A stretch of 64,000 bases of DNA from Parcubacteria group bacterium (GTDB lineage: Bacteria > Patescibacteriota > Minisyncoccia > SW-4-49-11): contig CALRBF010000001.1 of assembly GCA_943354045.1 (NCBI GenBank), forward strand, positions 136,026-200,025, in the 5' to 3' direction. A program made the position numbers and the translations under genes. Each line of letters opens with the position of its first letter. Positions within the stretch are counted from its first letter, which is position 1. The notes beneath the pieces were generated by a model that was not told the origin of the DNA, searched no databases, and was given only the letters and a program-made list of their open reading frames with translations. This document shows positions 1 through 64,000 of this stretch, one piece after another.

Positions 1-188
1 TTCAACCTCAGCTAATACTTTATTAAGATCAAGTGCATTAATTTGTATTAATTCAGCCTTAGCTATCCCAAGCCCACTTCCATATAATACTCCCGGAACT
101 AATCCCTCTTTTCGTAAAATAGTACTTTGACTACTTCCTTTCTTTTCACGCTTTTCTACCGATAATGATATTACTTCTTTTTTCATAC
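1..188 (-). CDS. rplY: 50S ribosomal protein L25 / Ctc family (N-terminal part; C-terminus lies beyond the window start)
   Basis: Minus-strand translation from the ATG at 188..186 gives MKKEVISLSVEKREKKGSSQSTILRKEGLVPGVLYGSGLGIAKAELIQINALDLNKVLAEVE, matching the L25 N-terminal pattern (R..G.VP.VLYG). The ORF track missed it because it is truncated at the window edge. Confidence 0.55.
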
Positions 189-422
189 AGATTTATCTTG
201 ACATTATTATACCTATAGATGTATTATACACTATATATTACAAAACTTCAATTTATTATGAATATCCCCCCTAAACTCAAACGCTTTGCTAAAAAAACTA
301 TATTTATTATATTTTTTATCATTATACTATTAGGGCTACTTTCTTATCTTATAGCACCATTTTTTGGGGTGAAATAAAAATAATTGATTTATCTTAAACT
401 ATTTGATATAATATAGTCTATA

Positions 423-494
423 TGTCCGATCGTCTAATTGGTAGGACGACAGGTTTTGGTCCTGTTAATCTAGGTTCGAGTCCTGGTCGGACAA
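423..494 (+). tRNA. tRNA-Gln (anticodon UUG)
   Basis: Manual cloverleaf fold: acceptor TGTCCGA/TCGGACA with a U1-A72 pair as in bacterial tRNA-Gln, D stem GTCT/GGAC, anticodon stem ACAGG/CCTGT with loop TTTTGGT (anticodon TTG), T arm CTAGG-TTCGAGT-CCTGG. No CCA is encoded. Confidence 0.75.
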
Positions 495-499
495 CATTA

Positions 500-949
500 T
501 TATAATCGCTCTTTATCAAAGAAAAATGCCCACCAACGCTCTGGATTAGTTTGAGCTGGAAGTCTTTTTTCGGCTTGTGGGTCCCTTAGAATTGATACTA
601 AATCTTGATCATTTAGATTAGCCGTAATTGAGCCTGGAGTTATTAATATCACTTGTTCACCTGGTTTTTTTAGATCAAGTTTTTGTTTGGCTTCTCTTTC
701 TTGATATGCTGAAGAGCTTATATATTCTTTTATTTGCTCTAAAGATAAAGAATCCTGTTTAATACGAGCAACTTGTTTAGCTAAAGCTTGTTTTTCTTGC
801 TCTATTACATATTTACGTTCAAATATAGTAAAAAGATTTTTTATTATAAATCCAATAGCTAATAATAGTGCTAATCCAATGAGCCCATTTCGAATATAAT
901 ACTTTGAGGGAGCTTTTATTGCTGATTTACTGCTCAAACGTTTTTTCAT
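500..949 (-). CDS. Septum formation initiator family protein (FtsB/DivIC-like)
   Basis: N-terminal membrane anchor (LIGLALLLAIGFII), a coiled-coil segment and a C-terminal ...KPGEQVILITPG motif typical of FtsB/DivIC. It sits next to an EnvC-like M23 peptidase gene. Confidence 0.55.
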   Translation of the reverse strand: MKKRLSSKSAIKAPSKYYIRNGLIGLALLLAIGFIIKNLFTIFERKYVIEQEKQALAKQVARIKQDSLSLEQIKEYISSSAYQEREAKQKLDLKKPGEQVILITPGSITANLNDQDLVSILRDPQAEKRLPAQTNPERWWAFFFDKERL

Positions 950-952
950 ATT

Positions 953-2200
953 TTAATATCCACAAGTTGATGGATTAACTGGAGCTCCCTGAGGACTGGA
1001 TCCAACTCTCAAAGAATTAGGGACATAAATCGTAAAGTGAAGGTGTGGACCTGTTGCAAATCCTGTTGAACCTATTGCACCAATTCTCTGCCCTCGGGTA
1101 ACAGATTGTCCATTTGATACATTTTGTACTGACAAATGACCATATAGAGAATAATAGCCATCATTATGTTTAATCACTATCCATTTTCCATATGATCTAT
1201 TATTAAAACCAACACTTACAACGGTTCCTGCGGCAGTAGCATATACTGGAGTACCATTTGGAGCACCAATATCAATACCATTATGACCAGCACCCCCATA
1301 TGCTCCTGATTTAGCATATGATGTCATTCCATATCCCTGTGTAATTCTTCCTCCTTGTACGGGCCAAGCATAGCCTCTTGCAGAACAGACTCTCCCCGCC
1401 CCTCCAAATTGAGAAGATAAAGCTGCTTCCAAATTTGCAAGTTCAACTGCTGTTGCTTTTCTTTGTGTCTCAAGAGTTTGCTCTTGAGCAGATAAACTAT
1501 TAAGACTAGAATTTAGTTGATTTACCGCAATAGCTGAGGCCTTTACTTGACTTTGAACTTGATTTTTATCACTTTCAATTGATTCTTTTCTATCTTCTAG
1601 AGTACCTTGTGTTGAAGCTAATGTAGCTTTTTGATTAGCAAGATTTTGATTAGCGACATCTAATGCTTCTTTTTTTGTAGTAATATCAGATAAAAGAATT
1701 TGTATTTTACCCTGTAGCGTACCAGAATATTCTACCCCATTAAAAACCTCGGACAATGTATCAGCACTTACTGCCGCTACAATTTCATTTTTGACTTGGG
1801 ACTGTTTATATAAACTTTCTACCAAATTACGAATTGTTTCTTTATTCTGTTGTATTTGATTTTCTAAATCTTGAATATTTTGTGTTGTTTCTTGAATATC
1901 CCCCTCAGTTTCATTGAGCTTTTGACCTACTTCTACTAATTGTCCTTGCAAATTTTTAATATCAGAATTTAATTGAGTCACTTGCCCCTTTAAGGCATTA
2001 ACCTCTGCTTCTTTACTATTTTTTTGTTGTGCAGTTTGATTTTTTTTATTCTGAATTGCTTGAATTTGTTGTTCAAGTTTTTGAATTTGAGCATTTTTAG
2101 CATTAATCTCTGATTGCGTTACTGCAAATACAGGGATACTACCCTGAGTGATAATCAAGGCTATTATACTGAAAGCTGTAATTATATGTCTTAATTTCAT
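953..2200 (-). CDS. M23 family metallopeptidase with long N-terminal coiled coil (EnvC-like murein hydrolase activator/peptidase)
   Basis: Signal peptide, about 250 aa of Q/N/E-rich coiled coil, and a C-terminal LytM/M23 domain (HNGIDIGAPNGTPVYATAAGTVV ... GHLS ... GAIGSTGFATGPHLHF). Confidence 0.8.
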   Translation of the reverse strand: MKLRHIITAFSIIALIITQGSIPVFAVTQSEINAKNAQIQKLEQQIQAIQNKKNQTAQQKNSKEAEVNALKGQVTQLNSDIKNLQGQLVEVGQKLNETEGDIQETTQNIQDLENQIQQNKETIRNLVESLYKQSQVKNEIVAAVSADTLSEVFNGVEYSGTLQGKIQILLSDITTKKEALDVANQNLANQKATLASTQGTLEDRKESIESDKNQVQSQVKASAIAVNQLNSSLNSLSAQEQTLETQRKATAVELANLEAALSSQFGGAGRVCSARGYAWPVQGGRITQGYGMTSYAKSGAYGGAGHNGIDIGAPNGTPVYATAAGTVVSVGFNNRSYGKWIVIKHNDGYYSLYGHLSVQNVSNGQSVTRGQRIGAIGSTGFATGPHLHFTIYVPNSLRVGSSPQGAPVNPSTCGY

Positions 2201-2239
2201 ATTGTATTATTGTTTGTTCTAGGACTTATATGTATTCAA

Positions 2240-3673
2240 TCACTTTTTTAGAATATTCTGAGCATATTGAATACGTTTTAATGTTTCTTCTTTACCAATT
2301 ATAGCAATAATCTCAAATGGGGATGGTGATTTTTCGAGTCCTGACAAAGCTACTCTCAGAGGCCATAATATTTCTCCCATTTGTTTATTATCTTTTTGTA
2401 TAGCTTCTTTTATAATAAATTCTATTGTGTCAAATTGACTTTCCTCTATAGTATACACTAGTTGATAAGACCACTCAAGACTTGTAATACTATCTTCTTT
2501 TGTCATAGCTTTAAAAGCTAATATATCAGGATTATATTCTGGCTGCTTCCATAGGAAACTGATTTCCTTACCAATATCAGCAAATTTCTTGATACGATTA
2601 ATTTCTAATTGTATAATAGATTTTAACTGCCTCTCATTCCATTTTTTGATATCAAATCTATTTTGTATTAGATATTGAGTACCGAGTTCAATTTGCTTCT
2701 CAGGGCTTAATTGCTTGATATAATGAGAATTTATTGAATCTAATTTTTGAATATTAAAAATTGCTCCACTTTTCTGTACTCTTTTAAGACTAAACTTCTC
2801 GATAATTTCACCTAAAGTGTAGTATTCTCTATCATTTCCCTCATTCCATCCAAGCAAAGCAAGAAAATTAATAAGGGCTTCAGGCAAATATCCCTGTTCT
2901 CTATATTCTCGAATAGAAGTTGCTCCAAAACGCTTAGACATTTTTGATTTATCAGGAGCAAGAATAAGTGGTAAATGTGCAAAATTCTTACGAGTAAACC
3001 CTAAAGCTTGATTAATTAATATCTGCTTTGGGGTATTGGCAATATGATCATCTCCTCTAATAATGTGAGTTATTTGCATTAATTCATCATCAATTACTAC
3101 TACAAAATTATATAACGGATAATCTAAATTCTTTGCTATGACAAAATCTCCAAGTAAAGAAGTATCAAACTCAATAAATCCTTTAATTTTATCTTCAAAA
3201 CTAATTTTAGTATCAGAGACTTTAAATCTCAAAACAGATTCTTGACTGGGTTTAATTTTTTTATCACGATAGGGGGACCTCAATACAAATTGCTCGCTTT
3301 TATCATCTGCCTGTTGTTTTAAGATATCAATTTCTTGCTCACTTAAATTACACCAAAAGGCATCACCACTTTGTATTAATTGTTCTAAATAGGGTTTATA
3401 TATATGAGCTCTTTGACTTTGGCGATAAGGTCCCAACTCCCCTATTTCTCCTTTTATCGAAACACCCTCATCAGGAATTAACCCCAGCCATTCTAAACCC
3501 TCTATAATATCTTGCTCTGATTCTTGCGTAGAGCGAACGATATCAGTATCTTCAATACGAATAGCAAAAATTCCTTTTTGGTTTTTGGCATATAAATAGT
3601 TAAATAATGCGGTTCTCGCTGTCCCAATATGAAGGTTTCCTGTAGGAGAGGGTGCAATTCTAGTTTTAATCAT
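2240..3673 (-). CDS. gltX: Glutamyl-tRNA synthetase
   Basis: Class I HIGH motif (PSPTGNLHIGTART) and KMSKS motif (KMSKR). The 477-aa length is typical of GluRS. Confidence 0.9.
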   Translation of the reverse strand: MIKTRIAPSPTGNLHIGTARTALFNYLYAKNQKGIFAIRIEDTDIVRSTQESEQDIIEGLEWLGLIPDEGVSIKGEIGELGPYRQSQRAHIYKPYLEQLIQSGDAFWCNLSEQEIDILKQQADDKSEQFVLRSPYRDKKIKPSQESVLRFKVSDTKISFEDKIKGFIEFDTSLLGDFVIAKNLDYPLYNFVVVIDDELMQITHIIRGDDHIANTPKQILINQALGFTRKNFAHLPLILAPDKSKMSKRFGATSIREYREQGYLPEALINFLALLGWNEGNDREYYTLGEIIEKFSLKRVQKSGAIFNIQKLDSINSHYIKQLSPEKQIELGTQYLIQNRFDIKKWNERQLKSIIQLEINRIKKFADIGKEISFLWKQPEYNPDILAFKAMTKEDSITSLEWSYQLVYTIEESQFDTIEFIIKEAIQKDNKQMGEILWPLRVALSGLEKSPSPFEIIAIIGKEETLKRIQYAQNILKK

Positions 3674-3720
3674 AACAATATCTTGTTCTTAATTGCTATC
3701 TATTATACCATATATTAATA

Positions 3721-4572
3721 CTATTTTCTATTAATCAAATCTCTTATAATAAGTCCTCCAAATAATATCCATGAGAATATAGAGAACATTATTCTTTGAT
3801 ACCATTTAGTATAATACCATTTAGTATAATATCGATTAAAGCCTTTTTGCCAATATAATCTTTTTTTGATATTCCATAATTTTTTGGTACTTGCTCCATG
3901 ATAATGATACATATGAGCCTCTGACACATAATAGGTTGTGTGTCCTCTTGATTGTAAATTTTTAGATAAGTCTACATCATTAAAGAATAGCCAATAGGCA
4001 CTATTATCATCAAATCCTCCAATTTCCTTCATAATACTACTACGTATCATTATGGCTGAGGCCATAGGTTGCTCACATTCTTGACTTTGAGTATAGTCAA
4101 AATTATCATCCCATTTCCCCTTTAGAATAGAATTAAATATATGGCTTAAAGTAGGTAATTGACGACAACTTTTTTGTATACTACCATTTGGATATTGTAG
4201 CTGTGGGGCTACCATACTATATTCAGGGTGATTATCTAAATATTGAATGAGATTTTGTATACTATCAGATTGAGCGACGATATCTTGATTGAGCCAAAGA
4301 GTATATTCTCCCTGAATATGCTGGAGAGCCTTATTATTCCCCGCAGCATAACCCAAATTATCTTTATTCGTAATAATGGTTAATAGAGCTTTTTTATCAT
4401 CCCAATTTTGCTGTAAATCTTCTAAATATTTAGAAGTATTATCTATAGAGCCATTATTAACCACAATTAATTGATAATATTCCTGATATGTATTACGAAT
4501 AGACTCAATACAAGCCTGTAAGTCTTTTTGATTATTCCAGGCTAAAATAACAATTGAGAGTTTAGAACTCAT
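3721..4572 (-). CDS. Family 2 glycosyltransferase
   Basis: N-terminal GT-A fold signature (SIVILAWNNQKDLQACIESI ... VVNNGSIDNT, DxD-type region). Confidence 0.7.
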   Translation of the reverse strand: MSSKLSIVILAWNNQKDLQACIESIRNTYQEYYQLIVVNNGSIDNTSKYLEDLQQNWDDKKALLTIITNKDNLGYAAGNNKALQHIQGEYTLWLNQDIVAQSDSIQNLIQYLDNHPEYSMVAPQLQYPNGSIQKSCRQLPTLSHIFNSILKGKWDDNFDYTQSQECEQPMASAIMIRSSIMKEIGGFDDNSAYWLFFNDVDLSKNLQSRGHTTYYVSEAHMYHYHGASTKKLWNIKKRLYWQKGFNRYYTKWYYTKWYQRIMFSIFSWILFGGLIIRDLINRK

Positions 4573-5246
4573 AGCGGAGATTTAATATAATCTCGCCAAA
4601 TCCTAAATAAATCTCCTGTTGCGACTACATCTCTCATACAATATTCAGCAATATCATGATATTTACCATCAATAAACATTTGAGGTACATCTAGTCCCGT
4701 AACTCCAGCACTTTTGGGACTTGTAATCCCAAAGCGTTTACAAAAATAATCTAAATTAAATCGCTTTGTCGTATTATAAAATGTTAATTGATCAAATAAA
4801 TCAATATGCTCTTTATCTGAATAACGATATGGTATCAAATTCTTAGTTGGCTTAATACGATGAATAGCTGATCGCATCAAAATATAAGGGCAATCAAATG
4901 ATCTTCCATTAAAGGTAATGAAAGTTGAGTATTTACGAATAGTAGCCCAAAATTTTTCTAATATTTCAGCCTCAGTACCTACTAAATAATGCACTCCTTC
5001 TTTTTCATATCGCTCTTCTAATTTACCATTAGGAGCTTGTAAATAAACACTTTTAATATCTTTATCAGGATCATATAATCCTATTGCTACAATTTGACCT
5101 GTAAGAGGATATAAGCCTAATGTTGTCTTTACTAGTTCTTGTTGCTCCTCATTCTCAGCATATTTCAATAAGTATTTTTGCGTTTCACCATCCAGTGAAT
5201 CCCAATTATCTCCCACTGTTTCAATATCAAATACTAAATATGACAT
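4569..5246 (-). CDS. DEDD-type 3'-5' exonuclease-like protein (RNase H-like fold; YprB/PolB-exonuclease-like)
   Basis: An Exo I-like FDIET motif at the N-terminus, then FNGRSFDCPYI and later H..D / Y...D acidic motifs. About 225 aa. Confidence 0.5.
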   Translation of the reverse strand: MSYLVFDIETVGDNWDSLDGETQKYLLKYAENEEQQELVKTTLGLYPLTGQIVAIGLYDPDKDIKSVYLQAPNGKLEERYEKEGVHYLVGTEAEILEKFWATIRKYSTFITFNGRSFDCPYILMRSAIHRIKPTKNLIPYRYSDKEHIDLFDQLTFYNTTKRFNLDYFCKRFGITSPKSAGVTGLDVPQMFIDGKYHDIAEYCMRDVVATGDLFRIWRDYIKSPL

Positions 5247-5304
5247 ATGTATATTATTATTTATCTATTTGTATCATACTATATTTTTGTATAAATGCAT
5301 ATAT

Positions 5305-6471
5305 TTAGCCCTTAAATGATCTAATATATTGCATCATTTCTAAATAGAATTGTAAATTATGCCTACTCAAATATTCTAGGGCATATTGTTCTTTGACATT
5401 ATACAAATGTCTTATATAAGCTCTCGTATATGCTTGAGATCCCTCCCACTCAGCATAAGGATCAATAGTATTAATATCTTCACGATATATTAAATTTTGT
5501 ATTTTCAGAATATCAAAAAATTTAATTTCAGGTAAAATTGCTGATTCTTGAACTTGTTGTAAATCTCGTAAATATTGATGTACATCTTGTTCTTTATTGG
5601 CTGATTTCCAAACATATACAGTACCATGACGAGCTTCTCTGGTTGGAATCACACAATCAAACATATCTACCCCGAGTGAGCTTGCATAAGCAATTTCTTC
5701 TGGCTTACCAAGCCCCATCAAATAGCGAGGTTTATCTTCTGGCAAAAGAGGAGTTATCCATTGTATTACTTTTAACACATCAGCTCTGGACTCACCCACT
5801 GAAACACCGCCAATAGCATAGCCATTAAATCCAATTTCTTGTAATTGAGATAAACTCAATTTGCGTAAATCCTCATAAATACCACCTTGTACAATACCAA
5901 ATAATAATGGTCTTTTATTATCTTTTCTTGGTTCACTTTGTAATAATCTTTCTAATTCATCTTTGGAACGCTTTGCCCAACGTGTTGTTAATTCCAATGA
6001 TTTCAAAATATAGGCTCTATCCGAATTCCCAGGAGGGCATTCATCCAAAACCATAATAATATCACTACCTAGATAATACTGTGTGCGAATAGATTCTTCT
6101 GGACTTAATAAATGCTCACTCCCATCCAAATGAGACCGAAAATATACTCCTTCTTCTGTAATTTTATTAATATTAGATAAGCTAAATACCTGATATCCTC
6201 CACTATCTGTCAAAATAGCTTTTGGCCAATTAGTAAATTGATGCAATCCCCCTAACTTATGTACTAATTCATATCCTGGTTTCAAATATAGATGATAGGT
6301 ATTCATCAAAATAATTTCAGTAGAGAATTGAGTAAGTATTTCCTGATTACCAATACCTCTAATACTTCCTTTCGTCGCAACAGGCATAAAAAAAGGAGTA
6401 GATATCTTACTATGTATCGCATCTAATACTCCATGCCTTAGAGCATATATTTTCTCTTGTATCTCAAACAT
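5305..6471 (-). CDS. tgt: Queuine tRNA-ribosyltransferase
   Basis: Conserved LLFGIVQGG and DMFDCVIPTR zinc/active-site region. Length is typical of Tgt. Confidence 0.85.
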   Translation of the reverse strand: MFEIQEKIYALRHGVLDAIHSKISTPFFMPVATKGSIRGIGNQEILTQFSTEIILMNTYHLYLKPGYELVHKLGGLHQFTNWPKAILTDSGGYQVFSLSNINKITEEGVYFRSHLDGSEHLLSPEESIRTQYYLGSDIIMVLDECPPGNSDRAYILKSLELTTRWAKRSKDELERLLQSEPRKDNKRPLLFGIVQGGIYEDLRKLSLSQLQEIGFNGYAIGGVSVGESRADVLKVIQWITPLLPEDKPRYLMGLGKPEEIAYASSLGVDMFDCVIPTREARHGTVYVWKSANKEQDVHQYLRDLQQVQESAILPEIKFFDILKIQNLIYREDINTIDPYAEWEGSQAYTRAYIRHLYNVKEQYALEYLSRHNLQFYLEMMQYIRSFKG

Positions 6472-6478
6472 AAACTCT

Positions 6479-8404
6479 TTACTTCTCTACGGTAAGCTGA
6501 TCTTGTATATCACTAACTTGATTACTACTAGGAGTATCTATGTTACCAGATAAATCAATTCCTGTAAACACATCTTTTCCCGTATAACTTACTTTACTCA
6601 ACAAACTTGGCTCTTGTCCTAATTGATTCGGGGTAGGATTAATTGCAATTTGGAATACCGCCCTATAAAGTGGTCTCAATAATCCCGTATTAGCAGGGAC
6701 ATTACCAATATCCCAAATTATTTCTTTAGTTCTATCATTATAACTTAATTTTCCAAATCCATTATTAGTACTTTGCCCTGTCCAACTAATATTAGCCGGT
6801 AATGTAGCCTTCAAGACAACCCCTGAGACATCATTAGTTAAATTTTGTATTTCCCAATTGACCGTAAATGTCGTAGTCTGAGCTAATTTTAATGGAATAG
6901 GTCCATTATTAATAATAGAACTTGTGGAACTTTTGTAATAGATATTTGATTTTGGAATAAGTCTCGTAGCTAATTTGACTTCACTCGCATTACCTTGAAT
7001 AATTTTATTTACTCCAAGAGTTGTAGGGACTTCATCACTTTCAAAGGTAGCTTGAGTTTTAATGACATAATTAATATCTTGAAAATCATCAATAGGAATA
7101 ATGCGCTTTACTGGTACTGAAAAATTTATTGTCCCCTCTTCATTTGGGGCAAATGTCTTAAGTTGAGGCAAAGCATTTGCTCGCCAAATAATTGTATTGC
7201 TTCCAGAGTCAAAATCAGCTCCTAAAGCTTTTAATTTAGTTATATCCAACAAATTACTATCGAGCTTTACTTTCAATAATCCCTCACCTATTCTCACTTG
7301 GGTATTATTTCGAATAGTAACAGTATAATCCAGAGTTTCTCCTGCGGATACTATTCCTGAGATAGGACTTACTTTTTGTACAATACTCACATAAGGAGAC
7401 CCTAATTTGGTTGAATTTTGACTATTCGCATATAGTGTAAATGCTCCTTGCTTATTTTCTCCAATTTGAGCTTTGAGAATTTTTATTTCTTGATCAAGAC
7501 CTCCAAGATTTCCTATAACCGTAACACTATAGGATCCTTTTGCTTTTAGGATTGGTATAGTAAAGATATTTTTCTCATTGCCCGTAGCGGTAATATTAGA
7601 TGATACAAAAGCAAAAGTATCAGGATATTCTAAACGCAATTCTAAATCTTTTAAATCATTAGATCCCTTATTATTTACCGTCACCACATAATTAACCGTG
7701 TCTCCACTTACACTTTCAAGAGGCGACTGTATATCAACAATGACGGGACTATCTGCTATGGTGGTCGCAAATTCAGTTTTAGTATCAAAACTAGAGTTTA
7801 AAATACTTGGCTTATAATTTAATATTGCTTTAATAGTTTGTATACTTCCCTGCTCTCCTATTAATCGTCCCTTTATGGTGATTTCCCCCTTGGAACGAGG
7901 AGCTAATTCTCCTAGAGAATATTCTCTTATCTCTGATTTTTCTTGTCCTAAAATATTCAAAGAAGAATCTGTTAGAGCTTTTGGTAATTCAACTGTAATC
8001 TTAGCATTTTCCAAAGCAACGAGATTATCATTACGATATGTGAGTGTATAACTCAAATCTTCTCCCGCACTAACTTGAGATGACCCCTTTACCTCTAACA
8101 CCACTCTCTTATCAGAGAATCTCTGCTGATTAAGAGAATATACAAAACCAGCTATTCCTATTGTAACAAAGACTGATAAGGCAATTAGACTCCATAAAGT
8201 AATTTTCTTCTTATATTTTTGAAAGAATGTTTGATCTGCTATCTCAAAAGAAGTTAATGATGGAGCCTTAGCTTCATCTCGCTTAGCATAAACACTGTAG
8301 GGAGTATGTTGAGTACGCTCTTGATCTAATATTTCACGATCTTCTTTTTGATAAATTTGTTTTTCTATATCTTTTAATGCCATATTATTTTTAACAATAT
8401 ACAA
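6479..8404 (-). CDS. Membrane-anchored surface protein with three DUF11/CARDB-like beta-repeat domains
   Basis: About 70-aa cytoplasmic N-terminus, one TM helix (LWSLIALSVFVTIGIAGFVYSL), then repeated segments of the pattern AGE.L.YT.T..N.G.......V.L ... (for example SGDTVNYVVTVNNKGSNDLKDLELRLEYPDTF), typical of the 'conserved repeat domain'. Confidence 0.5.
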   Translation of the reverse strand: MYIVKNNMALKDIEKQIYQKEDREILDQERTQHTPYSVYAKRDEAKAPSLTSFEIADQTFFQKYKKKITLWSLIALSVFVTIGIAGFVYSLNQQRFSDKRVVLEVKGSSQVSAGEDLSYTLTYRNDNLVALENAKITVELPKALTDSSLNILGQEKSEIREYSLGELAPRSKGEITIKGRLIGEQGSIQTIKAILNYKPSILNSSFDTKTEFATTIADSPVIVDIQSPLESVSGDTVNYVVTVNNKGSNDLKDLELRLEYPDTFAFVSSNITATGNEKNIFTIPILKAKGSYSVTVIGNLGGLDQEIKILKAQIGENKQGAFTLYANSQNSTKLGSPYVSIVQKVSPISGIVSAGETLDYTVTIRNNTQVRIGEGLLKVKLDSNLLDITKLKALGADFDSGSNTIIWRANALPQLKTFAPNEEGTINFSVPVKRIIPIDDFQDINYVIKTQATFESDEVPTTLGVNKIIQGNASEVKLATRLIPKSNIYYKSSTSSIINNGPIPLKLAQTTTFTVNWEIQNLTNDVSGVVLKATLPANISWTGQSTNNGFGKLSYNDRTKEIIWDIGNVPANTGLLRPLYRAVFQIAINPTPNQLGQEPSLLSKVSYTGKDVFTGIDLSGNIDTPSSNQVSDIQDQLTVEK

Positions 8405-8408
8405 TTTA

Positions 8409-9128
8409 TTATATCACACTTTTACGAATTATTGCTAAAGAATTACTTTTTAGTTTATACCATTGTAAATGATATTGAACAATACTCCAAGGAAAATCTT
8501 CAATTTCCAACCAAATGCCTTTCTGCCATTGACGTAATGTATAAATTAAATCAGTATTAACAGCAATATAATCATCAATATCTGAAGCTAAATTTGATAT
8601 TACGAGCCCGCCTGACCTCACACTAATACCAAAATCTTTCGCCTTAGTATTTCCTGTAATTACACAGTGAGATAAATTTATGCCATATCCAAGCATATAT
8701 AATAATCGTATTAATAGCCACCCTACTAATAATTGAGGTTTTGCATAATGACATTTAACCAAGTCAATATAGTCTTCTATACATTCGAATACTCCAATAT
8801 CCTTATGATTATCATCGGTTAATTGATCTAATAATTCAAATAAGAGACCCATAAGGGCATGTCCCTCTATATTTTGATATATATCAGTATGTGAATCAAT
8901 ATCTCTAATAGCAATAAGTCTAGATATATTTCTTCCTACAATAAACTCAATATCTGATTTACCCCAATCATATAATCGATACTGCAACTTAGACGTAGAT
9001 TTTTTGATTCCCTTTAATAATAAGGTTTGTTTCCCATACTCTTTGGTATAAAATACCCCTAATCTATCCGTATCAGGTAAATCTATTTGTTTAATGAGAT
9101 AAGCCAGACTATTATGAATGGGACTCAT
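8409..9128 (-). CDS. recO: DNA repair protein RecO
   Basis: About 240 aa. The C-terminal LLVGWLLIRLLYMLGYGINLSHCVITGN block resembles the RecO L.LL..LG.....C..CG region. The N-terminal part is OB-fold-like. Confidence 0.6.
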   Translation of the reverse strand: MSPIHNSLAYLIKQIDLPDTDRLGVFYTKEYGKQTLLLKGIKKSTSKLQYRLYDWGKSDIEFIVGRNISRLIAIRDIDSHTDIYQNIEGHALMGLLFELLDQLTDDNHKDIGVFECIEDYIDLVKCHYAKPQLLVGWLLIRLLYMLGYGINLSHCVITGNTKAKDFGISVRSGGLVISNLASDIDDYIAVNTDLIYTLRQWQKGIWLEIEDFPWSIVQYHLQWYKLKSNSLAIIRKSVI

Positions 9129-9131
9129 GCA

Positions 9132-10907
9132 TTATATTTCAATAATAACCGGTATAATCATTGGCCTTCTATGTGTAGTTCTGAATAAGAATAATCCCAA
9201 ATCTTCACGAATTGATTGTTGTATATATTCAATACTTTGATCCTCTCCATGAGACAATTTTTTCTCAATATGTTCTTGTACTCGAGATTGTATAGATTGT
9301 ATTAATTTGGTAGATGTTTGAATATGAACAAATCCTTTAGAGATAATTTCTGGTTCACGAATACATTTTCCTTGTTTAAAATCAACTAAAGCTACTATGG
9401 TCACAATACCATCTTGAGCCAAGGATTGCCTATCTCGAATTACAATTTCTTTTAAGTCACCTATTCCAAGCCCATCCACCATCATAGTGCTAGCATTGAC
9501 TTTTTCTGTAGTAACACGAGCCTCTCCTTTATATATCTCTATAATTCTTCCATTATCAGTAAGCAAGATATTATCCTTTTTCATACCCGCTTCAATCGCT
9601 AAATCACGATGAGATTTGAGTGAATAAAAATCTCCATAAATTGGTTGTAAATATTTGGGGCGAATTAAATCTAATAATTGTTTTAAATCATCACGTTGAG
9701 CATGTCCAGAAACATGTACTTCCATCATTTTATAATGAATAATATGTGCTCTTTGGCGAGCAATAGCATCTTTCACTTTTTGTACTGACTCCTCATTACC
9801 TGGTACAACCGAAGATGAAAATACAACGGTATCTCCCTTTTCAATATGAAAATTACGATGCTCTCGATTTGCCATACGAGTAAGAGCCGAGCGCTCATCT
9901 CCCTGAGCTCCTGTACAAATAATAGTAAGGTTTTCTGGAGGAATATTACGAGCCTCTTGTGCACTAATAACAGTTTGAGGAGAAAAATGTGCATATCCAA
10001 TTTCATGGAGAATTTGAACATTAGTTTTCATACTAAATCCCTCTATCACAACTTTACGATTATATTTTTCAGACAAATGAATCATTTGCTGTATACGATT
10101 CAGAGTACTAGAAAATGTAGTGACAATAATTTTACCCGTAGCATTTTCAAAAATATGATCAATATTATTTTGAATAGTCATCTCAGAAGTAACCCTACCA
10201 GAACGAGAAGCACTCGTACTATCAGATAATAATACTAATACTCCCTCATCACCAATTTTACGATACATTTCTAAATCAGCCGGCTCCTCTCCAACAGGAG
10301 TAGCATCTATTTTAAAATCACCAGTATGGAGTATAACTCCTTCTGGAGTTTCAATTTTAATCATAGTTGAATCAGGAATACTATGATTAATATGAAGGAA
10401 AGTTACGGTAAAAGCTCCAAATTTAAGCTTTTCATTTAATTTAGCTACTTTTCCATTTAATGGAGGTACGGTGGTAAATTCACTTTGACGTCTTTGCATC
10501 ATAGCAAGAGGCAAAGCAGGTGCATATATAGGAGGATTTCCAATCATAGACATAACCTGCGATACTCCTCCAATATGGTCCATATGACCATGAGTAATAA
10601 GAACAGCTCGAATATTATCCTCTTTTCCTTTAAGATAACTTGGATTAGGAATAATATAATCAACTCCTGGCTGATCTTCTTCTGGGAATTTCATCCCAAT
10701 ATCAATGACGAGAATATCTTTTCCATATTCTATTACCGTCATATTACGACCTCCAATTTCTTCTGATCCACCCAATGGAATGATTTTCAAAAGATTATCT
10801 TTAGTCTTAAATGGTTCTTTTGCATTAAGATACTCATTACTTTTATGACTTAAATCTGTCACAAAAGTTGTTCCTCTCTTAATTTCAGAGTGTTGATACG
10901 ATTTCAT
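9132..10907 (-). CDS. rnj: Ribonuclease J (canonical paralog)
   Basis: Metallo-beta-lactamase motif II is intact (LITHGHMDHIGG). The beta-CASP and C-terminal domain lengths fit RNase J (591 aa). Confidence 0.85.
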   Translation of the reverse strand: MKSYQHSEIKRGTTFVTDLSHKSNEYLNAKEPFKTKDNLLKIIPLGGSEEIGGRNMTVIEYGKDILVIDIGMKFPEEDQPGVDYIIPNPSYLKGKEDNIRAVLITHGHMDHIGGVSQVMSMIGNPPIYAPALPLAMMQRRQSEFTTVPPLNGKVAKLNEKLKFGAFTVTFLHINHSIPDSTMIKIETPEGVILHTGDFKIDATPVGEEPADLEMYRKIGDEGVLVLLSDSTSASRSGRVTSEMTIQNNIDHIFENATGKIIVTTFSSTLNRIQQMIHLSEKYNRKVVIEGFSMKTNVQILHEIGYAHFSPQTVISAQEARNIPPENLTIICTGAQGDERSALTRMANREHRNFHIEKGDTVVFSSSVVPGNEESVQKVKDAIARQRAHIIHYKMMEVHVSGHAQRDDLKQLLDLIRPKYLQPIYGDFYSLKSHRDLAIEAGMKKDNILLTDNGRIIEIYKGEARVTTEKVNASTMMVDGLGIGDLKEIVIRDRQSLAQDGIVTIVALVDFKQGKCIREPEIISKGFVHIQTSTKLIQSIQSRVQEHIEKKLSHGEDQSIEYIQQSIREDLGLFLFRTTHRRPMIIPVIIEI

Positions 10908-10908
10908 A

Positions 10909-12675
10909 TTAAATATTCATTATTATTGGTAAAATCATTGGTCTTCTTTCTGTCTTAGTAAGTAATAAGCGACCAATATTTTCTCTTACTTCATCTTGTA
11001 TATAAGCAATATTTACTTCATCAGATTGTTTCAAAAGAGCCAATACAATTAATCTTGTTTGTTCTTTTACTTCATTAAATAGTTTCTCTGAAGATTCATT
11101 ATCTACAAAGCCCTTAGACACAACTACAATATCTCCCAATATTTCGCGAGAATCAGCATTAAGCAATGTTACAATATGTAATATACCCTCTTCTGACATT
11201 GTTTGTCTATCATGTATAACTACATTAGTTAAATCACCTACGCCTAGACCATCTACTATTACATTGGAAGTTGGAACTTTTTCCGGAGTGATACGCCTTT
11301 GTTTATAATCAAATAGAATGACTTTTCCATTCATACCTATTATTACATTACGATCTGGATACCCTCCTTTAATCGCAATATCTCCCGTAGACCTCAATAA
11401 ATGATGAGAACCACTAATAGGCACATAATATTTAGGGCGAATTGCTTTTAATACAGCCAAACTATCCTCATATCTTGCATATGCAGCAAATCGTGTATCA
11501 AGTGGCTGATAATATTCCACAAAAGCTCCTAATTTTGCAAAATTATCATTTACTCGAGCAGCTGAGCGAGCATTACCTGGAATTAATGCTCCAGGATACA
11601 TCACAATATCTCCCTCTTTAATTGAGAAAACACTATGTTCATTATTAGCTAGTCTCATCAAATGAGGAATATCATCCCCATGAGAACCAGATATTAATAC
11701 TACTAACTGCTCTCTTGGAGTATCCCCAAGTAAACTAGGTCCCACTATAGTACCTGATTTAATTTGAATAAACCCCTTTTTGCGACATGTATTAAACGTA
11801 TTAAGTAAACTTTTTCCTTCAATAAATAAATGCTTATTATGAGCTTCTACTGCATTGACAATTTGTTGCATACGCCCAATCATAGATGGAAATGTAGATA
11901 CAAATACCGTACCCGTAGTACGAGCTATAACCGAGTCAATATGCTCAGCAATGGAAGCCTCCTTAGGAGTAAACCCTTGAGATTCTGTAGCAGAACTTCC
12001 AGATAAAAGAGCAAATGTATCAGCTCCCGCTAATTCCTTTATATAATCGAGAAATTCATTTTTTTCTCCTGATTCACTATCCAATTTATAGCTAGAGAGA
12101 TAAAATACCTTTCCTTGCATAGTATACACACATAATCCTATTGAACCCATCACATTAAATGGAGTTGGAAAAACATTCACTTTAAAGGATCCTACTCGTA
12201 TAGAATTATAAGGTTTGATAATATGTTTTTTGTATTTTACCCCTTGAGAATAAAAATCCTGACGAGATTCCAATATTGCAAATAAAGCCTCTGTTGCATA
12301 AATATGCAGATTAGGAAATAAATGTAAAAGATATGGTACAGCCCCAATATGATCGGGATGTGGGGACGTTAATACTACTCCCTTTATTTTGGAGCTATTA
12401 TCCATCAAATACTGCGTATTGGGGATAATATAATCAATTCCTGGTTGATTAGCACCAGGCATTTGAAGCCCCATATCGACAATCAGAATATCATTTTCTT
12501 GCTCAAATATATACATATTCTTACCAACACCATCAAGCCCCCCCAAAGGAATGATTTTGAGAGCTTGGCGTGAAGTTTCAGGAATAGTTCTTTTTTGAGC
12601 AAAACTTTTTCCTTGAGATCGAGAACGGTTATTCTTATTCTGTGAATTATTATTGTATGGTCGTTTTGATTGCAT
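10909..12675 (-). CDS. Ribonuclease J paralog with degenerate motif II and Asn/Lys-rich N-terminal extension
   Basis: Same architecture as the upstream gene, but motif II reads LTSPHPDHIG (S-P-H-P-D-H, not H-x-H-x-D-H). About 45 aa of basic low-complexity N-terminus (MQSKRPYNNNSQNKNNRSRSQGKS...). Confidence 0.75.
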   Translation of the reverse strand: MQSKRPYNNNSQNKNNRSRSQGKSFAQKRTIPETSRQALKIIPLGGLDGVGKNMYIFEQENDILIVDMGLQMPGANQPGIDYIIPNTQYLMDNSSKIKGVVLTSPHPDHIGAVPYLLHLFPNLHIYATEALFAILESRQDFYSQGVKYKKHIIKPYNSIRVGSFKVNVFPTPFNVMGSIGLCVYTMQGKVFYLSSYKLDSESGEKNEFLDYIKELAGADTFALLSGSSATESQGFTPKEASIAEHIDSVIARTTGTVFVSTFPSMIGRMQQIVNAVEAHNKHLFIEGKSLLNTFNTCRKKGFIQIKSGTIVGPSLLGDTPREQLVVLISGSHGDDIPHLMRLANNEHSVFSIKEGDIVMYPGALIPGNARSAARVNDNFAKLGAFVEYYQPLDTRFAAYARYEDSLAVLKAIRPKYYVPISGSHHLLRSTGDIAIKGGYPDRNVIIGMNGKVILFDYKQRRITPEKVPTSNVIVDGLGVGDLTNVVIHDRQTMSEEGILHIVTLLNADSREILGDIVVVSKGFVDNESSEKLFNEVKEQTRLIVLALLKQSDEVNIAYIQDEVRENIGRLLLTKTERRPMILPIIMNI

Positions 12676-12779
12676 ATAATGCGATTAATATTATTATTTT
12701 CTTTGAGATTATCTATAATTATGCCTGCTTGTAATGTAAAATAATATATGCAAACAGCAATGTAATTTTCTCTAAAAAA

Positions 12780-12829
12780 TGTAGATTTAAGGGAATCGAA
12801 CCCTTTTTACTCCTGATTAGTAAAATCTA
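12780..12829 (-). other. tRNA-like minihelix (acceptor stem + T arm, no D arm) / possible tRNA remnant
   Basis: Minus strand reads TAGATTT-TACTAATCAGGAGTAAA-AAGGG-TTCGATT-CCCTT-AAATCTA-CA. That is a 7-bp acceptor-like stem, a perfect T stem-loop with a TTCGATT loop, and only a 4-bp mini hairpin between them. It lies between rpsP and RNase J. Confidence 0.3.
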
Positions 12830-12838
12830 TATATAAAT

Positions 12839-13120
12839 TTATTTTGACTCGCTAGCTTTGAATCGTGTTACAGGGATTTTGGTAGCTTCAATGATATTCT
12901 GCTTAATTAAAAGGTTATGTACTGTTTGTGAAGGTTGAGCTCCAACTGAAATCCAATATTTAATTCTCTCTGCATTAAGTACTTGATCTTTATTTCCTGG
13001 ATTATATACACCAAGAGATTCAATAAACTTTCCTTTTACAGGACGGTCTTTTTCTGCAACAACCACCTTATAAATAGGAGTGTTTTTCTTCCCTACACGG
13101 GACAATCGAATTCGTAACAT
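12839..13120 (-). CDS. rpsP: 30S ribosomal protein S16
   Basis: MLRIRLSRVGKKNTPIYKVVVAEKDRPVKGKFIESLGVYNP is the classic S16 N-terminus. Confidence 0.9.
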   Translation of the reverse strand: MLRIRLSRVGKKNTPIYKVVVAEKDRPVKGKFIESLGVYNPGNKDQVLNAERIKYWISVGAQPSQTVHNLLIKQNIIEATKIPVTRFKASESK

Positions 13121-13192
13121 AAGATGAAATATGATAATTTATACAATTCTTATAAATATAATAGCATATGAATCAATAATTGTCAATATATC

Positions 13193-14839
13193 CTATTGCG
13201 TAATACTTTGGAGCACTGTATTAGACAATCGTGTTGGCCAATAGGTTATACGTTTTATGCTGCCGTTTATTCGCTCCTGTCCACCAAAATCGTAATGTCC
13301 AACAGTTGCCATATTGACAGTTGGTAGTACTCCACTTGAATCTGTTTCTAATGCTACGCCCACTCTTTTTAGTGCAAAATCATTCGCCGCATAACCAAGT
13401 GCTACCTTGTTACCGCCGGGTGAACCAAAGATTGCTTGGACAGCGGATACCGAGACAACCGCCGTTTGTGCTGCGGCGTTTGAGAATTGAATCCGCTCTC
13501 CTGCGTCTGTGGATGCCCGAACGGTGATTGTTGCCCCGCCTCCAAGGACATTAGCTGTTTCTCCATAGAAAGTACCCCCCAACTGATTATACCAAGAGTT
13601 AAAATTAGTACCTGCTATTATTGTTGCACTATCTGCAAATCTTTGTACAGTAGCAGTCGTTGTAGGTATATAGGATGTAGCAAAAGCCCCTTGTTCTAAT
13701 TGAGCCCCCCATGCATAATAGCTATTCGTTGATGTAGAAGCTCCCCAAGTATCAAACCAAACTGACCCATTAGATTGTGTTAATACCGAATTCAAAGTAG
13801 CAGTTATGCTACAACGATACCAACCATTTCCTACATTTGTTATTGTTGCATTTGCAGCTGTTGCTGTCCCATTAACCGTAACTCCTCCAGATAATTGTCC
13901 CGTTGCAAGATTCAATAGCTGATTGGCTCCATTACCACCGGCAGCATCATCTATTCTTATTAATATTACAGATTGTGTATTAGCCTTCAGATAAACAGAA
14001 AACGTATAAGTCCCTATTGTAGATGTTGTAGCAGTTTTAGCCCAAACTTTAACATTACTAGTACTATTAGAACCAGTAACTATATCAGCATTTATACCTC
14101 CATCTGGAGAAGCAATTGTATTGGCTATTATAGCAACATTATTGAGGCTGGTACTAGCAGCTAAATCAGCTGATTGTAATAATAAATTTGTCCTCTGCTC
14201 CTCCACTAATAGCCCTAAACTCTCCCTGGTCACAGGATTATGATTAAACCTTGGTGCATTTACTGCTGCCGTCTTAATAAGTCCATCTGAGTCTACATAT
14301 GTTGCCGTAGGAGTAGTTTCTAAAACATTTCTTATAAAACTTATTGGATTAGTACCATTGACTGCATTGGTTAATTGTTTATCTCTTGCAAAGTTTAAAT
14401 CTAGGGTTGGTGCTACTGTTGTTCCTCCTGCTGCTGTTGCCAATATATTACTATTATCATATCCAGTACTTACTCCATTTACTGTCTTTGTCACTAAGTA
14501 TTGCCCTCTATCTGGTATGGGTATTCCTGCTATATAGTCACTTAATGCACTACTTAAATCTATTCCATTACTACATCCTGCTACTACACATAATCCTACT
14601 GTACTTCCTACTCCTACTCCTTGTAATGCTGGCGGATATACTCCCCTTTCTATAATATATTGTTGTATTGCCTTTGCTATTGCATTTTGATCTGATTTCC
14701 TCTTTGCTTCCCTTGCTGCTTCTATTTGTTTATTGGGGTTTATTGCAATTAATACTATTGCTGCTAATATACCTATTGCGGCAATCACCAATAATATCTC
14801 TAATAATGTAAATCCTTTCTTTTGTTTTCCTCCCCTCAT
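13193..14839 (-). CDS. Giant type IV pilin-like protein (prepilin N-terminus fused to large C-terminal domain), paralog 1
   Basis: Class III leader and N-terminal hydrophobic helix (MRGGKQKKG|FTLLEILLVIAAIGILAAIVLIAI). 548 aa. Shares conserved blocks with the 570-aa paralog at 18908..20620. Confidence 0.75.
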   Translation of the reverse strand: MRGGKQKKGFTLLEILLVIAAIGILAAIVLIAINPNKQIEAAREAKRKSDQNAIAKAIQQYIIERGVYPPALQGVGVGSTVGLCVVAGCSNGIDLSSALSDYIAGIPIPDRGQYLVTKTVNGVSTGYDNSNILATAAGGTTVAPTLDLNFARDKQLTNAVNGTNPISFIRNVLETTPTATYVDSDGLIKTAAVNAPRFNHNPVTRESLGLLVEEQRTNLLLQSADLAASTSLNNVAIIANTIASPDGGINADIVTGSNSTSNVKVWAKTATTSTIGTYTFSVYLKANTQSVILIRIDDAAGGNGANQLLNLATGQLSGGVTVNGTATAANATITNVGNGWYRCSITATLNSVLTQSNGSVWFDTWGASTSTNSYYAWGAQLEQGAFATSYIPTTTATVQRFADSATIIAGTNFNSWYNQLGGTFYGETANVLGGGATITVRASTDAGERIQFSNAAAQTAVVSVSAVQAIFGSPGGNKVALGYAANDFALKRVGVALETDSSGVLPTVNMATVGHYDFGGQERINGSIKRITYWPTRLSNTVLQSITQ

Positions 14840-14907
14840 AAGAGTTATTTTTATTTTTACATTTTCCTTACTCTCATTATAGTACAGTATGAGTATTTCT
14901 TCAAATA

Positions 14908-16566
14908 TTATTTACTTTTTTGACAGGCTTTTACAAAACCCTTAAAGAGTGGATGTGGGTTAAGAGGATGAGAAATAAGTTCAGGATGGAATTGAGTTCC
15001 TATAAAGAATGGGTGACTGGCAAGTTCAATAATTTCTACTAAGTTATTTTCTGTATTAACTCCTGCAATAATAAGTCCTGCTTTCTCTAATTCTTCCCGA
15101 TATGTATTATTCACTTCATAACGATGACGATGTCTCTCCTGGACTTGAGCAGTATTATATAATTTACGTGTAAGAGTTTTCGGTGCTATATCGCAAAGAT
15201 ATTCTCCTAATCTCATACTTGCTCCCATTGTCTCTTGTTCCAAATTAATATCCTGTCCCTCTATAATATCAATAACTGGATTTGGAGTTTTAGGATCTAT
15301 TTCGGCTGTATGAGCTCCTTTAATTTTAGCGACATTGCGAGCATATTCTACTACGGCAAGTTGCATACCATAACAAAGTCCTAAATAAGGAATTTTATTC
15401 TCACGAGCATATTGTATAGCTTTTAATTTCCCCTCTACTCCTCGCTCCCCAAATCCTCCTGGAATAATAATTCCATCATATTGCTTTAATCCCGCAACTT
15501 TTTTGGAATCATTTTCAAATTCAGAACTATCTATCCAATCAATTACTGGCTTGAGACGCGCAGAAAAACTGGCATGCTTAATTGCCTCAATTACCGATAT
15601 ATAGGCATCACTCAAAACAAAATTACCACTATTAAAGTATTTCCCTACAATTCCAATTTTAATTTCTTTGTTTGCAGTGTCAATTTTTTGGGTAAAGCTC
15701 GTCCATTCTTTCAAATCTCTTTTTCGAGGGCGTAAATCTAATTTTTTTAGTAATTTGGTTGAGAGATTATCATATTCAAAATTAATAGGTACATGATAAA
15801 TACTATCAACATCAGGAGCTGAGATAACATCGTCAGCCGAGACATTACACATAATAGATAATTTTTGTTTCCTGATATCATCAAGAGGATGACTGGAACG
15901 AGCCACAATCATATCCGCCTGTATTCCAGCACTATTGAGTAACCGAGAGGCATGTTGAGTTGGTTTGGTTTTCATCTCACCAATTTTACTCGGAATAGGA
16001 AGATAACTTACTAATACAAATAATATATCTTGAGGATTTTCTAATTTAAGTAGTCTGGCTGATTCTAAAAATAATAAATTCTCATATTCCCCTGCAGTTC
16101 CTCCAATTTCAATAATAGTAATATCTGCATTATGCGTACTCTGAGCCTGTTTAATACGATTTATTACTTCATTCGGGATATGTGGAACAACACTTACACA
16201 TTTACCTCCAAATTTGAGAGCCCGCTCCTGCTCTATGACTGATTGATATACAGAACCTGTCGTCATATAATTAATGCGTGTGAGTTTGGTATCAAGAAAT
16301 CTCTCATAATTACCCATATCTTGATCACATTCCAATCCATCAGCAAGAACAAAAGTCTCCCCATGCTCCAATGGATTCATAGTCCCTGCATCTACATTGA
16401 CATAAGGATCAATTTTGACTGCTGTCACATTGAAGCCACGAGATTGGAGAATTAAAGCCATTGATGAGGTGGTAATTCCCTTACCCACTCCTGACATTAC
16501 ACCCCCAACTACAAAAATATATTTAGGATTTGATTTTTTTGCTTTACTCGTTTTCCGAATTGACAT
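14908..16566 (-). CDS. pyrG: CTP synthase
   Basis: N-terminal KYIFVVGGVMSGVGKG, glutamine amidotransferase domain (GLCYGMQ), 552 aa. Confidence 0.9.
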   Translation of the reverse strand: MSIRKTSKAKKSNPKYIFVVGGVMSGVGKGITTSSMALILQSRGFNVTAVKIDPYVNVDAGTMNPLEHGETFVLADGLECDQDMGNYERFLDTKLTRINYMTTGSVYQSVIEQERALKFGGKCVSVVPHIPNEVINRIKQAQSTHNADITIIEIGGTAGEYENLLFLESARLLKLENPQDILFVLVSYLPIPSKIGEMKTKPTQHASRLLNSAGIQADMIVARSSHPLDDIRKQKLSIMCNVSADDVISAPDVDSIYHVPINFEYDNLSTKLLKKLDLRPRKRDLKEWTSFTQKIDTANKEIKIGIVGKYFNSGNFVLSDAYISVIEAIKHASFSARLKPVIDWIDSSEFENDSKKVAGLKQYDGIIIPGGFGERGVEGKLKAIQYARENKIPYLGLCYGMQLAVVEYARNVAKIKGAHTAEIDPKTPNPVIDIIEGQDINLEQETMGASMRLGEYLCDIAPKTLTRKLYNTAQVQERHRHRYEVNNTYREELEKAGLIIAGVNTENNLVEIIELASHPFFIGTQFHPELISHPLNPHPLFKGFVKACQKSK

Positions 16567-16996
16567 ACAGTTCTATCTTAGTTTTTATAATGGGGGTGAG
16601 ATGAATATCAATAGTATATGTTCCTATTGCTTTAATGGGACTTGCAATATGAATCATTTGCTTTTCTAATAATTCTCCAAATTCAGTATTAAGCCTTGAG
16701 ACAATATCACTTTCTTTAATAGCTCCAAACAAATGTCCTTCTGAGTTAGTCTTGGCAACAACAGTCAATGAATAATTCTCTAGTTTAGCCTTAAGATTAT
16801 TAAGAGCTTCTAAATGAGCTTTTTCATTTGCTTCCGACTGTTTAGCTTGAGATTTTTTTTGAGCAATATCTTGAGCTGTTGGTATTATACCCAATCTTTT
16901 ACGTAAGAGAAAATTTCTTCCATATCCTTCTGATACTGTGATAATATCTCCTTTTTTTCCTATTGATGGAACATCTTGATTTAAAAGTATCTGCAT
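16544..16996 (-). CDS. rplI: 50S ribosomal protein L9
   Basis: MQILLNQDVPSIGKKGDIITVSEGYGRNFL matches the L9 N-domain. The 3' end overlaps the pyrG start by 23 nt. Confidence 0.85.
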   Translation of the reverse strand: MQILLNQDVPSIGKKGDIITVSEGYGRNFLLRKRLGIIPTAQDIAQKKSQAKQSEANEKAHLEALNNLKAKLENYSLTVVAKTNSEGHLFGAIKESDIVSRLNTEFGELLEKQMIHIASPIKAIGTYTIDIHLTPIIKTKIELYVNSENE

Positions 16997-16999
16997 ATT

Positions 17000-17281
17000 T
17001 CAGTGTATTATTCTAAACTCTCGTGAACTGGATACAATATATTCTTTATTATCCCAAAACTCAGCAACATTGTCAACGCGTGAAAGAGTTGAACCTTTAT
17101 GAACTCTTTCAATCAGCTCTTGCAATTGTTGTGACTCCCCCCAGGCTTCAATTTGAACCGTACCATTTGGAAGATTCTCTACTGTTCCTATGATATCTAA
17201 TTTTTCTGCTTCAGATACTACAAAGACTCGAAATCGTACCATCTGCACTCGCCCTGATACAATAAGTTTTACATATTGCAT
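17000..17281 (-). CDS. acyP: Acylphosphatase
   Basis: VSGRVQMVRFR and GTVENLPNGTVQIEAWG signatures, 93 aa. Confidence 0.75.
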   Translation of the reverse strand: MQYVKLIVSGRVQMVRFRVFVVSEAEKLDIIGTVENLPNGTVQIEAWGESQQLQELIERVHKGSTLSRVDNVAEFWDNKEYIVSSSREFRIIH

Positions 17282-17282
17282 A

Positions 17283-17933
17283 TTAACCTAAAATTACATT
17301 AGTGAGCCCAAATATAAGAGGACTAATCAGTCTAAAACCAAATAAAGCAAATATGAGTACAATAAACATTCCTTGTTCTTCTAATACGGCATAGGCTTTA
17401 CTCCTAATAATATTATACGGAAGTAGTGGAGCAATAATTTTGGACCCATCCAGAGGAGGAATCGGTATAGAATTAAATACTGCAAGGACAATATTAATAA
17501 GTACTGCAATAAAAAATAATTGAGCTACTTCTTGAGGGATTGTCATAAATAGTCCCGCTATACGATACAGAGCTCCAAGACCTAAAGCTAATAATAAATT
17601 GGACCCAGGTCCTGCAAGAGCAACGAGAGCGGGAGCCCATTTTTGATCTCTTAATAAATAAGGATTAAATGGAACCGGCTTGGCATAACCAAACATAAAA
17701 GCTCCACTACTACTAATACCAAGTACTAATGGCACTATAATAGAGCCATATATATCAATATGAGGGATGGGGTTAAGAGTTAATCTCCCTGCTAATTTCG
17801 CTGTAGGGTCCCCCAGAGCCAAAGCGATAACTCCATGGGACACCTCATGAATAATCACCGCAAATATCAAGATAATAATTTGAAATATAATTAAAATTGT
17901 AGCAATATCCATAAACAGTTGACTTTTATTCAT
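17283..17933 (-). CDS. Peptidase M50 (site-2 protease-like) family membrane metalloprotease
   Basis: HEVSHG (HExxH) lies within a TM helix. The protein is polytopic, about 216 aa. Confidence 0.65.
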   Translation of the reverse strand: MNKSQLFMDIATILIIFQIIILIFAVIIHEVSHGVIALALGDPTAKLAGRLTLNPIPHIDIYGSIIVPLVLGISSSGAFMFGYAKPVPFNPYLLRDQKWAPALVALAGPGSNLLLALGLGALYRIAGLFMTIPQEVAQLFFIAVLINIVLAVFNSIPIPPLDGSKIIAPLLPYNIIRSKAYAVLEEQGMFIVLIFALFGFRLISPLIFGLTNVILG

Positions 17934-17995
17934 CTAACAGGTATAATAATACCATATTTTGTCATTAATCTCAATAATACCGTTAACTTTATAGT

Positions 17996-18196
17996 ATGTC
18001 TCGACGATGTGAATTACCAATTTGTTCAAAAAAAGCGATGGTTGTAACCAAGCGTAAACTTTTACGTGGTAATTATAATCCTACTAGCAAGCATACTCAA
18101 AAAGTAAATGTACAACCCTATACTCTTCCTGATGGAACCAAAGTAAAAGCTTGTACTACTTGTATTCGAACTATTAATAAAAGCTTAGCTGCTTAA
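17996..18196 (+). CDS. rpmB: 50S ribosomal protein L28
   Basis: MSRRCELPICSKKAMVVTKRKLLRGNYNP... matches the L28 N-terminal MSR.C... pattern, 66 aa. Confidence 0.75.
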   Translation: MSRRCELPICSKKAMVVTKRKLLRGNYNPTSKHTQKVNVQPYTLPDGTKVKACTTCIRTINKSLAA

Positions 18197-18204
18197 ATCT
18201 AAAC

Positions 18205-18240
18205 AAAAAAGAGTATCGTTATAGAGGATACTCTTTTTTG
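18205..18240. terminator. Bidirectional rho-independent terminator between rpmB (+) and the DUF218 gene (-)
   Basis: AAACAAAAAA-GAGTATC-gttatagag-GATACTC-TTTTTTG. A perfect 7-bp stem with an A-run upstream and a T-run downstream. Confidence 0.6.
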
Positions 18241-18241
18241 T

Positions 18242-18877
18242 TTAGATAATTTCTTTTTCTCCAAGGAATTTAGGTTGGCGATTGATAATATGAACATCGG
18301 TCCAAGCCTGGGTACGAGCTAAAATTTCTCGTACCTGTGTGCGAATACTAGATTTGAGAGACACTCCTTCTGCCACAAATCCTTCCGCATCAATACCCAG
18401 GGTTCTGGCAATATATACCGCTCTTTTGATATGAAATTCCTGAGAAATGATAATAATATCATTTTGCCCAAATATATCTCGAGAGCGTACTACCGAATCA
18501 AGAGTACGAAATCCTGCATAGTCGAGAACTATATCATCTTTTGGAATGCCTCGCTCTAATAATGCTGTCTGCATTGCCTTAGGCTCATTATAAGATACCT
18601 CTGCATTATCTCCACTTACTAAAATCTTTTTAATTTTACCTTTTTGATATAATTCTACTGCTGCCTCAATACGATTTACAAAATAGGGATTATCCCCTCC
18701 TCCAATCATACGCTCACTAGTACCTAGCACCAAACCAACCTTATGATCTTTTACATCATCTGCTTTATTTTTAATAAATGGTATAGGATCATGGGAAATT
18801 GAAGCATTGGTATATGCAATAAAAACAATAGATCCGATAATTATAATACCTATACTTCTTCGAATAAATACAATCAT
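18242..18877 (-). CDS. SanA/YdcF/ElyC (DUF218) family protein
   Basis: N-terminal membrane anchor plus a DUF218-like core (VLGTS ... IIIISQEFHIKRA). Confidence 0.5.
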   Translation of the reverse strand: MIVFIRRSIGIIIIGSIVFIAYTNASISHDPIPFIKNKADDVKDHKVGLVLGTSERMIGGGDNPYFVNRIEAAVELYQKGKIKKILVSGDNAEVSYNEPKAMQTALLERGIPKDDIVLDYAGFRTLDSVVRSRDIFGQNDIIIISQEFHIKRAVYIARTLGIDAEGFVAEGVSLKSSIRTQVREILARTQAWTDVHIINRQPKFLGEKEII

Positions 18878-18907
18878 ATAGTATAGTATAGCATATGATT
18901 GGGGATT

Positions 18908-20620
18908 TTATTTAGTGATATTAGTCAGAGTTGTATTGGATAATCGCGTCGGCCAGTAGGTTAATCGGGAGATTATACCATTAAGAGCATATGGTGGAGC
19001 TCCTCCAGTACCACTTCCAATATCTAATCTATCATGTGTAGCCATACCTGTGGCAGCTGTATTAGTTGTTATAGTTCCTATATTTCCATTAATACCTACA
19101 ATTAAATCTGAGCTATTAATTGCATATACAGATTTATATATGTTATTGCCTACTAAATAATTAAATGTCATCCCTGGAAATAATAATATTGGATTAGGAT
19201 TACGTGCAACACCCAAAAAAGATGTCGCATTTATAGCTCCTCTTAAAGCATAATTATTTTGATTTATAGCGGTATTATATACTTGGAATATATGTGGGGT
19301 ATTACTTGGAATTGCAGCAGTAGCAGTATAAATAGGAGAAAATTGACTAAACCAGGTTCCTGCTGCCTGATTATACCAACCTCCTCCTGAAGTTGTGGTA
19401 AAGTTTGTCCCCGTGATGCTCGCCACATCCGCGCTGCGGGTTACGGCGGCGGTGGTGGTAGGAATATATGAAGTTGGGAAAGCTCCTTGTTCTAGTTGAG
19501 CTCCCCAAATATAAACTTGAGAACCATTATAATTAGTACCATCATAATTACCTATACGAAATTGTGGTCTAAATGTAGTTTGTCCTGTAGGGATGGTATA
19601 AGTTGCAGAGACTCTATACCAATTATTACTATATGGTGTTATGGATGAAGCTGTAATATTAGTTCCTGTATTAATTGTACCTGATACTAAATTAATACTC
19701 ATAGAATAATTTAATCCCCAACCCTCTTGTACAATAGTGGCATTTTGCTGATTAATATATTTAACAAAAACTGAATATGTATATACTTGCCCTGTAGAAG
19801 CAGCTATCGTTTTTGCAACATTTGGATATAGCCCCGAAGCAGACATTAAAGTTCCTGTATTTGTACCATCCGGAGCTAAAGATTGGTTGGCAGTAGCAGA
19901 CATTGAGCCAGATTTTTCCCAATATACATTACTAATATCTGTACTATACAGCCATAAATTAGTTCTCTGCTCCTCAATCAATAGTCCTTGACTTGATTTT
20001 GTAATAGGATCATGAGTAAATCTTGGTGCATTTACTGTTGCGGTCTTAATAAGTCTATCTGAGTCTACATATGTTGCCGTAGGTGTACTTTCTACAATAT
20101 TACCTGGATTAGTTACTCTTGCAAAATTTATGGGATTAGTCCCATCAACTGCATTTACTAATTGTTTATCTCGGGCAAAGTTTAAATCTAATTTTGGAGC
20201 TGTAGTCCCAGCTGTTGCCCATATAGTACTACTATCATAGGCTGGTATAATCCCTGTCGCTGTTTTGGTTATAGTATATTGCCCCGTTTGAGGCAGAGGA
20301 ATAGCTGCTATATAAGGCGCTAAGTCAGTAGTCAAATCTATACCCCCTGTACAAGGGCTCGTCACACATAATCCTACCGTCCCTCCTGTTATCACAGATT
20401 GTAAGGCTGGTGGATATTTACCCCGATTATTGACTACATACTGTTCTATTGCCTTTGCAATAGCATCCATATCAGCTTTTCTTTTAACAGCTCTCCCGGC
20501 CTCTAATTGCTTATTAGGGTTAAGTACTACTAAACCTATTGCTGAAAATACACCAATAGCTGTGATTACTAATAATATTTCTATTAGGGTGAATCCTTTT
20601 TTCTTTTTATATATTATCAT
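18908..20620 (-). CDS. Giant type IV pilin-like protein, paralog 2
   Basis: Prepilin leader/helix MIIYKKKKG|FTLIEILLVITAIGVFSAIGLVVL. 570 aa. Conserved blocks shared with 13193..14839: LDLNFARDKQL.NAV.GTNPI.F, TPTATYVDSD.LIKTA.VNAPRF.H.P.T......GLL.EEQRTNL, IWGAQLEQGAF.TSYIPTTTA, R.TYWPTRLSNT.L. The blocks are separated by divergent segments. Confidence 0.75.
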   Translation of the reverse strand: MIIYKKKKGFTLIEILLVITAIGVFSAIGLVVLNPNKQLEAGRAVKRKADMDAIAKAIEQYVVNNRGKYPPALQSVITGGTVGLCVTSPCTGGIDLTTDLAPYIAAIPLPQTGQYTITKTATGIIPAYDSSTIWATAGTTAPKLDLNFARDKQLVNAVDGTNPINFARVTNPGNIVESTPTATYVDSDRLIKTATVNAPRFTHDPITKSSQGLLIEEQRTNLWLYSTDISNVYWEKSGSMSATANQSLAPDGTNTGTLMSASGLYPNVAKTIAASTGQVYTYSVFVKYINQQNATIVQEGWGLNYSMSINLVSGTINTGTNITASSITPYSNNWYRVSATYTIPTGQTTFRPQFRIGNYDGTNYNGSQVYIWGAQLEQGAFPTSYIPTTTAAVTRSADVASITGTNFTTTSGGGWYNQAAGTWFSQFSPIYTATAAIPSNTPHIFQVYNTAINQNNYALRGAINATSFLGVARNPNPILLFPGMTFNYLVGNNIYKSVYAINSSDLIVGINGNIGTITTNTAATGMATHDRLDIGSGTGGAPPYALNGIISRLTYWPTRLSNTTLTNITK

Positions 20621-20647
20621 ATGTATATTATATTGGAACTTATAACT

Positions 20648-20664
20648 ATTCTATCATATAGAAT
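20648..20664. promoter_or_regulatory. 7-3-7 palindrome ATTCTAT-CAT-ATAGAAT (candidate metalloregulator/Fur-family-type operator)
   Basis: A perfect inverted repeat in the divergent intergenic region between the pilin paralog 2 start and znuA. Confidence 0.3.
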
Positions 20665-20679
20665 CTTTAAAGCAATATC

Positions 20680-20708
20680 CACTATTTGCAAATTATTTGC
20701 AAATAGTG
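20680..20708. promoter_or_regulatory. 29-bp perfect palindrome CACTATTTGCAAAT-T-ATTTGCAAATAGTG about 32 bp upstream of znuA
   Basis: A 14-1-14 perfect inverted repeat that also contains an ATTTGCAAAT sub-palindrome twice. The position suits an operator for the znuABC promoter, and possibly the divergent pilin promoter. Confidence 0.45.
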
Positions 20709-20739
20709 TACACTTCTTCTATATCTAATATAATATTAT

Positions 20740-21720
20740 ATGAAATCATCTCGATTTATTTTACTTATTATCCTACTATTATTGGGAGCAGTAGCAATAT
20801 TTGCACTCAATAGACCTAAGGATGTAGCCAAAGATACTGTACAAATTCAATCACAAACACAAAAACCTATTATTGTAGCTACTTTATTTCCCTTCTATGA
20901 TATCACAAAAACATTAGTAGGAGATCAGGCTGATATTTCTCTTCTCCTACCCCCCGGTATAGAGCCACATTCTTTTGAACCGACTCCACAGGATATTATA
21001 CAAATTCAAGAAGCAGATATATTTATCTATACTGGTGATATTATGGAGCCTTGGGTAAAAGATATTATTGCTAATTTACCTAAAACTGTTACTATTATTG
21101 ATGCAAGCAAAGGAATAAATTTAATTGAAAGCTCAGAAGACCATGATCATGGGCATGGTCACGATGATAAGAACAGTAAAGAAAAACTTGCTCTTGATCC
21201 TCATTTTTGGTTAGACTTTAATAATATTATTATAGCAACTAATACGATTTCAGACTCTTTAGCTCAGCTCAATGTACTTGATTCTAACTCATTAACTCAA
21301 AATAAAACCACCTTGATCAAAGATTTAACTCAATTAGATACAGATTATGCCAATACTCTTGGTAATTGTCGCAACAAAACCATAATACAAGCTGGTCATA
21401 GAACATTTGGCTATTTAGCACGTAAATATAATCTTGAATATATTACTACAGAAGAATTAAGTCCTAATAGCGATACTTCAGCTCAAGATATATCAAAGCT
21501 AATTGATGAAATTAAGGAAGAAAAAGCTAAAGCCGTATTTAGCGAAGAATTAATTGAACCTCGTATAGCAAAAACCGTATCGGATGAGACAGGAGTACCC
21601 ATATTATTACTCAATGGGGCTCATAATATCACATCTGACCAATTCAAATCCGGAATATCTTTTATTACTATTATGCGAGAGAATTTAGAGAATATTACTA
21701 TTGGGCTTGATTGTAAATAG
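20740..21720 (+). CDS. znuA: Zinc ABC transporter substrate-binding protein (ZnuA/TroA family)
   Basis: Signal peptide, His-rich loop SEDHDHGHGHDD, and a DPHFWLD motif typical of cluster A-I metal-binding proteins. Confidence 0.8.
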   Translation: MKSSRFILLIILLLLGAVAIFALNRPKDVAKDTVQIQSQTQKPIIVATLFPFYDITKTLVGDQADISLLLPPGIEPHSFEPTPQDIIQIQEADIFIYTGDIMEPWVKDIIANLPKTVTIIDASKGINLIESSEDHDHGHGHDDKNSKEKLALDPHFWLDFNNIIIATNTISDSLAQLNVLDSNSLTQNKTTLIKDLTQLDTDYANTLGNCRNKTIIQAGHRTFGYLARKYNLEYITTEELSPNSDTSAQDISKLIDEIKEEKAKAVFSEELIEPRIAKTVSDETGVPILLLNGAHNITSDQFKSGISFITIMRENLENITIGLDCK

Positions 21721-21737
21721 GTGTTATACTTATTCCT

Positions 21738-22487
21738 ATGAATAATACTCTTATATCCCTTGATAAGGTAGCGGTATCATTTGGGGCAAGTCAAGTTTTA
21801 CAAAATATTAGTCTTGATATCAAACAAGGTGATTTTATAGGTATTACCGGTCCCAATGGAGCGGGGAAATCCACTCTGATTCGAACACTATTAAATCTCA
21901 ATCCCTATACGGGTTCTATTAAACTTTGGGATACTCCCCTCTCTGATTTTCATCATTGGAATTATATCGGATATGTTCCCCAATCTTTAACACAATATTC
22001 TCGTCAATTTCCCGCAACAGTAGAGGAGATTGTGTCTCTAGGACTTATCTCTACTCTATCTTGGCCTCGTATACTTAATCAAGAGAATATAAATCATATC
22101 TATGATACGCTCAAATCTCTTAATATACAGGATTTGGCAAAAACCTCTATTCATGATTTGTCAGGGGGACAAAGACAAAGAGTATGGTTGGCAAAAGCTC
22201 TCGTATCAAAACCAAAAGTATTAATTCTTGATGAACCAACTAATGCTCTTGACCCTGAAATTAGAAATACCTTTTATGAACAAATTAGTAAACTTCATAA
22301 ACAAGGTTTAACTATTCTCCTCATAACCCATGACACCAATGATATTGGAAATTATGCTGAAAAGATTCTGCTTATCGATACCAATATTATATTTTGGGGA
22401 GATTTTAATGAATTTTGTAAATCTGATTCAATGAGTCATTATTTTGGGGAGGGTTCAAAACATATTATTTGCCATCAACATGAATAA
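21738..22487 (+). CDS. znuC: Zinc ABC transporter ATP-binding protein
   Basis: Walker A GPNGAGKST, ABC signature LSGGQRQR, Walker B ILDEP. Confidence 0.8.
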   Translation: MNNTLISLDKVAVSFGASQVLQNISLDIKQGDFIGITGPNGAGKSTLIRTLLNLNPYTGSIKLWDTPLSDFHHWNYIGYVPQSLTQYSRQFPATVEEIVSLGLISTLSWPRILNQENINHIYDTLKSLNIQDLAKTSIHDLSGGQRQRVWLAKALVSKPKVLILDEPTNALDPEIRNTFYEQISKLHKQGLTILLITHDTNDIGNYAEKILLIDTNIIFWGDFNEFCKSDSMSHYFGEGSKHIICHQHE

Positions 22488-23295
22488 TCTTATTACCATA
22501 TTACAATATCAATTCGTAGAAAGAGCCATAATTGCTGGGTTTTTCCTCGGACTTGTATGTGCGGTTCTGGGGGTTTTTCTCGTACTTCGTAAAATGTCTC
22601 TTATTGGGGATGGACTTGCTCATATTAGTTTTGGAGCTATTGCTATTGGGATTGCCTTTGGTATATATCCATTGTTTGTAGCTATACCACTTGTAATTAT
22701 TGCCTCTCTGATTATTTATACCCTTACTCGCAATAATATTATTGAGGGTGACGCCATTATTGGCATACTAGCATCTTTTGGGCTTGCTATTGGAGTTATT
22801 ATATCGAGTATTACTACAGGGTTTAATATTGATATTTTTAGTTATCTTTTTGGGAATATTTTAGCAATTAATCAACAGGAATTGATATTTGCTATTATTG
22901 GGTCAATTACTATTTTATCCATTATCATACTTTTTTATCAAGAATTTGTAGCTATTTCATTTAATGCCGAACAAGCTAAAATTAGTGGATTACCTGTATC
23001 AAGATTAGATATTATATTTTCTATTATTACTGCTCTTACTGTTATTATGAGTATCAAATTAGCTGGAGCATTGTTGGTATCTGCTCTTCTCATTCTTCCT
23101 GCAAGTTCTAGTTTACAAGTTTCAAAAAGTTTTCAGCAAACTATTATTTTTGCCATTATGATTGCTCTTATTAGTATAATATTTGGCATTATTATTTCTT
23201 TTATAGGAAATATTCCAACTGGAGCTACTATTGTAACTATTAATATCATACTATTTTTTACCATTATTCTCTTTAAATATCTTATAAAAAGATAA
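22480..23295 (+). CDS. znuB: Zinc ABC transporter permease
   Basis: Polytopic membrane protein in the ZnuB/TroCD family, downstream of znuAC. I placed the start at the internal ATG (MNNLITILQ), which overlaps the znuC stop in ATGAATAA. The track ORF begins earlier at 22444. Confidence 0.7.
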   Translation: MNNLITILQYQFVERAIIAGFFLGLVCAVLGVFLVLRKMSLIGDGLAHISFGAIAIGIAFGIYPLFVAIPLVIIASLIIYTLTRNNIIEGDAIIGILASFGLAIGVIISSITTGFNIDIFSYLFGNILAINQQELIFAIIGSITILSIIILFYQEFVAISFNAEQAKISGLPVSRLDIIFSIITALTVIMSIKLAGALLVSALLILPASSSLQVSKSFQQTIIFAIMIALISIIFGIIISFIGNIPTGATIVTINIILFFTIILFKYLIKR

Positions 23296-23303
23296 TAATT
23301 CTC

Positions 23304-24449
23304 TTATCCAATTGGTATATGTAAGGTGAATATTGTCCCCTTACCTTCCTCAGATTCAACTCGAATAGTTCCATTATGTAATTCTATAATTGCTTTTGTG
23401 AGAGTTAATCCAAGTCCCCGCCCCCCTGTATGCCGAGATCTTGAGGCATCTACTCGATAAAATTTATCAAAAATACGATGTATGACATTTTCTGGAATTC
23501 CAATACCAGTATCTTGTACATACATAGTAAAAAATTTTTTATGCAATTGAGTATCAATAATAATGGAGGTTTTTTCATTAGAATATTGAATAGCATTTTC
23601 AACAATGTTTTCTACTGCTTGAGTAATCAAAATAGGTACTAAATTAATAGTTGTATCAAGTTTTTTACCTGTTATCGCAATAGTAATATCTTTGAGATTA
23701 GCTTTTGCATGCACATTATGGATAACTGTATCTAAAATTGATTGAATACTTGTTGACTCGAATTGCAAATGTTCTTTTGATAAAGTTAATAGAGATAAGT
23801 CATTAATCAAATCATTTAGATAATGGATTTTAGCCTGTACTTCTTGTAATAGTATTGTGTTATCTTTTTTTAATCCTGTATCAGAAAGAATTAAATCCGT
23901 TTTTGCCATCATAACTGATAAGGGGGTTTTCAGTTCATGAGAAGCAAATTCAATAAATTCCTTTTGTGAACGAAAGCTTTTGCCTAATCGTAAAAGCATT
24001 TCATTAATTGATGAGATAAGCTCTTGTAATTCTTCATCTAAATGAGGATATGTTATTTTTTCAATTGACTCAGCCTGAATTGCTTTAATTTGTTTATTAA
24101 TATCTTTGATAGGACTCAATACTTGAGCTGATATAGCATTACCCCCAGCAAAAGATAACCCTACGAGAATTGCAAATATAAAAAATGAACTGCGACGAAT
24201 AGTAGATAAATCTTGTTCCCGAATTTCTCGAATAACTTCAATAAATTTATCTTGAGGAAAATTCCCATTTTCAATACCAACAAAAAAATTACTATATTGA
24301 GATAGTCCATCTAAACCTAATTCTGTTTGTTGATAATAACGAACAGCCAATATATTCAGAGTGATTAAAACAATAAGACTAAGTAAAACAAATAACCCTG
24401 TATAATACATGGTTAGTCGAAATTGTAATGTATGAATATATTTAAACAT
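23304..24449 (-). CDS. Two-component sensor histidine kinase
   Basis: Two N-terminal TM segments, HisKA H-box (ASHELKTPL), HATPase_c N/G boxes (QYSNEKT, DTGIGIP, GGRGLGL). Confidence 0.8.
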   Translation of the reverse strand: MFKYIHTLQFRLTMYYTGLFVLLSLIVLITLNILAVRYYQQTELGLDGLSQYSNFFVGIENGNFPQDKFIEVIREIREQDLSTIRRSSFFIFAILVGLSFAGGNAISAQVLSPIKDINKQIKAIQAESIEKITYPHLDEELQELISSINEMLLRLGKSFRSQKEFIEFASHELKTPLSVMMAKTDLILSDTGLKKDNTILLQEVQAKIHYLNDLINDLSLLTLSKEHLQFESTSIQSILDTVIHNVHAKANLKDITIAITGKKLDTTINLVPILITQAVENIVENAIQYSNEKTSIIIDTQLHKKFFTMYVQDTGIGIPENVIHRIFDKFYRVDASRSRHTGGRGLGLTLTKAIIELHNGTIRVESEEGKGTIFTLHIPIG

Positions 24450-24463
24450 ATTGTGAATTATAA

Positions 24464-24490
24464 CATAGAAAAGAGAGAAGGTTTAAACTT
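24464..24490. terminator. Hairpin terminator-like element 15-40 nt upstream of the histidine kinase start codon
   Basis: AGAGAAG-gtttaaa-CTTCTCT flanked by an A-run and a T-run (symmetrical). It lies inside the 450-bp RR-HK spacer. Confidence 0.4.
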
Positions 24491-24622
24491 CTCTTTTTTC
24501 TATTTACTAAAAAGGTTGTCTCCACTAAGGAGATAAAATATCTGTTATCAGATAGTAAATTATGATTTAATTGTTATCGTGTAAATAAGGTGCAAAGTCT
24601 TTTACTTGTATTGGTATGAGGA

Positions 24623-24775
24623 TTACCCCCCTCTATACCTGTTTGCCTTTAAATACTCTTTCCGCACCATCTTTTTTGATCATAGTATGTGAACCTATAC
24701 TTGATCTGTGATTAGTGAGCTTAAGACGAGACAGAGATTCGAGCACTCGAACTTTTTGCTGAACAAATTGCTTCT
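24623..24775 (-). CDS. Candidate 50-aa basic small protein (hypothetical)
   Basis: A minus-strand ORF, MRYQKQFVQQKVRVLESLSRLKLTNHRSSIGSHTMIKKDGAERVFKGKQV, with AAGGA 7 nt upstream of the ATG. It is below the 60-aa cutoff of the track, and no family was recognised. Confidence 0.2.
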
Positions 24776-24899
24776 GGTATCTCATATTAGTATCCTTAGT
24801 TAATATTGAATCATCTTGTGATTCTGTTTATACTATATACCTATAGGAGTGAAGTCAATGTGAAGAAAAATATAGTTCTATAACGTTATATATAAAATC

Positions 24900-25559
24900 C
24901 TATAATACTCCATAACCCTTTCCTTTTACTGTCTTGATCAATATTTTATTGGGGTCAATTTTACGTCTTAAGGTTTTGATATGGGTTTTTACCGTATCCG
25001 AGAATATATCTACAGAATCATCCCATACATGCTCTAATAATTCCTCTGCAGATATAATTCTATTCTGATTACGAACTAAATATTCTAATAATCTCATTTC
25101 TTTAGTTGAGAGTTCAATAGTCTTATTATCCCCTATTACTCGATTTTGATGAGGAATAATCTCATATTGAGCAAGAGTTAATTGTGTGTGTTTATTGTCG
25201 GAAAATCTTCTTATAACAGCTTCTATTCGAGCAGATACTTCAGCCAAATGAAAAGGTTTAGTAATATAATCATCAGCTCCATGTTTAAAGCCATCTAATT
25301 TGTCATATATTTGTGACCGAGCTGTAAGCATAATGGTAGGAACCATATTACCAAGCTCTCGAATATTATGAATAATTTCCATACCATCTTTACCTGGTAA
25401 ATTTAAATCAAGAAGACAACAATCATATTGATTGAGCTTAAGGGACGAAAATCCAGCATTTCCATCATAGCATATATCAACAGCATACCCTTGTTTTTCC
25501 AAATAAATTTTAAGAGTATCAGCTATTTCAGATTCATCTTCTATGATGAGTATATGCAT
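24900..25559 (-). CDS. OmpR-family response regulator
   Basis: A receiver domain (D at LLDLNLPGKDG, K in KP) plus a C-terminal winged-helix trans_reg_C domain. Confidence 0.85.
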   Translation of the reverse strand: MHILIIEDESEIADTLKIYLEKQGYAVDICYDGNAGFSSLKLNQYDCCLLDLNLPGKDGMEIIHNIRELGNMVPTIMLTARSQIYDKLDGFKHGADDYITKPFHLAEVSARIEAVIRRFSDNKHTQLTLAQYEIIPHQNRVIGDNKTIELSTKEMRLLEYLVRNQNRIISAEELLEHVWDDSVDIFSDTVKTHIKTLRRKIDPNKILIKTVKGKGYGVL

Positions 25560-25562
25560 ATA

Positions 25563-25967
25563 TTATTCATCAAATTGATCTAATACCTCATCTAATTCTT
25601 CTTGTTCTATTTCACTCAACTCATCTTCTTGTTTTTCTTGTACTTCTCCTGGATTATGTTCTGGGGGAGCATAAATAGTATATAATTTCAAATCCCCTTC
25701 TGAATTATTAATAATATTATGCTGTACTCCTGCTGGAGTAAAAATCAAATCCCCTACTTCAATCTCATCATCATCCTCTCCTGGGACCTCCAGTTTACCT
25801 GTACCATCCACAACTACCGTGATTTGGTCAACTTCACCATATACCTCTTCTCCAATATCTTCTCCCGGAGCTAAGCTCATCAATACTAATTGACTATCCG
25901 CCCCAGTTGCAATAACTTTACGATAATCAGTATTTTCTTGAGTTTGAGTGATAATATCTATTTTCAT
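25563..25967 (-). CDS. Cupin domain protein with acidic C-terminal tail
   Basis: Cupin motifs G(X)5HXH-like (GEDIGEEVYGEVDQ ... PAGVQHNI). The last ~30 aa are very Glu/Asp-rich. Confidence 0.55.
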   Translation of the reverse strand: MKIDIITQTQENTDYRKVIATGADSQLVLMSLAPGEDIGEEVYGEVDQITVVVDGTGKLEVPGEDDDEIEVGDLIFTPAGVQHNIINNSEGDLKLYTIYAPPEHNPGEVQEKQEDELSEIEQEELDEVLDQFDE

Positions 25968-26024
25968 ACATTACTCTATTAATATAATAATAGCATAGCA
26001 TAGTATCACAGAAGACTCAATCTA

Positions 26025-26771
26025 TTATCCCAATAAAATAGGGATTTGCTCCCTATCAAGAGAAGCTCCCCCTATCAAAAAACCAGATACGGAAGGTATA
26101 CTTGATAACTCTTGTATATTATCTTTATTAACACTACCCCCATATACTACGGCTACCGTAGTCTGAGATTCAGGTGTTAGTATATCTAAAATCATACGCT
26201 TGATAAAAATACTCATTGTCTCAATACTTTCCAAACTTGGTATTTTACCCGTACCAATAGCCCAAATTGGCTCATAGGCAACAATAATATGCTTTCCTGA
26301 TAATAATTCTTTATTAGGTGTGATAATATCATATAATTCTCGCTTAATAGAATCCGTATTCACCTCATCAGAATTAGGATTCTCCTCATATCCTACACAA
26401 AGGATAGGAATTAGATTATGCATAAGAGCCTGATTAAGTTTCTGTGATATATCCTGAGATGTATACTGTTGATATTTATGCGTTTCCGAATGTCCAATGA
26501 GTGCATATTGAAGTCCTAAATTATATATCATTTCTGCTGAAAGCTGACCTGTATAAGCTCCTGAGGCCTGGGAGGAAATATCCTGCACTCCAAGAGAAGC
26601 AAATAATTGAGATTGTTGTTCTTGTAAATGAGATATATAAATACTTGGGGGGAGTATAATAAGCTCAGCTCTTCCTACTGAATTGGTGTTCCCTGCAATA
26701 ATATCAATAATTTTATCAACTTCCTCGACAGAGCCTGGATTCATTTTCCAATTACAAATAATTGTTTTCAT
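26025..26771 (-). CDS. tpiA: Triosephosphate isomerase
   Basis: N-terminal CNWKMN and the active-site region AYEPIWAIGTG. Confidence 0.85.
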   Translation of the reverse strand: MKTIICNWKMNPGSVEEVDKIIDIIAGNTNSVGRAELIILPPSIYISHLQEQQSQLFASLGVQDISSQASGAYTGQLSAEMIYNLGLQYALIGHSETHKYQQYTSQDISQKLNQALMHNLIPILCVGYEENPNSDEVNTDSIKRELYDIITPNKELLSGKHIIVAYEPIWAIGTGKIPSLESIETMSIFIKRMILDILTPESQTTVAVVYGGSVNKDNIQELSSIPSVSGFLIGGASLDREQIPILLG

Positions 26772-27670
26772 AATATTGACTTATATACTGCTATTAATAA
26801 TAGTATACCAAGAATAATACGATAGGCAACAAAAATACGAAATGATTGCTTTTGTATAATACTATATAGAATATGAATAGTAATATAGGTAACAATTCCT
26901 GAAGTAATAAAGGCTATTATACTGGCGGTTGAATAACTATATTCTCTTATAAAATCTGGTAATGTAGCAAGGGTTGCAATAAATATGACAGGCGCCCCCA
27001 ATAAAAAAGCAAATGCAGCACTATCTTTACGATTAAGCCCCACAAATAATCCCCCCGTCATAGTAGAACCAGTACGGGAAAATCCTGGAATCAATGATAA
27101 AACTTGTGTACATCCAATAATCAAAACTTTGATTGGGGTAATAGTATGTAATGTTAATTCTCTTTTTCCTATTCTATCAGCGATTTCGAGGAGAATAGCA
27201 CCTACAATTAAGGCGATGGCTATTACCAATGGAGTTCTTGCATAATTCTCAATCCAATCCTTTGATATATATCCAATTGCAAGGGTTGGGAGAGTGGCTA
27301 AAGCTAAAAATACAGCTGTTCGAGCGGATTGTAGTGACTCAGTATAAAAAGATGTGTTAAGTGAATATTGGGTTTCCATTGATTTAAATCTTGGAGTATA
27401 TTGTTTGATTTTAGGTCTGGCTCTGAGCCAAACACTAAGCCGAATTTTGATAAAATTAAGTACTCCCACAATTAAATCAAGCCAAATATCCCCAAAATAA
27501 ATAATAATAGCAATCAAACTCCCAAAATTCATCATCACATCAAATGAAATTCCAATATCATTCAGCCCCAATAATTTTTGTGCTAATATCAAATGAGCGG
27601 TACTTGAGATAGGTAATACTTCAGTAATACCCTGTACTAATCCTAATATAAAACCCTGCAATATTGTCAT
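26768..27670 (-). CDS. uppP: Undecaprenyl-diphosphatase (BacA/UppP)
   Basis: A polytopic membrane protein with the conserved GFSRTGSTMTGGL motif. Confidence 0.8.
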   Translation of the reverse strand: MTILQGFILGLVQGITEVLPISSTAHLILAQKLLGLNDIGISFDVMMNFGSLIAIIIYFGDIWLDLIVGVLNFIKIRLSVWLRARPKIKQYTPRFKSMETQYSLNTSFYTESLQSARTAVFLALATLPTLAIGYISKDWIENYARTPLVIAIALIVGAILLEIADRIGKRELTLHTITPIKVLIIGCTQVLSLIPGFSRTGSTMTGGLFVGLNRKDSAAFAFLLGAPVIFIATLATLPDFIREYSYSTASIIAFITSGIVTYITIHILYSIIQKQSFRIFVAYRIILGILLLIAVYKSIL

Positions 27671-28125
27671 AATGTTTTAAGATAGATTTTCACTTCTTCC
27701 CATGTTTCAAATTTATGAGCATTAATTCCATTAGCTTCAAATAATTCTATAGTTTCTTTGGTATCATCCAGGAATACATCAATTTCCAAATCTTGAGCAA
27801 CTTTTAATTTACGCTCAGAAAATCCATTCTTAAGTCCAACACAATAAAGATGATCATATTCTATTTTAGCAACATTTTTCAACCATTGGGCTGTATAACG
27901 TCTAAATGAGGCCGGTCTAGCAGTAATCACAGAAATAGTATGTTTTCTTGAAATTTTTTGAGCAATTTCTATATTATCCTGCAAAGGCTGACTCAATGTC
28001 CAACGTTTAATTACTTGAGGAAAATAGGTTTGAAAAAAGGCAATAAGTCCCTGCACTCCAAAGCGAGACACATGAGTATAGTCCCGCTTAGTTAATACTC
28101 CATCAATATCATATCCTATATGCAT
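27667..28125 (-). CDS. HAD-superfamily phosphatase-like protein (5'(3')-deoxyribonucleotidase-like)
   Basis: HAD motif I DIDGVLT at the N-terminus. Small, 152 aa. Confidence 0.45.
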   Translation of the reverse strand: MHIGYDIDGVLTKRDYTHVSRFGVQGLIAFFQTYFPQVIKRWTLSQPLQDNIEIAQKISRKHTISVITARPASFRRYTAQWLKNVAKIEYDHLYCVGLKNGFSERKLKVAQDLEIDVFLDDTKETIELFEANGINAHKFETWEEVKIYLKTL

Positions 28126-28128
28126 ATG

Positions 28129-28809
28129 CTATATATTATTCAGTGCATTTTTTGCAGCATCCTGTTCTGCTTTTTGCTTTGAACTCCCCTTTCCTTTTCC
28201 ATATTCAATAGTATCAACATATACTGCTACTTCAAATATTTTATTATGATCTGGTCCCTGCTCTGTAATCACAATATATCGTGGAGTAATACCTTTTTGT
28301 TCTTGAATTTTTTCTTGAAATACACTTTTAGCATCAATAAATGATTTCTCTTCAATAATTTTCTCAATATCTGGAATAATAAAATTATCAATAAAATTCT
28401 GAGCTATTTCATAGCCTCCATCTAATCTCAATGCTGCGATTAAAGCCTCAATAGCATTGGCATTAATATAAGATTTTGCTCCTGGATCATTACGCTCACC
28501 ATTTGATATATTCAAATATCGATCTAATTCGAGGCGCTCTGCTATTTCAGCTAAATGAGCTCCTCTTACCAAAGCGGCTCTTAAATTTGTTAATTCCCCT
28601 TCATTTTTATCAGTATAATGGTGAAATAAATATGAAGTCACTATATCTTCTAGAATAGCATCTCCATAAAATTCTAATCTTTCATTATGACCTAATGTAA
28701 AACCTGGATTTTCATTAAGATAAGAACGATGAGTTAAAGCTTGCTCTAACACATCAATATTCTTAAATTTATACCCAATTTTATTTTGTAATGTATCAAA
28801 TTTACTCAT
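28129..28809 (-). CDS. rnc: Ribonuclease III
   Basis: RNase III signature [12 protein letters not shown], with a C-terminal dsRBD. Confidence 0.9.
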
Positions 28810-29240
28810 ACACTAACAGCTTCTTTAGCCTTATACAATCCTCCCAATATTCCATTTACAAATTTACCTGCAGCAGGCCCACTAAAAGCTTTAGCAAGTT
28901 CAATAGCTTCATTAATAGCAACTTTAGGAGGTATATCTGTATCCTGATAATAATCAATTTCATAAATTGCAAGACGCAAAATATTACGCTCCACGGGTGC
29001 AATTGTTTCCACCACCCAACCGGTAGCATATTTACTAATAGCCTCGTCAATTTGAGTACGATGCTCTAATACTCCTGAAATAACCTCTTTAATATAAGAA
29101 ATATCTTCTATTCCCTCAGCCAAACGATATAAAGACTCTTGAATAATATCCCAAAGTTGTTCATGCTCCCACAAATCAGCAACATCAATCTGATACAGTG
29201 TTTGCATTGCTACTGATCTCATAAAGTGCCTATTTGCCAT
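28806..29240 (-). CDS. nusB: Transcription antitermination factor NusB
   Basis: An all-helical protein of about 144 aa with the NusB-like N-terminus ([16 protein letters not shown]). nusB-rnc adjacency is a common arrangement. Confidence 0.75.
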
Positions 29241-29278
29241 ATTTTTTTGGTATTTAAGGACGATTTATAAACTAAGAG

Positions 29279-29416
29279 TTATCCATTAGTTCGAGTCAAG
29301 AATTTCTTTAGACGATGAGAAACTCCTCGTACTCTTGCTTCTACTTGTTTTAAAGCATGATGAGAACGATTTTTTCCAGTTCTACTATGATTATGTCTCT
29401 TCTTTGGTACTGCCAT
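29279..29416 (-). CDS. rpmF: 50S ribosomal protein L32
   Basis: Manual translation gives MAVPKKRHNHSRTGKNRSHHALKQVEARVRGVSHRLKKFLTRTNG (45 aa). The MAVPKKR.S.SR...RRSH.AL pattern is the L32 hallmark. It is absent from the ORF track because it is shorter than 60 aa. Confidence 0.65.
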   Translation of the reverse strand: MAVPKKRHNHSRTGKNRSHHALKQVEARVRGVSHRLKKFLTRTNG

Positions 29417-29442
29417 ACAAAATAATTACTTTATTAGCTTTA

Positions 29443-30267
29443 TTATACCTTATTATTATACTTTTTGTCAATATTACGATAATAGCGAGATATTAATGCT
29501 ACAAATTGTATAGTTGCTTTATATATACGCCTCATACGACTTGGCTGCTGAATAAGCCTATATAACCATTCCAATCCCAAATTTTGCATCCATTTAGGAG
29601 CTCGCTTTTGACTACCTGCAATAAAATCTAAACTGCCACCTATACAAGCAATAATTCCTTTATGATTATGTTCACCAAAATAGTGTTTTAGCTGATTTCC
29701 AATAATTTCTTGCTTTGGGTAAGACAGAGCTACTAGCACAATATCCGAATGACTGTCGAGTATTTCTTGATATAATACGTTGTCTTGTAATGTAACTTTT
29801 TTGGTATATAAACCACTAATATGTATGCGGGGATAATGTTGATATATATATTTCTGTACTTTTGCTGGTGTTTCCCCTTCACCCCCCAATAAATATACTC
29901 GTAATTTATGTTTATGGGCAATATTCAATATATCATAAATCAGATCCGAGCCACTGATTTTTTCTGGAAAAATAGCATATAATTTACTATCCTGATTCAT
30001 AATAGCATATAAAGAACTCCATATATTTTTCCATTTATGCGCTAAATAAGATCCCGCCCATAATATTCCAATTCCATCGGGTAACCTCAATTCGCTAGCA
30101 TTAACTGCATCCCTAAACTCAGTATTATACTCAGCCTCCACTACAAATTCTGAGTATGGGGTTACTATTTGCAATATATCTTTTTTTTCAATTGCATTTT
30201 CAATTCGAGACAAAACTTCTTTTTTCGTAAAGGTATCAATATGAAGTTTTCCTATTTTAGCTGACAT
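29443..30267 (-). CDS. WecB/TagA/CpsF family glycosyltransferase
   Basis: About 270 aa with the LPDGIGILWAG motif region typical of TagA/WecG-type transferases. Confidence 0.55.
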   Translation of the reverse strand: MSAKIGKLHIDTFTKKEVLSRIENAIEKKDILQIVTPYSEFVVEAEYNTEFRDAVNASELRLPDGIGILWAGSYLAHKWKNIWSSLYAIMNQDSKLYAIFPEKISGSDLIYDILNIAHKHKLRVYLLGGEGETPAKVQKYIYQHYPRIHISGLYTKKVTLQDNVLYQEILDSHSDIVLVALSYPKQEIIGNQLKHYFGEHNHKGIIACIGGSLDFIAGSQKRAPKWMQNLGLEWLYRLIQQPSRMRRIYKATIQFVALISRYYRNIDKKYNNKV

Positions 30268-30270
30268 ATA

Positions 30271-31140
30271 CTAATCTTGTTCAAATAAAGACTTAACGGA
30301 AATATTTTTAATCGGTTGTTTTACCAGTGGCTTTACTCTATTTTGAATATTTTCTTGCAAAGATGGCTTCTCAGTATCCTGAAATAATATTCCTATTGGG
30401 AATTTTTTACCCCCTTCAATTTCGGTAGATTTTTTCATTGCTCGAAATCTATCATTGGGTTTATACGGAGTAGTAGTAACATCATATACTCGCTTAGAAT
30501 AAAATTCATAGGTATTAATATAATTATATGTCACACAAGGTTGATACGCATCAACCAAAGCAAATCCTGGATGTAGAATAGCTGACTTAATCGTTTGAGT
30601 CAAATGAGTTACATTACCAGCAAAACTTGCTGATACAAAAGTTGCTTGCGCTGTGAGAGCTAAAAGAGATGGATTTAATGGAGTTTCATAAGATCCATCA
30701 GGAGTAGTTGAGCTCTTATATCCAGGATCAGAAGTTGGTGAGGTCTGACCAGTAGTAAGCCCATATACCTGATTATTATGCAATATAACCGCTATATTGA
30801 CATTACGTCTACAAGCATGAAGAAAATGCTGTAACCCCTCACCTAATAACCCCCCATCACCACCCACAACAATAACGATAAGATCAGAATTTGCCATTTT
30901 TATTCCCTCAGCAATAGGAATAGACCTACCATGTAATCCAGCAAATCCATTATAATCTGTCCAATAAGACAATTTACCTGAACATCCTACATCTCCAACC
31001 AATACTACTTTATGGGCTGGAATTTTTAATTCTTGTAAAGCATTCTTGAGAGCAACCCAAATCCCATAATTACCACATCCTGGGCACCAGTTTGGAGTTG
31101 ATTGTGTATAATGTGATGATAAATCTTTTTTTGGTTTCAT
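30271..31140 (-). CDS. 2-oxoacid:ferredoxin oxidoreductase, beta (TPP-binding) subunit
   Basis: CPGCGN N-terminal cysteine motif and the GDGG TPP-binding loop. Confidence 0.8.
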   Translation of the reverse strand: MKPKKDLSSHYTQSTPNWCPGCGNYGIWVALKNALQELKIPAHKVVLVGDVGCSGKLSYWTDYNGFAGLHGRSIPIAEGIKMANSDLIVIVVGGDGGLLGEGLQHFLHACRRNVNIAVILHNNQVYGLTTGQTSPTSDPGYKSSTTPDGSYETPLNPSLLALTAQATFVSASFAGNVTHLTQTIKSAILHPGFALVDAYQPCVTYNYINTYEFYSKRVYDVTTTPYKPNDRFRAMKKSTEIEGGKKFPIGILFQDTEKPSLQENIQNRVKPLVKQPIKNISVKSLFEQD

Positions 31141-31143
31141 ATC

Positions 31144-32898
31144 TTAAAACATTTCTTTACGAATAATATTACTAATTTCATCTGGATAAAAAGGATGCCC
31201 ATCATATTTTAATAATGCATGCTCGGGTTCAAAATTAAAATACTGTTTCAAAAGCCCCGCAAATTGACCCGTAGCATTATTCTCTACTACTATAGCTCGA
31301 TTAATACGACTTAATAAAGGTTGAGTTTTTCGAATATTAAAGGGATATATATAGGTAAAATGTATAACATTGGCTGTGATGTCATATTTTGCAAGTAATT
31401 CCATTGCCTCAATACAAGCCCATTTGGTTGAACCCCAGCTAATCAATGTAATTTCTGCATGAGTATTACCATATACTTCTGGCTTTGGAATAGATGGCAA
31501 AAGACTATGCTCTTTTTTCATTCGCTTATCCATCATCTTCACCCTATTCTGAGCGTCTTCACAAATTTCTCCATATTCATTATGTTCATCAGATCCTGAG
31601 TGAAATGTAATACCTTGAGAACCAGGAAGAGCTCTTGGAGACACTCCATCCTTAGTAAAGAGATATCGAGCATATTTGTCACTCCCAATATCACTTTTAT
31701 TATGAATTAATATTCCCCTATCAATAGTAATCGCATTCAAATCAATATCTTGAGGGAATATCATTTGTGAAGTTGCCAAATATTTATCGGTTAATATAAG
31801 TACTGGTAATTGATATAAATCAGCTAAATTAAAAGCTTCTTGTATAAGAGTATATAATTCCACACTATCCCCAGGGGCTATAACTACGCGAGGGAATTCC
31901 CCTTGAGAGGCATGCAATACAAATCGTAAATCCGATTGCTCAGTTTTCGTTGGGAGACCCGTACTTGGTCCACCACGCATCGCATTGATTACGACAAGTG
32001 GAGTTTCTGTAATACCAGCTAGTCCCAAAGCCTCTACCATCAAAGAAAATCCTCCTCCCGATGACATAGTAAGAGCCCGAGCCCCAGCATAAGAAGCTCC
32101 CACCGTCATACAAATTGCTGAGATTTCATCTTCAGCTTGCTTGGCAATAATTCCATATTCATCCGCATTTTGGGCCAATGAGTCAAATATAGGCGTAGCC
32201 GGAGTCATCGGATAGGCTGCCGTAAATTTGACCCCCGCCTTAATAGCTCCAAAGGCTAAAGCCTGACTTCCATTAATAGAATAATACGGTTCCGCCTCTC
32301 CATGATTCAGTTCTTGACTAAAAATATGATCATAATGCTCCTCAACATAAGCATAAGCTTGTTTTAAAGCTAATATATTATCATCTACAATTTTTTGACT
32401 TTTCTTCTTGAATTTCTTTTCAATAATATGCGTATAATTATCCAAAGACCAATTTAGTACAAAATGCAATGCAGCTATTGCAGCAGTATTGGCGTATCGG
32501 GATGATTTATTAATACCTCTTGAAATTGCATTAAATGGAACCCCAACTCCAAAGAATTGTTGTTTTTTCGTTGTTTTACGGCTAATTTTTTGTTTTACAA
32601 TATCATTATCATAAATCAGAACCCCTTTATTAATAATTTCATCAAAATGTATTTCTATACTCTCAGCATCAAGAGCAATAAGATAGGTAATATATTCAAC
32701 TGGAGCATGTATAGGTCGGTCAGAAATACGAATAAAAACTATATTATGCCCACCCTTAATAAGACTGGGATAATCCACCCAAATAAAACTATATAGTCCT
32801 AAATTTTGGGCGATATGCTGCATAAAGTCCCCCATACTAAGCACTCCCTGACCTGCCTTACCCGCAATTGCAATAACAAATTCATTACTCAGTTTCAT
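31144..32898 (-). CDS. 2-oxoacid:ferredoxin oxidoreductase, alpha subunit (fused gamma/alpha type)
   Basis: 584 aa, pyruvate/2-oxoglutarate:ferredoxin oxidoreductase domain order, immediately upstream of the beta subunit. Confidence 0.8.
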   Translation of the reverse strand: MKLSNEFVIAIAGKAGQGVLSMGDFMQHIAQNLGLYSFIWVDYPSLIKGGHNIVFIRISDRPIHAPVEYITYLIALDAESIEIHFDEIINKGVLIYDNDIVKQKISRKTTKKQQFFGVGVPFNAISRGINKSSRYANTAAIAALHFVLNWSLDNYTHIIEKKFKKKSQKIVDDNILALKQAYAYVEEHYDHIFSQELNHGEAEPYYSINGSQALAFGAIKAGVKFTAAYPMTPATPIFDSLAQNADEYGIIAKQAEDEISAICMTVGASYAGARALTMSSGGGFSLMVEALGLAGITETPLVVINAMRGGPSTGLPTKTEQSDLRFVLHASQGEFPRVVIAPGDSVELYTLIQEAFNLADLYQLPVLILTDKYLATSQMIFPQDIDLNAITIDRGILIHNKSDIGSDKYARYLFTKDGVSPRALPGSQGITFHSGSDEHNEYGEICEDAQNRVKMMDKRMKKEHSLLPSIPKPEVYGNTHAEITLISWGSTKWACIEAMELLAKYDITANVIHFTYIYPFNIRKTQPLLSRINRAIVVENNATGQFAGLLKQYFNFEPEHALLKYDGHPFYPDEISNIIRKEMF

Positions 32899-33025
32899 AT
32901 ACTCTATTTGTATGTTTTTATAGATGTAATTAGTATAGCATATTATTATATATTTTCAAAAATAAATCCCCTATCCTATCTATATTGCTTTTTTACTAAA
33001 AATAAGTATAATAATAGAGATGTTC

Positions 33026-33098
33026 GGGCGCATAGCTCAGTTGGTAGAGCAGAAGACTCTTAATCTTTTGGTCGGAGGTTCGAGCCCTCCTGCGCCCA
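33026..33098 (+). tRNA. tRNA-Lys (anticodon CUU)
   Basis: GGGCGCA-TA-GCTC-AGTTGGTA-GAGC-A-GAAGA-CTCTTAA-TCTTT-TGGTC-GGAGG-TTCGAGC-CCTCC-TGCGCCC-A. No CCA is encoded. The track ORF at 32806..33063 is spurious. Confidence 0.85.
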
Positions 33099-33131
33099 CC
33101 CGTACTTATATGAATAAAAACTTTATAGAAT

Positions 33132-34568
33132 ATGGTATTTAGCTCAATATTTTTTATCCTATTTTTCCTACCCGTTCTTATTATTGGATATTATCTTATC
33201 CATCCTAAATATCGTAATTTACTCCTTCTTATAGCAAGCTTATTATTTTATGTTGCAGGGGAAGCTAAATACAGTATAGTTTTATTAATTAGTATTTTTG
33301 CCAATTATATATTTGGTGCACTAATTGCACTATTTCAAAATAAAAATAATTCTCAAGGTGCAAAACTTATATTACTAGTATCCATAATCTTTAATATTGG
33401 TACATTAATTGTATTTAAATATGCCAATCTAATTGTAGATACTATTAATCCATTCTTACAATGGATTTTTTCTAATCAAATTAGTTTATCGCCTATTCAT
33501 CTACCTATTGGTATATCATTTTTCACTTTTCAAGCACTTTCATATGTAATTGATGTGTATAGGAGAGAAACTCGTTCTCAATTTAGTTTAATTAATTTTG
33601 CTATGTATATAGCATTATTTCCACAACTTATTGCTGGACCGATTGTAAGATATTTAGATATAGAAGATCAAATTCAAAACAGAAAACATTCCGTAAATCA
33701 TTTTACTGAAGGAATTACAATATTTATTATTGGACTTGCAAAAAAAGTATTAATTGCTAATAATGTTGCCCTTATTGCTGATCATATATTCTCATTACCC
33801 AGTCAAGAAATTGGATTTTCCTATGCTTGGATTGGAATCATAGCGTATAGTCTTCAAATATATTTTGATTTTTCTGGGTATTCTGATATGGCTGTGGGGC
33901 TTGGTAAAATGTTTGGATTTGATTTTGTTAAAAATTTCAATTATCCTTATATTTCTCAGTCCATACAAGATTTTTGGCGAAGATGGCATATTTCATTATC
34001 TACTTGGTTTCGAGATTATTTATATATTCCTTTGGGGGGTAATAGAAAAGGAGAAAAAAGAACATATATTAATTTGATTATTGTATTTGGTTTATGTGGA
34101 TTATGGCATGGAGCTAGTTGGGTGTTTTTATTATGGGGATTATGGCATGGAGCCTTTTTAATTATTGAAAGACTTCCCTATACAAAAAACCTAATTAACA
34201 AGTCACCTTTACTCATCAAATACCTTTATACTTTTTTAGTAGTAACTATTGGTTGGGTGTTTTTTAGAGCCGAGAATGTAACATTCGCAATACAATATTT
34301 AGAATCAATGTTTGGATTAAATGGGAATGCCTCACTCTCGACTTTACCAATAAATATTTATAATAATAAAACAATAGTATTTCTTATATTAGGAATTGCT
34401 GGAAGTATTCCGTTACTTCCCTATATTAAATCGAGAATATCCTCTATAAAATTATTAAAGAATATTCAATATCCTCTTTATTACACTTATACCATTATAA
34501 TATTATGTTTTTCTATATTAGCATTATCAAATAATGCATATAATCCATTCATATATTTTAGATTTTAA
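33132..34568 (+). CDS. MBOAT family membrane O-acyltransferase (DltB/AlgI/PatA-like)
   Basis: Polytopic, with the conserved-His region WHISLSTWFRDYLYIPLGGNR characteristic of MBOAT enzymes. Confidence 0.8.
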   Translation: MVFSSIFFILFFLPVLIIGYYLIHPKYRNLLLLIASLLFYVAGEAKYSIVLLISIFANYIFGALIALFQNKNNSQGAKLILLVSIIFNIGTLIVFKYANLIVDTINPFLQWIFSNQISLSPIHLPIGISFFTFQALSYVIDVYRRETRSQFSLINFAMYIALFPQLIAGPIVRYLDIEDQIQNRKHSVNHFTEGITIFIIGLAKKVLIANNVALIADHIFSLPSQEIGFSYAWIGIIAYSLQIYFDFSGYSDMAVGLGKMFGFDFVKNFNYPYISQSIQDFWRRWHISLSTWFRDYLYIPLGGNRKGEKRTYINLIIVFGLCGLWHGASWVFLLWGLWHGAFLIIERLPYTKNLINKSPLLIKYLYTFLVVTIGWVFFRAENVTFAIQYLESMFGLNGNASLSTLPINIYNNKTIVFLILGIAGSIPLLPYIKSRISSIKLLKNIQYPLYYTYTIIILCFSILALSNNAYNPFIYFRF

Positions 34569-34569
34569 T

Positions 34570-35691
34570 ATGAAAATATCTTTTAATTATATATATATTA
34601 CAAACATTATATTCATAGGAGTTTTTTTTCTCATTATTATAACTCCACTTATTTTAACTCTACTCAATCCTAATTCATCAACAAATATTGAAAATAAGAC
34701 ATTAGCTCAAAAACCTCCAGTTCAACTTATTCGAGAAGGTAAATTTGGTGAATATGTTAAAAATGGTGCTAAATATTTTGAAGATTCATATCAACTTAAA
34801 AGTAATCTCATAAATATTAACTCACTGATTGACTATTATGGTTTTAATATATCTCCTAAAGACTCCGTAACACTAGGAAAGGATCAATGGTTGTTTTATA
34901 CCGCTGAAGATGGAGTTAATATTCAAGATTATTATGGAAAAAAACTATTCCAAGAAAAAGATTTAGAAAATATATCAAAAGAAATAACTAATATAAAAAC
35001 AAAATTAGATAAAAGAAATATTCAGTTTATTATTATGATGACCCCTAATAAACATACTATTTATGAGGAATATTTACCTTCTCGTATTCGTAATCAAAAA
35101 GGAAGTCTTACTAGAGCCGATCAATATACTCCTATATTATCATCCCTCAATGTAAATTATATTGATCTTAGGAAAACACTATTAGATCAAAAATCTCAAT
35201 ACGCTTATCCATTATATTATTCCCTTGATAGCCATTGGAATGATAGGGCTGGACTCATTGCATATAATAAACTCCTTACAAAAATCAATCCACGTCCTTC
35301 AACAAAAATACCTGATATTACTATAGGTACTAAAAATCGCACTGGAGATTTAGGTAATATTATTGGACTTAGCCACAGACTCAAAGACACTTCTATTTCA
35401 GCAAATATACCTTCTCCCCCACTATACTCAACCAATATTACTAACACAAAAGAGATTAATCAAATTATCACTAAAAATCCCAATGGAGACCCAAGAAAAA
35501 TACTTATGTTTAAAGATTCATTTTCCGGAGCTTTATTACCATTTATGTCCTCCCAATTCTCAGAAGTACTTTATGATGCTAATCCTAAAGTAGATTTTAA
35601 CCTTATAGATGAATATAAACCCGATATTGTCATATTACAATTTGTAGAGAGATATTCTAATATTTTATTACAGAATGGAAATAAGTTTTAA
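34570..35691 (+). CDS. AlgX/AlgJ/PatB-like extracytoplasmic O-acetyltransferase partner (N-terminal anchor, SGNH-like fold)
   Basis: N-terminal TM anchor and a DSHW motif (SLDSHWNDRAGL), as in AlgJ/AlgX/PatB. It is immediately downstream of the MBOAT gene, and the start was placed at the internal ATG adjacent to the MBOAT stop. Confidence 0.5.
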   Translation: MKISFNYIYITNIIFIGVFFLIIITPLILTLLNPNSSTNIENKTLAQKPPVQLIREGKFGEYVKNGAKYFEDSYQLKSNLININSLIDYYGFNISPKDSVTLGKDQWLFYTAEDGVNIQDYYGKKLFQEKDLENISKEITNIKTKLDKRNIQFIIMMTPNKHTIYEEYLPSRIRNQKGSLTRADQYTPILSSLNVNYIDLRKTLLDQKSQYAYPLYYSLDSHWNDRAGLIAYNKLLTKINPRPSTKIPDITIGTKNRTGDLGNIIGLSHRLKDTSISANIPSPPLYSTNITNTKEINQIITKNPNGDPRKILMFKDSFSGALLPFMSSQFSEVLYDANPKVDFNLIDEYKPDIVILQFVERYSNILLQNGNKF

Positions 35692-35814
35692 TTACAACCC
35701 TTGCCATTCAGCCTATTTTATGCTACAATAGGATCTGATTATTGTGCCTTCATTTTGTTATTATGAAATGTATCATAATTATCGTATTATCAATTAACTT
35801 GAGCCCTCGCAATT

Positions 35815-36888
35815 ATGTCTAAAACTATTACTACAATGGAGTCACTCCTACAAAACTACCCTATTAATTTACCGGTAGCTGGAGAAGATATTAAAGGAAC
35901 TGTTCTCGATATTGGGACCAATGCAATGTATGTTGATCTTGGACCAATTGGTACCGGAGTTATTCTTGGAGAAGAACTTCATGATGGATTTGGAACTATC
36001 AAAACCTTAAAAAAAGGTGATAATGTAACTGCAACCGTTGTTACCACCAATACCGTTGATGGATATATTGAATTATCTCTTAAACAAGCATCTGAAGATA
36101 AAGTTTGGGATGATTTACTTGCAAAACAATCTGCTGAAGCACCCGTTGAAGTCAAAATTATTGATGCGAATAAAGGAGGTCTCCTCATTAGTATTAATGG
36201 AATTAATGGATTCTTACCAGTATCTCAACTTGCCTATGATCATTATCCTCGCGTTGATGGTGGAGATAAGACCAAAATTCTTGGACGTCTAAAAGAATAT
36301 ACTGGAGATATTTTCCGAGTAACTATTATCAATGTTGATAGAGAAGAGAATAAATTGATTGTATCTGAAAAAGCTGCTCGAAAAAGTGAAGAATTAAATC
36401 TTGTTAATAGCTATCAAAAAGGTGATACCGTAGAAGGAGAAGTAACTGGAGTTGTAGACTTTGGAGTATTTATGAAATTTGGTAAAGATGGTCATAAACT
36501 TGAAGGATTGGTACATATTTCAGAACTTTCTTGGCAATTAGTAGAAAATCCTCGAGACCTTTATAAAGAAGGAGATAAAGTGAAAGCTCAAGTAATTGAA
36601 ATCGTAAATGGAAAAGTATCTCTTTCTATCAAGGCATTATCTGAAGATCCTTGGAAAAAAATTACTGAGAAATTCACTGTAGATCAAATTGTAGAAGGAC
36701 AAGTAGCTCGAATGAATCATTTTGGAATATTCATTCAACTTGATAATGAAGTTCGTGGACTTATACATAATTCAGAAATTGAAAAAGATCGTAACAAGTA
36801 TATTGCTCTTAAAGAAGGAACTCCAGCTCAATTCAAAATTTTATCTGTAGATGCCCAGGAGCATCGTATCAGTCTTGCCCTTGCCTAA
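35815..36888 (+). CDS. rpsA: 30S ribosomal protein S1 (short, four S1 domains)
   Basis: Repeated S1 OB-fold units (G..V.G.V..I...G.FV.L), 357 aa. Confidence 0.75.
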   Translation: MSKTITTMESLLQNYPINLPVAGEDIKGTVLDIGTNAMYVDLGPIGTGVILGEELHDGFGTIKTLKKGDNVTATVVTTNTVDGYIELSLKQASEDKVWDDLLAKQSAEAPVEVKIIDANKGGLLISINGINGFLPVSQLAYDHYPRVDGGDKTKILGRLKEYTGDIFRVTIINVDREENKLIVSEKAARKSEELNLVNSYQKGDTVEGEVTGVVDFGVFMKFGKDGHKLEGLVHISELSWQLVENPRDLYKEGDKVKAQVIEIVNGKVSLSIKALSEDPWKKITEKFTVDQIVEGQVARMNHFGIFIQLDNEVRGLIHNSEIEKDRNKYIALKEGTPAQFKILSVDAQEHRISLALA

Positions 36889-36909
36889 TATAGATTAACA
36901 TAATACTGT

Positions 36910-38760
36910 ATGAAAAAATTCACCAAAAACATTCTCTCGGGACTGTTGTCAATTTTGGCTATTATTGTCATATTTGGATATTTGGTGACACAGAATAATG
37001 GCAATATTAGCAAAGTACCTTTTTCTGATATTGTAAAAGAGATCCAGAATAACAATATAAATTCTGTAACAGTATCCAATAATACCGTAAAAGCTACGCT
37101 CAAAGATGATAAGGTTAAGCAGGCCGAAAAAGAACCTTCAGGAACATTTATTGAATCCCTGAAAGCCTATGGAGTTTCGGAAGACAAAATTAATGATCTC
37201 AAAATAGAAGTTCAGAATAATGAAGGAAGTAGTATAGCATTTTCTATATTCCTTAATATTTTTGTACCTATTCTCTTGATTGGAGGTTTAATTTGGTTTT
37301 CTCTAAGACAAGCTCAAAAAGGAAATTCTCAAGCTATGATGTTTGGCCGCTCAATGGCAAAAGTCATTATGCCAGAAAAAGATAAAAAGAAAATGGTTAC
37401 CTTTGCTGATGTAGCGGGACTCAAAGAAGCGAAAGAAGAATTGGAAGAAATTGTAGAATTCCTCAAAAACCCTCAAAAATATACCGATATTGGAGCAAAA
37501 ATTCCAAAAGGAGTATTATTAGTAGGACCTCCAGGAACAGGAAAAACTCTGCTTGCAAGAGCTGTAGCTAGTGAAGCTGAAGTACCATTTTTCTTTACCT
37601 CCGGATCAGAATTTGTAGAAATGTTTGTAGGAGTTGGAGCGAGCCGTATTCGAGATTTATTCAAAACTGCAGAAAAGAACTCCCCTGCCCTCATATTCAT
37701 CGATGAGCTTGATGCCGTTGGTCGTTCTCGAGGAACAGGAATTGGTGGTGGTAATGATGAGCGAGAACAAACCTTGAATCAAATTTTGGTAGAAATGGAT
37801 GGTTTTGAAGCTAATAAAGGGCTCATTGTACTCGCCGCAACCAATCGCCCTGATGTACTTGATTCTGCCCTTATGCGACCAGGACGATTTGATAGAAGAG
37901 TTACCCTTGATTTACCAGATATCAAAGAACGTGAGCAAATTCTCAAAGTTCATGCACAAGGAAAACCTCTTGAGAAAAAAGTAAGCCTCAGAATTATTGC
38001 TGAGCGAACTCCTGGATTCTCTGGAGCTGATTTATCTAATCTTCTTAATGAAGCTGCAATTTTGAGTGCTAGACATAATAAGAAAAGCATTAATCAAAAT
38101 GACATCTTAATGTCAATTGATAAAGTCTTAATGGGACCAGAAAGAAAAAGCCGAGTTATTAGTGAAAAGGAAAAAACTATAGTCGCCTATCATGAAGCTG
38201 GGCACGCTGTAACCGGACATTTCCTGGAGCATTCTGACCCTATTCAAAAGGTAACTATTATTCCTCGTGGAAGAGCCGGAGGATATACCCTCAAAATGCC
38301 TACTGAGGATAGAAGACTTATTTCAAAATCTCATTTTCAAGCTGATATGGCGGTAGCTCTCGGAGGATATGTAGCAGAAGAAATTACTTTTGGAGAAGTT
38401 ACAACTGGAGCTTCCAATGATATACAGCAATTAACCCAAATTGCTGAGCAATATGTACGCTATTATGGTATGAGTGATTTAGGACCAATACATTATTCCG
38501 ATTATCGCAATAATCGTACAGGAGAAATCCCTAATCATAGTGAGAAAACCTTACAAGAAATTGATGAGGCCGTCAAAACTATTATTGACACTGCTTATGC
38601 AACTTGTAAAAAAACTCTTACTGATAATAAAGATAAGTTAGAGCAATTAGCTCAAGCCCTTATCAAAGATGAGACCATAGAAAGACCAGAATTTGAAGCT
38701 TTAATGGGTAATACTCCAAAAGAGGAATCTCCTGAGGAATCTCCCAAAGAAGTGTCATAA
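36910..38760 (+). CDS. ftsH: ATP-dependent zinc metalloprotease FtsH
   Basis: N-terminal TM segments, AAA Walker A GPPGTGKT, the SRH region, and zinc-binding HEAGHA. Confidence 0.9.
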
Positions 38761-38816
38761 AAAATTCATTATTATACTAGTATTACTCATATTTTTTATG
38801 ATATACTAGTATATAC

Positions 38817-38890
38817 GGATGTGTAGCTCAGCTGGTTAGAGCAGTCGTCTTATAAGCGACAGGTCGGTGGTTCAAGTCCACCCATATCCA
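38817..38890 (+). tRNA. tRNA-Ile with genomically encoded anticodon UAU (reads AUA)
   Basis: GGATGTG-TA-GCTC-AGCTGGTTA-GAGC-A-GTCGT-CTTATAA-GCGAC-AGGTC-GGTGG-TTCAAGT-CCACC-CATATCC-A. The D arm and T arm are near-identical to bacterial tRNA-Ile (AGCTGGTTAGAGC; AGGTCGGTGGTTCAAGTCCAC). The anticodon loop is CTTATAA. Confidence 0.75.
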
Positions 38891-38909
38891 CATCAATAGA
38901 TAACCCATT

Positions 38910-39248
38910 ATGGATTTAAACGATTACAAAAAACAAGCTCTTAGAACCGATTATGCAGATTATAGTGATTTTCATACGGGAGACGCCTCCCCTCGATTAG
39001 ATTATGCCAGCACTGGGCTTGTCACTGAATCAGTAAAAGTATTAGATTTGATTAAAAAATCCAAAAAAGCCCTTTCCCCTTTAGACACCGAAAAGGTAAA
39101 AGAAGAACTGGGAGATTTGTTATGGTATTTTAATTTAACCCTAGATGAGCTGAATATTAGCTTTGATGAAATTATGGCCAATAGTATCGCTAAAATCAAT
39201 CGTAAACATCCAGAAGGAGACCCCACTATACGGGGTGATAAGGAGTAA
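38910..39248 (+). CDS. MazG-like nucleoside triphosphate pyrophosphohydrolase domain protein
   Basis: 112 aa with the EELGDLLWY (E..GD..) metal-binding helix typical of the all-alpha NTP-PPase fold. Confidence 0.65.
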   Translation: MDLNDYKKQALRTDYADYSDFHTGDASPRLDYASTGLVTESVKVLDLIKKSKKALSPLDTEKVKEELGDLLWYFNLTLDELNISFDEIMANSIAKINRKHPEGDPTIRGDKE

Positions 39249-39254
39249 GTATTC

Positions 39255-40199
39255 TTACCTCTTTGTCGTTTGTTGAGTTACAATTTCATAGGCCATAATA
39301 GCGGTGGCGGTGGCTACATTCAGAGATTGAATCTTACCATACATTGGGATATATCCGAGCATATCACAACTAGAGGCAATACTTGGTCTGAGTCCCTTAC
39401 CTTCGCTTCCCATTACGAGTACAGTTGGTAAGTCATTGAAGTCATATTGATAAAATGGTGGAGTTTCTGGGTTACAATCACTACCCAATATCCAAAAGCC
39501 TAATTGCTTCAAGGTATTAAGTGCGGTATTCATATTGCCTACTTGTACCAGAGGCACATATTTGTCTGCCCCAGAGGCAACTTTTGACCCTATAGGGGAT
39601 ATAATCCCCCCTCTATGCTTAGGTAGTAATACGCCAAGAGCTCCCATAGTCTCAGCCACGCGGATAATTGCTCCAATATTATGTTGATCGGTAATTTCAT
39701 CCAGAGCAATAACTAAACCTTTAGAAGTATCCCCTACTTTCTCTTTGATACTAGCAGCCCATTCTTCTAAACTGAGTAAAGGCTCAGCTGTTACCACGGC
39801 AATAATACCTTGATGAATATAATCCCCTTCTTCAGCAATTTCTTTCTCTAATAATCCGGTTATTTTTTGAATAGGAACATATTGAATGAGGGCAAGAGAC
39901 TCTTTAGCAAGTTCCAAAATTTGCTCCAAACGCTTATCTCGAACCTGATTCTCTCGAGTAATATAAATTTTCTGAACTCGCTTAGGATCTTGTTTTAATA
40001 TCTCCAGCACGGAATTCTTTCCATATACATATTGACTCCCATCTTTATCTTTTAGCTTACCCTTAGGAGCTTTACTCAATTGATTGGCGGGATTACGACG
40101 ATGTTTGGTAGTAGGCAAAGCAGACTTTGGGACATCTTCACGCTTTTCGCGCTTATTACGGCGAATAGCTTTTGACTTCTTTTTGGTAGGATATGGCAT
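39255..40199 (-). CDS. rlmB: SpoU/TrmH-family 23S rRNA 2'-O-methyltransferase (RlmB-like) with Lys/Arg-rich N-terminal extension
   Basis: A C-terminal SPOUT methylase core (GNVGAIIR-like HNIGAIIRVAETMG; LVMGSEGKGL). About 60 aa of basic low-complexity N-terminus. Confidence 0.7.
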   Translation of the reverse strand: MPYPTKKKSKAIRRNKREKREDVPKSALPTTKHRRNPANQLSKAPKGKLKDKDGSQYVYGKNSVLEILKQDPKRVQKIYITRENQVRDKRLEQILELAKESLALIQYVPIQKITGLLEKEIAEEGDYIHQGIIAVVTAEPLLSLEEWAASIKEKVGDTSKGLVIALDEITDQHNIGAIIRVAETMGALGVLLPKHRGGIISPIGSKVASGADKYVPLVQVGNMNTALNTLKQLGFWILGSDCNPETPPFYQYDFNDLPTVLVMGSEGKGLRPSIASSCDMLGYIPMYGKIQSLNVATATAIMAYEIVTQQTTKR

Positions 40200-40261
40200 A
40201 AATAAAATATAAATAATTAAGGCTATACTAGCATAAAATATAGGTATTGTATAGGTGTTGA

Positions 40262-40545
40262 GAGTATCTTAGTCGCTTGTATTTTGTCCTCCTTAGGAGG
40301 AGCTTTAAGTCCCTCCCATACTTTAGTTTGCGAGTGGCCGGAGGTGGATAATTCGTAAACTATGTTATAAAATAGAAATGAGATTTGATCGCTATCCACC
40401 CCCGTCTTGTAGACTTCCCCCTCCCTGCCTACCGAAGGCAGGCGAAGGGAGGACAAGAGTAAAGATTTTTTTGTTACGACAACACAGGCGACTGAAAGGT
40501 CGCCCCTACGAAGTAAAAGTAGGTTTTATGTAGTAGGGAATAAAT
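40262..40545. repeat. GC-rich hairpin-dense repeat element, copy A (candidate structured ncRNA / MITE-like)
   Basis: About 50% GC against a roughly 33% background. It shares an exact 19-mer CTTTAAGTCCCTCCCATAC and a ~30-nt block CACAGGCGACTGAAAGGTCGCCCCTACG with 44950..45245, where the second block is inverted. It also has multiple GGAGG/CCTCC stems, for example CCTCC-tta-GGAGG and CCCTCCCTGCC-taccgaa-GGCAGGcgaaGGGAGG. Confidence 0.5.
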
Positions 40546-42318
40546 CTAGGTATATATAACTCTAGGATTATACTGTTCCAAACCATTTTCTTTGTCTAAG
40601 ACAGTAGCAATTTCTTCACTCAATTCTCTTAATCGTGCCTGTTTAGTATCAAAATCATCGGGTTTTTGATATTGCTCTATATATTCTTTTAATTTATTAA
40701 TTGCTTTAATAATAGAATCCTTATCTGTAAGTTCTGTTTGCTCTAGTTTACCTCTTATATATTCACTTTGACTATATCTTTTATTTAATTCAACTACTCT
40801 AGATGTGTTAATAGAAAATTTAGAATTTATTGTATGATATTGACTAATATATTGGTCTCGCTCAGTAATCCTTAATTTTATATTTTCTAAAATTGGGCTT
40901 AATCTAGATATAGCATCTTGATCTCTAGAGGGATTCCATCTTGATTTAGATTTATTCTGTTCTAGATAATCCTCTATTTCTCTCAGTTCCCCTACTTTCA
41001 TTTTTTTGCTTTCTGGTATTCTAAAATTACGAAGTGCTCTAATATTACTTATAGCTGATCCTAATCTATCTAATTCAGTATTTAGAGATGTACTACTATC
41101 TTCAACTTTATTTGATAATTCCTCTAAGGTTTTTTGATAATCTTCTTGTAATTCAAAACCTTTACCTGTTAATCTAACTTCACAAGTGACTTTTTCTAAT
41201 TCTTCTGATAATAAATTTAGATTTATATTATCAGAAGACCTATCTCTTTCTAAATGAGAAGCTTCTTGATATGATGGATCTCCTTTAATACCCCCTACTT
41301 CTTGTTCTAAAGTATTTTTACTATCTCTAAGTAAATTTAATTCCCTCTCTTTAGCGCCCCTAGCAAAATATTGAATAGATTGTTCAGTAGATTCTGAGCC
41401 GTTATACACCTTTGAATCTACTTTTAGCTTTTTAATTTGCTCCATTCCATCAACATACCCGTATAATTCAAAAATTTCTTCCAAATCTCTATCTGATATA
41501 TAGAATTCTGTTTCACCCCTTACTTCTCGTGTGACCTTAGTTTCAGATAATCTTTTTTCTAATTCTCCTTTAGCTCGCTCTAATAAAATAGGTTTATCAT
41601 TCTCTTCTGCTCCAGTTTCTGCATAACTTGCCTGAGATTCTGTTAATTGCGTATTCAATTCTTCTAGCCTAGTTTGTATAGCTGTCTGTACTTGATTTTC
41701 AGTTTCTTGATCAAAAGTTTGTAAATTTTGTGCTACCTGTAATAAGGAATCTTCATTAGCCTTAATTGCTGCACCAAATTGTGGTTTACTTCGTGCTTTC
41801 TCAGTAAATTCTTCGATTGACTCTGTACTTTTAGGATTAGTTGCTTTTAACTTATTATAAGCTTCCTTAATCATCTGTAAAAGTTGTAGTTGTATTCCTG
41901 ACAATTTTGTTTTTGTATTTTCCAAACTAATTCTAGACTCTTGTCTAGATTGTAAAATTTCATTTTGTATTGCGTCAAACGCTTCTCCCTGCCTACTTTC
42001 TAATTGCTGAATTTGAGATTTAATGTCCTGTATTTCTAAGCCTTGTTCTGATAATCCATCTTCATTTACTTCAAATGATGGTTTTGATTCTTTTATTCCT
42101 TGATCGACTAATTCATCCAAATCAAAATTTAAGGAATCTGGATCAAGTTCTGGCTCTCCCTCAATAGCAGGAGACTCTTTATCTTCTATAGTTTCTAGAC
42201 CTGCTTGTAATTTAGCTAATTCTTCAGGGGATAATTCTGTAGATGCAGCATTACCAGAAGAACCTGCACCACCCTCTTGTTCTGGAGCATATACTATTGA
42301 ATTCTCAAATAATCTCAT
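40546..42318 (-). CDS. Large acidic coiled-coil protein (hypothetical), encoded directly downstream of ftsA
   Basis: 590 aa, E/Q/L-rich with heptad character throughout. No TM segment, no tubulin (GGGTGSG) motif and no P-loop. It lies 9 bp downstream of ftsA on the same strand. Confidence 0.55.
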   Translation of the reverse strand: MRLFENSIVYAPEQEGGAGSSGNAASTELSPEELAKLQAGLETIEDKESPAIEGEPELDPDSLNFDLDELVDQGIKESKPSFEVNEDGLSEQGLEIQDIKSQIQQLESRQGEAFDAIQNEILQSRQESRISLENTKTKLSGIQLQLLQMIKEAYNKLKATNPKSTESIEEFTEKARSKPQFGAAIKANEDSLLQVAQNLQTFDQETENQVQTAIQTRLEELNTQLTESQASYAETGAEENDKPILLERAKGELEKRLSETKVTREVRGETEFYISDRDLEEIFELYGYVDGMEQIKKLKVDSKVYNGSESTEQSIQYFARGAKERELNLLRDSKNTLEQEVGGIKGDPSYQEASHLERDRSSDNINLNLLSEELEKVTCEVRLTGKGFELQEDYQKTLEELSNKVEDSSTSLNTELDRLGSAISNIRALRNFRIPESKKMKVGELREIEDYLEQNKSKSRWNPSRDQDAISRLSPILENIKLRITERDQYISQYHTINSKFSINTSRVVELNKRYSQSEYIRGKLEQTELTDKDSIIKAINKLKEYIEQYQKPDDFDTKQARLRELSEEIATVLDKENGLEQYNPRVIYT

Positions 42319-42327
42319 ATATATTTT

Positions 42328-43590
42328 TTAATCTGGTAAAAAGGTCTTAATAAGTTTGTTGAGTGGACCCCATAATTTGAATGGGGTTTTCTTGGCTGAG
42401 CGACCTCCATCATAATCGAATCCCCCATCTTCTTCGGTATTACCAAATCCTTCTAAAATAAGTCCTACCAAATTAGCATATATAGCATTATCCACATCAG
42501 CAATACTTCCTTCTACTCCTTGAGGAATTCCAATTTTTACCGGAAGTTTTAATTCTTGTTTAGCCAAATCAGCTATAGAATTGAGATTTGCTCCCCCTCC
42601 TACTAGTACTGCTCCTGCTGGTAATAGTCCTTCTCTTTCTATTTCTTGTAATTCTTTTATAATAAGACCAAAAATTTCCTTTAATCGAGCTTCTATAATG
42701 CTCGCTATATAAGATATAGGAAATACCCCCACTTCCTCTGAATTCATTTTTGCTAAATCAATTTTGAGTTTGGAGTCTGCCCCGAGACCATCCTCAAGTG
42801 CTGAGCCATATTTCAACTTTACCTTTTCTGCAACTTCAATAGAAGTTCTAAGCCCAATAGCAATATCATTCGTAATATGTGCAGCTCCAATCGGGATAAT
42901 CGCAACATGAATAAGCCGCCCCTCTTCATATACCGCAAGAGAAGTTGTCCCAGCTCCCAAATCAATCACAGCAACTCCCAAATCTTTTTGTTTTTTGGTA
43001 AGTACTGCTTGAGCTGAGGCGAGTATACCAACTTCCTGATGTTCTATCCCGAGACCCAAAGTTTGTATACATTTTTCTAAATTCCTAATAGGAGATGCAT
43101 TCCCTTCCAGAATTAAAGCCTCTAATTCTAGACGAATTCCATTCATTCCAACAGGATTTTTTATCCCTGACTCTTCATCAAGAATATAGGTTTTGGGAAT
43201 AATAGTAATAATTTCTTTATTTTGACTACTTGGACCTGGATTAGCATTAGATAATACTCTTGCAATATCCTCCTCGGTAACCTCCCCATCAGCACGAGAA
43301 ACCGCCACTTTACCCGATGTCTCAAAACTTTTGATATGAGAACCATTCAATGATATAATCACCTGTTTTATATCCTCTTCTATCATTTTAGAAGCTGAAT
43401 CAAGAGCCAAATGAATACTACGAGTAGCATCTTGTATATCTACCACCACTCCTCGCCTCAAACCCTCACTAGGAGCCACGCCTAAAGCAATAATAGAAGG
43501 GTCTTTATCTTCTCTGAGACGCCTTCCTACCGCTATCTTTGTAAGTGATGTTCCTACGTCTAATCCAACTATTATTTCATTTTTGGACAT
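42328..43590 (-). CDS. ftsA: Cell division protein FtsA
   Basis: IVGLDVGTSLTKIAVG N-terminus, IPKTYILDEESGIKNPVGMNGIRLE (compare E. coli IPQEYAIDYQEGIKNPVGLSGVRM), IDLGAGTTSLAVY, GGGANLNSIADLA, and a C-terminal amphipathic helix KLWGPLNKLIKTFL. Confidence 0.85.
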   Translation of the reverse strand: MSKNEIIVGLDVGTSLTKIAVGRRLREDKDPSIIALGVAPSEGLRRGVVVDIQDATRSIHLALDSASKMIEEDIKQVIISLNGSHIKSFETSGKVAVSRADGEVTEEDIARVLSNANPGPSSQNKEIITIIPKTYILDEESGIKNPVGMNGIRLELEALILEGNASPIRNLEKCIQTLGLGIEHQEVGILASAQAVLTKKQKDLGVAVIDLGAGTTSLAVYEEGRLIHVAIIPIGAAHITNDIAIGLRTSIEVAEKVKLKYGSALEDGLGADSKLKIDLAKMNSEEVGVFPISYIASIIEARLKEIFGLIIKELQEIEREGLLPAGAVLVGGGANLNSIADLAKQELKLPVKIGIPQGVEGSIADVDNAIYANLVGLILEGFGNTEEDGGFDYDGGRSAKKTPFKLWGPLNKLIKTFLPD

Positions 43591-43636
43591 AATTTATCTG
43601 TATTGTTTTTATCTCTTTTTATCATATCACACTTAT

Positions 43637-44095
43637 TTAGGAAAAGGAATAGTGTTTTTTTACTATCGCCAATAATTCCTGCTCCACTTGACTCATTTTC
43701 TGATATTCATCATCCATTTGATGATCATATCCTATAAGATGACATAATCCATGTATACAAAGTACCGCAATTTCATACTCTATACTATGCCCTAAATCTT
43801 GAGCTTGTATCAAAGCCTTATTATAACATATCATAATTTCCCCCAAAATCTGCTCCGGCAAACTCTGAATACTCGCCTCATCCCATAGCGGGAATGACAA
43901 CACATCCGTCACCTTATCCTGAGACCTATATTGAGCATTGAGATGCCGAATTGTCTCCTCTGACACAATAGCAATACTGACCGTAGTCTCCCTGAGATTA
44001 CGGTCAATATAATTGCTAAAACTATCAATACATAAAGCTATAAGATTATTATAGTCTGGAATATTGGGAACTTGTGTTTCAAATTCCAATATCAT
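43637..44095 (-). CDS. ybeY: Endoribonuclease YbeY (rRNA maturation factor)
   Basis: H..H.....H zinc motif HGLCHLIGYDH, 152 aa. Confidence 0.85.
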   Translation of the reverse strand: MILEFETQVPNIPDYNNLIALCIDSFSNYIDRNLRETTVSIAIVSEETIRHLNAQYRSQDKVTDVLSFPLWDEASIQSLPEQILGEIMICYNKALIQAQDLGHSIEYEIAVLCIHGLCHLIGYDHQMDDEYQKMSQVEQELLAIVKKHYSFS

Positions 44096-44098
44096 ATA

Positions 44099-44539
44099 TT
44101 ATCCTAATTTAGCCTGAACTAACGTTTTAATCTGATTACCATCAGCCTTACCTTGTGCTTTGGTAACCACTGATTTCATCACAGAACCAAAATTGGCAGC
44201 ACCCCCCAATTCAGCAATACTCGCATCTACCAATTGAGCTAATTCTTCATCTGAAAGCTTTGCTGGCAAATAAGATTGAATAATATCAAGTTCAGCCTGC
44301 TCTGAATCAACCAAATCTTCTCTTCCCGCATCGCGATAAGCTTGAATAGAATCTTTACGTTGTTTTTCGAGACGAGCTAATACCTTCATCACATCAATAT
44401 CCTCCAAAGGCGCTCCTTTATCAATTTCAGCATTTTTAAATTCTGAACTAAAAGTTCTAAGCACAGTCTTTTTGAGATCATTATGATCTTTCATAGCCTG
44501 TATCATATCTTTTTTAATTTGTAGCGCAATTTCAGACAT
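44099..44539 (-). CDS. GatB/YqeY domain protein
   Basis: About 146 aa, all-helical. It matches the YqeY family usually found between rpsU and ybeY/phoH in Firmicutes-like operons. Confidence 0.75.
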   Translation of the reverse strand: MSEIALQIKKDMIQAMKDHNDLKKTVLRTFSSEFKNAEIDKGAPLEDIDVMKVLARLEKQRKDSIQAYRDAGREDLVDSEQAELDIIQSYLPAKLSDEELAQLVDASIAELGGAANFGSVMKSVVTKAQGKADGNQIKTLVQAKLG

Positions 44540-44550
44540 AGTGAAAGGTA

Positions 44551-44820
44551 TTATTTGATACTTGCTTTAATTTTCAACTTATACTTATTAGGAAGTCTTT
44601 CTGTTGAACTAACTTTTCCCATTTTAACTAATTTATCTTTTTCAGTTAAAAATTGAACTTTTTTAATAGCAGCTTGTCTTTGCTTGGTCTTTGACTTATT
44701 TTTAGTCAAAAATCGTGAGGCTCGGGCTTCAGACAATACTTCGCTTTTCTGAATACGTCGAGTGAAGCGTCGAATCATAGATTCTACACTTTCTCTTTCT
44801 CTCTTTCTTACTTCTACCAT
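44551..44820 (-). CDS. rpsU: 30S ribosomal protein S21
   Basis: MVEVRKRERESVESMIRRFTRRIQKSEVLSEARASRFLTKNKSKTKQRQ matches S21. I chose the start at the internal ATG, preceded by AAGGAGG at -9. The track ORF starts 10 codons earlier. Confidence 0.8.
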   Translation of the reverse strand: MVEVRKRERESVESMIRRFTRRIQKSEVLSEARASRFLTKNKSKTKQRQAAIKKVQFLTEKDKLVKMGKVSSTERLPNKYKLKIKASIK

Positions 44821-44949
44821 ATAATATAACCTCCTTTCATGATTTTTCATTCGCTAAAAATAAGTCCTTAGCAAGACTTTGTTACAATTCTATCACAAAA
44901 TCAAAAGATTAGCAATAGTATGTATAAGATGAGGAAATCAATAGATAAA

Positions 44950-45245
44950 TTATGCTTTCGTAGCGGAGGCTTTAAGTCCCTCCCATACATTGTTTGGGAG
45001 GGGGTTTATCCCTCCACTATTGTTCTTATGTAGGGGAGACCTATCAGTCGCCTGTGATATATTTGAGCTTGAGCTTTTATCTCCCTCCAAAGGGAGGACA
45101 GAAATACAAGTTGCAGAATACTTCCACCCCACCATCTAAAAGACGGTACCCCTCAATTTATCTCCCGTAGGGAGAGAGGGGTAATTTAGAGTAACTAGAA
45201 AGAAGCCACCTGTTAGGGTGACTTAAGAGGTTTTTCCATCAAGTA
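44950..45245. repeat. GC-rich hairpin-dense repeat element, copy B (rearranged relative to copy A)
   Basis: Contains the same 19-mer CTTTAAGTCCCTCCCATAC (44970..44988) and the inverted copy of the GGCGAC-hairpin block (45025..45056). Serial CCCTCC/GGGAGG hairpins: GGGAGGGggtttatCCCTCC, TCCCTCCaaaGGGAGGA, TACCCCTC..TCTCCCgtaGGGAGA..GAGGGGTA. It lies immediately upstream of rpsU. Confidence 0.5.
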
Positions 45246-45569
45246 CTAAATGGGTCTTTGGGATTGTGGATTTAATATGTCTGACACTAGATTCCATAGC
45301 GAATCTGTTAGCTCAATGGTATGAATTGTATTATCAAATCTATATTGTCCTAAATCCTCCTCATGTTTAATGTTGAACCCAAACTCAATTTTTGTTCTTA
45401 ATATTTCAATATCTGTACTATGGTCTGCGGTGAGAAAATCTATTAAGCCTTCCCTAAATCCTACTATAGTTTTTATTTGGGATAGAATACTATCATAACA
45501 TCTAATCCAGTTCTTTCCCGATAATTGCCTTGCTTGTCCTGTCGTGTTTGACATTGGCTTATAAACCAC
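45246..45569 (-). CDS. Hypothetical 107-aa protein (orphan)
   Basis: An ORF only. No recognisable motifs. It sits between repeat copy B and the HisRS-like gene. Confidence 0.3.
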   Translation of the reverse strand: MVYKPMSNTTGQARQLSGKNWIRCYDSILSQIKTIVGFREGLIDFLTADHSTDIEILRTKIEFGFNIKHEEDLGQYRFDNTIHTIELTDSLWNLVSDILNPQSQRPI

Positions 45570-45691
45570 TTAATGTGGTGTGATAGTGCAATTTATATAT
45601 ACCATAAAAATGACATTTTGTCTATCTTAGATAGGAAATTGGAGTATAGTTTATAATTAATTATTATTTGTCTTTGTATTGATTTACCAAT

Positions 45692-46972
45692 TTATTCTTT
45701 TCCTAATTTATGAGAAATTATTGATAATAATTTGTCGATAGGTATTATTTCTTGATTCTCACTTTCTTTATCTCTGAGTATTACTGTTCCATCTACTGCT
45801 TCTTTGCGTCCTACTATGAGGGTGATTTCTGCATCTGATTTTTTTGCTTTTAATAATTGTTGTTTGAGACTTTTGATTCCAAAGCTTTCTTTTACTCCAA
45901 GTCCATGTTTTTGAATAAGGGATAAAATTTTTAAAGCACTTTTTTGTCCTTCAGGTCCAATAGAGGCTACAAAGATATCTGGCTTTTTTTTCTCAATCAC
46001 AGCATCTGTTTGTATTTGCTTTACAATATGTACCAGGGCATCTACATAAATCTCCACCCCCACTGCTCCTGTTTTTTTATCTCCTCCCAAGAGAGTGAAT
46101 AATTCATTGTGACGCCCTCCCCGCACTAATACAATATCTGGATTGTCCTGACTTCTAATTTCAAAATACACTCCTTCATTGAATCCAATTGAACCCGAAA
46201 GTTGAGAGTCTAATTCATAGGGAATATCTAATGTCTCTAAAAATTCTAACACTGCTTTAAAGTATTGTGTTTCTGTAGTACTGAGATAATCTACAATTTG
46301 TGGTAATCGCAAATTAATATCCATATCTTCTAAAGATAATTCATTATATAATCGTATTGGATTATATTGTAATGCCTTCACTAATTCTGCAAAACGAGGT
46401 TGTGATTTTGATACTAATTCCTCATAATATTTTCGTCGTGATTCTTGGCTCCCAAGTTCATTGATGGTAACTATTAAATTAGGTATAGATAATTCTTCAA
46501 GCATTCGATAAGTGGTGAGAATTAATTCGGAGTCCCTTACAGGCATATCATCCCCAATACATTCGGCCTTGAATACATGAAATTGCTGTGGTTCTGTTCC
46601 TATATTATCATCTTCATCTACTAATGATATTCCATAATCAAATAATTTTAATGGTTCCTCTTTATAATCAAGATTATGCTCAATAACTGATTTGAATATG
46701 CTAATAGGTCCTGGAACACTCATTACAATGGCATCTTTGCTATTACTCTTTAGAGTTAGGAGAGATTTTTTATCATTAAGATTGAGCTCAGAAATAATTT
46801 CCGGAGTAAATAAAGAAAGTTTTTGACTAAAAGCAAACACATTATGCTGATAGCCTGTACTTTGTAAAGTTAATCGTATATCTGCAACAATATGTTCCCA
46901 GATGGCAGCTGTTTCGCTTGTAATTTTATTTGCTGACAGTGAGGGAAATGGATGTAATATATTCTTACTCAT
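45692..46972 (-). CDS. Histidyl-tRNA synthetase-like protein lacking canonical catalytic motifs (HisZ-like / pseudo-synthetase)
   Basis: HisRS fold blocks are recognisable (ETAAIWEHI..., QQFHVFKAECIG vs RQFHQLGCEVFG; VRGGRHNEL vs GGRYDGL; C-terminal anticodon-binding-like domain IFVASIGPEG). But LRPEGT is replaced by MSVPGP, and the motif 2 FRHERPQKGR is replaced by SLVDEDDNIGTE. Confidence 0.55.
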   Translation of the reverse strand: MSKNILHPFPSLSANKITSETAAIWEHIVADIRLTLQSTGYQHNVFAFSQKLSLFTPEIISELNLNDKKSLLTLKSNSKDAIVMSVPGPISIFKSVIEHNLDYKEEPLKLFDYGISLVDEDDNIGTEPQQFHVFKAECIGDDMPVRDSELILTTYRMLEELSIPNLIVTINELGSQESRRKYYEELVSKSQPRFAELVKALQYNPIRLYNELSLEDMDINLRLPQIVDYLSTTETQYFKAVLEFLETLDIPYELDSQLSGSIGFNEGVYFEIRSQDNPDIVLVRGGRHNELFTLLGGDKKTGAVGVEIYVDALVHIVKQIQTDAVIEKKKPDIFVASIGPEGQKSALKILSLIQKHGLGVKESFGIKSLKQQLLKAKKSDAEITLIVGRKEAVDGTVILRDKESENQEIIPIDKLLSIISHKLGKE

Positions 46973-46980
46973 ACTCTATG

Positions 46981-47622
46981 TTAATTACTTTCTATAAATC
47001 TCTCCTTGGAAAATACGGTTATCGCATTAAAGGGAAATAGTCTCACTGCGGGCTTTCCTACTATATAGGACTTATCTAAAAGACCCCAAGAGCGAGAATC
47101 CGAGCTATTACCTCTATTATCTCCTAATACAAAATATTTATTTGGTTCTACGATTATATCTATTGGTTCGGGGGAAATAGTTTTGATTCCATCTGTAATA
47201 TATGCCTCATCTAATTCAGTTGGAATCGCTCCGTTGTTTTCATATAGAATTACTGTTCCATCTTTTATTACTACTCTATCTCCTGGAAGACCAATAACTC
47301 TTTTAATATAATATTCTCTCTGAGCTCCTCCTGGAATAAATTCTGTATGAAAAACAATTACCTCAAATCGATGTGGTTCACGAAAACGATAAGATAATTC
47401 ATCTACGATTAAGTAATCTCCATCTGAAAAGGTTTGCTCCATAGAGCGACCTTTTACTAAAAATGGCTGAGCAATATATGTCTTAATAATAAAGTAAATA
47501 ACAGCAAAAATAAGTACTGTTTTGATGAAGTCCCACATTTCAGCCCGCCAAGTATTTGCTTTTTGTTTTACTTCTAGTATTTGTTGACTATCTTCCATAA
47601 AGATTCTGATTAGATAGAGCAA
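46981..47622 (-). CDS. lepB: Signal peptidase I
   Basis: TM anchor, catalytic Ser region GRSMEQTF, Lys region YIKRVIGLPGD, and GDNRGNSSDSR. Confidence 0.85.
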   Translation of the reverse strand: MLYLIRIFMEDSQQILEVKQKANTWRAEMWDFIKTVLIFAVIYFIIKTYIAQPFLVKGRSMEQTFSDGDYLIVDELSYRFREPHRFEVIVFHTEFIPGGAQREYYIKRVIGLPGDRVVIKDGTVILYENNGAIPTELDEAYITDGIKTISPEPIDIIVEPNKYFVLGDNRGNSSDSRSWGLLDKSYIVGKPAVRLFPFNAITVFSKERFIESN

Positions 47623-47712
47623 TTATACACTATTTTCCTTAATTAGTAAAGTGCCAAATATAGCATATTTAAGCTATTTATATAATCTGTTAATTCATAA
47701 CATATTAATTTA

Positions 47713-48372
47713 CTATTCGATACTCTTATAACCAGATTTACTCACGATAATATGATCAAGAATTGGTATTGACATCAATTTTCCAATATCTTTTAATTGT
47801 TGTGTAAGTGTAATATCTGCTTTGCTTGGGGTAATATCCCCTGAGGGATGATTATGCACAATAATAATACCTGCTGCATGGTATTTTAAGGCTGGTGCAA
47901 AAATATCTCGAGGATGGGCTATACTCTGATCAATGGTTCCAATTGAAATAATTTCATCATGAATAATGTGATTTTTTATATTAAGATAAAGTCCCCGTAA
48001 ATATTCTTTTTTGAGATTATACATATCCGATACCAATTCCCAAACATCTTGTGGGGAGCGAATAGTAGTGATTTCAGCGGTATTGTCTGCAAATATCCTT
48101 TTCCCTATTTCAAAACAAGATAAAACCTGACAGGCTTTAACTCTTGGAAGCCCAAAATCATTCATAATATCTTCTACTTGATGATATCCCGTAATAGCTT
48201 TTGGGCCATAATCTTGGAATATTCTTTTTGATAATTCCAAAACATTTTCTCCTTTATATCCTGTTCCTAGAATAATAGATAATAATTCTTCTAGGCTTAA
48301 AGCCTCAGCTCCAAGCTCAATCAATCGCTCTCGAGGCTGCTGATTGGAAGGAAGATCTTTAATCTTATACAT
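47713..48372 (-). CDS. radC: RadC-like JAB/MPN domain protein
   Basis: JAMM motif HNHPSGD and a helix-hairpin-helix N-domain. The start was set at the second ATG (MYKIKDLP), which abuts the upstream gene's stop. The track ORF extends to 48417. Confidence 0.75.
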   Translation of the reverse strand: MYKIKDLPSNQQPRERLIELGAEALSLEELLSIILGTGYKGENVLELSKRIFQDYGPKAITGYHQVEDIMNDFGLPRVKACQVLSCFEIGKRIFADNTAEITTIRSPQDVWELVSDMYNLKKEYLRGLYLNIKNHIIHDEIISIGTIDQSIAHPRDIFAPALKYHAAGIIIVHNHPSGDITPSKADITLTQQLKDIGKLMSIPILDHIIVSKSGYKSIE

Positions 48373-48374
48373 AT

Positions 48375-49373
48375 TTATCTTAACAGCTCGGCTGCAAATT
48401 CGGGAGATAGAGTACAAATATCCGTATCGGTACCTATTTCATACCCTCCAATAAAATCAAGGCGTGGGGTGAGGCGAATAAACCATCGAAACCCCTTATA
48501 AACATTTCCATCTACCGGAGCTGTGATTATTACCATATTATAATCAATATCTCCTAGAACTTTATAATAAGCTTTTAATACTGTTTTATATATTTTAGCT
48601 AAATTATATATTGTACCCGCATTGCTGTAAGCAAAATGTGCTTGAGCTTGTTTGGGGAATATTTCTACTTCATAGGCTATCTTGGAGGCATAGGGAGTAA
48701 AAGCAATAAAATCATTATTTTCTGCAATAAGGCGCATTTTGTTTTCTTGTTCAAAATCAATGATAACCTGAGCTAAATCTCTTTTATGTGAGTGATAATA
48801 GAGATTTGCTCCTTCAATAATTCTCTCAATGCCGTCTGGTACTATGGGGGAGGCTATAATTTGAGAATGAGGATGCGCTATAGTAGCTCCAGACTTTAAA
48901 CCATTATTATGAATAATGGCAATATATCGAATATGTTTTTGTTTCATTAAATCAAAACTTCTTTTCTGAAAGGCTTCGAATACTAAAGCTAATTTTTTAA
49001 TAGAAAAATTACGTATAGGAGTATCTAGGTCTCGATAGATGACAAGCTCATGAATTCCCTCGCCTTCTACAGAATGATAAGGTCCTTCATTATGATAATG
49101 AGGGTTTTTAATAGGAGCAAATAATGGATATTTATTATTTACTACAAATACCTGTGGCTCATTTTCATCATCCACTAAAGTTAATAGTATTTTTTCTTTT
49201 GATTTACCTTTTACAATATCGTCAAAGGGATCAAGGATTTTTGATATATCACTAGATTGCAATGGAGGAGAAACCAAAGTATGGGGTCTATTATTTCTAT
49301 TCGTCACAACTAATACCCATTCAGAAGTAAATGGATCTTGGCGAAATTCTTGAGTTGTTTTTATTTTTTTCAT
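48375..49373 (-). CDS. Galactose-1-phosphate uridylyltransferase-like (GalT/HIT family) nucleotidyltransferase
   Basis: HPHSQI (H-x-H-x-Q) active-site motif in the C-terminal half, about 330 aa. Confidence 0.65.
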   Translation of the reverse strand: MKKIKTTQEFRQDPFTSEWVLVVTNRNNRPHTLVSPPLQSSDISKILDPFDDIVKGKSKEKILLTLVDDENEPQVFVVNNKYPLFAPIKNPHYHNEGPYHSVEGEGIHELVIYRDLDTPIRNFSIKKLALVFEAFQKRSFDLMKQKHIRYIAIIHNNGLKSGATIAHPHSQIIASPIVPDGIERIIEGANLYYHSHKRDLAQVIIDFEQENKMRLIAENNDFIAFTPYASKIAYEVEIFPKQAQAHFAYSNAGTIYNLAKIYKTVLKAYYKVLGDIDYNMVIITAPVDGNVYKGFRWFIRLTPRLDFIGGYEIGTDTDICTLSPEFAAELLR

Positions 49374-49381
49374 AAATAATA

Positions 49382-50116
49382 TTATTGATAATACCCTTTT
49401 ATCATTCGGTATTTAATAATAAAAGTATCTCGGAGTACTACGATATAATCTTTTAAGGTTACATGTGAACTATTATCATTATACCATATAACTGGCATCT
49501 CTTTTATCGTATATCCAAAATATCGAGCGAGAGCTAATACTTCAATATCAAATGACCACCCCTGCATACTTACTTTTTCAAATATACGCCGAGCAGCATC
49601 TCCAGAAAAGACTTTGAACCCACATTGTGTATCCTGTATTCCTCCTACTAAGACTATTTGTATCCACCAATTCCCTAAATCTCCTAATAATTCTTTATAA
49701 CGAGCTTGATGAATTGCTACTTTACTCCCTTTTATATCCCTTGAACCAATAACAACCTGTATACCCTCTTTTAATACTGGTAACATCGCGTCTAATTCCT
49801 GTATATGAGTGGAATTATCTGCATCCATAAATAATACATAATCCCCTACTGACTCTAATATTCCCTGTCTTACAACAGCTCCCTTACCACGATTAACAGT
49901 ATTATGAATAATTCGAATTGCCTTATATTGCTTCGCTAGTCCAGTTACAATGTCTAATGTGTTATCCTTCGATCCATCTAATACAATAAGAACTTCATAT
50001 TCTTTAGGAGCTATAATATCTAAATATTTGACAATATCTTTAATAGTCGGAGTAATTCTTTTAGCTTCATTATAAGCAGGTATTATAACACTCATTTTCA
50101 TATTATTGTTTCTCAA
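49382..50116 (-). CDS. Family 2 glycosyltransferase (polyprenyl-phosphate sugar synthase-like)
   Basis: MSVIIPAYNEAKRI and DGSKDNT (DxD) motifs, 244 aa, soluble GT-A type. Confidence 0.75.
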   Translation of the reverse strand: MRNNNMKMSVIIPAYNEAKRITPTIKDIVKYLDIIAPKEYEVLIVLDGSKDNTLDIVTGLAKQYKAIRIIHNTVNRGKGAVVRQGILESVGDYVLFMDADNSTHIQELDAMLPVLKEGIQVVIGSRDIKGSKVAIHQARYKELLGDLGNWWIQIVLVGGIQDTQCGFKVFSGDAARRIFEKVSMQGWSFDIEVLALARYFGYTIKEMPVIWYNDNSSHVTLKDYIVVLRDTFIIKYRMIKGYYQ

Positions 50117-50480
50117 ACCATTCTTCTAATAAAATACGAGCAGATTCTACATCTATACTCTGACCTCTTGGAATATATCGTTTCGCAAGAGCGCTCGTAA
50201 GCCTTTCATCTGATTCCTCAATACTCCCTGAAAATTGTTGACTGAGTTCTGTGATAAAAGCTCTTACTTTCGTAGTCTGCTGTGTATCCTCGGATTGAAA
50301 ATTTAGAGGAATACCTACCAAAATATGATTTATTTCATATTGAGATATAATACTATTTAATTCCTCCCAAACAGTATCAGTATTTTTTACTACTTTTAGA
50401 GGAAGTGCAATATTATGCTCCGTAGAACCATGTGCAAGTCCAATACGGACATCTCCATAATCAATACTCAAAATATTCAT
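50103..50480 (-). CDS. ruvX: Holliday junction resolvase-like RuvX/YqgF
   Basis: MNILSIDYGDVRIGLAHG N-terminus, 125 aa. Confidence 0.85.
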   Translation of the reverse strand: MNILSIDYGDVRIGLAHGSTEHNIALPLKVVKNTDTVWEELNSIISQYEINHILVGIPLNFQSEDTQQTTKVRAFITELSQQFSGSIEESDERLTSALAKRYIPRGQSIDVESARILLEEWFEKQ

Positions 50481-50492
50481 AAGGAAAATATA

Positions 50493-51365
50493 TTATGAAA
50501 GTTTTTTATATAAATTCTCAATTTCTGATTCTTCAAAGAAATTCAAGGTCACAATATAGCGTTTCCCTTTACGTCTTACTTCTACTTTATTATGAATGGT
50601 CTCGGATAATTGAGAAACCCATTGTTTTACTTCGGGACTTACTTGATTATGTTCACTATTAGGATCTTTTTTTACTATTTTCTCTGTTTGCCGAACATTG
50701 AGAGCATTAGTGACAATATTAGCAAGTACCTGCTCTTGTAATTCTACAGTTTCAAGCCCCGCTATAATTTTTGCATGTCCCTCTGTAATGGCTCCTGTGG
50801 ATAGGGCATATTGTACACTTTCTGGTAATCGTAAATATCGGAGGGTATTGGCAACAGCTGAGCGACTAATATCTAATTGTTTGGCAATATCCTCTTGAGT
50901 AATATGGAATTTTTGTTGTAATTCAGCAAATCCTTTAGCTCTTTCAATAGGATTCAAATTTTGTCTTTGAATATTCTCAATTAAAGCAAGTTCCGCCTTA
51001 TCCTGATCACTGACATTAGCTCGAACAACTACAGTAACGGTTTTAAGACCAGCTAATTTAGCTGCTCTGAGGCGTCGTTCTCCTGCAATTAATTGATAGG
51101 AACCCTCTTTTAGTTCTGTTACAACCAAAGGCTGTAATATTCCTTTTTCTTGTATAGAGCGAGATAAATTCTCAATTTCTTCAACTACAAATTCTGTTCT
51201 CGGTTGATAGGGATTAGCCTCAATAGTATCAATAAAAACTTCTAATAGTCTCTCCCCCTGTGAAGGCTCTATTTTTGGTTCTTGTGACGGTAAGACGGCT
51301 ATTGTCTCTACTGGTTTATTGGGGATTAATGATGATAATCCTCTTCCAAGTGGACTTTTACTCAT
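50493..51365 (-). CDS. parB: Chromosome partitioning protein ParB
   Basis: ParB box GERRLRAAKLAGL and an HTH region. It is downstream of parA. Confidence 0.85.
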   Translation of the reverse strand: MSKSPLGRGLSSLIPNKPVETIAVLPSQEPKIEPSQGERLLEVFIDTIEANPYQPRTEFVVEEIENLSRSIQEKGILQPLVVTELKEGSYQLIAGERRLRAAKLAGLKTVTVVVRANVSDQDKAELALIENIQRQNLNPIERAKGFAELQQKFHITQEDIAKQLDISRSAVANTLRYLRLPESVQYALSTGAITEGHAKIIAGLETVELQEQVLANIVTNALNVRQTEKIVKKDPNSEHNQVSPEVKQWVSQLSETIHNKVEVRRKGKRYIVTLNFFEESEIENLYKKLS

Positions 51366-51423
51366 ATATTCATCTTTATACTGTATTTAGTATATCATAA
51401 AGTTATATGATTGATAATAAATA

Positions 51424-52188
51424 TTATCCTTTTGAGGTTATATTAATAAGCTCTTGAGCTAATTTACGATAGGCAAATGCTCCTTTAGACAATGGGGCAT
51501 AATCATGAATTGCTTTACCAAAACTGGGGGCCTCTGAAAGACTCACATTACGGGGAATAATACTATCAAATACATAACCTGGAAAAAATTTACTTACTTC
51601 TTTTGCTACCATAGCTGACAATCTATTGCGTCTATCATACATAGTAAGCACAGCTCCTAATACGGATAAATCTGGTTTCAAATTATCTGCAATTAATTGA
51701 ATAGTCTCTAATAATTGTCCTAGCCCCTCTAATGCATAATATTCACATTGTACAGGAATAACAATTTTATCCGCTGCAACTAAACCATTAATAGTTAATA
51801 GTCCTAAACTTGGCGGAGAATCAATAATAATATAATCATATAAATGATTAAGACTTTGTAATTGATCCCCCAACACATATTCTCGTCTTGGCATATTCAC
51901 AAGCTCGACTCCAATACCAGCAACATCAGGTGTTCCTGCAATAATATCTAATTTGGAAGAACGAGTTGTATGAATGCTATGACTTAAAGGAATATTCTCG
52001 TCCATCATTAATTCATATAATCCGGCTTTATCCCCCAGTTCAAAGCCAAGACCACTTGTAGCATTACTTTGGGGATCTAAGTCTACTAATAGTACTTTTT
52101 TTCCTAATTTTGCTAAGTATGAGGCTAGATTAATACTTGTAGTTGTTTTTCCTGTACCCCCCTTCTGATTCGTGACAGTTATAATCAT
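51424..52188 (-). CDS. parA: Chromosome partitioning ATPase ParA/Soj
   Basis: Deviant Walker A NQKGGTGKTTT. Confidence 0.9.
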   Translation of the reverse strand: MIITVTNQKGGTGKTTTSINLASYLAKLGKKVLLVDLDPQSNATSGLGFELGDKAGLYELMMDENIPLSHSIHTTRSSKLDIIAGTPDVAGIGVELVNMPRREYVLGDQLQSLNHLYDYIIIDSPPSLGLLTINGLVAADKIVIPVQCEYYALEGLGQLLETIQLIADNLKPDLSVLGAVLTMYDRRNRLSAMVAKEVSKFFPGYVFDSIIPRNVSLSEAPSFGKAIHDYAPLSKGAFAYRKLAQELINITSKG

Positions 52189-53168
52189 ATCGAATAGTTA
52201 TCTTGTACCCATTTTATCAGACTTTTGGTATCTTGAAAACGATATCCCCCTATTCCTGATTGCAAAACAATAATACCAAGAATTCTGTTTTGAATAGATA
52301 CTACTGAAGCTAATGTCTCTCCTGCCTCATCAGTAAGACCTGTTTTGGCAGCTAGCATTTCTGGCATTACCCCTAATAATTCATTAGTATTACCCAATCG
52401 AATGGATTGCCCAGACTCTGATTTAATAAAGGTTTCTTTTTGAGCTAATACAGCTATTAACTCTGGATGTTTATCGTATATATATTGGGTTAATTTAATT
52501 AAATCAGCAGCAGTAGCATAATTACTGACTGGCTCTTCATCAAGTCCATGAGCATTAAAAAACTTACTTTGATCCATTTTTAAATCTTGCGCTTTTTTAT
52601 TCATTTTAGCCACAAAATTATCAACGCCACCAAAACTTTCTGCTAATAATTCTGCTGAGTCATTACTTGAAACCATTAATGAGGCTCGGATAATATCCTC
52701 TGTAGTAAATTTCTCTCCAACCTGAAGAGAATTACCTCCATATATATCAAAAGATGTTTGCGACATAGTAAGATAAGTATTAGAGTCCCATTTATACTCA
52801 TCTTCTACTACAGTTGCTGTCAATAATTTTGTAATACTGGCTGGTTGATGACGATCTAATGGATTTTTTTGAAATAATATATCTCCTGTTGCAAAATCAA
52901 CTACTATTGCTGATTGCGCAGTCAAATTAGGCTCAGGTAAATTGTCTGATAATTTACGAAATCGTGAGATGGGGGCTGACTCCAATACTTTTGTTATAGG
53001 TTGTACCTGAGTTTCCGGCATTCCCTGTATTGCAATATGATGCAATACGCCAATTTGACTTAAATCATTCTGCTTTTGCGTAGATTGAGCATAACCAAAA
53101 AAAACACCACCTATACTGATTATAATCAGACAAATTCCTAATATCCAATAACTACTTTTTAACTTCAT
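52185..53168 (-). CDS. D-alanyl-D-alanine carboxypeptidase (PBP5/S11 family)
   Basis: SxxK (ASITKLLTA), SxN (VSSNDSA) and KTG motifs. The start was set at the internal ATG (MKLKSSYWILG, signal anchor), because the longer track ORF to 53231 would overlap the tRNA-Arg gene. Confidence 0.75.
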   Translation of the reverse strand: MKLKSSYWILGICLIIISIGGVFFGYAQSTQKQNDLSQIGVLHHIAIQGMPETQVQPITKVLESAPISRFRKLSDNLPEPNLTAQSAIVVDFATGDILFQKNPLDRHQPASITKLLTATVVEDEYKWDSNTYLTMSQTSFDIYGGNSLQVGEKFTTEDIIRASLMVSSNDSAELLAESFGGVDNFVAKMNKKAQDLKMDQSKFFNAHGLDEEPVSNYATAADLIKLTQYIYDKHPELIAVLAQKETFIKSESGQSIRLGNTNELLGVMPEMLAAKTGLTDEAGETLASVVSIQNRILGIIVLQSGIGGYRFQDTKSLIKWVQDNYSI

Positions 53169-53219
53169 ATGTCTTTCATCTGTGTATTGATATAGTATAT
53201 CATATAAGACTTTGCTATG

Positions 53220-53292
53220 TGCTCTCACCAAGACTCGAACTTGGATTAGAGGCTTAGGAGTCCCCGGTTCTATCCCGTTGAACTATGAGAGC
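53220..53292 (-). tRNA. tRNA-Arg (anticodon CCU)
   Basis: Minus strand: GCTCTCA-TA-GTTC-AACGGGATA-GAAC-C-GGGGA-CTCCTAA-GCCTC-TAAT-CTAGG... The T arm is CCAAG-TTCGAGT-CTTGG and the acceptor is GCTCTCA/TGAGAGC. The CTCCTAA loop is the same as E. coli tRNA-Arg(CCU). Confidence 0.7.
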
Positions 53293-53382
53293 AATGGCTT
53301 TATTATACTCAAAAAATAGGTTTTTGTATAGCAAAGAAAAAGATATACTTACTTATCTATATATCTTTTTCTTGATTATAAA

Positions 53383-56288
<2,906 letters not shown>

Positions 56289-56305
<17 letters not shown>

Positions 56306-56960
56306 CTGCTTTCACCGTATTATGGCCTAAATGTAAAGCATCATATATAAAAACATAAAATCGAAATAATAATACTACGAGTCCAAAACTAAATACTATT
56401 AATGATAGTGGAGGGAATACTATTTCTGAATTAATATAATTCTGCCATACGGGTAGTTTTGCTAAATATATATGAATAGTTCCGAGTATAAATGCGGTAT
56501 AACTCAAGTATCGCATAAGTCGTCTCCAATTCTTCGGACCTAATTTTTGTATTACGACAATTTCTGAAATGGCATAACATATAAATAATATATATAATCC
56601 ACTCACTCCTAAAGCAATAGCCCAATAATTTGTCCATAATATAGCGGGATTTGGTAATATATAAATAATGGTCCCAATAAAACCATGTATCAAAATATAG
56701 ATAAATCCAACAATACCTAATTGCTTGCGATAATGGAGAAATTTATCAAAAAAATTCCAGAATTTTGCTAGAGAGCCAAGTAATAATGAAAAGCCTATTA
56801 GCAAATAACCAGTATTGGTAAATCCTTTTAATACCATTTCTATTGGGGGTACTGATTTATATACTGTCCCCACATAATAAACTGAAAATAAAGGAATAGT
56901 TGTTAAACTAAAAAGGATAATATCTTTCCAAGGATTAGGTTTTGATTTTAGTGATGTCAT
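56289..56960 (-). CDS. Ferric-reductase-like transmembrane domain protein (YedZ/MsrQ-like), orphan
   Basis: Six predicted TM helices with paired His in helices (HGFIGTIIY; HIYLAKL), about 220 aa. No molybdoenzyme partner is adjacent. Confidence 0.4.
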
Positions 56961-56961
56961 A

Positions 56962-58050
56962 TTACTCTAAAATAATATCTTTTGTTTTATTAATTGTGTC
57001 TGTAAAATTGAATTGCTTTGTATATTCTTTTCTTTTTGTAATTATCTCTTCTTGAGGCTCTAAATCTAATATTTCTCTTAGTGAATTTACCCAAGCGGAT
57101 ATATTATCAACTTCTACATATTGTATCATATCTCCCCCAACTTCCCGAGAACTCGGTATATCAGAAGCAAGAACAGGAATACCTTGTTCTAAAGCTTCTA
57201 GAATTGGGAAGCCAAAACCTTCATAATAAGAGGGATAAGCAAATACTTTAGCATTCTGATATAATGCAGTTTTTTCCTTATCAGTAATATGATTCAATTC
57301 AATAATATCCTGTTTAAAGGGAGATTTTTGAATTCGAGAGGCAATATCCTTATATCCATATCCTGGATTTCCTGCTAATACTAATTTTAATTCTAGCTTG
57401 TCTTTTTTGGTTAATTCAAAGGCTTCAATAAGAGTAATGAGATTTTTACGCAATTCTTTTCTTCCAATGGTAAAAATATATTCTGATTGTTGTAATGCCT
57501 TAATTTCTGGTCGAATACTATCCTTCTCTTTTTGCTGAGATGCTGGTATACCTGAGGGAATAACCATAATTTTTTCCTCTTTAATCTCATATTCACTGGA
57601 TAAATCTTCTTTGGTTGAGGTGGTAGGGGTAATGATTTTATAAGCCCAGCGAGCAGATAATTTAGTAAAAATAGCCAAATGCCAAAATCGGAATAAAGAA
57701 TATGCTTGGGGAAAAGCCTCATATTCCAGCCCATGTATCACAATAATACTTCGCTTGGGATGAATAGGTGGGATAATACTTGCGGGAGTATAAAATCTAT
57801 CTGGTTTATCTTTGAGCAGAGCAAGAGACAATCCCCATAATGTCCAGAGAAAAGTATTGTTAATAATATGATTTTGAGTATTAGGATGAATTGTTAAGAT
57901 CTCCTGGGGTAAAGCTTTATGCGAATACAAAATAATACTATGTTCGGTTGACAGAGATTGCAATAATCCCCGAATTAATGTCTCTGCATAATATTCAGTA
58001 CCGGTTTTATCTTGTATTTCTAATTTTGAAGCATCAATAGCAATGACCAT
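56962..58050 (-). CDS. Family 4 (GT-B) glycosyltransferase
   Basis: C-terminal EX7E-type motif region EGFGFPILEALEQGIPVLASD. Confidence 0.75.
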   Translation of the reverse strand: MVIAIDASKLEIQDKTGTEYYAETLIRGLLQSLSTEHSIILYSHKALPQEILTIHPNTQNHIINNTFLWTLWGLSLALLKDKPDRFYTPASIIPPIHPKRSIIVIHGLEYEAFPQAYSLFRFWHLAIFTKLSARWAYKIITPTTSTKEDLSSEYEIKEEKIMVIPSGIPASQQKEKDSIRPEIKALQQSEYIFTIGRKELRKNLITLIEAFELTKKDKLELKLVLAGNPGYGYKDIASRIQKSPFKQDIIELNHITDKEKTALYQNAKVFAYPSYYEGFGFPILEALEQGIPVLASDIPSSREVGGDMIQYVEVDNISAWVNSLREILDLEPQEEIITKRKEYTKQFNFTDTINKTKDIILE

Positions 58051-58064
58051 ATTGGATATTATTT

Positions 58065-59066
58065 TTATCTTTGTTGTCCAAGTACTCTTTTATATTTATC
58101 GAGGCTATCAAGCATAATTCCTGTTCCCTTAGCGACACAGTACAGTGGATCTTCTGCAATAGTACAAGGCACTCCTGTTGATTTCGAAATAAGTTCAGCA
58201 ATATTTTTAAGTAGGGCTCCACCTCCTGTAATCACAATCCCCTTTTCAATAATATCACTAGCGAGTTCCGGTGGGGTTTCTTGTAATACATTTTTTACTG
58301 TTTGTACAATTTCTCGAAGCTCAGCCTGCATCGCAATTGTCACTTCTTCTGAAGTAATTGTTACATTTTTTGGTAATCCAGTCAATACATCGCGCCCCCT
58401 AATATCCATGGTATCGGTTTCAATAGGAAGAGCTGAGCCTAGATGTTTTTTGATATCTTCTGCTGTTTGCTCTCCAATAGCTAAACTATATTTTTTCTTG
58501 ATATGAGTTACTATGGCTTCGGTTAATTTGTCTCCCGCTACTCGAGCTGAGGCGAAGGCCACAATACCTCCCAGAGAAATAACTCCCACTTCAGTGGTAC
58601 CTCCCCCAATATCAATAACCATACTTCCAGATGGAACATCAATCGGAATACCTGCTCCAAGAGCTGCTAAAATTGGTTCTTTTACCACATACGCATTACG
58701 AGCACCAACATTAAGCGCAACTTCTATTACCGCTCTTTTTTCAGTAGAAGTAATCGATGCGGGTACAGATATAATACAATCAGGTCTAAAAATACGAATA
58801 CGACTACTCACCTTTTGAATCAAATATCCAATCAAAGCCTCTGTCATTCGATAATCAGCAATAACTCCATCTCGTATTGGTCGTACTGCTTTTATTCCAT
58901 CAGGAGTTCTTCCAATCATTTCTTTGGCCTGATTTCCTACTGCTAAAATAGTATTATCATATAAATCCACCGCTACTACCGAGGGTTCATTAATTACAAT
59001 ACCTTTATTGGGTAAAAATACCAGTACATTCGCAGTTCCCAAATCTATTCCTATTCTTTTTGCCAT
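58065..59066 (-). CDS. mreB: Rod shape-determining protein MreB
   Basis: IGIDLGTANVLV N-terminus, an actin fold of about 333 aa, VIDIGGGTTEV. Confidence 0.9.
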   Translation of the reverse strand: MAKRIGIDLGTANVLVFLPNKGIVINEPSVVAVDLYDNTILAVGNQAKEMIGRTPDGIKAVRPIRDGVIADYRMTEALIGYLIQKVSSRIRIFRPDCIISVPASITSTEKRAVIEVALNVGARNAYVVKEPILAALGAGIPIDVPSGSMVIDIGGGTTEVGVISLGGIVAFASARVAGDKLTEAIVTHIKKKYSLAIGEQTAEDIKKHLGSALPIETDTMDIRGRDVLTGLPKNVTITSEEVTIAMQAELREIVQTVKNVLQETPPELASDIIEKGIVITGGGALLKNIAELISKSTGVPCTIAEDPLYCVAKGTGIMLDSLDKYKRVLGQQR

Positions 59067-59098
59067 ATCATTCCTTAACTACTCATTGTATTATTATA

Positions 59099-60601
59099 TC
59101 ATCTTTCTCCTAATTTTACTCCTTGTTTGCGTAAATTATTGCGTATGGTACGAGCTGCTGATGGGGTTTTTACCATATTGAGCCAATCCCGATGAGGCTT
59201 TTGTTTTTTATCAGTAATAATTTCTACCAAATCTCCATTTTTTAAATTTTCTGATAATTTGACTGGGCTTCCATTTACCTTAGCTAAACTTGCATGTTTT
59301 CCAATATCCTGATGTATTCTAAATGCAAAATCAAGAGCAGTAGCCCCTTCAAGCAATCGAATAGCATCTCCCTTTGGGGTCATAACAAAAATTTGATCTT
59401 GAAATAAATCTAATTTCACATATTGCAAATATTCTTGCTCAGATAATGGTTCTTTACCTAAATTAACTAAGTCCTGTATCCACTTAAATCTATCGGTATC
59501 AATAAAAGAATGGGTTTCTATATCCGATTTCTGTTTATAAGACCAGTGTGAGGCAACTCCATATTCACAATATTCATGCATTTCCTCGGTACGAATTTGT
59601 ACTTCGAATACGGTATTGGTTTCTATATCTCTGACTGTTGTATGAATACTTTGATATCCATTATCTTTTGGATTAGCAATATAATCCTTTACTCTGTTTT
59701 CTAAAGGTTCAAAATGAGATTGTATTAGTGAAAATACCTGATAACAAGTAGCAAGATCCGGAGTTATAATTCTAAGAGCAATTAAATCATATACTTCATC
59801 TACTGTTTTTCCGGCACCTAATTTTTTATATAAAGAATAATATTTTTTTGCTCTTCCATAAATGATAATATTCTTAATATCTTCTTCCTCAAATATGTGC
59901 TCAATATTTTTTTGAATATGTTCTAATACATTTTGACGAATATCATATTCTTGAGCTACCTCCTCTACCAAGGCTTTATATTCTTGAGCATAGGCATAGG
60001 GGAAACTTAAATTTTCAAGTTTATCTTGAAATTTCCCCATACCTAATCTCTCCGCAATAGGAGCATATATTTCTAAACTCTCAAGAGCAATACGTCGTGC
60101 CTTTTCTGGAGGGAGAGCATCAAGAGTTTCAAGATTATGTAATCTATCAGCTAATTTAATAAAGATAACCCGAATATCACGACTCATTGCAACAAACATA
60201 CGCCGCAAATTCTCAGCATATCTATCTTCTCCTTGATATCTTATACTCGATAATTTTGTCACTCCCGATATGAGGAAAATTACTTCACGACTAAATATTT
60301 TTTCTAATTGTCTTAAGCTAACCTCAGTATCCTCAGGTACATCATGAAGCAAAACTGCTATTAATGTATCTCGGTCTAATTTCATATCAGCCAAAGTGAT
60401 ACAAGCTGATACCGGATGAATAATATAATATTCACCACTTTTACGACGCTGCTCCTGATGAGCATCCACCATTTGCATAAAAGCAATTTCCACTTGCTCT
60501 AAATCAGCTGAATTAAGATATAATAAGTACGGCTTCAAAAAATCCCAAAGTTGTTTACTGGCAATTTCCAAATTATCTCTACTAATATTATGCATATACA
60601 T
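59099..60601 (-). CDS. rel: Short RelA/SpoT-family (p)ppGpp synthetase/hydrolase (HD + synthetase + TGS, no ACT domain)
   Basis: HD motif LLHDVPEDT, a synthetase region (YQSIHTTV), and a TGS domain near the C-terminus. 500 aa. Confidence 0.8.
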   Translation of the reverse strand: MYMHNISRDNLEIASKQLWDFLKPYLLYLNSADLEQVEIAFMQMVDAHQEQRRKSGEYYIIHPVSACITLADMKLDRDTLIAVLLHDVPEDTEVSLRQLEKIFSREVIFLISGVTKLSSIRYQGEDRYAENLRRMFVAMSRDIRVIFIKLADRLHNLETLDALPPEKARRIALESLEIYAPIAERLGMGKFQDKLENLSFPYAYAQEYKALVEEVAQEYDIRQNVLEHIQKNIEHIFEEEDIKNIIIYGRAKKYYSLYKKLGAGKTVDEVYDLIALRIITPDLATCYQVFSLIQSHFEPLENRVKDYIANPKDNGYQSIHTTVRDIETNTVFEVQIRTEEMHEYCEYGVASHWSYKQKSDIETHSFIDTDRFKWIQDLVNLGKEPLSEQEYLQYVKLDLFQDQIFVMTPKGDAIRLLEGATALDFAFRIHQDIGKHASLAKVNGSPVKLSENLKNGDLVEIITDKKQKPHRDWLNMVKTPSAARTIRNNLRKQGVKLGER

Positions 60602-60635
60602 ATGGCTATCTCATCAAAAAATTATAGATACCGTA

Positions 60636-61904
60636 TTAATTTTCTCGTATAATATCAAAACCTATATGACTAAGACGCTCTTCTATTTTTTCATATCCCC
60701 TATCAATATGATAAATATTATGAATTTCACTATCTCTCTCCGCAATTAAAGCTGCCAATAAAAATGTCATCCCTGCTCTCACATCGGGGCTTTCTATTTT
60801 ACGTCCATATAATTGGGTTGGTCCATTTACCACTACTCGATAGGGGTCACACATAATAATATTAGCCCCCATTTGATTTAATGTATCCGTATAAAATAAT
60901 CTCCCATCAAATATCGTTTCTTGTACCACTGATGTACCAGTAGCTTGAGTTAATAAAAGAGTAAATGGAGCTTGTAAATCAGTGACAAAACCAGGATATT
61001 CATGAGTTTTGAGCTGTAAAGCTTTATAGGAATGAGTATGAGGAATAATATGTACAAAATCAGCTCCCAATTCATATTGTATACCAACTAAATCAAGGAA
61101 TTTCCAAAATACTCTCAAATGATTTGGCTGTATATCAGTGACTACAATATCACTGCGGGTAAGAGCCGCTAAAATTGCAAATGTACCTGCCTCTAATCTA
61201 TCAGGTATATTAGTATATTCCACTGAAGATAATTCTGATACTCCTTCAATTTCAATTTGTGAGGTACCATCTCCTTTTATTTGAGCTCCCGCTCCTCTCA
61301 GCATATCACATAAAGCCGTAATCTCAGGCTCAAGAGCAGCATTATAAATAATTGTTTTACCTTCTGCCTTTACTGCTGCCATAATCAAATTCTCAGTAGA
61401 TGTATGAGAAATCCATTTGAATATATATTCTATGCCTATAAGTCTTTTATTAGGTAATCGGAATATATATTTTTGATTATCTTCAATAACTTCAGCCCCC
61501 ATTAATCTAAGACTTTCTAATGTCATATCAATTGGCCTACGACCAATTGCATCTCCTCCAGGATGAGGAAATTCAACTTCTCCAAAACGAATTAATAATG
61601 GAGCAATAAACAAAAATGATGCACGCATTTTGATTGCAAGTTCAATAGGAATATTATTATTATCAATAGTAGTGGTATCAATAGTATAAGAATGTTGGGC
61701 GATTTTTTTTACCCTAGCCCCAAGCTCAATCAATATCGCAATCATATCCCGAATATCATCAATATCAGGAATATTATGTAAAGTCACAACTCCATTGATC
61801 AGTAGAGTAGCTGGCAATAATTTTATTGCTGAATTCTTGGCTCCATATACGGGAATAGAACCCTTTTTACCGAATTGATTCCCTTTAATTTTAAACTTTT
61901 GCAT
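60636..61904 (-). CDS. murA: UDP-N-acetylglucosamine 1-carboxyvinyltransferase
   Basis: MQKFKIKGNQFGKKGSIPVYGAKNSAIKLLPATLL N-terminus, EPT fold, 422 aa. Confidence 0.9.
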   Translation of the reverse strand: MQKFKIKGNQFGKKGSIPVYGAKNSAIKLLPATLLINGVVTLHNIPDIDDIRDMIAILIELGARVKKIAQHSYTIDTTTIDNNNIPIELAIKMRASFLFIAPLLIRFGEVEFPHPGGDAIGRRPIDMTLESLRLMGAEVIEDNQKYIFRLPNKRLIGIEYIFKWISHTSTENLIMAAVKAEGKTIIYNAALEPEITALCDMLRGAGAQIKGDGTSQIEIEGVSELSSVEYTNIPDRLEAGTFAILAALTRSDIVVTDIQPNHLRVFWKFLDLVGIQYELGADFVHIIPHTHSYKALQLKTHEYPGFVTDLQAPFTLLLTQATGTSVVQETIFDGRLFYTDTLNQMGANIIMCDPYRVVVNGPTQLYGRKIESPDVRAGMTFLLAALIAERDSEIHNIYHIDRGYEKIEERLSHIGFDIIREN

Positions 61905-61908
61905 AATG

Positions 61909-63210
61909 TTATTTTTCTAATAATTTCAGTATTTCCTCCGTATCATTCCAATTTTCTTTTTCTCCCTTGGCTCTCATAATACTAGTTTCACTCCCCTTCC
62001 CTGTTACAATAATCACATCTTCTCTCTCAGCTAAAGCAAGTGCTTTTATAATAGCATCTCGGCGAGATAATACTTTCCAGGCATTCGTATTCTCAATTTT
62101 TCCTGACTCAAGTACCCCTGAGAATACCTCATCAATAATAGCTTGGGGATTCTCATCATAAGGATCCTCATCAGTTACAATAACATAATCATTCATCTGA
62201 CCTGCGATTTTACCCATTGGGGATCGCTTCCATGTATCTCTTCCTCCGCCACAAGAACCTAATATTGCAATAGTTTTTCCCTTCCCTTTAAAACTCATAT
62301 TTATAGTTTGATATACTTTTTCCAAAGCCTCTGGAATATGAGCATAATCAACAAAAATTGTTGGGTTTGTAGCAATTTTATTCATACGACCCGGAATATC
62401 ATTCAAGATAGACAACATTTTATTAATAGTTTCATATTCAAAACCCAACCAATGAGCAATACCGATTACAAACAATAGATTATATCCCATAAATTCTCCG
62501 AGAACCGGAGTATTAACTTGATATGATGTATTAAGGACTTTATCAGTATACGTGAATACTAATCCATTTTCATCTGACTGAATCGATTGCATTTGTATAC
62601 TGGATTTATCTGATTTACCAATTGAATATACTGGATTTTGCGTCAAATTACGATAATATTCTTGATGCTCATCATCTTGATTTACCCATGCAATAGGTTT
62701 AATAGATTTATTTTGAATAGTTTTAGTTTGAGCCTTATTAAAGACTTGAAATAATACTCCTTTAGCTTTTTTGTAATTCTCAAAGCCACCATGAGCTTCC
62801 AAATGTTCTGGATATAAGTTCGTAATTACAACAGAGTCAAAATGAATACCAAGATGACGATTTTGAGCAAGCCCCTCACTAGTAACCTCAACAATAAAAA
62901 CAGTTGCTCCATTGTTTTGAGACTCTCTCATTAATTGATGAATTTTACCCCTGCCTGGCATAGAATTACGAATAGGATTTTTGGTTAATTCTTTACCATT
63001 ACTGGTATAGACAGAAGAAGATAATCCTACCTTAAGACCTAATTTAACAAGCACTTGATACAAAGCATAAACCGTACTCGTCTTACCCTTGGTTCCTGTA
63101 ATTCCTATTACAATTATTGATTCACTTGGCCTACCTGTAAGGAAATGTGTCCCATAGGTAATTCCAATATGATAATATGATTTTAATTTTGATATAAGTG
63201 ACTGTGCCAT
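61909..63210 (-). CDS. Mur ligase family protein (MurE/MurF-type core with short N-terminus)
   Basis: P-loop GITGTKGKTST, and VDYAHIPEALE and GSCGGGRDTWKR motifs typical of MurE-type ligases. Only about 35 aa precede the P-loop. Confidence 0.6.
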   Translation of the reverse strand: MAQSLISKLKSYYHIGITYGTHFLTGRPSESIIVIGITGTKGKTSTVYALYQVLVKLGLKVGLSSSVYTSNGKELTKNPIRNSMPGRGKIHQLMRESQNNGATVFIVEVTSEGLAQNRHLGIHFDSVVITNLYPEHLEAHGGFENYKKAKGVLFQVFNKAQTKTIQNKSIKPIAWVNQDDEHQEYYRNLTQNPVYSIGKSDKSSIQMQSIQSDENGLVFTYTDKVLNTSYQVNTPVLGEFMGYNLLFVIGIAHWLGFEYETINKMLSILNDIPGRMNKIATNPTIFVDYAHIPEALEKVYQTINMSFKGKGKTIAILGSCGGGRDTWKRSPMGKIAGQMNDYVIVTDEDPYDENPQAIIDEVFSGVLESGKIENTNAWKVLSRRDAIIKALALAEREDVIIVTGKGSETSIMRAKGEKENWNDTEEILKLLEK

Positions 63211-63221
63211 AATTGAATTAA

Positions 63222-63884
63222 TTATGCCTTTAGTATATTGATTAATTCCTGATAACTTTGAGTTGGATTATCTGTCTTAAATATAGCACTTCCAATAGCA
63301 ATACGATTAACACCTAAATTTTGGATATTAGTAAGATTTTCTTTAGTCACTCCCCCATCCCAAGCTATATCTCCTTCATACATGGTATAACGCTCTTTAA
63401 ATTCAGTAACCTTATTATACACCTTATCTTGTAATACAGCTCCATAAAAACCAGGATTTACTCCCATAAATTGTACTCCATCGATTTTCTTTACCACTTT
63501 ACCAATATCCCGTATATCTGTATCTGGGTTAATTGCAATGGCAATTTCTTTATTAATTCCCTTTACTTGATTCACTAATTGTCGTAATTGTTCAAGATTT
63601 TCACAACTTTCTTGATGTACAATAATACGACTAACTGGAGCAAATGATTTTAAACTTTCAATAATATCCTGAGTATTTTTGAAAGTCGCCATGATATGAA
63701 TTTCTAACTTTAAATTTCCAAAATCTTCATAGAAAAACTCCCTCGGGAATAAAGATTTACTCTCTACAAATTCCCCATCCATAATATCTATTTGAATATA
63801 CTCAGCTACCGATTTAATAGCTGATAAATACTCTCTAAACTCTTGCTTGGAACTAGCCAAAATAGCTGGAATAACAATACTCAT
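63222..63884 (-). CDS. rpe: Ribulose-phosphate 3-epimerase
   Basis: MSIVIPAILASS ... IQIDIMDGEFV N-terminal pattern of Rpe (TIM barrel), 220 aa. Confidence 0.8.
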   Translation of the reverse strand: MSIVIPAILASSKQEFREYLSAIKSVAEYIQIDIMDGEFVESKSLFPREFFYEDFGNLKLEIHIMATFKNTQDIIESLKSFAPVSRIIVHQESCENLEQLRQLVNQVKGINKEIAIAINPDTDIRDIGKVVKKIDGVQFMGVNPGFYGAVLQDKVYNKVTEFKERYTMYEGDIAWDGGVTKENLTNIQNLGVNRIAIGSAIFKTDNPTQSYQELINILKA

Positions 63885-64000
63885 AAATTATAGTTTAAAT
63901 TTAATGTTATCATAGCATATTTTGGGAAATATTTGAATTATAAATTATGAATAATATCATTCCTTCATAGCTGAGGGGGGAACTTAGCTCAGTCCTCCTC

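What the first reader, a model, noticed from the sequence alone, without database searches (positions are those of the whole stretch)
40546..43590. ftsA is followed by a 590-aa acidic coiled-coil protein instead of ftsZ
ftsA is almost universally the gene immediately upstream of ftsZ. Here a bona fide FtsA, with conserved actin-fold motifs and a C-terminal membrane-targeting helix, sits in an rpsU-yqeY-ybeY operon context. Nine bp downstream it is followed by a long E/Q-rich coiled-coil protein with no tubulin signature, no TM segment and no P-loop. This could be an uncharacterised FtsA-associated cytoskeletal or division scaffold, perhaps analogous to EzrA- or ZapA/SepF-type factors but much larger. 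No ftsZ is in the window.
Basis: partly seen in the sequence, partly recalled or inferred. Interest (0 to 1): 0.65.

Follow-up and report, generated by a model that had tools for sequence, protein, structure and literature searches.

The report
Hypervariable orphan helical protein after ftsA
In one clade of tiny freshwater bacteria (Paceibacteria), the cell-division gene ftsA is always followed by a 590-780-aa acidic helical protein with no known relatives instead of ftsZ, and this protein differs so much between near-identical strains that it is probably under diversifying selection, though a role in division is unproven.

Summary
A genuine FtsA (42328-43590, minus strand) lies in an rpsU-yqeY-ybeY operon. 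Nine nt downstream starts a 590-aa acidic, mostly helical ORF, here called X (40546-42318). The window has no ftsZ. X is not an artefact: the identical gene recurs in at least five independent assemblies. An X homolog follows ftsA in 21 of 21 surveyed loci with FtsA >=70% identical. X did not displace ftsZ. Sister lineages (FtsA 65-67%) already have ftsA after ybeY but lack X, and a distant X homolog is not beside ftsA. X matches no Pfam, NCBIfam, PHROG, PADLOC or PDB entry and no solved or viral fold. Only 24 relatives exist among 1.84 billion representative proteins. The new finding is extreme variability. Strains with 99-100% identical FtsA and about 95% identical flanking DNA carry X alleles 12-27% identical, mosaic in structure. 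Two ancient C-terminal classes are shared across species. X has dN/dS 0.34-0.90, against 0.01-0.23 for neighbouring genes. A crude FtsA-X co-fold showed no interface. Best reading: a clade-specific, fast-diversifying cytoplasmic scaffold co-transcribed with ftsA. The division role is inferred only from gene position.

The parts
44551..44850 (-). S21-like ribosomal protein gene (rpsU), first gene of the conserved block rpsU-yqeY-ybeY-ftsA-X
   Evidence: Pfam Ribosomal_S21 at 21.9 bits, below the cutoff. The position is conserved in all related loci.
44099..44539 (-). yqeY (GatB/YqeY-domain protein)
   Evidence: Pfam YqeY, E=7.8e-43.
43637..44095 (-). ybeY endoribonuclease
   Evidence: Pfam YbeY, E=1.8e-35.
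42328..43590 (-). ftsA: actin-like division protein with SHS2 (1C) insert and C-terminal amphipathic helix
   Evidence: TIGR01174 at 332.9 bits against a cutoff of 175.85, plus PF14450 and PF02491. Amphipathic tail with muH 0.61. dN/dS 0.01. It is the only FtsA in the window.
42319..42327 (-). 9-nt ftsA-X spacer with no room for a terminator. It is also the upstream edge of the replaceable X cassette.
   Evidence: Sequence read. DNA identity with L006 stops exactly at the ftsA stop codon.
42268..42318 (-). X residues 1-17: semi-conserved N-terminal peptide (M..F...I...PE.EGG)
   Evidence: Nearly invariant columns F4, I8, P12, E13, E15, G16, G17 in alignment A1. Disordered in the model.
42085..42267 (-). 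X residues 18-78: acidic disordered linker, variable in length and sequence
   Evidence: Net charge about -20 over residues 1-100. pLDDT 26-54. Many indels in the alignment. Local dN/dS above 1. An assembly gap falls here in L138.
41419..42084 (-). X residues 79-300: the conserved core. It holds the motifs KPxFxV..(D)GLSxQG (79-93), F..ET (202-206), Y..[TS][GE]AE..DK..LLE (232-247) and IF..YG...G (282-291). The recombination junction with L002 lies at about residue 242 (window about 41593).
   Evidence: Conservation over 40 distinct alleles and invariant columns. The breakpoint comes from blastn.
40546..41418 (-). X residues 301-590 plus the stop codon: hypervariable helical C-half, class A allele
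   Evidence: 12-13% identical to conspecific class B alleles but 64% identical to L013, whose FtsA is only 70% identical. Helices and a beta-hairpin at 381-390, pLDDT about 90. Heptad signal at 380-504.
40200..40545 (-). Structured GC-rich spacer after X. It probably contains the operon's terminator hairpins. The downstream edge of the variable cassette lies at about 40292-40425.
   Evidence: RNA fold of -97 kcal/mol, z=-3.8. Shares repeated motifs with the spacer upstream of rpsU. DNA identity with L006 and L002 resumes at 40292 and 40425. No Rfam hit.
39255..40199 (-). SpoU/TrmH-type RNA methyltransferase, the conserved downstream flank
   Evidence: Pfam SpoU_methylase and SpoU_sub_bind. dN/dS 0.008. 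Follows X in all related loci.

Best explanation
X is a real, clade-restricted gene for a soluble cytoplasmic protein. The protein has a short semi-conserved N-terminal peptide, an acidic disordered linker of about 60 aa, and a helical body of about 500 aa built from helical hairpins.

Shown:
- X is transcriptionally welded to ftsA, with a gap of 9-20 nt, in every genome of one freshwater Paceibacteria clade.
- X is kept intact everywhere at 590-782 aa.
- Only a few short motifs in residues 79-300 are conserved.
- The rest evolves nearly neutrally or under positive selection.
- The gene is swapped between strains and species as mosaic cassettes, by recombination anchored in ftsA upstream and in the spacer/SpoU region downstream.

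Inferred:
- X acts as a scaffold or hub made together with FtsA.
- Its conserved motifs dock onto invariant partner(s), with FtsA or the divisome as the first candidate.
- Its variable helical surface is under diversifying or frequency-dependent selection, most plausibly because it is contacted by antagonists such as phage proteins.

X did not replace ftsZ. The ftsA/ftsZ split happened earlier, and ftsZ is presumably elsewhere in the genome.
For: - Real gene: identical in at least five independent assemblies. Intact in all 21 surveyed loci and in more than 35 loci overall.
- Clade-restricted orphan: 22 hits in the word-indexed search and 24 in the exhaustive search of 1.84e9 representatives. 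No family, solved structure or fold match.
- Operon linkage: 9-20 nt gaps. X follows ftsA in 21 of 21 loci with FtsA >=70% identical.
- Architecture: AF2 mean pLDDT 80, with a disordered acidic N-terminus. No TM segment or P-loop.
- Variability: flanks 94-98% identical while X has no DNA match. Identity matrices are incongruent with FtsA, and L006 is a segment mosaic. dN/dS is 0.90 against 0.01-0.23 for 17 neighbours, and 0.34-0.88 against 0.02-0.10 in seven further pairs.
- Conserved motif islands are confined to residues 79-300.
Against: - There is no direct evidence that X touches FtsA or the divisome. The single-chain co-fold left X's N-terminal motifs at pLDDT 23-50, no better than X alone.
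- FtsA is 99-100% identical across strains with radically different X alleles, so there is no co-variation.
- The full-length homolog P0029 is not next to ftsA.
- The whole region is collinear in the clade, so adjacency may be historical.
- Sister lineages manage without X.
- dN/dS near 1 is also what relaxed constraint would give.
- No antagonist has been identified, and X matches no known defence protein.
- No expression data exist.
Confidence: 0.35

Rival explanations
1. X is a conflict-interface protein unrelated to division. It would be a cytoplasmic target, decoy or sensor in an arms race with phages, or with the host of this probably epibiotic bacterium. It merely occupies a recombination-friendly slot between two highly conserved genes, ftsA and spoU.
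For: - Cassette-like allele replacement, trans-species allele classes and mosaicism.
- dN/dS up to 0.9, with local windows above 1.
- P0029 sits away from ftsA, near RM and AAA_21 genes and Wzy_C genes.
- The C-module is reused as a fusion in another protein, P0033.
- The neighbourhood is flexible: MmeI RM insertions and an MBOAT/AlgX island.
Against: - No match to any PADLOC defence model.
- No enzymatic or effector domain, and no partner gene that varies with it.
- The tight 9-20 nt coupling to ftsA is invariant across 21 of 21 loci.
- No phage homologs.
Confidence: 0.3
2. X is a weakly constrained structural spacer. Only its length, helicity, charge and a few motifs matter, so its sequence drifts quickly. 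Ordinary homologous recombination between co-occurring lineages shuffles the drifted alleles without any diversifying selection.
For: - dN/dS is at or below 1 overall (0.34-0.90).
- Helical and coiled-coil proteins tolerate substitutions (general knowledge).
- ORF length and helical architecture are preserved.
- Related lineages co-occur in the same lake sample, 3300035666.
Against: - Two C-half classes only 12-17% identical are each retained within two lineages whose FtsA differs by 30%. That is hard to obtain by drift alone.
- Flanks are 94-98% identical while X has no detectable DNA similarity.
- Several 60-codon windows have dN/dS of 2.4-4.6, though the counts are small.
Confidence: 0.2
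3. X is an exported or surface fibrillar protein, analogous to streptococcal M protein or pneumococcal PspA, whose antigen-like variability reflects exposure to phages or hosts.
For: Acidic, helical, mosaic and hypervariable, like M protein and PspA (the comparison rests on general knowledge). Type IV pilin-like genes are common nearby.
Against: No signal peptide, TM segment or wall anchor in any allele; maximum 19-residue hydropathy is 0.2-1.2. The gene starts 9 nt after a cytoplasmic protein's gene. No secretion-system gene is linked.
Confidence: 0.07
4. X functionally replaces FtsZ in a clade that has lost ftsZ.
For: No ftsZ within 10 kb of ftsA in any locus of the clade. I could not find the clade's ftsZ.
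Against: - X has no GTPase or tubulin features.
- The sister lineages L015 and L017 also lack adjacent ftsZ and have no X.
- Failing to find ftsZ here reflects the limits of the tools, not evidence of absence.
- Paceibacteria in general express ftsZ (PMC9938205).
- A hypervariable protein is an unlikely core constriction motor.
Confidence: 0.03
5. X is an annotation or assembly artefact: a frameshifted fusion, chimeric contig or non-coding ORF.
For: X is in the same frame as ftsA in this window. No database family supports it.
Against: Zero nucleotide differences in L134, L135, L137, L139 and L140, which come from different samples. Intact homologs exist in more than 35 loci with varying, non-multiple-of-3 gaps. 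A confident AF2 model. Conserved motifs.
Confidence: 0.01

Closest known systems
Accessory helical or coiled-coil division proteins encoded with or acting on FtsA/FtsZ (EzrA, ZapA/ZapB, SepF, DivIVA/GpsB, ZipA)
   Same: A lineage-restricted, largely helical, non-enzymatic protein encoded beside a core division gene. A scaffold-like architecture with a disordered linker.
   Different: No sequence or fold similarity to any of them. No N-terminal TM anchor, unlike EzrA and ZipA. Those proteins are conserved within species, whereas X is hypervariable. No evidence that X binds FtsA or FtsZ.
Mosaic, hypervariable alpha-helical proteins under diversifying selection (streptococcal M protein, pneumococcal PspA)
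   Same: An acidic helical protein with allele classes, segmental mosaicism by recombination, and conserved anchoring parts next to hypervariable parts.
   Different: Those proteins are exported and wall- or choline-anchored surface antigens. X has no signal peptide or anchor and is predicted to be cytoplasmic. No homology.
Hub/scaffold proteins with an N-terminal client-binding peptide, an acidic disordered linker and a helical oligomerisation body (for example PopZ of Alphaproteobacteria)
   Same: The same order of parts: a short conserved N-terminal peptide, an acidic disordered region, then helices. This is a resemblance from general knowledge and was not tested.
   Different: X is about three times larger, shows no homology and is hypervariable. 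Its localisation and clients are unknown.
FtsZ C-terminal linker plus C-terminal peptide (the FtsA-binding module of FtsZ)
   Same: An acidic disordered linker followed by a conserved proline-x-phenylalanine peptide. In X this is K-P-x-F-x-V with P80 invariant. The Patescibacteria FtsZ consensus is E-I-P-A-F-I-R-R.
   Different: In X the peptide is internal, not C-terminal, lacks the basic residues and is followed by GLSxQG. The co-fold gave no docking signal. This is a lead only.

Membership tests
FtsA (TIGR01174; Pfam PF14450 + PF02491), for the upstream gene | Score above the curated equivalog cutoff | tested here: met
   332.9 bits against a cutoff of 175.85. PF14450 at 122 bits.
FtsA (TIGR01174; Pfam PF14450 + PF02491), for the upstream gene | SHS2 (1C) subdomain inserted in the actin fold | tested here: met
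   PF02491, E=5e-23, residues 83-160. The beta-rich insert is modelled at pLDDT of about 90.
FtsA (TIGR01174; Pfam PF14450 + PF02491), for the upstream gene | C-terminal amphipathic membrane-targeting helix after a flexible tail | tested here: met
   KLWGPLNKLIKTFL has muH 0.61. AF2 did not model it as a helix (pLDDT 22-31), so support comes from sequence only.
FtsA (TIGR01174; Pfam PF14450 + PF02491), for the upstream gene | Typical (not defining) genomic context: ftsZ immediately downstream | tested here: not met
   No FtsZ in the window or in 21 related loci. FtsZ does follow ftsA in 71 of 89 informative loci with FtsA below 70% identity.
FtsZ/tubulin (PF00091), for X | Tubulin signature GGGTG[ST]G and a GTPase domain | tested here: not met
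   No signature. No Pfam hit even at E<=10. The FtsZ HMM finds nothing.
EzrA (PF06160), for X | N-terminal transmembrane anchor | tested here: not met
   Maximum 19-residue hydropathy is 0.21. The N-terminus is acidic and disordered.
EzrA (PF06160), for X | EzrA sequence profile or spectrin-like repeat fold | tested here: not met
DivIVA/GpsB, ZapA, SepF, for X | Match to the family profile | tested here: not met
   No hits at E<=10 for the window allele or E<=1 for six other alleles. No PDB sequence hit.
SMC/Rad50-type coiled-coil ATPases, for X | Walker A/B ATPase head flanking the coiled coil | tested here: not met
   No P-loop in any allele. No SMC_N hit. JGI's label 'chromosome segregation ATPase' for P0010 is therefore unsupported.
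Canonical long coiled coil / intermediate-filament-like rod (crescentin, FilP), for X | Continuous heptad periodicity over the rod | tested here: inconclusive
   The 3.5-residue periodicity is significant only in residues about 380-504 (z 2.9-4.9). Elsewhere z is below 2.3. AF2 folds the chain into helical hairpins. A monomer model cannot exclude intermolecular coiled coils.
Surface fibrillar antigens (M protein/PspA type), for X | Signal peptide and cell-wall or choline anchor | tested here: not met
   No hydrophobic segment in any allele.
Surface fibrillar antigens (M protein/PspA type), for X | Mosaic hypervariable helical region with allele classes | tested here: met
Known anti-phage defence systems (PADLOC-DB), for X | Match to any defence protein model | tested here: not met
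   Seven X-family proteins scanned. Only two sub-threshold noise hits, at 13.9 and 15.2 bits.
Phage-derived protein (PHROGs, BFVD, phage genomes), for X | Sequence or fold match to a viral protein | tested here: not met
   PHROG E>=0.006. tblastn found no match. Best BFVD hit E=0.011 with TM<=0.13.
FtsA-binding partner (functional class), for X | Physical interface with FtsA | tested here: inconclusive
   The single-chain AF2 co-fold gave no confidence gain for X motifs. The alignment was unpaired and no PAE was available. Multimer prediction and experiments could not be done here.

The most novel reading that the evidence does not exclude
X is a previously unknown FtsA-tethered hub of the Paceibacteria divisome. 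It would dock on FtsA through its conserved 'KPxF...GLSxQG' peptide, which follows an acidic linker in the way the FtsZ C-terminal peptide follows its linker. Its helical surface would be locked in an arms race with phage- or host-encoded division inhibitors. That would make it the first case of a core-divisome-associated protein maintained as ancient, recombining allele classes across species.
Probability: 0.1. Interest if true: 0.8.

Novelty: new variant of a known kind. Interest (0 to 1): 0.5.

Why it matters
Patescibacteria (CPR) make up a large share of bacterial diversity, have minimal genomes and are mostly uncultured. How they divide, and how they cope with phages and hosts, is largely unknown.

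Here a 2-kb gene is kept intact in every member of a clade with tiny genomes and is fused transcriptionally to ftsA. Yet it varies as much between strains as surface antigens do. If it is divisome-associated, it would show that even the cytoplasmic division machinery can carry a fast-evolving, population-polymorphic component. It would also give a handle on phage-divisome conflict in CPR bacteria. If it is not, it is still a clean natural example of a balanced, mosaic polymorphism in an orphan gene, and a useful strain marker for freshwater Paceibacteria time series such as Lake Mendota.

The analysis also shows that ftsA-ftsZ adjacency, though the norm, has been lost several times within Patescibacteria.

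Tried and rejected
1. Locating ftsZ.
- A motif scan flagged one ORF in L012. It is a glycine-rich type IV pilin (KGFTLLEILLVIAAIG), not FtsZ.
- A profile of nine Patescibacteria FtsZs, searched against 5.8e9 proteins, returned 8000 hits.
- The 10 kb beyond the window's right end has no ftsZ.
- ftsZ's location in this clade, and strictly even its presence, remains unresolved.

2. An exact-DNA scan of metagenome contigs with a conserved 35-nt pattern from the 3' end of ftsA found nothing. It was replaced by a protein-based scan.

3. The afdb50 fold library was not available.

The chain was then supplied as letters. The co-fold was uninformative or negative.

5. The look-up of P0283 turned out to be the window's own FtsA and added nothing.

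6. Readthrough or fusion of ftsA and X was rejected. They are in frame here, but relatives have gaps of 11, 13 and 20 nt.

7. Phage origin was rejected.

8. Membership of a known defence system was rejected.

9. Literature searches found no description of this protein or gene pair.

10. No Rfam family matches the structured spacer.
Full report
OBSERVATION. On the minus strand the window encodes an S21-like protein (44551-44850), YqeY (44099-44539), YbeY (43637-44095), a 420-aa FtsA (42328-43590) and, nine nucleotides later, a 590-aa ORF that I call X (40546-42318). FtsA is genuine. It scores 332.9 bits on the TIGR01174 equivalog model (cutoff 175.85) and carries the Pfam FtsA and SHS2_FTSA domains. 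It ends in an amphipathic segment, KLWGPLNKLIKTFL, with muH 0.61. X has pI 4.69, with 14% Glu and 7% Gln. It has no hydrophobic segment (maximum 19-residue hydropathy 0.21) and no P-loop. The window has no ftsZ. The tubulin signature is absent from all six frames, and an FtsZ HMM finds nothing at E<=1. The one correction concerns 'coiled-coil'. The AF2 model (mean pLDDT 80) shows a disordered acidic N-terminus (residues 1-59) and a helical body of helical hairpins with two small beta-hairpins. Heptad periodicity is significant only around residues 380-504.

NOT AN ARTEFACT. The window's exact FtsA protein is found on 16 contigs from European lake metagenomes. In five of them (L134, L135, L137, L139, L140), from different samples, the full X gene has zero nucleotide differences from the window. 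ftsA and X share a reading frame here, but relatives have gaps of 11, 13, 18 and 20 nt, so readthrough is not a conserved feature.

ORGANISM AND GENE ORDER. A GenBank MAG from Lake Mendota labelled Candidatus Paceibacteria (Patescibacteria/CPR) has a 100% identical FtsA (L006). I surveyed 124 loci encoding FtsA relatives, from GTDB genomes and JGI metagenomes, and classified the gene after ftsA with HMMs. With FtsA >=70% identical, X follows ftsA in 21 of 21 loci, and no FtsZ lies within the flanks. With FtsA 55-69% identical, two loci have another gene next and one has FtsZ. With FtsA 40-54% identical, FtsZ is next in 40 loci, another gene in 13, and FtsZ lies nearby but not adjacent in one. 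Below 40%, FtsZ is next in 30 loci, lies in the flank but not adjacent in one, and another gene is next in one. So ftsA-ftsZ adjacency is the rule in Patescibacteria but has been lost several times. In this clade the whole block rpsU-yqeY-ybeY-ftsA-X-spoU is collinear. Two sister loci (L015 and L017, FtsA 65-67%) already have ybeY-ftsA but no X; convergent genes follow instead. X therefore did not displace ftsZ. It arrived after the split.

WHERE IS ftsZ? I could not find it. A tubulin-signature ORF in L012 proved to be a type IV pilin. A profile search with nine Patescibacteria FtsZs was saturated by Moranbacteria sequences. The 10 kb beyond the window's right end holds redox, RuvA, transketolase and ABC transporter genes. 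This failure reflects the limits of the tools. Paceibacteria in general express ftsZ and ftsA (PMC9938205).

THE NEW FINDING: HYPERVARIABILITY.
- DNA level. The window and L006 are 94-98% identical on both sides, and ftsA is 97.8% identical. Across X, blastn finds no match at all. Identity stops at the ftsA stop codon and resumes at window 40292. L002 stays 96% identical through ftsA and the first 725 nt of X, up to the invariant GAEENDK motif at residue 242. It then loses all similarity until about 40425.
- Protein level. FtsA is 99-100% identical among the window, L002 and L006. The N-part of X is 81% (window-L002) and 27% (window-L006) identical. The C-part is 12% and 13% identical.
- Cross-species pattern. 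The window's C-part is 64% identical to that of L013, whose FtsA is only 70% identical. L013 and L004 (FtsA 98%) have C-parts only 17% identical. So two ancient C-half classes, A and B, coexist in at least two species-level lineages.
- Mosaicism. L006's X is a patchwork. Residues 1-300 resemble L009 (80-92%), residues 331-390 resemble L002/P0013/P0014 (97-98%), and residues 450-630 resemble P0018 (88-100%).
- Substitution rates. Between the window and a strain with the same allele class (L145), X has dN/dS 0.90. Its 17 neighbours range from 0.00 to 0.23, and FtsA is 0.01, at similar dS. In seven more strain pairs X gives 0.34-0.88 against 0.02-0.10 for FtsA. Local 60-codon windows exceed 1 at residues 31-90, 331-420 and 481-540.
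- Constraint. The ORF is nevertheless intact at 590-782 aa in every locus. Across 40 distinct alleles, a set of short motifs in residues 79-300 is conserved: KPxFxV...GLSxQG, F..ET, Y..[TS][GE]AE..DK..LLE and IF..YG...G. Weaker C-terminal motifs are LP..I...L and Y.TP.E.

DOES X BIND FtsA? The only support is the invariant, tight operon linkage. Several results argue against it or are neutral. FtsA does not co-vary with X alleles. P0029 is unlinked from ftsA. I also ran a single-chain AF2 co-fold of FtsA + KIY + X with an unpaired alignment of 34 FtsA and 20 X homologs. FtsA folded well (pLDDT about 90), but the FtsA tail and X residues 1-100 stayed at pLDDT 22-50, no better than X alone, and X's first helices lost confidence. 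This test is weak, since there was no pairing and no PAE output, so I count it as inconclusive and leaning negative. One untested lead remains. X's invariant P80-x-F82 peptide follows an acidic disordered linker, which loosely recalls the FtsZ C-terminal peptide that binds FtsA.

INTERPRETATION. Shown: X is a real, clade-specific, cytoplasmic, largely helical orphan protein. It is co-transcribed with ftsA as far as gene spacing can show, is maintained by selection for an intact long ORF with a few motifs, and diversifies by rapid substitution and cassette-like recombination anchored in ftsA and in the spacer/spoU region. Inferred: X is a scaffold or hub whose conserved motifs dock to invariant partners, FtsA being the first candidate. 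Its variable surface would be under diversifying or frequency-dependent selection, perhaps from phage proteins. I give this 0.35. The main rivals are a conflict-interface protein unrelated to division (0.30) and a weakly constrained spacer shuffled by ordinary recombination (0.20). Less likely are a surface antigen-like protein (0.07, with no export signals) and a functional FtsZ replacement (0.03). An artefact is excluded.

COMPARISON AND NOVELTY. X works like neither EzrA, DivIVA, SMC, ZapA nor SepF by any test available, and it is not a member of those families. Its population genetics resemble M protein or PspA-type mosaic helical antigens, but it lacks their export and anchoring signals. 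Its order of parts (N-terminal peptide, acidic disordered region, helices) recalls hub proteins such as PopZ; that resemblance was not tested. I found no description of this protein or gene pair in the literature held here. I rate it a new variant of a known kind, namely a lineage-specific helical accessory protein with antigen-like polymorphism. Interest is 0.5. The pattern is clean and unusual for a gene welded to ftsA, but the function is unknown and the organisms are uncultured.

Noticed in passing
window 40200-40545 and 44851-45245: The spacer after X folds very stably as RNA (-97 kcal/mol, z=-3.8) and is GC-rich in a 33% GC genome. It shares two motifs with the spacer upstream of rpsU: GCTTTAAGTCCCTCCCATAC at 40302 and 44969, and the hairpin GGCGACTGAAAGGTCGCC at 40487(+) and 45035(-). 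The motifs therefore bracket the rpsU..X operon. A further copy lies elsewhere in L006 (20295-20439). No Rfam family matches. It could be a terminator or insulator, a small mobile repeat, or an unknown RNA.
   Followed up: partly
window 33132-35691: A strain-specific island encoding MBOAT and AlgX-like proteins (polysaccharide O-acetylation type) is present in the window and in L143/L144. It is replaced by about 380 nt in L006 and is absent from L002.
   Followed up: partly
L001 3264-5984; L002 13375-16080; L004 13570-16287: An MmeI-type restriction-modification gene is inserted right after the SpoU gene in several relatives but not in the window, which has a MazG-like gene there. The region downstream of X is therefore a flexible spot.
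   Followed up: no
window 38817-38891: A tRNA-Ile with anticodon TAT (UAU). This is an uncommon way for bacteria to read AUA; the usual route is a lysidine-modified CAU anticodon.
   Followed up: no
window 13193-14839 and 18908-20620; L012 15602-16876; L032 15003-16181: Large type IV pilin-like proteins (392-570 aa) with the KGFTLLE prepilin N-terminus. The glycine-rich one in L012 matches the tubulin signature pattern by chance and could be mistaken for FtsZ in motif scans.
   Followed up: partly
window 44851-45691; L002 5102-7313; L136 1514-2585: The stretch between the hisS-like gene and rpsU varies between strains. The window has a 107-aa ORF with no family match, while relatives have one or two RDD-domain genes and other small ORFs.
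   Followed up: no
L138 about 5340-5440 (= L147): One scaffold has a run of Ns exactly in the acidic disordered N-terminal region of X. This suggests assembly trouble from within-population variation there.
   Followed up: partly
window 45692-46972: The 426-aa 'histidyl-tRNA synthetase' matches tRNA-synt_His and the anticodon-binding domain only weakly (E about 1e-7). It may be a divergent HisRS or a HisZ-like paralog.
   Followed up: no
L062 8001-11090 (P0033): A 1029-aa protein from another lineage carries the class B C-terminal module of X at its N-terminus. This is followed by tandem repeats of about 40 aa and a large C-terminal domain with no family match, next to V-type ATPase genes.
   Followed up: partly

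Follow-up and report, generated by a model that had tools for sequence, protein, structure and literature searches.

The two GC-rich hairpin blocks of the window (the whole stretch of DNA analysed, 64 kb), here termed copies A and B, probably belong, in our opinion, to a family of modular, GC-rich palindromic repeats that lie scattered between the genes of AT-rich Paceibacteria (CPR) and are gained, lost and reshuffled; on the same reading, copy B is not a regulator of rpsU. Sequence comparison with related genomes, on which this conclusion is built, demonstrates family membership, modularity, presence or absence between strains, and gain, loss and inversion of modules between close strains. 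The initial annotation of this DNA had described A and B as related GC-rich hairpin copies whose common blocks are differently arranged, and to this extent it is confirmed.

The window is AT-rich (33.7% GC) and its genes are tightly packed, the intervals 40200-40545 and 44851-45245 being two of its larger intergenic gaps. Pfam matches reproduce the minus-strand gene order proposed earlier: rlmB, a 590-aa protein without a Pfam match, ftsA, ybeY, yqeY and rpsU; 5′ of this string lie a 107-aa ORF without a family match and then hisS. At the position of the 107-aa ORF, a 102-aa ORF is called in L012 and L019 (loci of other contigs are cited by such numbers), where the DNA is collinear with the window; no such ORF is present in L013, L014, L017 or the P0005 contig. 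The 590-aa gene that follows ftsA (40546-42318; orthologues in L012-L017) has no NCBIfam match either, and among close relatives the product ranges widely in length (575, 590, 591, 674, 678, 726 and 799 aa).

A and B are linked first by the 19-mer CTTTAAGTCCCTCCCATAC, of which the window has exactly two occurrences, one at 40303 and one at 44970; both are on the + strand, in agreement with the common orientation that had been reported. Two matches were obtained in 0 of 100 shuffles. The peptide VWEGLKA, correctly noted in the two spurious minus-strand ORFs 40223-40456 and 44950-45135, is the translation of this 19-mer. The possibility that these ORFs encode real small proteins was rejected, as the translated 19-mer stands within otherwise unrelated frames. 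The second link is a common block of 25-40 nt in opposite orientation. The longest inverted repeat of the window (40483-40522 / 45017-45056) is 40 nt long and 80% complementary, and in its core GTAGGGGAGACCTATCAGTCGCCTG of B and the reverse complement of CAGGCGACTGAAAGGTCGCCCCTAC of A are identical at 23 of 25 positions, counted by eye. This block had been taken for an internal inversion between the copies. It is better described as a terminal inverted repeat arm, and appears inverted because A and B preserve opposite arms of one inverted pair: in A the 3′ arm is perfect and the 5′ arm degraded, while in B it is the 5′ arm that is good and the 3′ arm that is degraded.

Table 1. Positions of copies A and B, their modules, and neighbouring features in the window
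Feature	Position	Strand	Remarks
Ribosomal protein S16	12839-13120		no copy upstream
Ribosomal protein L9	16544-16996		no copy upstream
Small L28-like ORF	near 17996-18196		no copy upstream
rlmB	39255-40199	-	Pfam
Copy A, composite unit	40249..40511	+	between the 590-aa gene and rlmB (conserved site)
M1 in copy A	40303..40337	+	same site without M1 in L012, L015, L016
3′-type terminal arm of A	40485..40509	+	CAGGCGACTGAAAGGTCGCCCCTAC
rpsU (S21, 89 aa)	44551..44820	-	start from conserved ATGGTAGAAG
Promoter-like site for rpsU	44915..44887	-	TTGCTA-17-(TG)TAGAAT; between B and rpsU
Copy B, composite palindromic repeat unit	44951..45232	+	blastn against L012, sequence reading, fold
h1 hairpin module	44960..45017	+	GTAGCGGAGG ... 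GGGTTTATCCCTCCAC; M1 nested inside
M1 in copy B (~34 nt)	44969..45001	+	bears the 19-mer: tail CTTTAAGT + hairpin CCCTCCC-loop-GGGAGG
5′-type terminal arm of B	45030..45054	+	GTAG + palindrome (GTAGGGGAGACCTATCAGTCGCCTG); the inverted block of the initial annotation
M3	45080..45106	+	hairpin TCTCCCTCC-AAA-GGGAGGA, then tail CAGAAATA
Nested hairpin	45148..45182	+	ACCCCTC..TCTCCC-GTA-GGGAGA..GAGGGGT; older resident part, present in L012 too
Degenerate outer (3′-type) arm of B	45203..45224	-	terminator-like on the minus strand; just past the stop of the 107-aa ORF
107-aa accessory ORF	45246..45569	-	without family match; belongs to the variable insert between hisS and rpsU

The serial CCCTCC/GGGAGG hairpins described for B were borne out by folding of both strands (-100.6 kcal/mol, z = -3.65 for the + strand; -100.0 kcal/mol, z = -3.99 for the - strand). 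The blastn breakpoints against the sister strain L012 divide B into a left part, 44951-45165, which is specific to the window's strain, and a right part, 45166-45232, which the two strains have in common. M3 of B has a 96% match at L010 327-351. Copy A is made up of a 5′-arm remnant, h3, M1, a long hairpin whose loop is AT-rich, h7 and a 3′ arm that is well preserved.

The initial annotation had named a lack of other copies as a refutation of its view; further ones do exist, in other contigs. The exact 19-mer was found once each in the genomes of two other GTDB species, one of them labelled Candidatus Paceibacteria, and a slightly relaxed pattern led to six more metagenome loci. An HMM of the M1 core recovered 11 instances in all, distributed over the window and eight loci of other contigs, and blastn with element seeds revealed units without M1 in L002, L006, L008, L009, L011, L012, L013, L015, L016 and L017. 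All units found sit between ORFs or called genes. The genes near them are unrelated housekeeping genes (cofD, bipA, groEL, ndk, pth, ftsW, htrA, an ABC ATPase and others), and the orientation of the units relative to these neighbours is, by reading, variable. Their density is one to five per 8-16 kb in L002, L008, L011, L012 and L015; the 64-kb window holds only A and B.

The units are assembled from recurrent modules (the arm, h1, M1, M3 and a GGTGGATAA hairpin), the stems of nearly all of which are CCYCC/GGRGG. The best-preserved units carry a 25-nt arm at each end, in inverted orientation, consisting of GTAG and a palindrome (GTAGGGGCGACCTTTCAGTCGCCTG ... CAGGCGACTGAAAGGTCGCCCCTAC; the arm reads GTAGGGGCGACC-TTTCA-GTCGCCTG). 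Near the middle of the unit stands a long hairpin (GGAGGTGGATAA - AT-rich loop - TTATCCACCYCC), and M3-type hairpins (CCTCC-loop-GGAGGACAnAAATA) are seen in both orientations. In L008, arms at 6754-6778 (+) and 7056-7080 (-) bound a 395-nt unit, the reverse complement of which is, by eye, collinear with the unit of L001. As read from the letters, the whole unit is a large imperfect palindrome built of small ones.

Alignment of filled and empty sites places the 19-mer in a discrete, optional hairpin module of ~34 nt, M1. In three independent comparisons (B with L008-6696, B with the L012 array, and L001 with the reverse complement of L008-6696), M1 appears as a clean insert of 34-35 nt in otherwise collinear sequence, preceded by GGA/GAGG and with GGGAGG as its last bases. 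The h1 module occurs without M1 at L008 6720-6785 and in the L012 array. In L007, h1 together with M1 is 98% identical to that of B over 62 nt, at an unrelated locus. Site A lacks M1 in the sister assemblies L012, L015 and L016 and has a small GGCACGAAGTGCC hairpin instead; L015 and L016 were sampled from strains with 98% YqeY identity.

The initial annotation had also considered that the inverted block of B might arise from an assembly artefact. This is not so, because the sequence of window 44821-45270 is base-for-base identical in four other assemblies (L019, L021, L026 and L028). The 346-nt intergenic gap at site A is likewise identical in five further assemblies, and M1 is found at site A in four more contigs; M1 is thus there in all nine assemblies with an RlmB identical to that of the window. 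Four independent Logan contigs (L033, L035, L036 and L037) stop exactly at the 3′ arm of A (...GGTCGCCCCTACGAA). Such breaks are expected at a repeat and suggest that those genomes or communities contain the arm more than once.

The comparison with Rfam proposed in the initial annotation identified no family that matches the element: at the gathering threshold of Rfam 15 the window yields four tRNAs only, and in E-value mode the element overlaps in A, B, L001 and L002 are far below gathering and of chance type (e.g., miRNA hairpin models). No transposase or recombinase was found within the 64-kb window or beside the elements at other loci, nor was a related IS with the same ends found in the window or in the loci examined. 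The unit ends show no clear target-site duplication; there is only GAGG microhomology around M1.

Several known elements were considered and rejected. RNase P RNA was suggested by the order arm - hairpin - 'GAGGGCTTTAAGTCC' in L001 and L002, which resembles P1/P2-P3-P4 (GAGGAAAGUCC); there was, however, no match at E <= 10 and, by eye, no complementary 3′ strand of P4, several copies occur per contig, and M1 is optional. For tmRNA, SRP and 6S RNA there was no ARAGORN or Rfam match. A phage origin was discarded, the 17-mer matches in viral contigs L003-L005 lying in coding DNA and being due to chance; with more specific patterns for M1 and the arm, 0 matches in viral contigs were obtained. We consider the 19-mer far too rare for a DNA uptake sequence (2 in 64 kb; one per genome in two GTDB species), and neither tandem identical repeats nor an attC-like core were recognised that would indicate integron attC or TIGR arrays. 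A crude count of GC hairpins inside versus outside stop-to-stop ORFs proved uninformative, because long spurious ORFs arise from the GC-rich elements themselves.

Turnover is apparent on comparison of close strains. The gap between hisS and rpsU (44851-45691 in the window; compared also in L012, L015 and L019-L028) differs in content from strain to strain: among strains with identical S21 it holds the 102/107-aa ORF, one or two RDD genes, a NYN-domain gene, or type I restriction hsdR with DUF4268. Since its contents vary among relatives, the gap is an insertion hotspot, to whose changing contents B belongs. The DNA of L012 follows that of the window collinearly (93-96% identity), with three differences, namely, an array of ~500 nt after tRNA-Ile, an RDD gene at the position of the window's left part of B, and internal changes in A. 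The array between tRNA-Ile and mazG is composed of the same modules and is ~500 nt long in L012 (reverse complement, 762-1329), L015 (14301-14800) and L016 (6628-7127), as opposed to 16 nt in the window (38892-38907). Direct translocation of the tRNA-adjacent array of L012 to site B was considered and rejected, as the similarity, over ~115 nt, is at the level of modules only. A loop flip was also seen, GGGTTTATCCC of B corresponding to GGGATAAACCC of L012. The tRNA-Ile itself (38817-38891) has a UAU anticodon according to ARAGORN, which is unusual; in most bacteria, AUA is read by a lysidine-modified CAU tRNA.

Site A behaves differently. A unit is present there in six genomes, with YqeY identity as low as 80%, and the flanks of the site are conserved, namely, the region upstream of rlmB and, at the opposite end, the 3′ arm just past the stop of the preceding gene; the interiors of L013 and L017 are not alignable with that of the window. 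That the two copies bracket an operon, as had been emphasised, is coincidental: site A is old and stably occupied, and site B is a strain-variable insertion hotspot. The gap 3′ of cofD, seen in two genomes (L002 6753-8000 and L006 737-1830), is a second case of a persistently occupied site with changing content; both the contents and their orientation differ.

The continued occupancy of site A could reflect selection for a function there, e.g., as a 3′-end structure, and this leads to the alternative that fares best, although we consider it unlikely as an account of the family. According to it, the hairpins would be useful to the host as terminators, RNase barriers or insulators between co-directional genes, with A ending the transcript of the ftsA operon and the outer arm of B that of the 107-aa ORF; such a role would be compatible with a selfish origin. 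Most elements do separate co-directional genes, tail to head (ftsW-htrA, groEL-ndk, and the gaps after pth and, in two genomes, cofD), the 3′ arm at site A is kept right after the stop of the upstream gene in six genomes with a variable interior, and a terminator-like site coincides with the outer arm of B on the minus strand (45224..45203). In copy A, however, no terminator-like site was found, units of 250-400 nt far exceed the size that termination needs, and their orientation relative to genes is not fixed. Moreover, ordinary AT-flanked terminators are in use, and in L001 and L008 they separate genes from elements. The window has such intrinsic terminators at 18197-18247 and 24468-24499, one of which is a perfect 21-nt inverted repeat, bidirectional in principle, just past the L28-like ORF (~17996-18196); given their presence, termination in this genome is not dependent on the GC-rich elements.

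That the elements are a multi-copy family of structured ncRNAs with transcription of their own, encoded by the M1-sense strand (the + strand in the window, antisense to the operon), appears improbable to us. The predicted structure is strong (z = -5.6 for L001 and -3.7 for B), and 19-20 nt are perfectly conserved across different genomes. In M1-bearing units the M1-sense strand is also the more stable one, by 7-23 kcal/mol, and has more G-U pairs, irrespective of the orientation of the flanking genes (copy B is an exception with regard to stability). This predicted asymmetry would fit an RNA or single-strand-specific role as well. Nevertheless, both strands fold near-equally in B and in units without M1. 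The consensus fold of seven M1 cores has the M1 hairpin as its sole stem, with 0 covarying pairs, and the interiors of orthologous units are not conserved even among close relatives. Modules are shuffled, inverted, inserted and deleted; no common promoter or terminator was seen among the units, and Rfam offers no match.

The model preferred in the initial annotation made B the 5′ leader or attenuator of the rpsU-yqeY-ybeY-ftsA operon, acting through SD-sequestering or sponge hairpins, and A the matching terminator. Its appeal is that B is the nearest large structured block 5′ of rpsU, that A follows at the 3′ end of this string of genes, and that the stems are SD-like and anti-SD-like. The region upstream of rpsU was aligned for the window and six relatives with 78-99% YqeY identity. 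From the conserved SD and start ATGGTAGAAG, the start of rpsU, common to these relatives, is set at 44820 (89 aa) and not at 44850. The promoter-like motif, the leader, the SD GAAAGGAGG and the start are conserved throughout this alignment. The motif is also kept in ten strain-level loci obtained by a look-up with the exact 89-aa S21, a protein present in 77 collection blocks. Similarity in the alignment ends ~115 nt 5′ of the rpsU ATG, before B begins. B had been placed directly upstream of rpsU; it is indeed upstream, but begins ~130 nt from the start, with the conserved promoter-like site in between. A leader would be expected between promoter and start codon and conserved in position, whereas here the promoter-like site is downstream of B.

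The distribution of B among strains points the same way. Only four of the ten loci with identical S21 have B (L019, L021, L026 and L028), and the other six have different inserts instead: in three, hsdR lies upstream, once with DUF4268 also, without any B-like sequence, and in three, one or two RDD genes replace the left part of B, as in the sister strain L012. In more distant relatives, L013, L014 and L017 among them, the hisS-rpsU gap is only 73-127 nt and does not contain B. The same modules adjoin unrelated genes, and copies in front of other ribosomal-protein operons, which the initial annotation had proposed looking for, are absent from the window (S16, L9 and the L28-like ORF). Because these comparative data contradict it, the leader model is scarcely credible. 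On the same comparisons, B lies outside the conserved promoter-like motif and leader of rpsU and is evidently dispensable; it is thus judged not to be a regulatory leader and not to regulate rpsU.

The control region of rpsU itself (44821-44940, minus strand) reads TTGCTA-17-TGnTAGAAT, a short leader, GAAAGGAGG and ATG. A small hairpin can be recognised in the leader by eye (AAGTCTTGCTAAGGACTT in the window, ACCTTGTAAAAGGT in L013), with its structure kept and its sequence altered; this predicted hairpin could be an autoregulatory site for S21.

Of the three roles that had been suggested for the elements, that of recombination substrates is the one that fits the data. We would regard the members of the repeat family as non-autonomous, largely selfish or neutral DNA repeats without a function as RNA, which would be gained, lost and reshuffled module by module. 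Copy-paste, gene conversion or template switching via hairpins at the common GGAGG/CCTCC microhomologies might be the route; alternatively, an HUH/Y1-type (RAYT/IS200-type) enzyme might act in trans on single-stranded hairpins. The elements would settle in tolerated intergenic DNA, outside promoters and leaders, and some arms may have been co-opted as 3′-end hairpins of the upstream gene, which is plausible and not required. It should be noted that the copy number in the window is modest (two in 64 kb), and that the exact 19-mer is single-copy in both GTDB species genomes that bear it. Both M1-bearing segments of the window's strain are absent from sister strains that are ~93-96% identical. 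A more specific possibility, which we put forward tentatively and lean against, is a lineage-specific REPIN-like system still active in ultra-small CPR genomes; its smallest mover would be the ~34-nt M1, landing after GAGG in other palindromic modules by means of an unrecognised single-strand hairpin enzyme or purely by template switching.

Elements of this kind are well known (REP/BIME/REPIN, BOX, mitochondrial GC clusters); for their occurrence in Patescibacteria we found no report, our literature search having covered REP-, REPIN- and MITE-like repeats and related ncRNAs in that phylum. A GTAG head is typical of REPs. The family shares with REP, REPIN and BIME elements the form of extragenic GC-rich imperfect palindromes, with arms of GTAG and a palindrome and with variable orientation relative to genes, and with BIMEs the mosaic combination of motifs. 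BOX elements of Streptococcus pneumoniae (boxA-boxB(n)-boxC) are modular, structured, non-coding intergenic repeats with a variable number of sub-modules. The present family, too, consists of structured, non-coding intergenic repeats built from a few sub-modules; it differs from BOX in phylum, has no sequence relationship to it, and its modules also invert, whereas the order and orientation of BOX modules are fixed. Like MITEs (e.g., Correia), the elements are non-coding, measure 100-400 bp, have terminal inverted repeats and are present or absent by strain. Unlike MITEs, they have no TSD beyond the 4-nt microhomology and no parent IS was found, and their content is swapped by module rather than moved as a whole element.

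REPINs consist of two inverted REPs around a hairpin-forming spacer of variable sequence, and an 89-bp element has been described (PMC3337134). The unit of L008 likewise has inverted arms around a variable hairpin-forming spacer, a layout matching that of REP doublets or BIMEs, and A and B each have one good and one degenerate arm. In contrast to the 89-bp REPIN (PMC3337134), the spacer of the family is 200-330 nt long and comprises at least six recurrent hairpin modules. The family further departs from REPs and REPINs in its seemingly modest copy number and in that no RAYT gene was found in the window or in the loci examined, and its host is a streamlined CPR genome and not one of the Proteobacteria. 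M1, a ~34-nt GC-rich hairpin with filled and empty versions, recalls the GC clusters of yeast mitochondria, which PMC4478555 describes as strain-variable GC-rich palindromes of ~30-50 bp inserting into AT-rich intergenic DNA. It differs from these clusters in residing in a bacterium and not an organelle, in having no sequence similarity to them, and in lying inside GC-rich modules, after GAGG, rather than in AT spacers.

These results remove a false lead, as there is no rpsU leader or attenuator at copy B. They also indicate that the streamlined, gene-dense genomes of Patescibacteria do carry modular palindromic repeats that turn over between strains. The repeats mark hotspots of intergenic gene gain and loss, such as the hisS-rpsU gap and the site after tRNA-Ile, and break assemblies. 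If truly mobile, they would serve in uncultured CPR as a tractable marker for strain history and for recent recombination, and would raise the question of what mobilises DNA hairpins without a nearby transposase.

Paralogous genes are also seen in the window. Two paralogous large proteins of 548 and 570 aa (13193-14839 and 18908-20620) have an N-terminal prepilin-type methylation motif, and the DNA encoding them contains stretches 71-82% identical, ~5.78 kb apart (repeat families D1-D3 and D6). Two RNase J paralogues of 591 and 588 aa lie in tandem at 9132-10907 and 10909-12675.

Follow-up and report, generated by a model that had tools for sequence, protein, structure and literature searches.

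The window analysed here, a 64-kb stretch of a Parcubacteria group genome, includes a gene for a protein resembling histidyl-tRNA synthetase (HisRS), which is here named HisX (Table 1). The initial annotation described HisX as a HisRS-like paralog that had lost its catalytic signatures and kept its anticodon-binding domain (ABD). The locus raises the question of whether HisX is still a synthetase and, if it is not, which non-catalytic function of HisRS merits keeping and which enzyme charges tRNA-His, both of which are testable.

Table 1. Positions of HisX, its parts and the neighbouring genes in the window.
Feature	Coordinates	Strand	Basis
HisX, HisRS-like ORF	45692..46972 (stop codon included)	-	profile, Pfam, PDB and AlphaFold/Foldseek homology
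Class II HisRS-type catalytic fold and insertion domain, residues 1-325	45998..46972	-	pLDDT mostly >85
P87-G88-P89, standing for E83-G-T85 of LRPEGT; invariant in the clade	46706..46714	-	
Motif 2 remnant SLVDEDDNIGTEPQQFHVFKAECIG, residues 116-140	46553..46627	-	HMMER and MAFFT alignments
HisA remnant LSGSIGFN, from LVRGLDYY, residues 258-265	46178..46201	-	
HisB-derived RGGRHN, residues 284-289; GGR kept, R284 and H288 new and invariant	46106..46123	-	
Motif 3 remnant GVEIYVDA, from G-x-A-x-G-x-E-R, residues 305-312	46037..46060	-	
HGTP anticodon-binding domain (ABD), residues 331-426; best-conserved part of HisX	45695..45982	-	
Signal peptidase I (LepB), conserved upstream neighbour, 8 bp away from the start of HisX	46981..47598	-	
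rpsU (S21), downstream neighbour	44551-44820	-	
yqeY, downstream neighbour	44099-44539	-	
ybeY, downstream neighbour	43637-44095	-	
ftsA, downstream neighbour	42328-43590	-	
Conserved downstream block of the hisS slot, rpsU to ftsA	42328..44820	-	

Homology and fold of HisX

The ORF starts with ATG, fills the interval exactly and encodes a protein of 426 aa that includes the strings MSVPGP, SLVDEDDNIGTE, QQFHVFKAECIG and GGRHNEL. HisX aligns with the NCBIfam hisS profile TIGR00442 over profile positions 9–405 of 406 (E = 1.4e-45), exceeds the gathering scores of both Pfam tRNA-synt_His (PF13393) and HGTP_anticodon (PF03129), and matches the HisRS structures of S. aureus (E = 3e-33) and E. coli (E = 7e-31) in the PDB. 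The best Foldseek matches to its AlphaFold model (pLDDT 84, pTM 0.78) are bacterial HisRS structures with E about 1e-29. The architecture is that of HisRS, with a class II core, an insertion domain and a C-terminal HGTP ABD, and HisX equals the bacterial enzymes (TIGR00442; PDB 1KMM, 1QE0, 4RDX) in fold, domain order and length. It is free-standing, and no further domain was found in it with Pfam. The alignment with HisRS, reported block by block in the initial annotation, thus extends over the full length of the protein by TIGR00442, Pfam, PDB and Foldseek alike, and the reported retention of the ABD is borne out by a PF03129 score of 29.8 bits (cutoff 21) and by six of eight canonical invariant ABD positions.

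The HisX score of 156 bits with TIGR00442 lies below the equivalog cutoff of 286.75. Other members of the clade described below score 150–178 bits, and canonical proteins encoded in the same genomic slot (P0040, P0041 and L034) reach 459–461 bits. With TIGR00443, the HisZ profile proposed for comparison in the initial annotation, HisX scores 40.6 bits, so that it falls under the cutoffs of both families.

Catalytic residues

Residues were compared using two independent alignments, HMMER pairwise and MAFFT (62 sequences), and are numbered as in E. coli HisRS. In the canonical enzyme histidine is bound by E83, T85, Q127 and E131, of which E83 and T85 of LRPEGT contact the α-amino group. Both E83 and T85 are replaced by P in HisX; Q127 is replaced by V, and the nearby G129 by K. 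In the HisRS-specific motif HisA, with its catalytic R259 and Y264, R259 is replaced by G, Y263 by F and Y264 by N. The motif 2 and motif 3 arginines of class II enzymes (R113 and R311), which bind ATP, are also missing: R113 is aligned with either V or D, according to the method, and E310-R311 is replaced by D-A. R121, which together with R311 contacts the ATP phosphates, is T in the HMMER and E in the MAFFT alignment. An acidic loop takes the place of FRHERPQKGRYR, and HisX residues 116–128 within it include no Arg or Lys; the one-column ambiguity at R113 is immaterial because the whole 13-residue stretch is without a basic residue. In HisRS this motif 2 loop reads the acceptor end of the tRNA (G-1:C73).

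Among the residues common to HisX and bacterial HisRS are E131 (as E137), F269-E270, the GGR of motif HisB and most ABD invariants. Altogether, 44 of 80 canonical invariants of the catalytic domain are lost and 28 are kept. Conserved residues of the motif 1 region (P44, E47, R54, G57 and D61) are altered as well. The two altered ABD invariants are R352 (replaced by Q) and G405 (replaced by E), hence the RNA specificity of HisX may differ from that of HisRS.

The initial annotation had placed MSVPGP opposite LRPEGT and an acidic stretch opposite motif 2. This placement is correct according to both alignments, and hmmalign concurs with them, which rules out an alignment artefact. Erasure of the class II catalytic signatures likewise holds, both in HisX and across its 39 relatives, in each of which E131 is the only ATP or histidine contact not replaced. 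The class II arginines, HisA, E83, T85 and Q127, sought as motifs of HisRS, are absent from HisX. Of the catalytic Arg and Glu residues, whose presence in a proper alignment the initial annotation named as a refutation, R113, R259, R311 and E83 are gone and E131 remains.

The variation within the clade differs between the two former substrate sites. At the ATP-phosphate positions the entropy is 2.77 bits (R121) and 2.85 bits (R311), at the adenine-stacking position F125 it is 1.43 bits, and in the motif 2 loop the mean is 1.15 bits. The hypervariability of R121 and R311 and the variation at F125 indicate that there is no conserved ATP site in the clade, and release of the ATP site from constraint is incompatible with adenylate-forming activity. 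By contrast, 13 former histidine-pocket positions have a mean entropy of 0.11 bits, compared with 1.06 bits for the catalytic domain (permutation P < 0.0001). The new fixed residues of the pocket are P87-G88-P89, V133, K135, G260-S261, G263-F264-N265, R284 and H288, and E307, Y309 and D311 near the former pocket are fixed likewise. A pocket that was remodelled and then frozen, in a gene under purifying selection (see below), points to neofunctionalisation and not to decay. The pocket residues lie in core β-strands, and therefore their conservation may be partly structural.

The early-branching P0039/L033 sub-lineage retains the motif 3 Arg (KIDR), which suggests that the site eroded stepwise following loss of function. 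As judged by the clade alignments, hypervariability at the ATP-phosphate positions is strong evidence against aminoacylation by HisX, and HisX is predicted to have lost binding of ATP and histidine and hence to be unable to aminoacylate tRNA.

Distribution and selection

Conservation of HisX in relatives, raised as a point to check in the initial annotation, is evident: in a collection of 5.8 billion proteins, 39 clusters share the HisX replacements at 37–95% identity to HisX, and canonical HisRS proteins come next at ~30% identity. Complete members of these clusters have 425–436 aa and an intact ORF, and all named members are from Parcubacteria/Paceibacteria MAGs. When 1.84 billion representatives were searched exhaustively with a profile, ~5 clade representatives at 50% clustering scored at least 398 bits, followed by a gap to 252 bits. 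A scan of GTDB located the clade in 16 assemblies, all of them Paceibacteria/Parcubacteria MAGs. HisX-bearing assemblies of the clade are JBIKWJ01, JBIIRM01, CAZPCB01, JALQTA01, JBEDBC01, CALMJI01, CAZYEN01, JBIKVS01, JBEAQD01, JAULZW01, JBMTTF01, CAJXTH01, PXDG01, CAZWIJ01, JAHEOE01 and PXOY01, and clade members P0060 and P0031 are encoded on contigs of 425 kb and 353 kb. Lake samples are among the sources, including Lake Mendota according to GTDB record titles, as is the 'GROS21-1' sample series. On a tree of flanking genes the degenerate clade is monophyletic (100% bootstrap). The identical HisX protein is encoded on 13 or more contigs from independent assemblies, up to 425 kb long, among which the gene shows 0–2 nucleotide differences, all synonymous since the protein is identical.

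HisX was compared with an 88%-identical member in L016 (dS 0.81). The dN/dS ratio is 0.089 for the whole gene versus 0.064–0.111 for seven flanking housekeeping genes, 0.115 for the catalytic part and 0.028 for the ABD; HisX is therefore not a pseudogene, and the constraint on it equals that on its ribosomal and cell-division neighbours. In clade pairs at 55–75% overall identity, the ABD identity is 0.89 versus 0.62–0.64 for the catalytic regions, and in canonical Patescibacteria HisRS of equal overall divergence the corresponding values are 0.74 and 0.66–0.70. HisX is maintained by strong purifying selection, and the constraint on it now lies on the ABD and on the remodelled pocket, for the most part acidic, where histidine was once bound.

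Genomic context

The order GalT-RadC-LepB-HisX-S21-YqeY-YbeY-FtsA is shared by the window and all clade loci. The same slot is occupied by six canonical HisRS genes of Patescibacteria (P0040, P0041, L034, P0049, P0044 and P0048), in the order Pth/LepB-hisS-HIT-S21-(YqeY)-YbeY-FtsA-FtsZ, and HisX thus stands at the orthologous hisS position. Its divergence follows that of the adjacent genes: relative to L001, the HisX of the window is 64% identical and the flanking proteins are 67–90% identical, and relative to the P0039 genome the values are 38% and 33–56%, respectively. The shared slot and the parallel divergence indicate that HisX is a vertically inherited hisS ortholog and that no paralog was added. 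Of the initial description, the HisRS-like and non-catalytic parts therefore stand, and the term paralog is to be replaced by positional ortholog of hisS.

In all six canonical same-slot loci, hisS is directly followed by a HinT-type HIT gene, and at four of the six the two genes overlap by 4–8 bp. No degenerate locus examined has the HIT gene, though in phylogenetic terms these loci count as only one or two independent events. Aminoacyl-adenylates and related AMP conjugates are the substrates that HINT enzymes hydrolyse. The absence of this coupled gene beside the degenerate HisX hence fits a loss of adenylate formation. The GluRS encoded in the window is canonical (TIGR00464, 484 bits; cutoff 290), which rules out that synthetases have degenerated throughout this genome, and the remainder of the window consists of ordinary CPR housekeeping genes.

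Search for another tRNA-His charging enzyme

Histidine usage is normal at clade, group-2 (see below) and canonical-bearing loci (1.6–1.9%). Thus His-tRNA is still needed, and some enzyme must make it. No second HisRS was found in the window and 10 kb past each edge (~84 kb of the genome) or within 10 kb on either side of ~30 other degenerate loci, and no tRNA-His gene was found near the locus in 30 loci. None of four canonical matches checked comes from an assembly that also bears a degenerate copy. Among the canonical representatives there is none with an ABD close to that of the clade: P0040 and P0041, from the same slot, come nearest in both domains, and their ABD identity is 43%. Nothing therefore points to a recent sister copy. 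Nevertheless, a second HisRS very likely lies elsewhere in the genome, because an essential single-copy enzyme could not otherwise have shed 44 of 80 invariants stepwise.

Proposed role of HisX and alternative explanations

On balance, we lean towards HisX being a pseudo-synthetase that arose by conversion of hisS in place, functions via its ABD and remodelled pocket, and leaves the charging of tRNA-His to another enzyme. In this tiny-genome Paceibacteria lineage, HisX probably has a new non-catalytic job. As a non-catalytic pseudo-synthetase, it would hold tRNA-His, most likely, or another RNA by the ABD, as the conservation of this domain suggests, and its acidic motif 2 loop would no longer dock the acceptor end. 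The pattern of fixed residues is consistent with a remodelled pocket that may accommodate a small, positively charged ligand or else a protein partner, which would make HisX a regulator or sensor like HisZ and the HisRS-like domain of GCN2. Charging of tRNA-His would be performed by a different enzyme with a gene elsewhere in the genome, and the resulting redundancy would have permitted loss of the catalytic site of HisX. It counts against a pseudo-synthetase accompanied by a second enzyme that two HisRS homologues are unusual in a streamlined genome.

That rarity of redundant genes in streamlined genomes would favour HisX being the only HisRS, which charges tRNA-His via a re-architected active site; for example, Mg2+ could be held by the acidic D119, D121, E307 and D311 in place of the arginines. 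This is considered improbable. It would explain why HisX occupies the orthologous hisS slot under strong purifying selection, retains E131, the HisB GGR, F269-E270 and the ABD, and is accompanied by no second HisRS in ~84 kb of genome or at the related loci, and many full-length HisRS-like proteins are partly changed, often from R to K or from E to D, which suggests a continuum. However, both universally invariant class II arginines are gone from motifs 2 and 3, as are R259 and the histidine-binding E83, T85, Q127 and Y264; the positions for the ATP phosphates and the adenine ring vary in the clade, which is incompatible with a conserved mode of ATP binding; the loop that reads G-1:C73 in HisRS has become acidic and varies; the HIT partner gene is missing; and shedding of more than half of the catalytic-domain invariants would be intolerable stepwise for an essential single-copy enzyme. 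There is accordingly a small chance that the clade genomes hold no other HisRS homologue. In that case, the ~1.8% His codons would be translated without a canonical ATP/histidine site, either by a radically new synthesis of His-tRNA-His on a class II scaffold or with the help of a non-homologous charging enzyme or a host-supplied charged tRNA or synthetase. It is this possibility of a sole HisRS, small but non-zero, that would make HisX exceptional. HisX could instead be a non-catalytic subunit in a heterodimer with a separate catalytic HisRS-type protein, to which it would supply the ABD or regulation in trans. HisRS is obligately dimeric, and a partner subunit, HisZ, has evolved from it; the combination of a hyper-conserved ABD with a dead active site would suit such an arrangement, which would also account for retention of HisX in a small genome. 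We regard it as unlikely, given that no partner was found, that the motif 1 region residues listed above are altered, and that no HisRS with a catalytic domain only is present among the nearest representatives, where the short HisRS-like matches are N-terminal truncations that include the ABD.

It is highly improbable that HisX is a HisZ-type regulatory subunit of HisG or of another phosphoribosyltransferase. HisZ is the known inactive HisRS paralog, the NCBI pipeline calls clade member P0022 an 'ATP phosphoribosyltransferase regulatory subunit', and there is a weak match to TIGR00443 (E = 1.6e-10), but with this profile HisX stays far below the cutoff (271.65) and is outscored by canonical HisRS proteins (152–156 bits). 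In addition, no HisZ structure is among the Foldseek top 50, HisX bears a bona fide HGTP ABD and its gene is located in the hisS slot, outside any his operon. Genes for HisG or other enzymes of histidine biosynthesis were absent from the window, from 10 kb past each edge and from annotated related loci. The view of the initial annotation that HisX is not HisZ is hence upheld by the score, the ABD and the lack of hisG nearby, and identity with HisZ is rejected on the profile scores and the Foldseek matches. The chance that HisX is a decaying pseudogene or an alignment or assembly artefact is negligible. A dying gene would show lost catalytic motifs, but the ORF is intact at 425–436 aa in all members over 37–95% identity, and the dN/dS of 0.089 together with the intact ORFs rules out a pseudogene. 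Recovery of the identical protein from at least 13 independent assemblies, the confident AlphaFold model and the agreement of two alignment methods on motif placement also speak against it.

Other degenerate HisRS-like proteins

HisZ (TIGR00443; PDB 3OD1) resembles HisX in being an inactive HisRS derivative retained for regulation or ligand sensing in place of catalysis, a role that for HisX is proposed. HisZ works with HisG in his operons, whereas HisX has the hisS slot and no hisG nearby; HisZ is usually without an ABD or has a degenerate one, whereas the ABD of HisX is bona fide; and HisZ is an old paralog family, whereas HisX arose by conversion of an ortholog. The HisRS-like domain of eukaryotic GCN2 is a pseudoenzyme with an ABD-like part that senses uncharged tRNA. 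It is embedded in a multidomain eIF2-alpha kinase and binds tRNA via basic motif 2 residues. The structure of this domain (PDB 8T7T) matches the HisX model at Foldseek rank 35 (E = 2e-20). In contrast to GCN2, HisX is free-standing, has an acidic motif 2 loop and shows no multidomain kinase organisation. HisX belongs to neither the HisZ nor the GCN2 family and lacks the catalytic signatures of HisRS, from which it further differs by freely evolving ATP-contact positions.

A second degenerate monophyletic lineage of Patescibacteria, group 2 (L035–L040; P0055, P0057 and P0058), has its gene in the same slot as HisX, in the order Pth-LepB-X-S21-YbeY-FtsA-FtsZ. Group 2 is represented by the assemblies CAZNYP01, CAYZSZ01, JAGOVB01, CAZBVG01, CAYJCZ01 and CALLZK01. 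Like HisX, the group 2 proteins fall below the TIGR00442 cutoff (129–147 bits), the arginines of motif 2, HisA and motif 3 are missing or altered in them, and no HIT gene is present downstream. The replacement residues are unlike those of the HisX clade, e.g. FKHSSK, LIGNKKYC and LIKK. As to shared versus independent loss in the clade and group 2, neighbour-joining of flanking genes gave one grouping a bootstrap of 37% and its alternative 54%.

Of the 149 representatives closest to the clade profile, ~60 retain at most 9 of the 13 key catalytic residues. Erosion of the active site thus affects diverse full-length HisRS-like proteins, and these counts suggest that eroded proteins of this kind may be numerous and undescribed. 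A full-text literature search returned no description of a degenerate HisRS or an orphan HisZ in CPR/Patescibacteria. The pseudo-synthetases HisZ and the GCN2 domain show that aminoacyl-tRNA synthetase scaffolds are recruited for sensing and regulation. In HisX it is the hisS ortholog itself, and no old paralog, that has been converted in place, in a streamlined CPR genome.

The hisS gene (TIGR00442) is among the standard single-copy marker genes, and therefore lineages with HisX would appear to lack hisS. Proteins of the clade are annotated as HisRS (JGI), as HisZ (NCBI) or as hypothetical, and none of these names is accurate.

Gene content of the hisS slot

A gene for a HinT-type HIT hydrolase lies directly 3' of hisS, often overlapping it, in all six canonical Patescibacteria loci with the same slot. 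No HIT gene was found in the region 3' of HisX, the HisRS-like protein lacking catalytic residues (window 44851–45691), or at any degenerate HisRS-like locus among L001–L033 and in L035–L040. The 44851–45691 segment, which separates HisX from rpsU, is an insertion spot that varies among strains: in the window and its closest relatives it carries an orphan ORF of 102–107 aa, in L019 a gene for a membrane protein, and in L016 and L018 no insert.

The position after ftsA is occupied by ftsZ in canonical and group 2 loci, whereas loci of the HisX clade have an acidic, coiled-coil-like ORF of 550–620 aa (619 aa in L001 and 550 aa in L016), for which no Pfam or PDB match was found. ftsZ was not found anywhere in the 64-kb window.

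Features of the window and of compared loci
Feature	Location	Strand	Remarks
HIT gene	L006:3647-3991		canonical locus
HIT gene	L007:7470-7826		canonical locus
HIT gene	L034, about 11174		canonical locus
HIT gene	L045:2579-2932		canonical locus
HIT gene	L046:5488-5847		canonical locus
HIT gene	L047:3293-3652		canonical locus
Orphan ORF	window 45246-45569	-	107 aa, GTG start
Membrane protein gene	L019:11877-12869		330 aa; HisX-rpsU spacer
Acidic ORF after ftsA	window 40546-42318	-	coiled-coil-like
tRNA-Ile gene	window 38817-38891	+	anticodon UAU
RNase J paralogs	window 9132-10907 and 10909-12675	-	tandem
Short RelA/SpoT homologue	window 59099-60601	-	500 aa; HD, synthetase, TGS domains

Other degenerate HisRS-like genes

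A differently degenerated HisRS-like gene occupies the same slot in a second, separate Patescibacteria lineage (group 2, L035–L040; GTDB MAGs CAZNYP01, CAYZSZ01, JAGOVB01, CAZBVG01, CAYJCZ01 and CALLZK01), to which the homologues P0055, P0057 and P0058 likewise belong. Proteins of this lineage score 129–147 bits on the hisS profile TIGR00442. At most 9 of 13 catalytic residues are kept in about 60 of the 149 representatives (50% clusters) nearest to the profile of the HisX clade.

In one MAG (isolate BSH.5), the LepB-HisX region occurs twice, on separate contigs (L020, JALQTA010000001; L021, JALQTA010000079); either the bin mixes strains or the region has been duplicated.

Other genes of the window

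Members of the clade share the gene for a UAU-anticodon tRNA-Ile, which occurs in the window and in L008, L016, L017, L020, L023, L027 and L029. In bacteria AUA is normally decoded by a lysidine-modified CAU tRNA, and a UAU tRNA-Ile is uncommon. The second of the two tandem RNase J paralogs gives markedly lower scores on the beta-CASP and metallo-beta-lactamase domains. The RelA/SpoT homologue, in which Pfam detected no domain past TGS, would be of interest if HisX participates in sensing uncharged tRNA.
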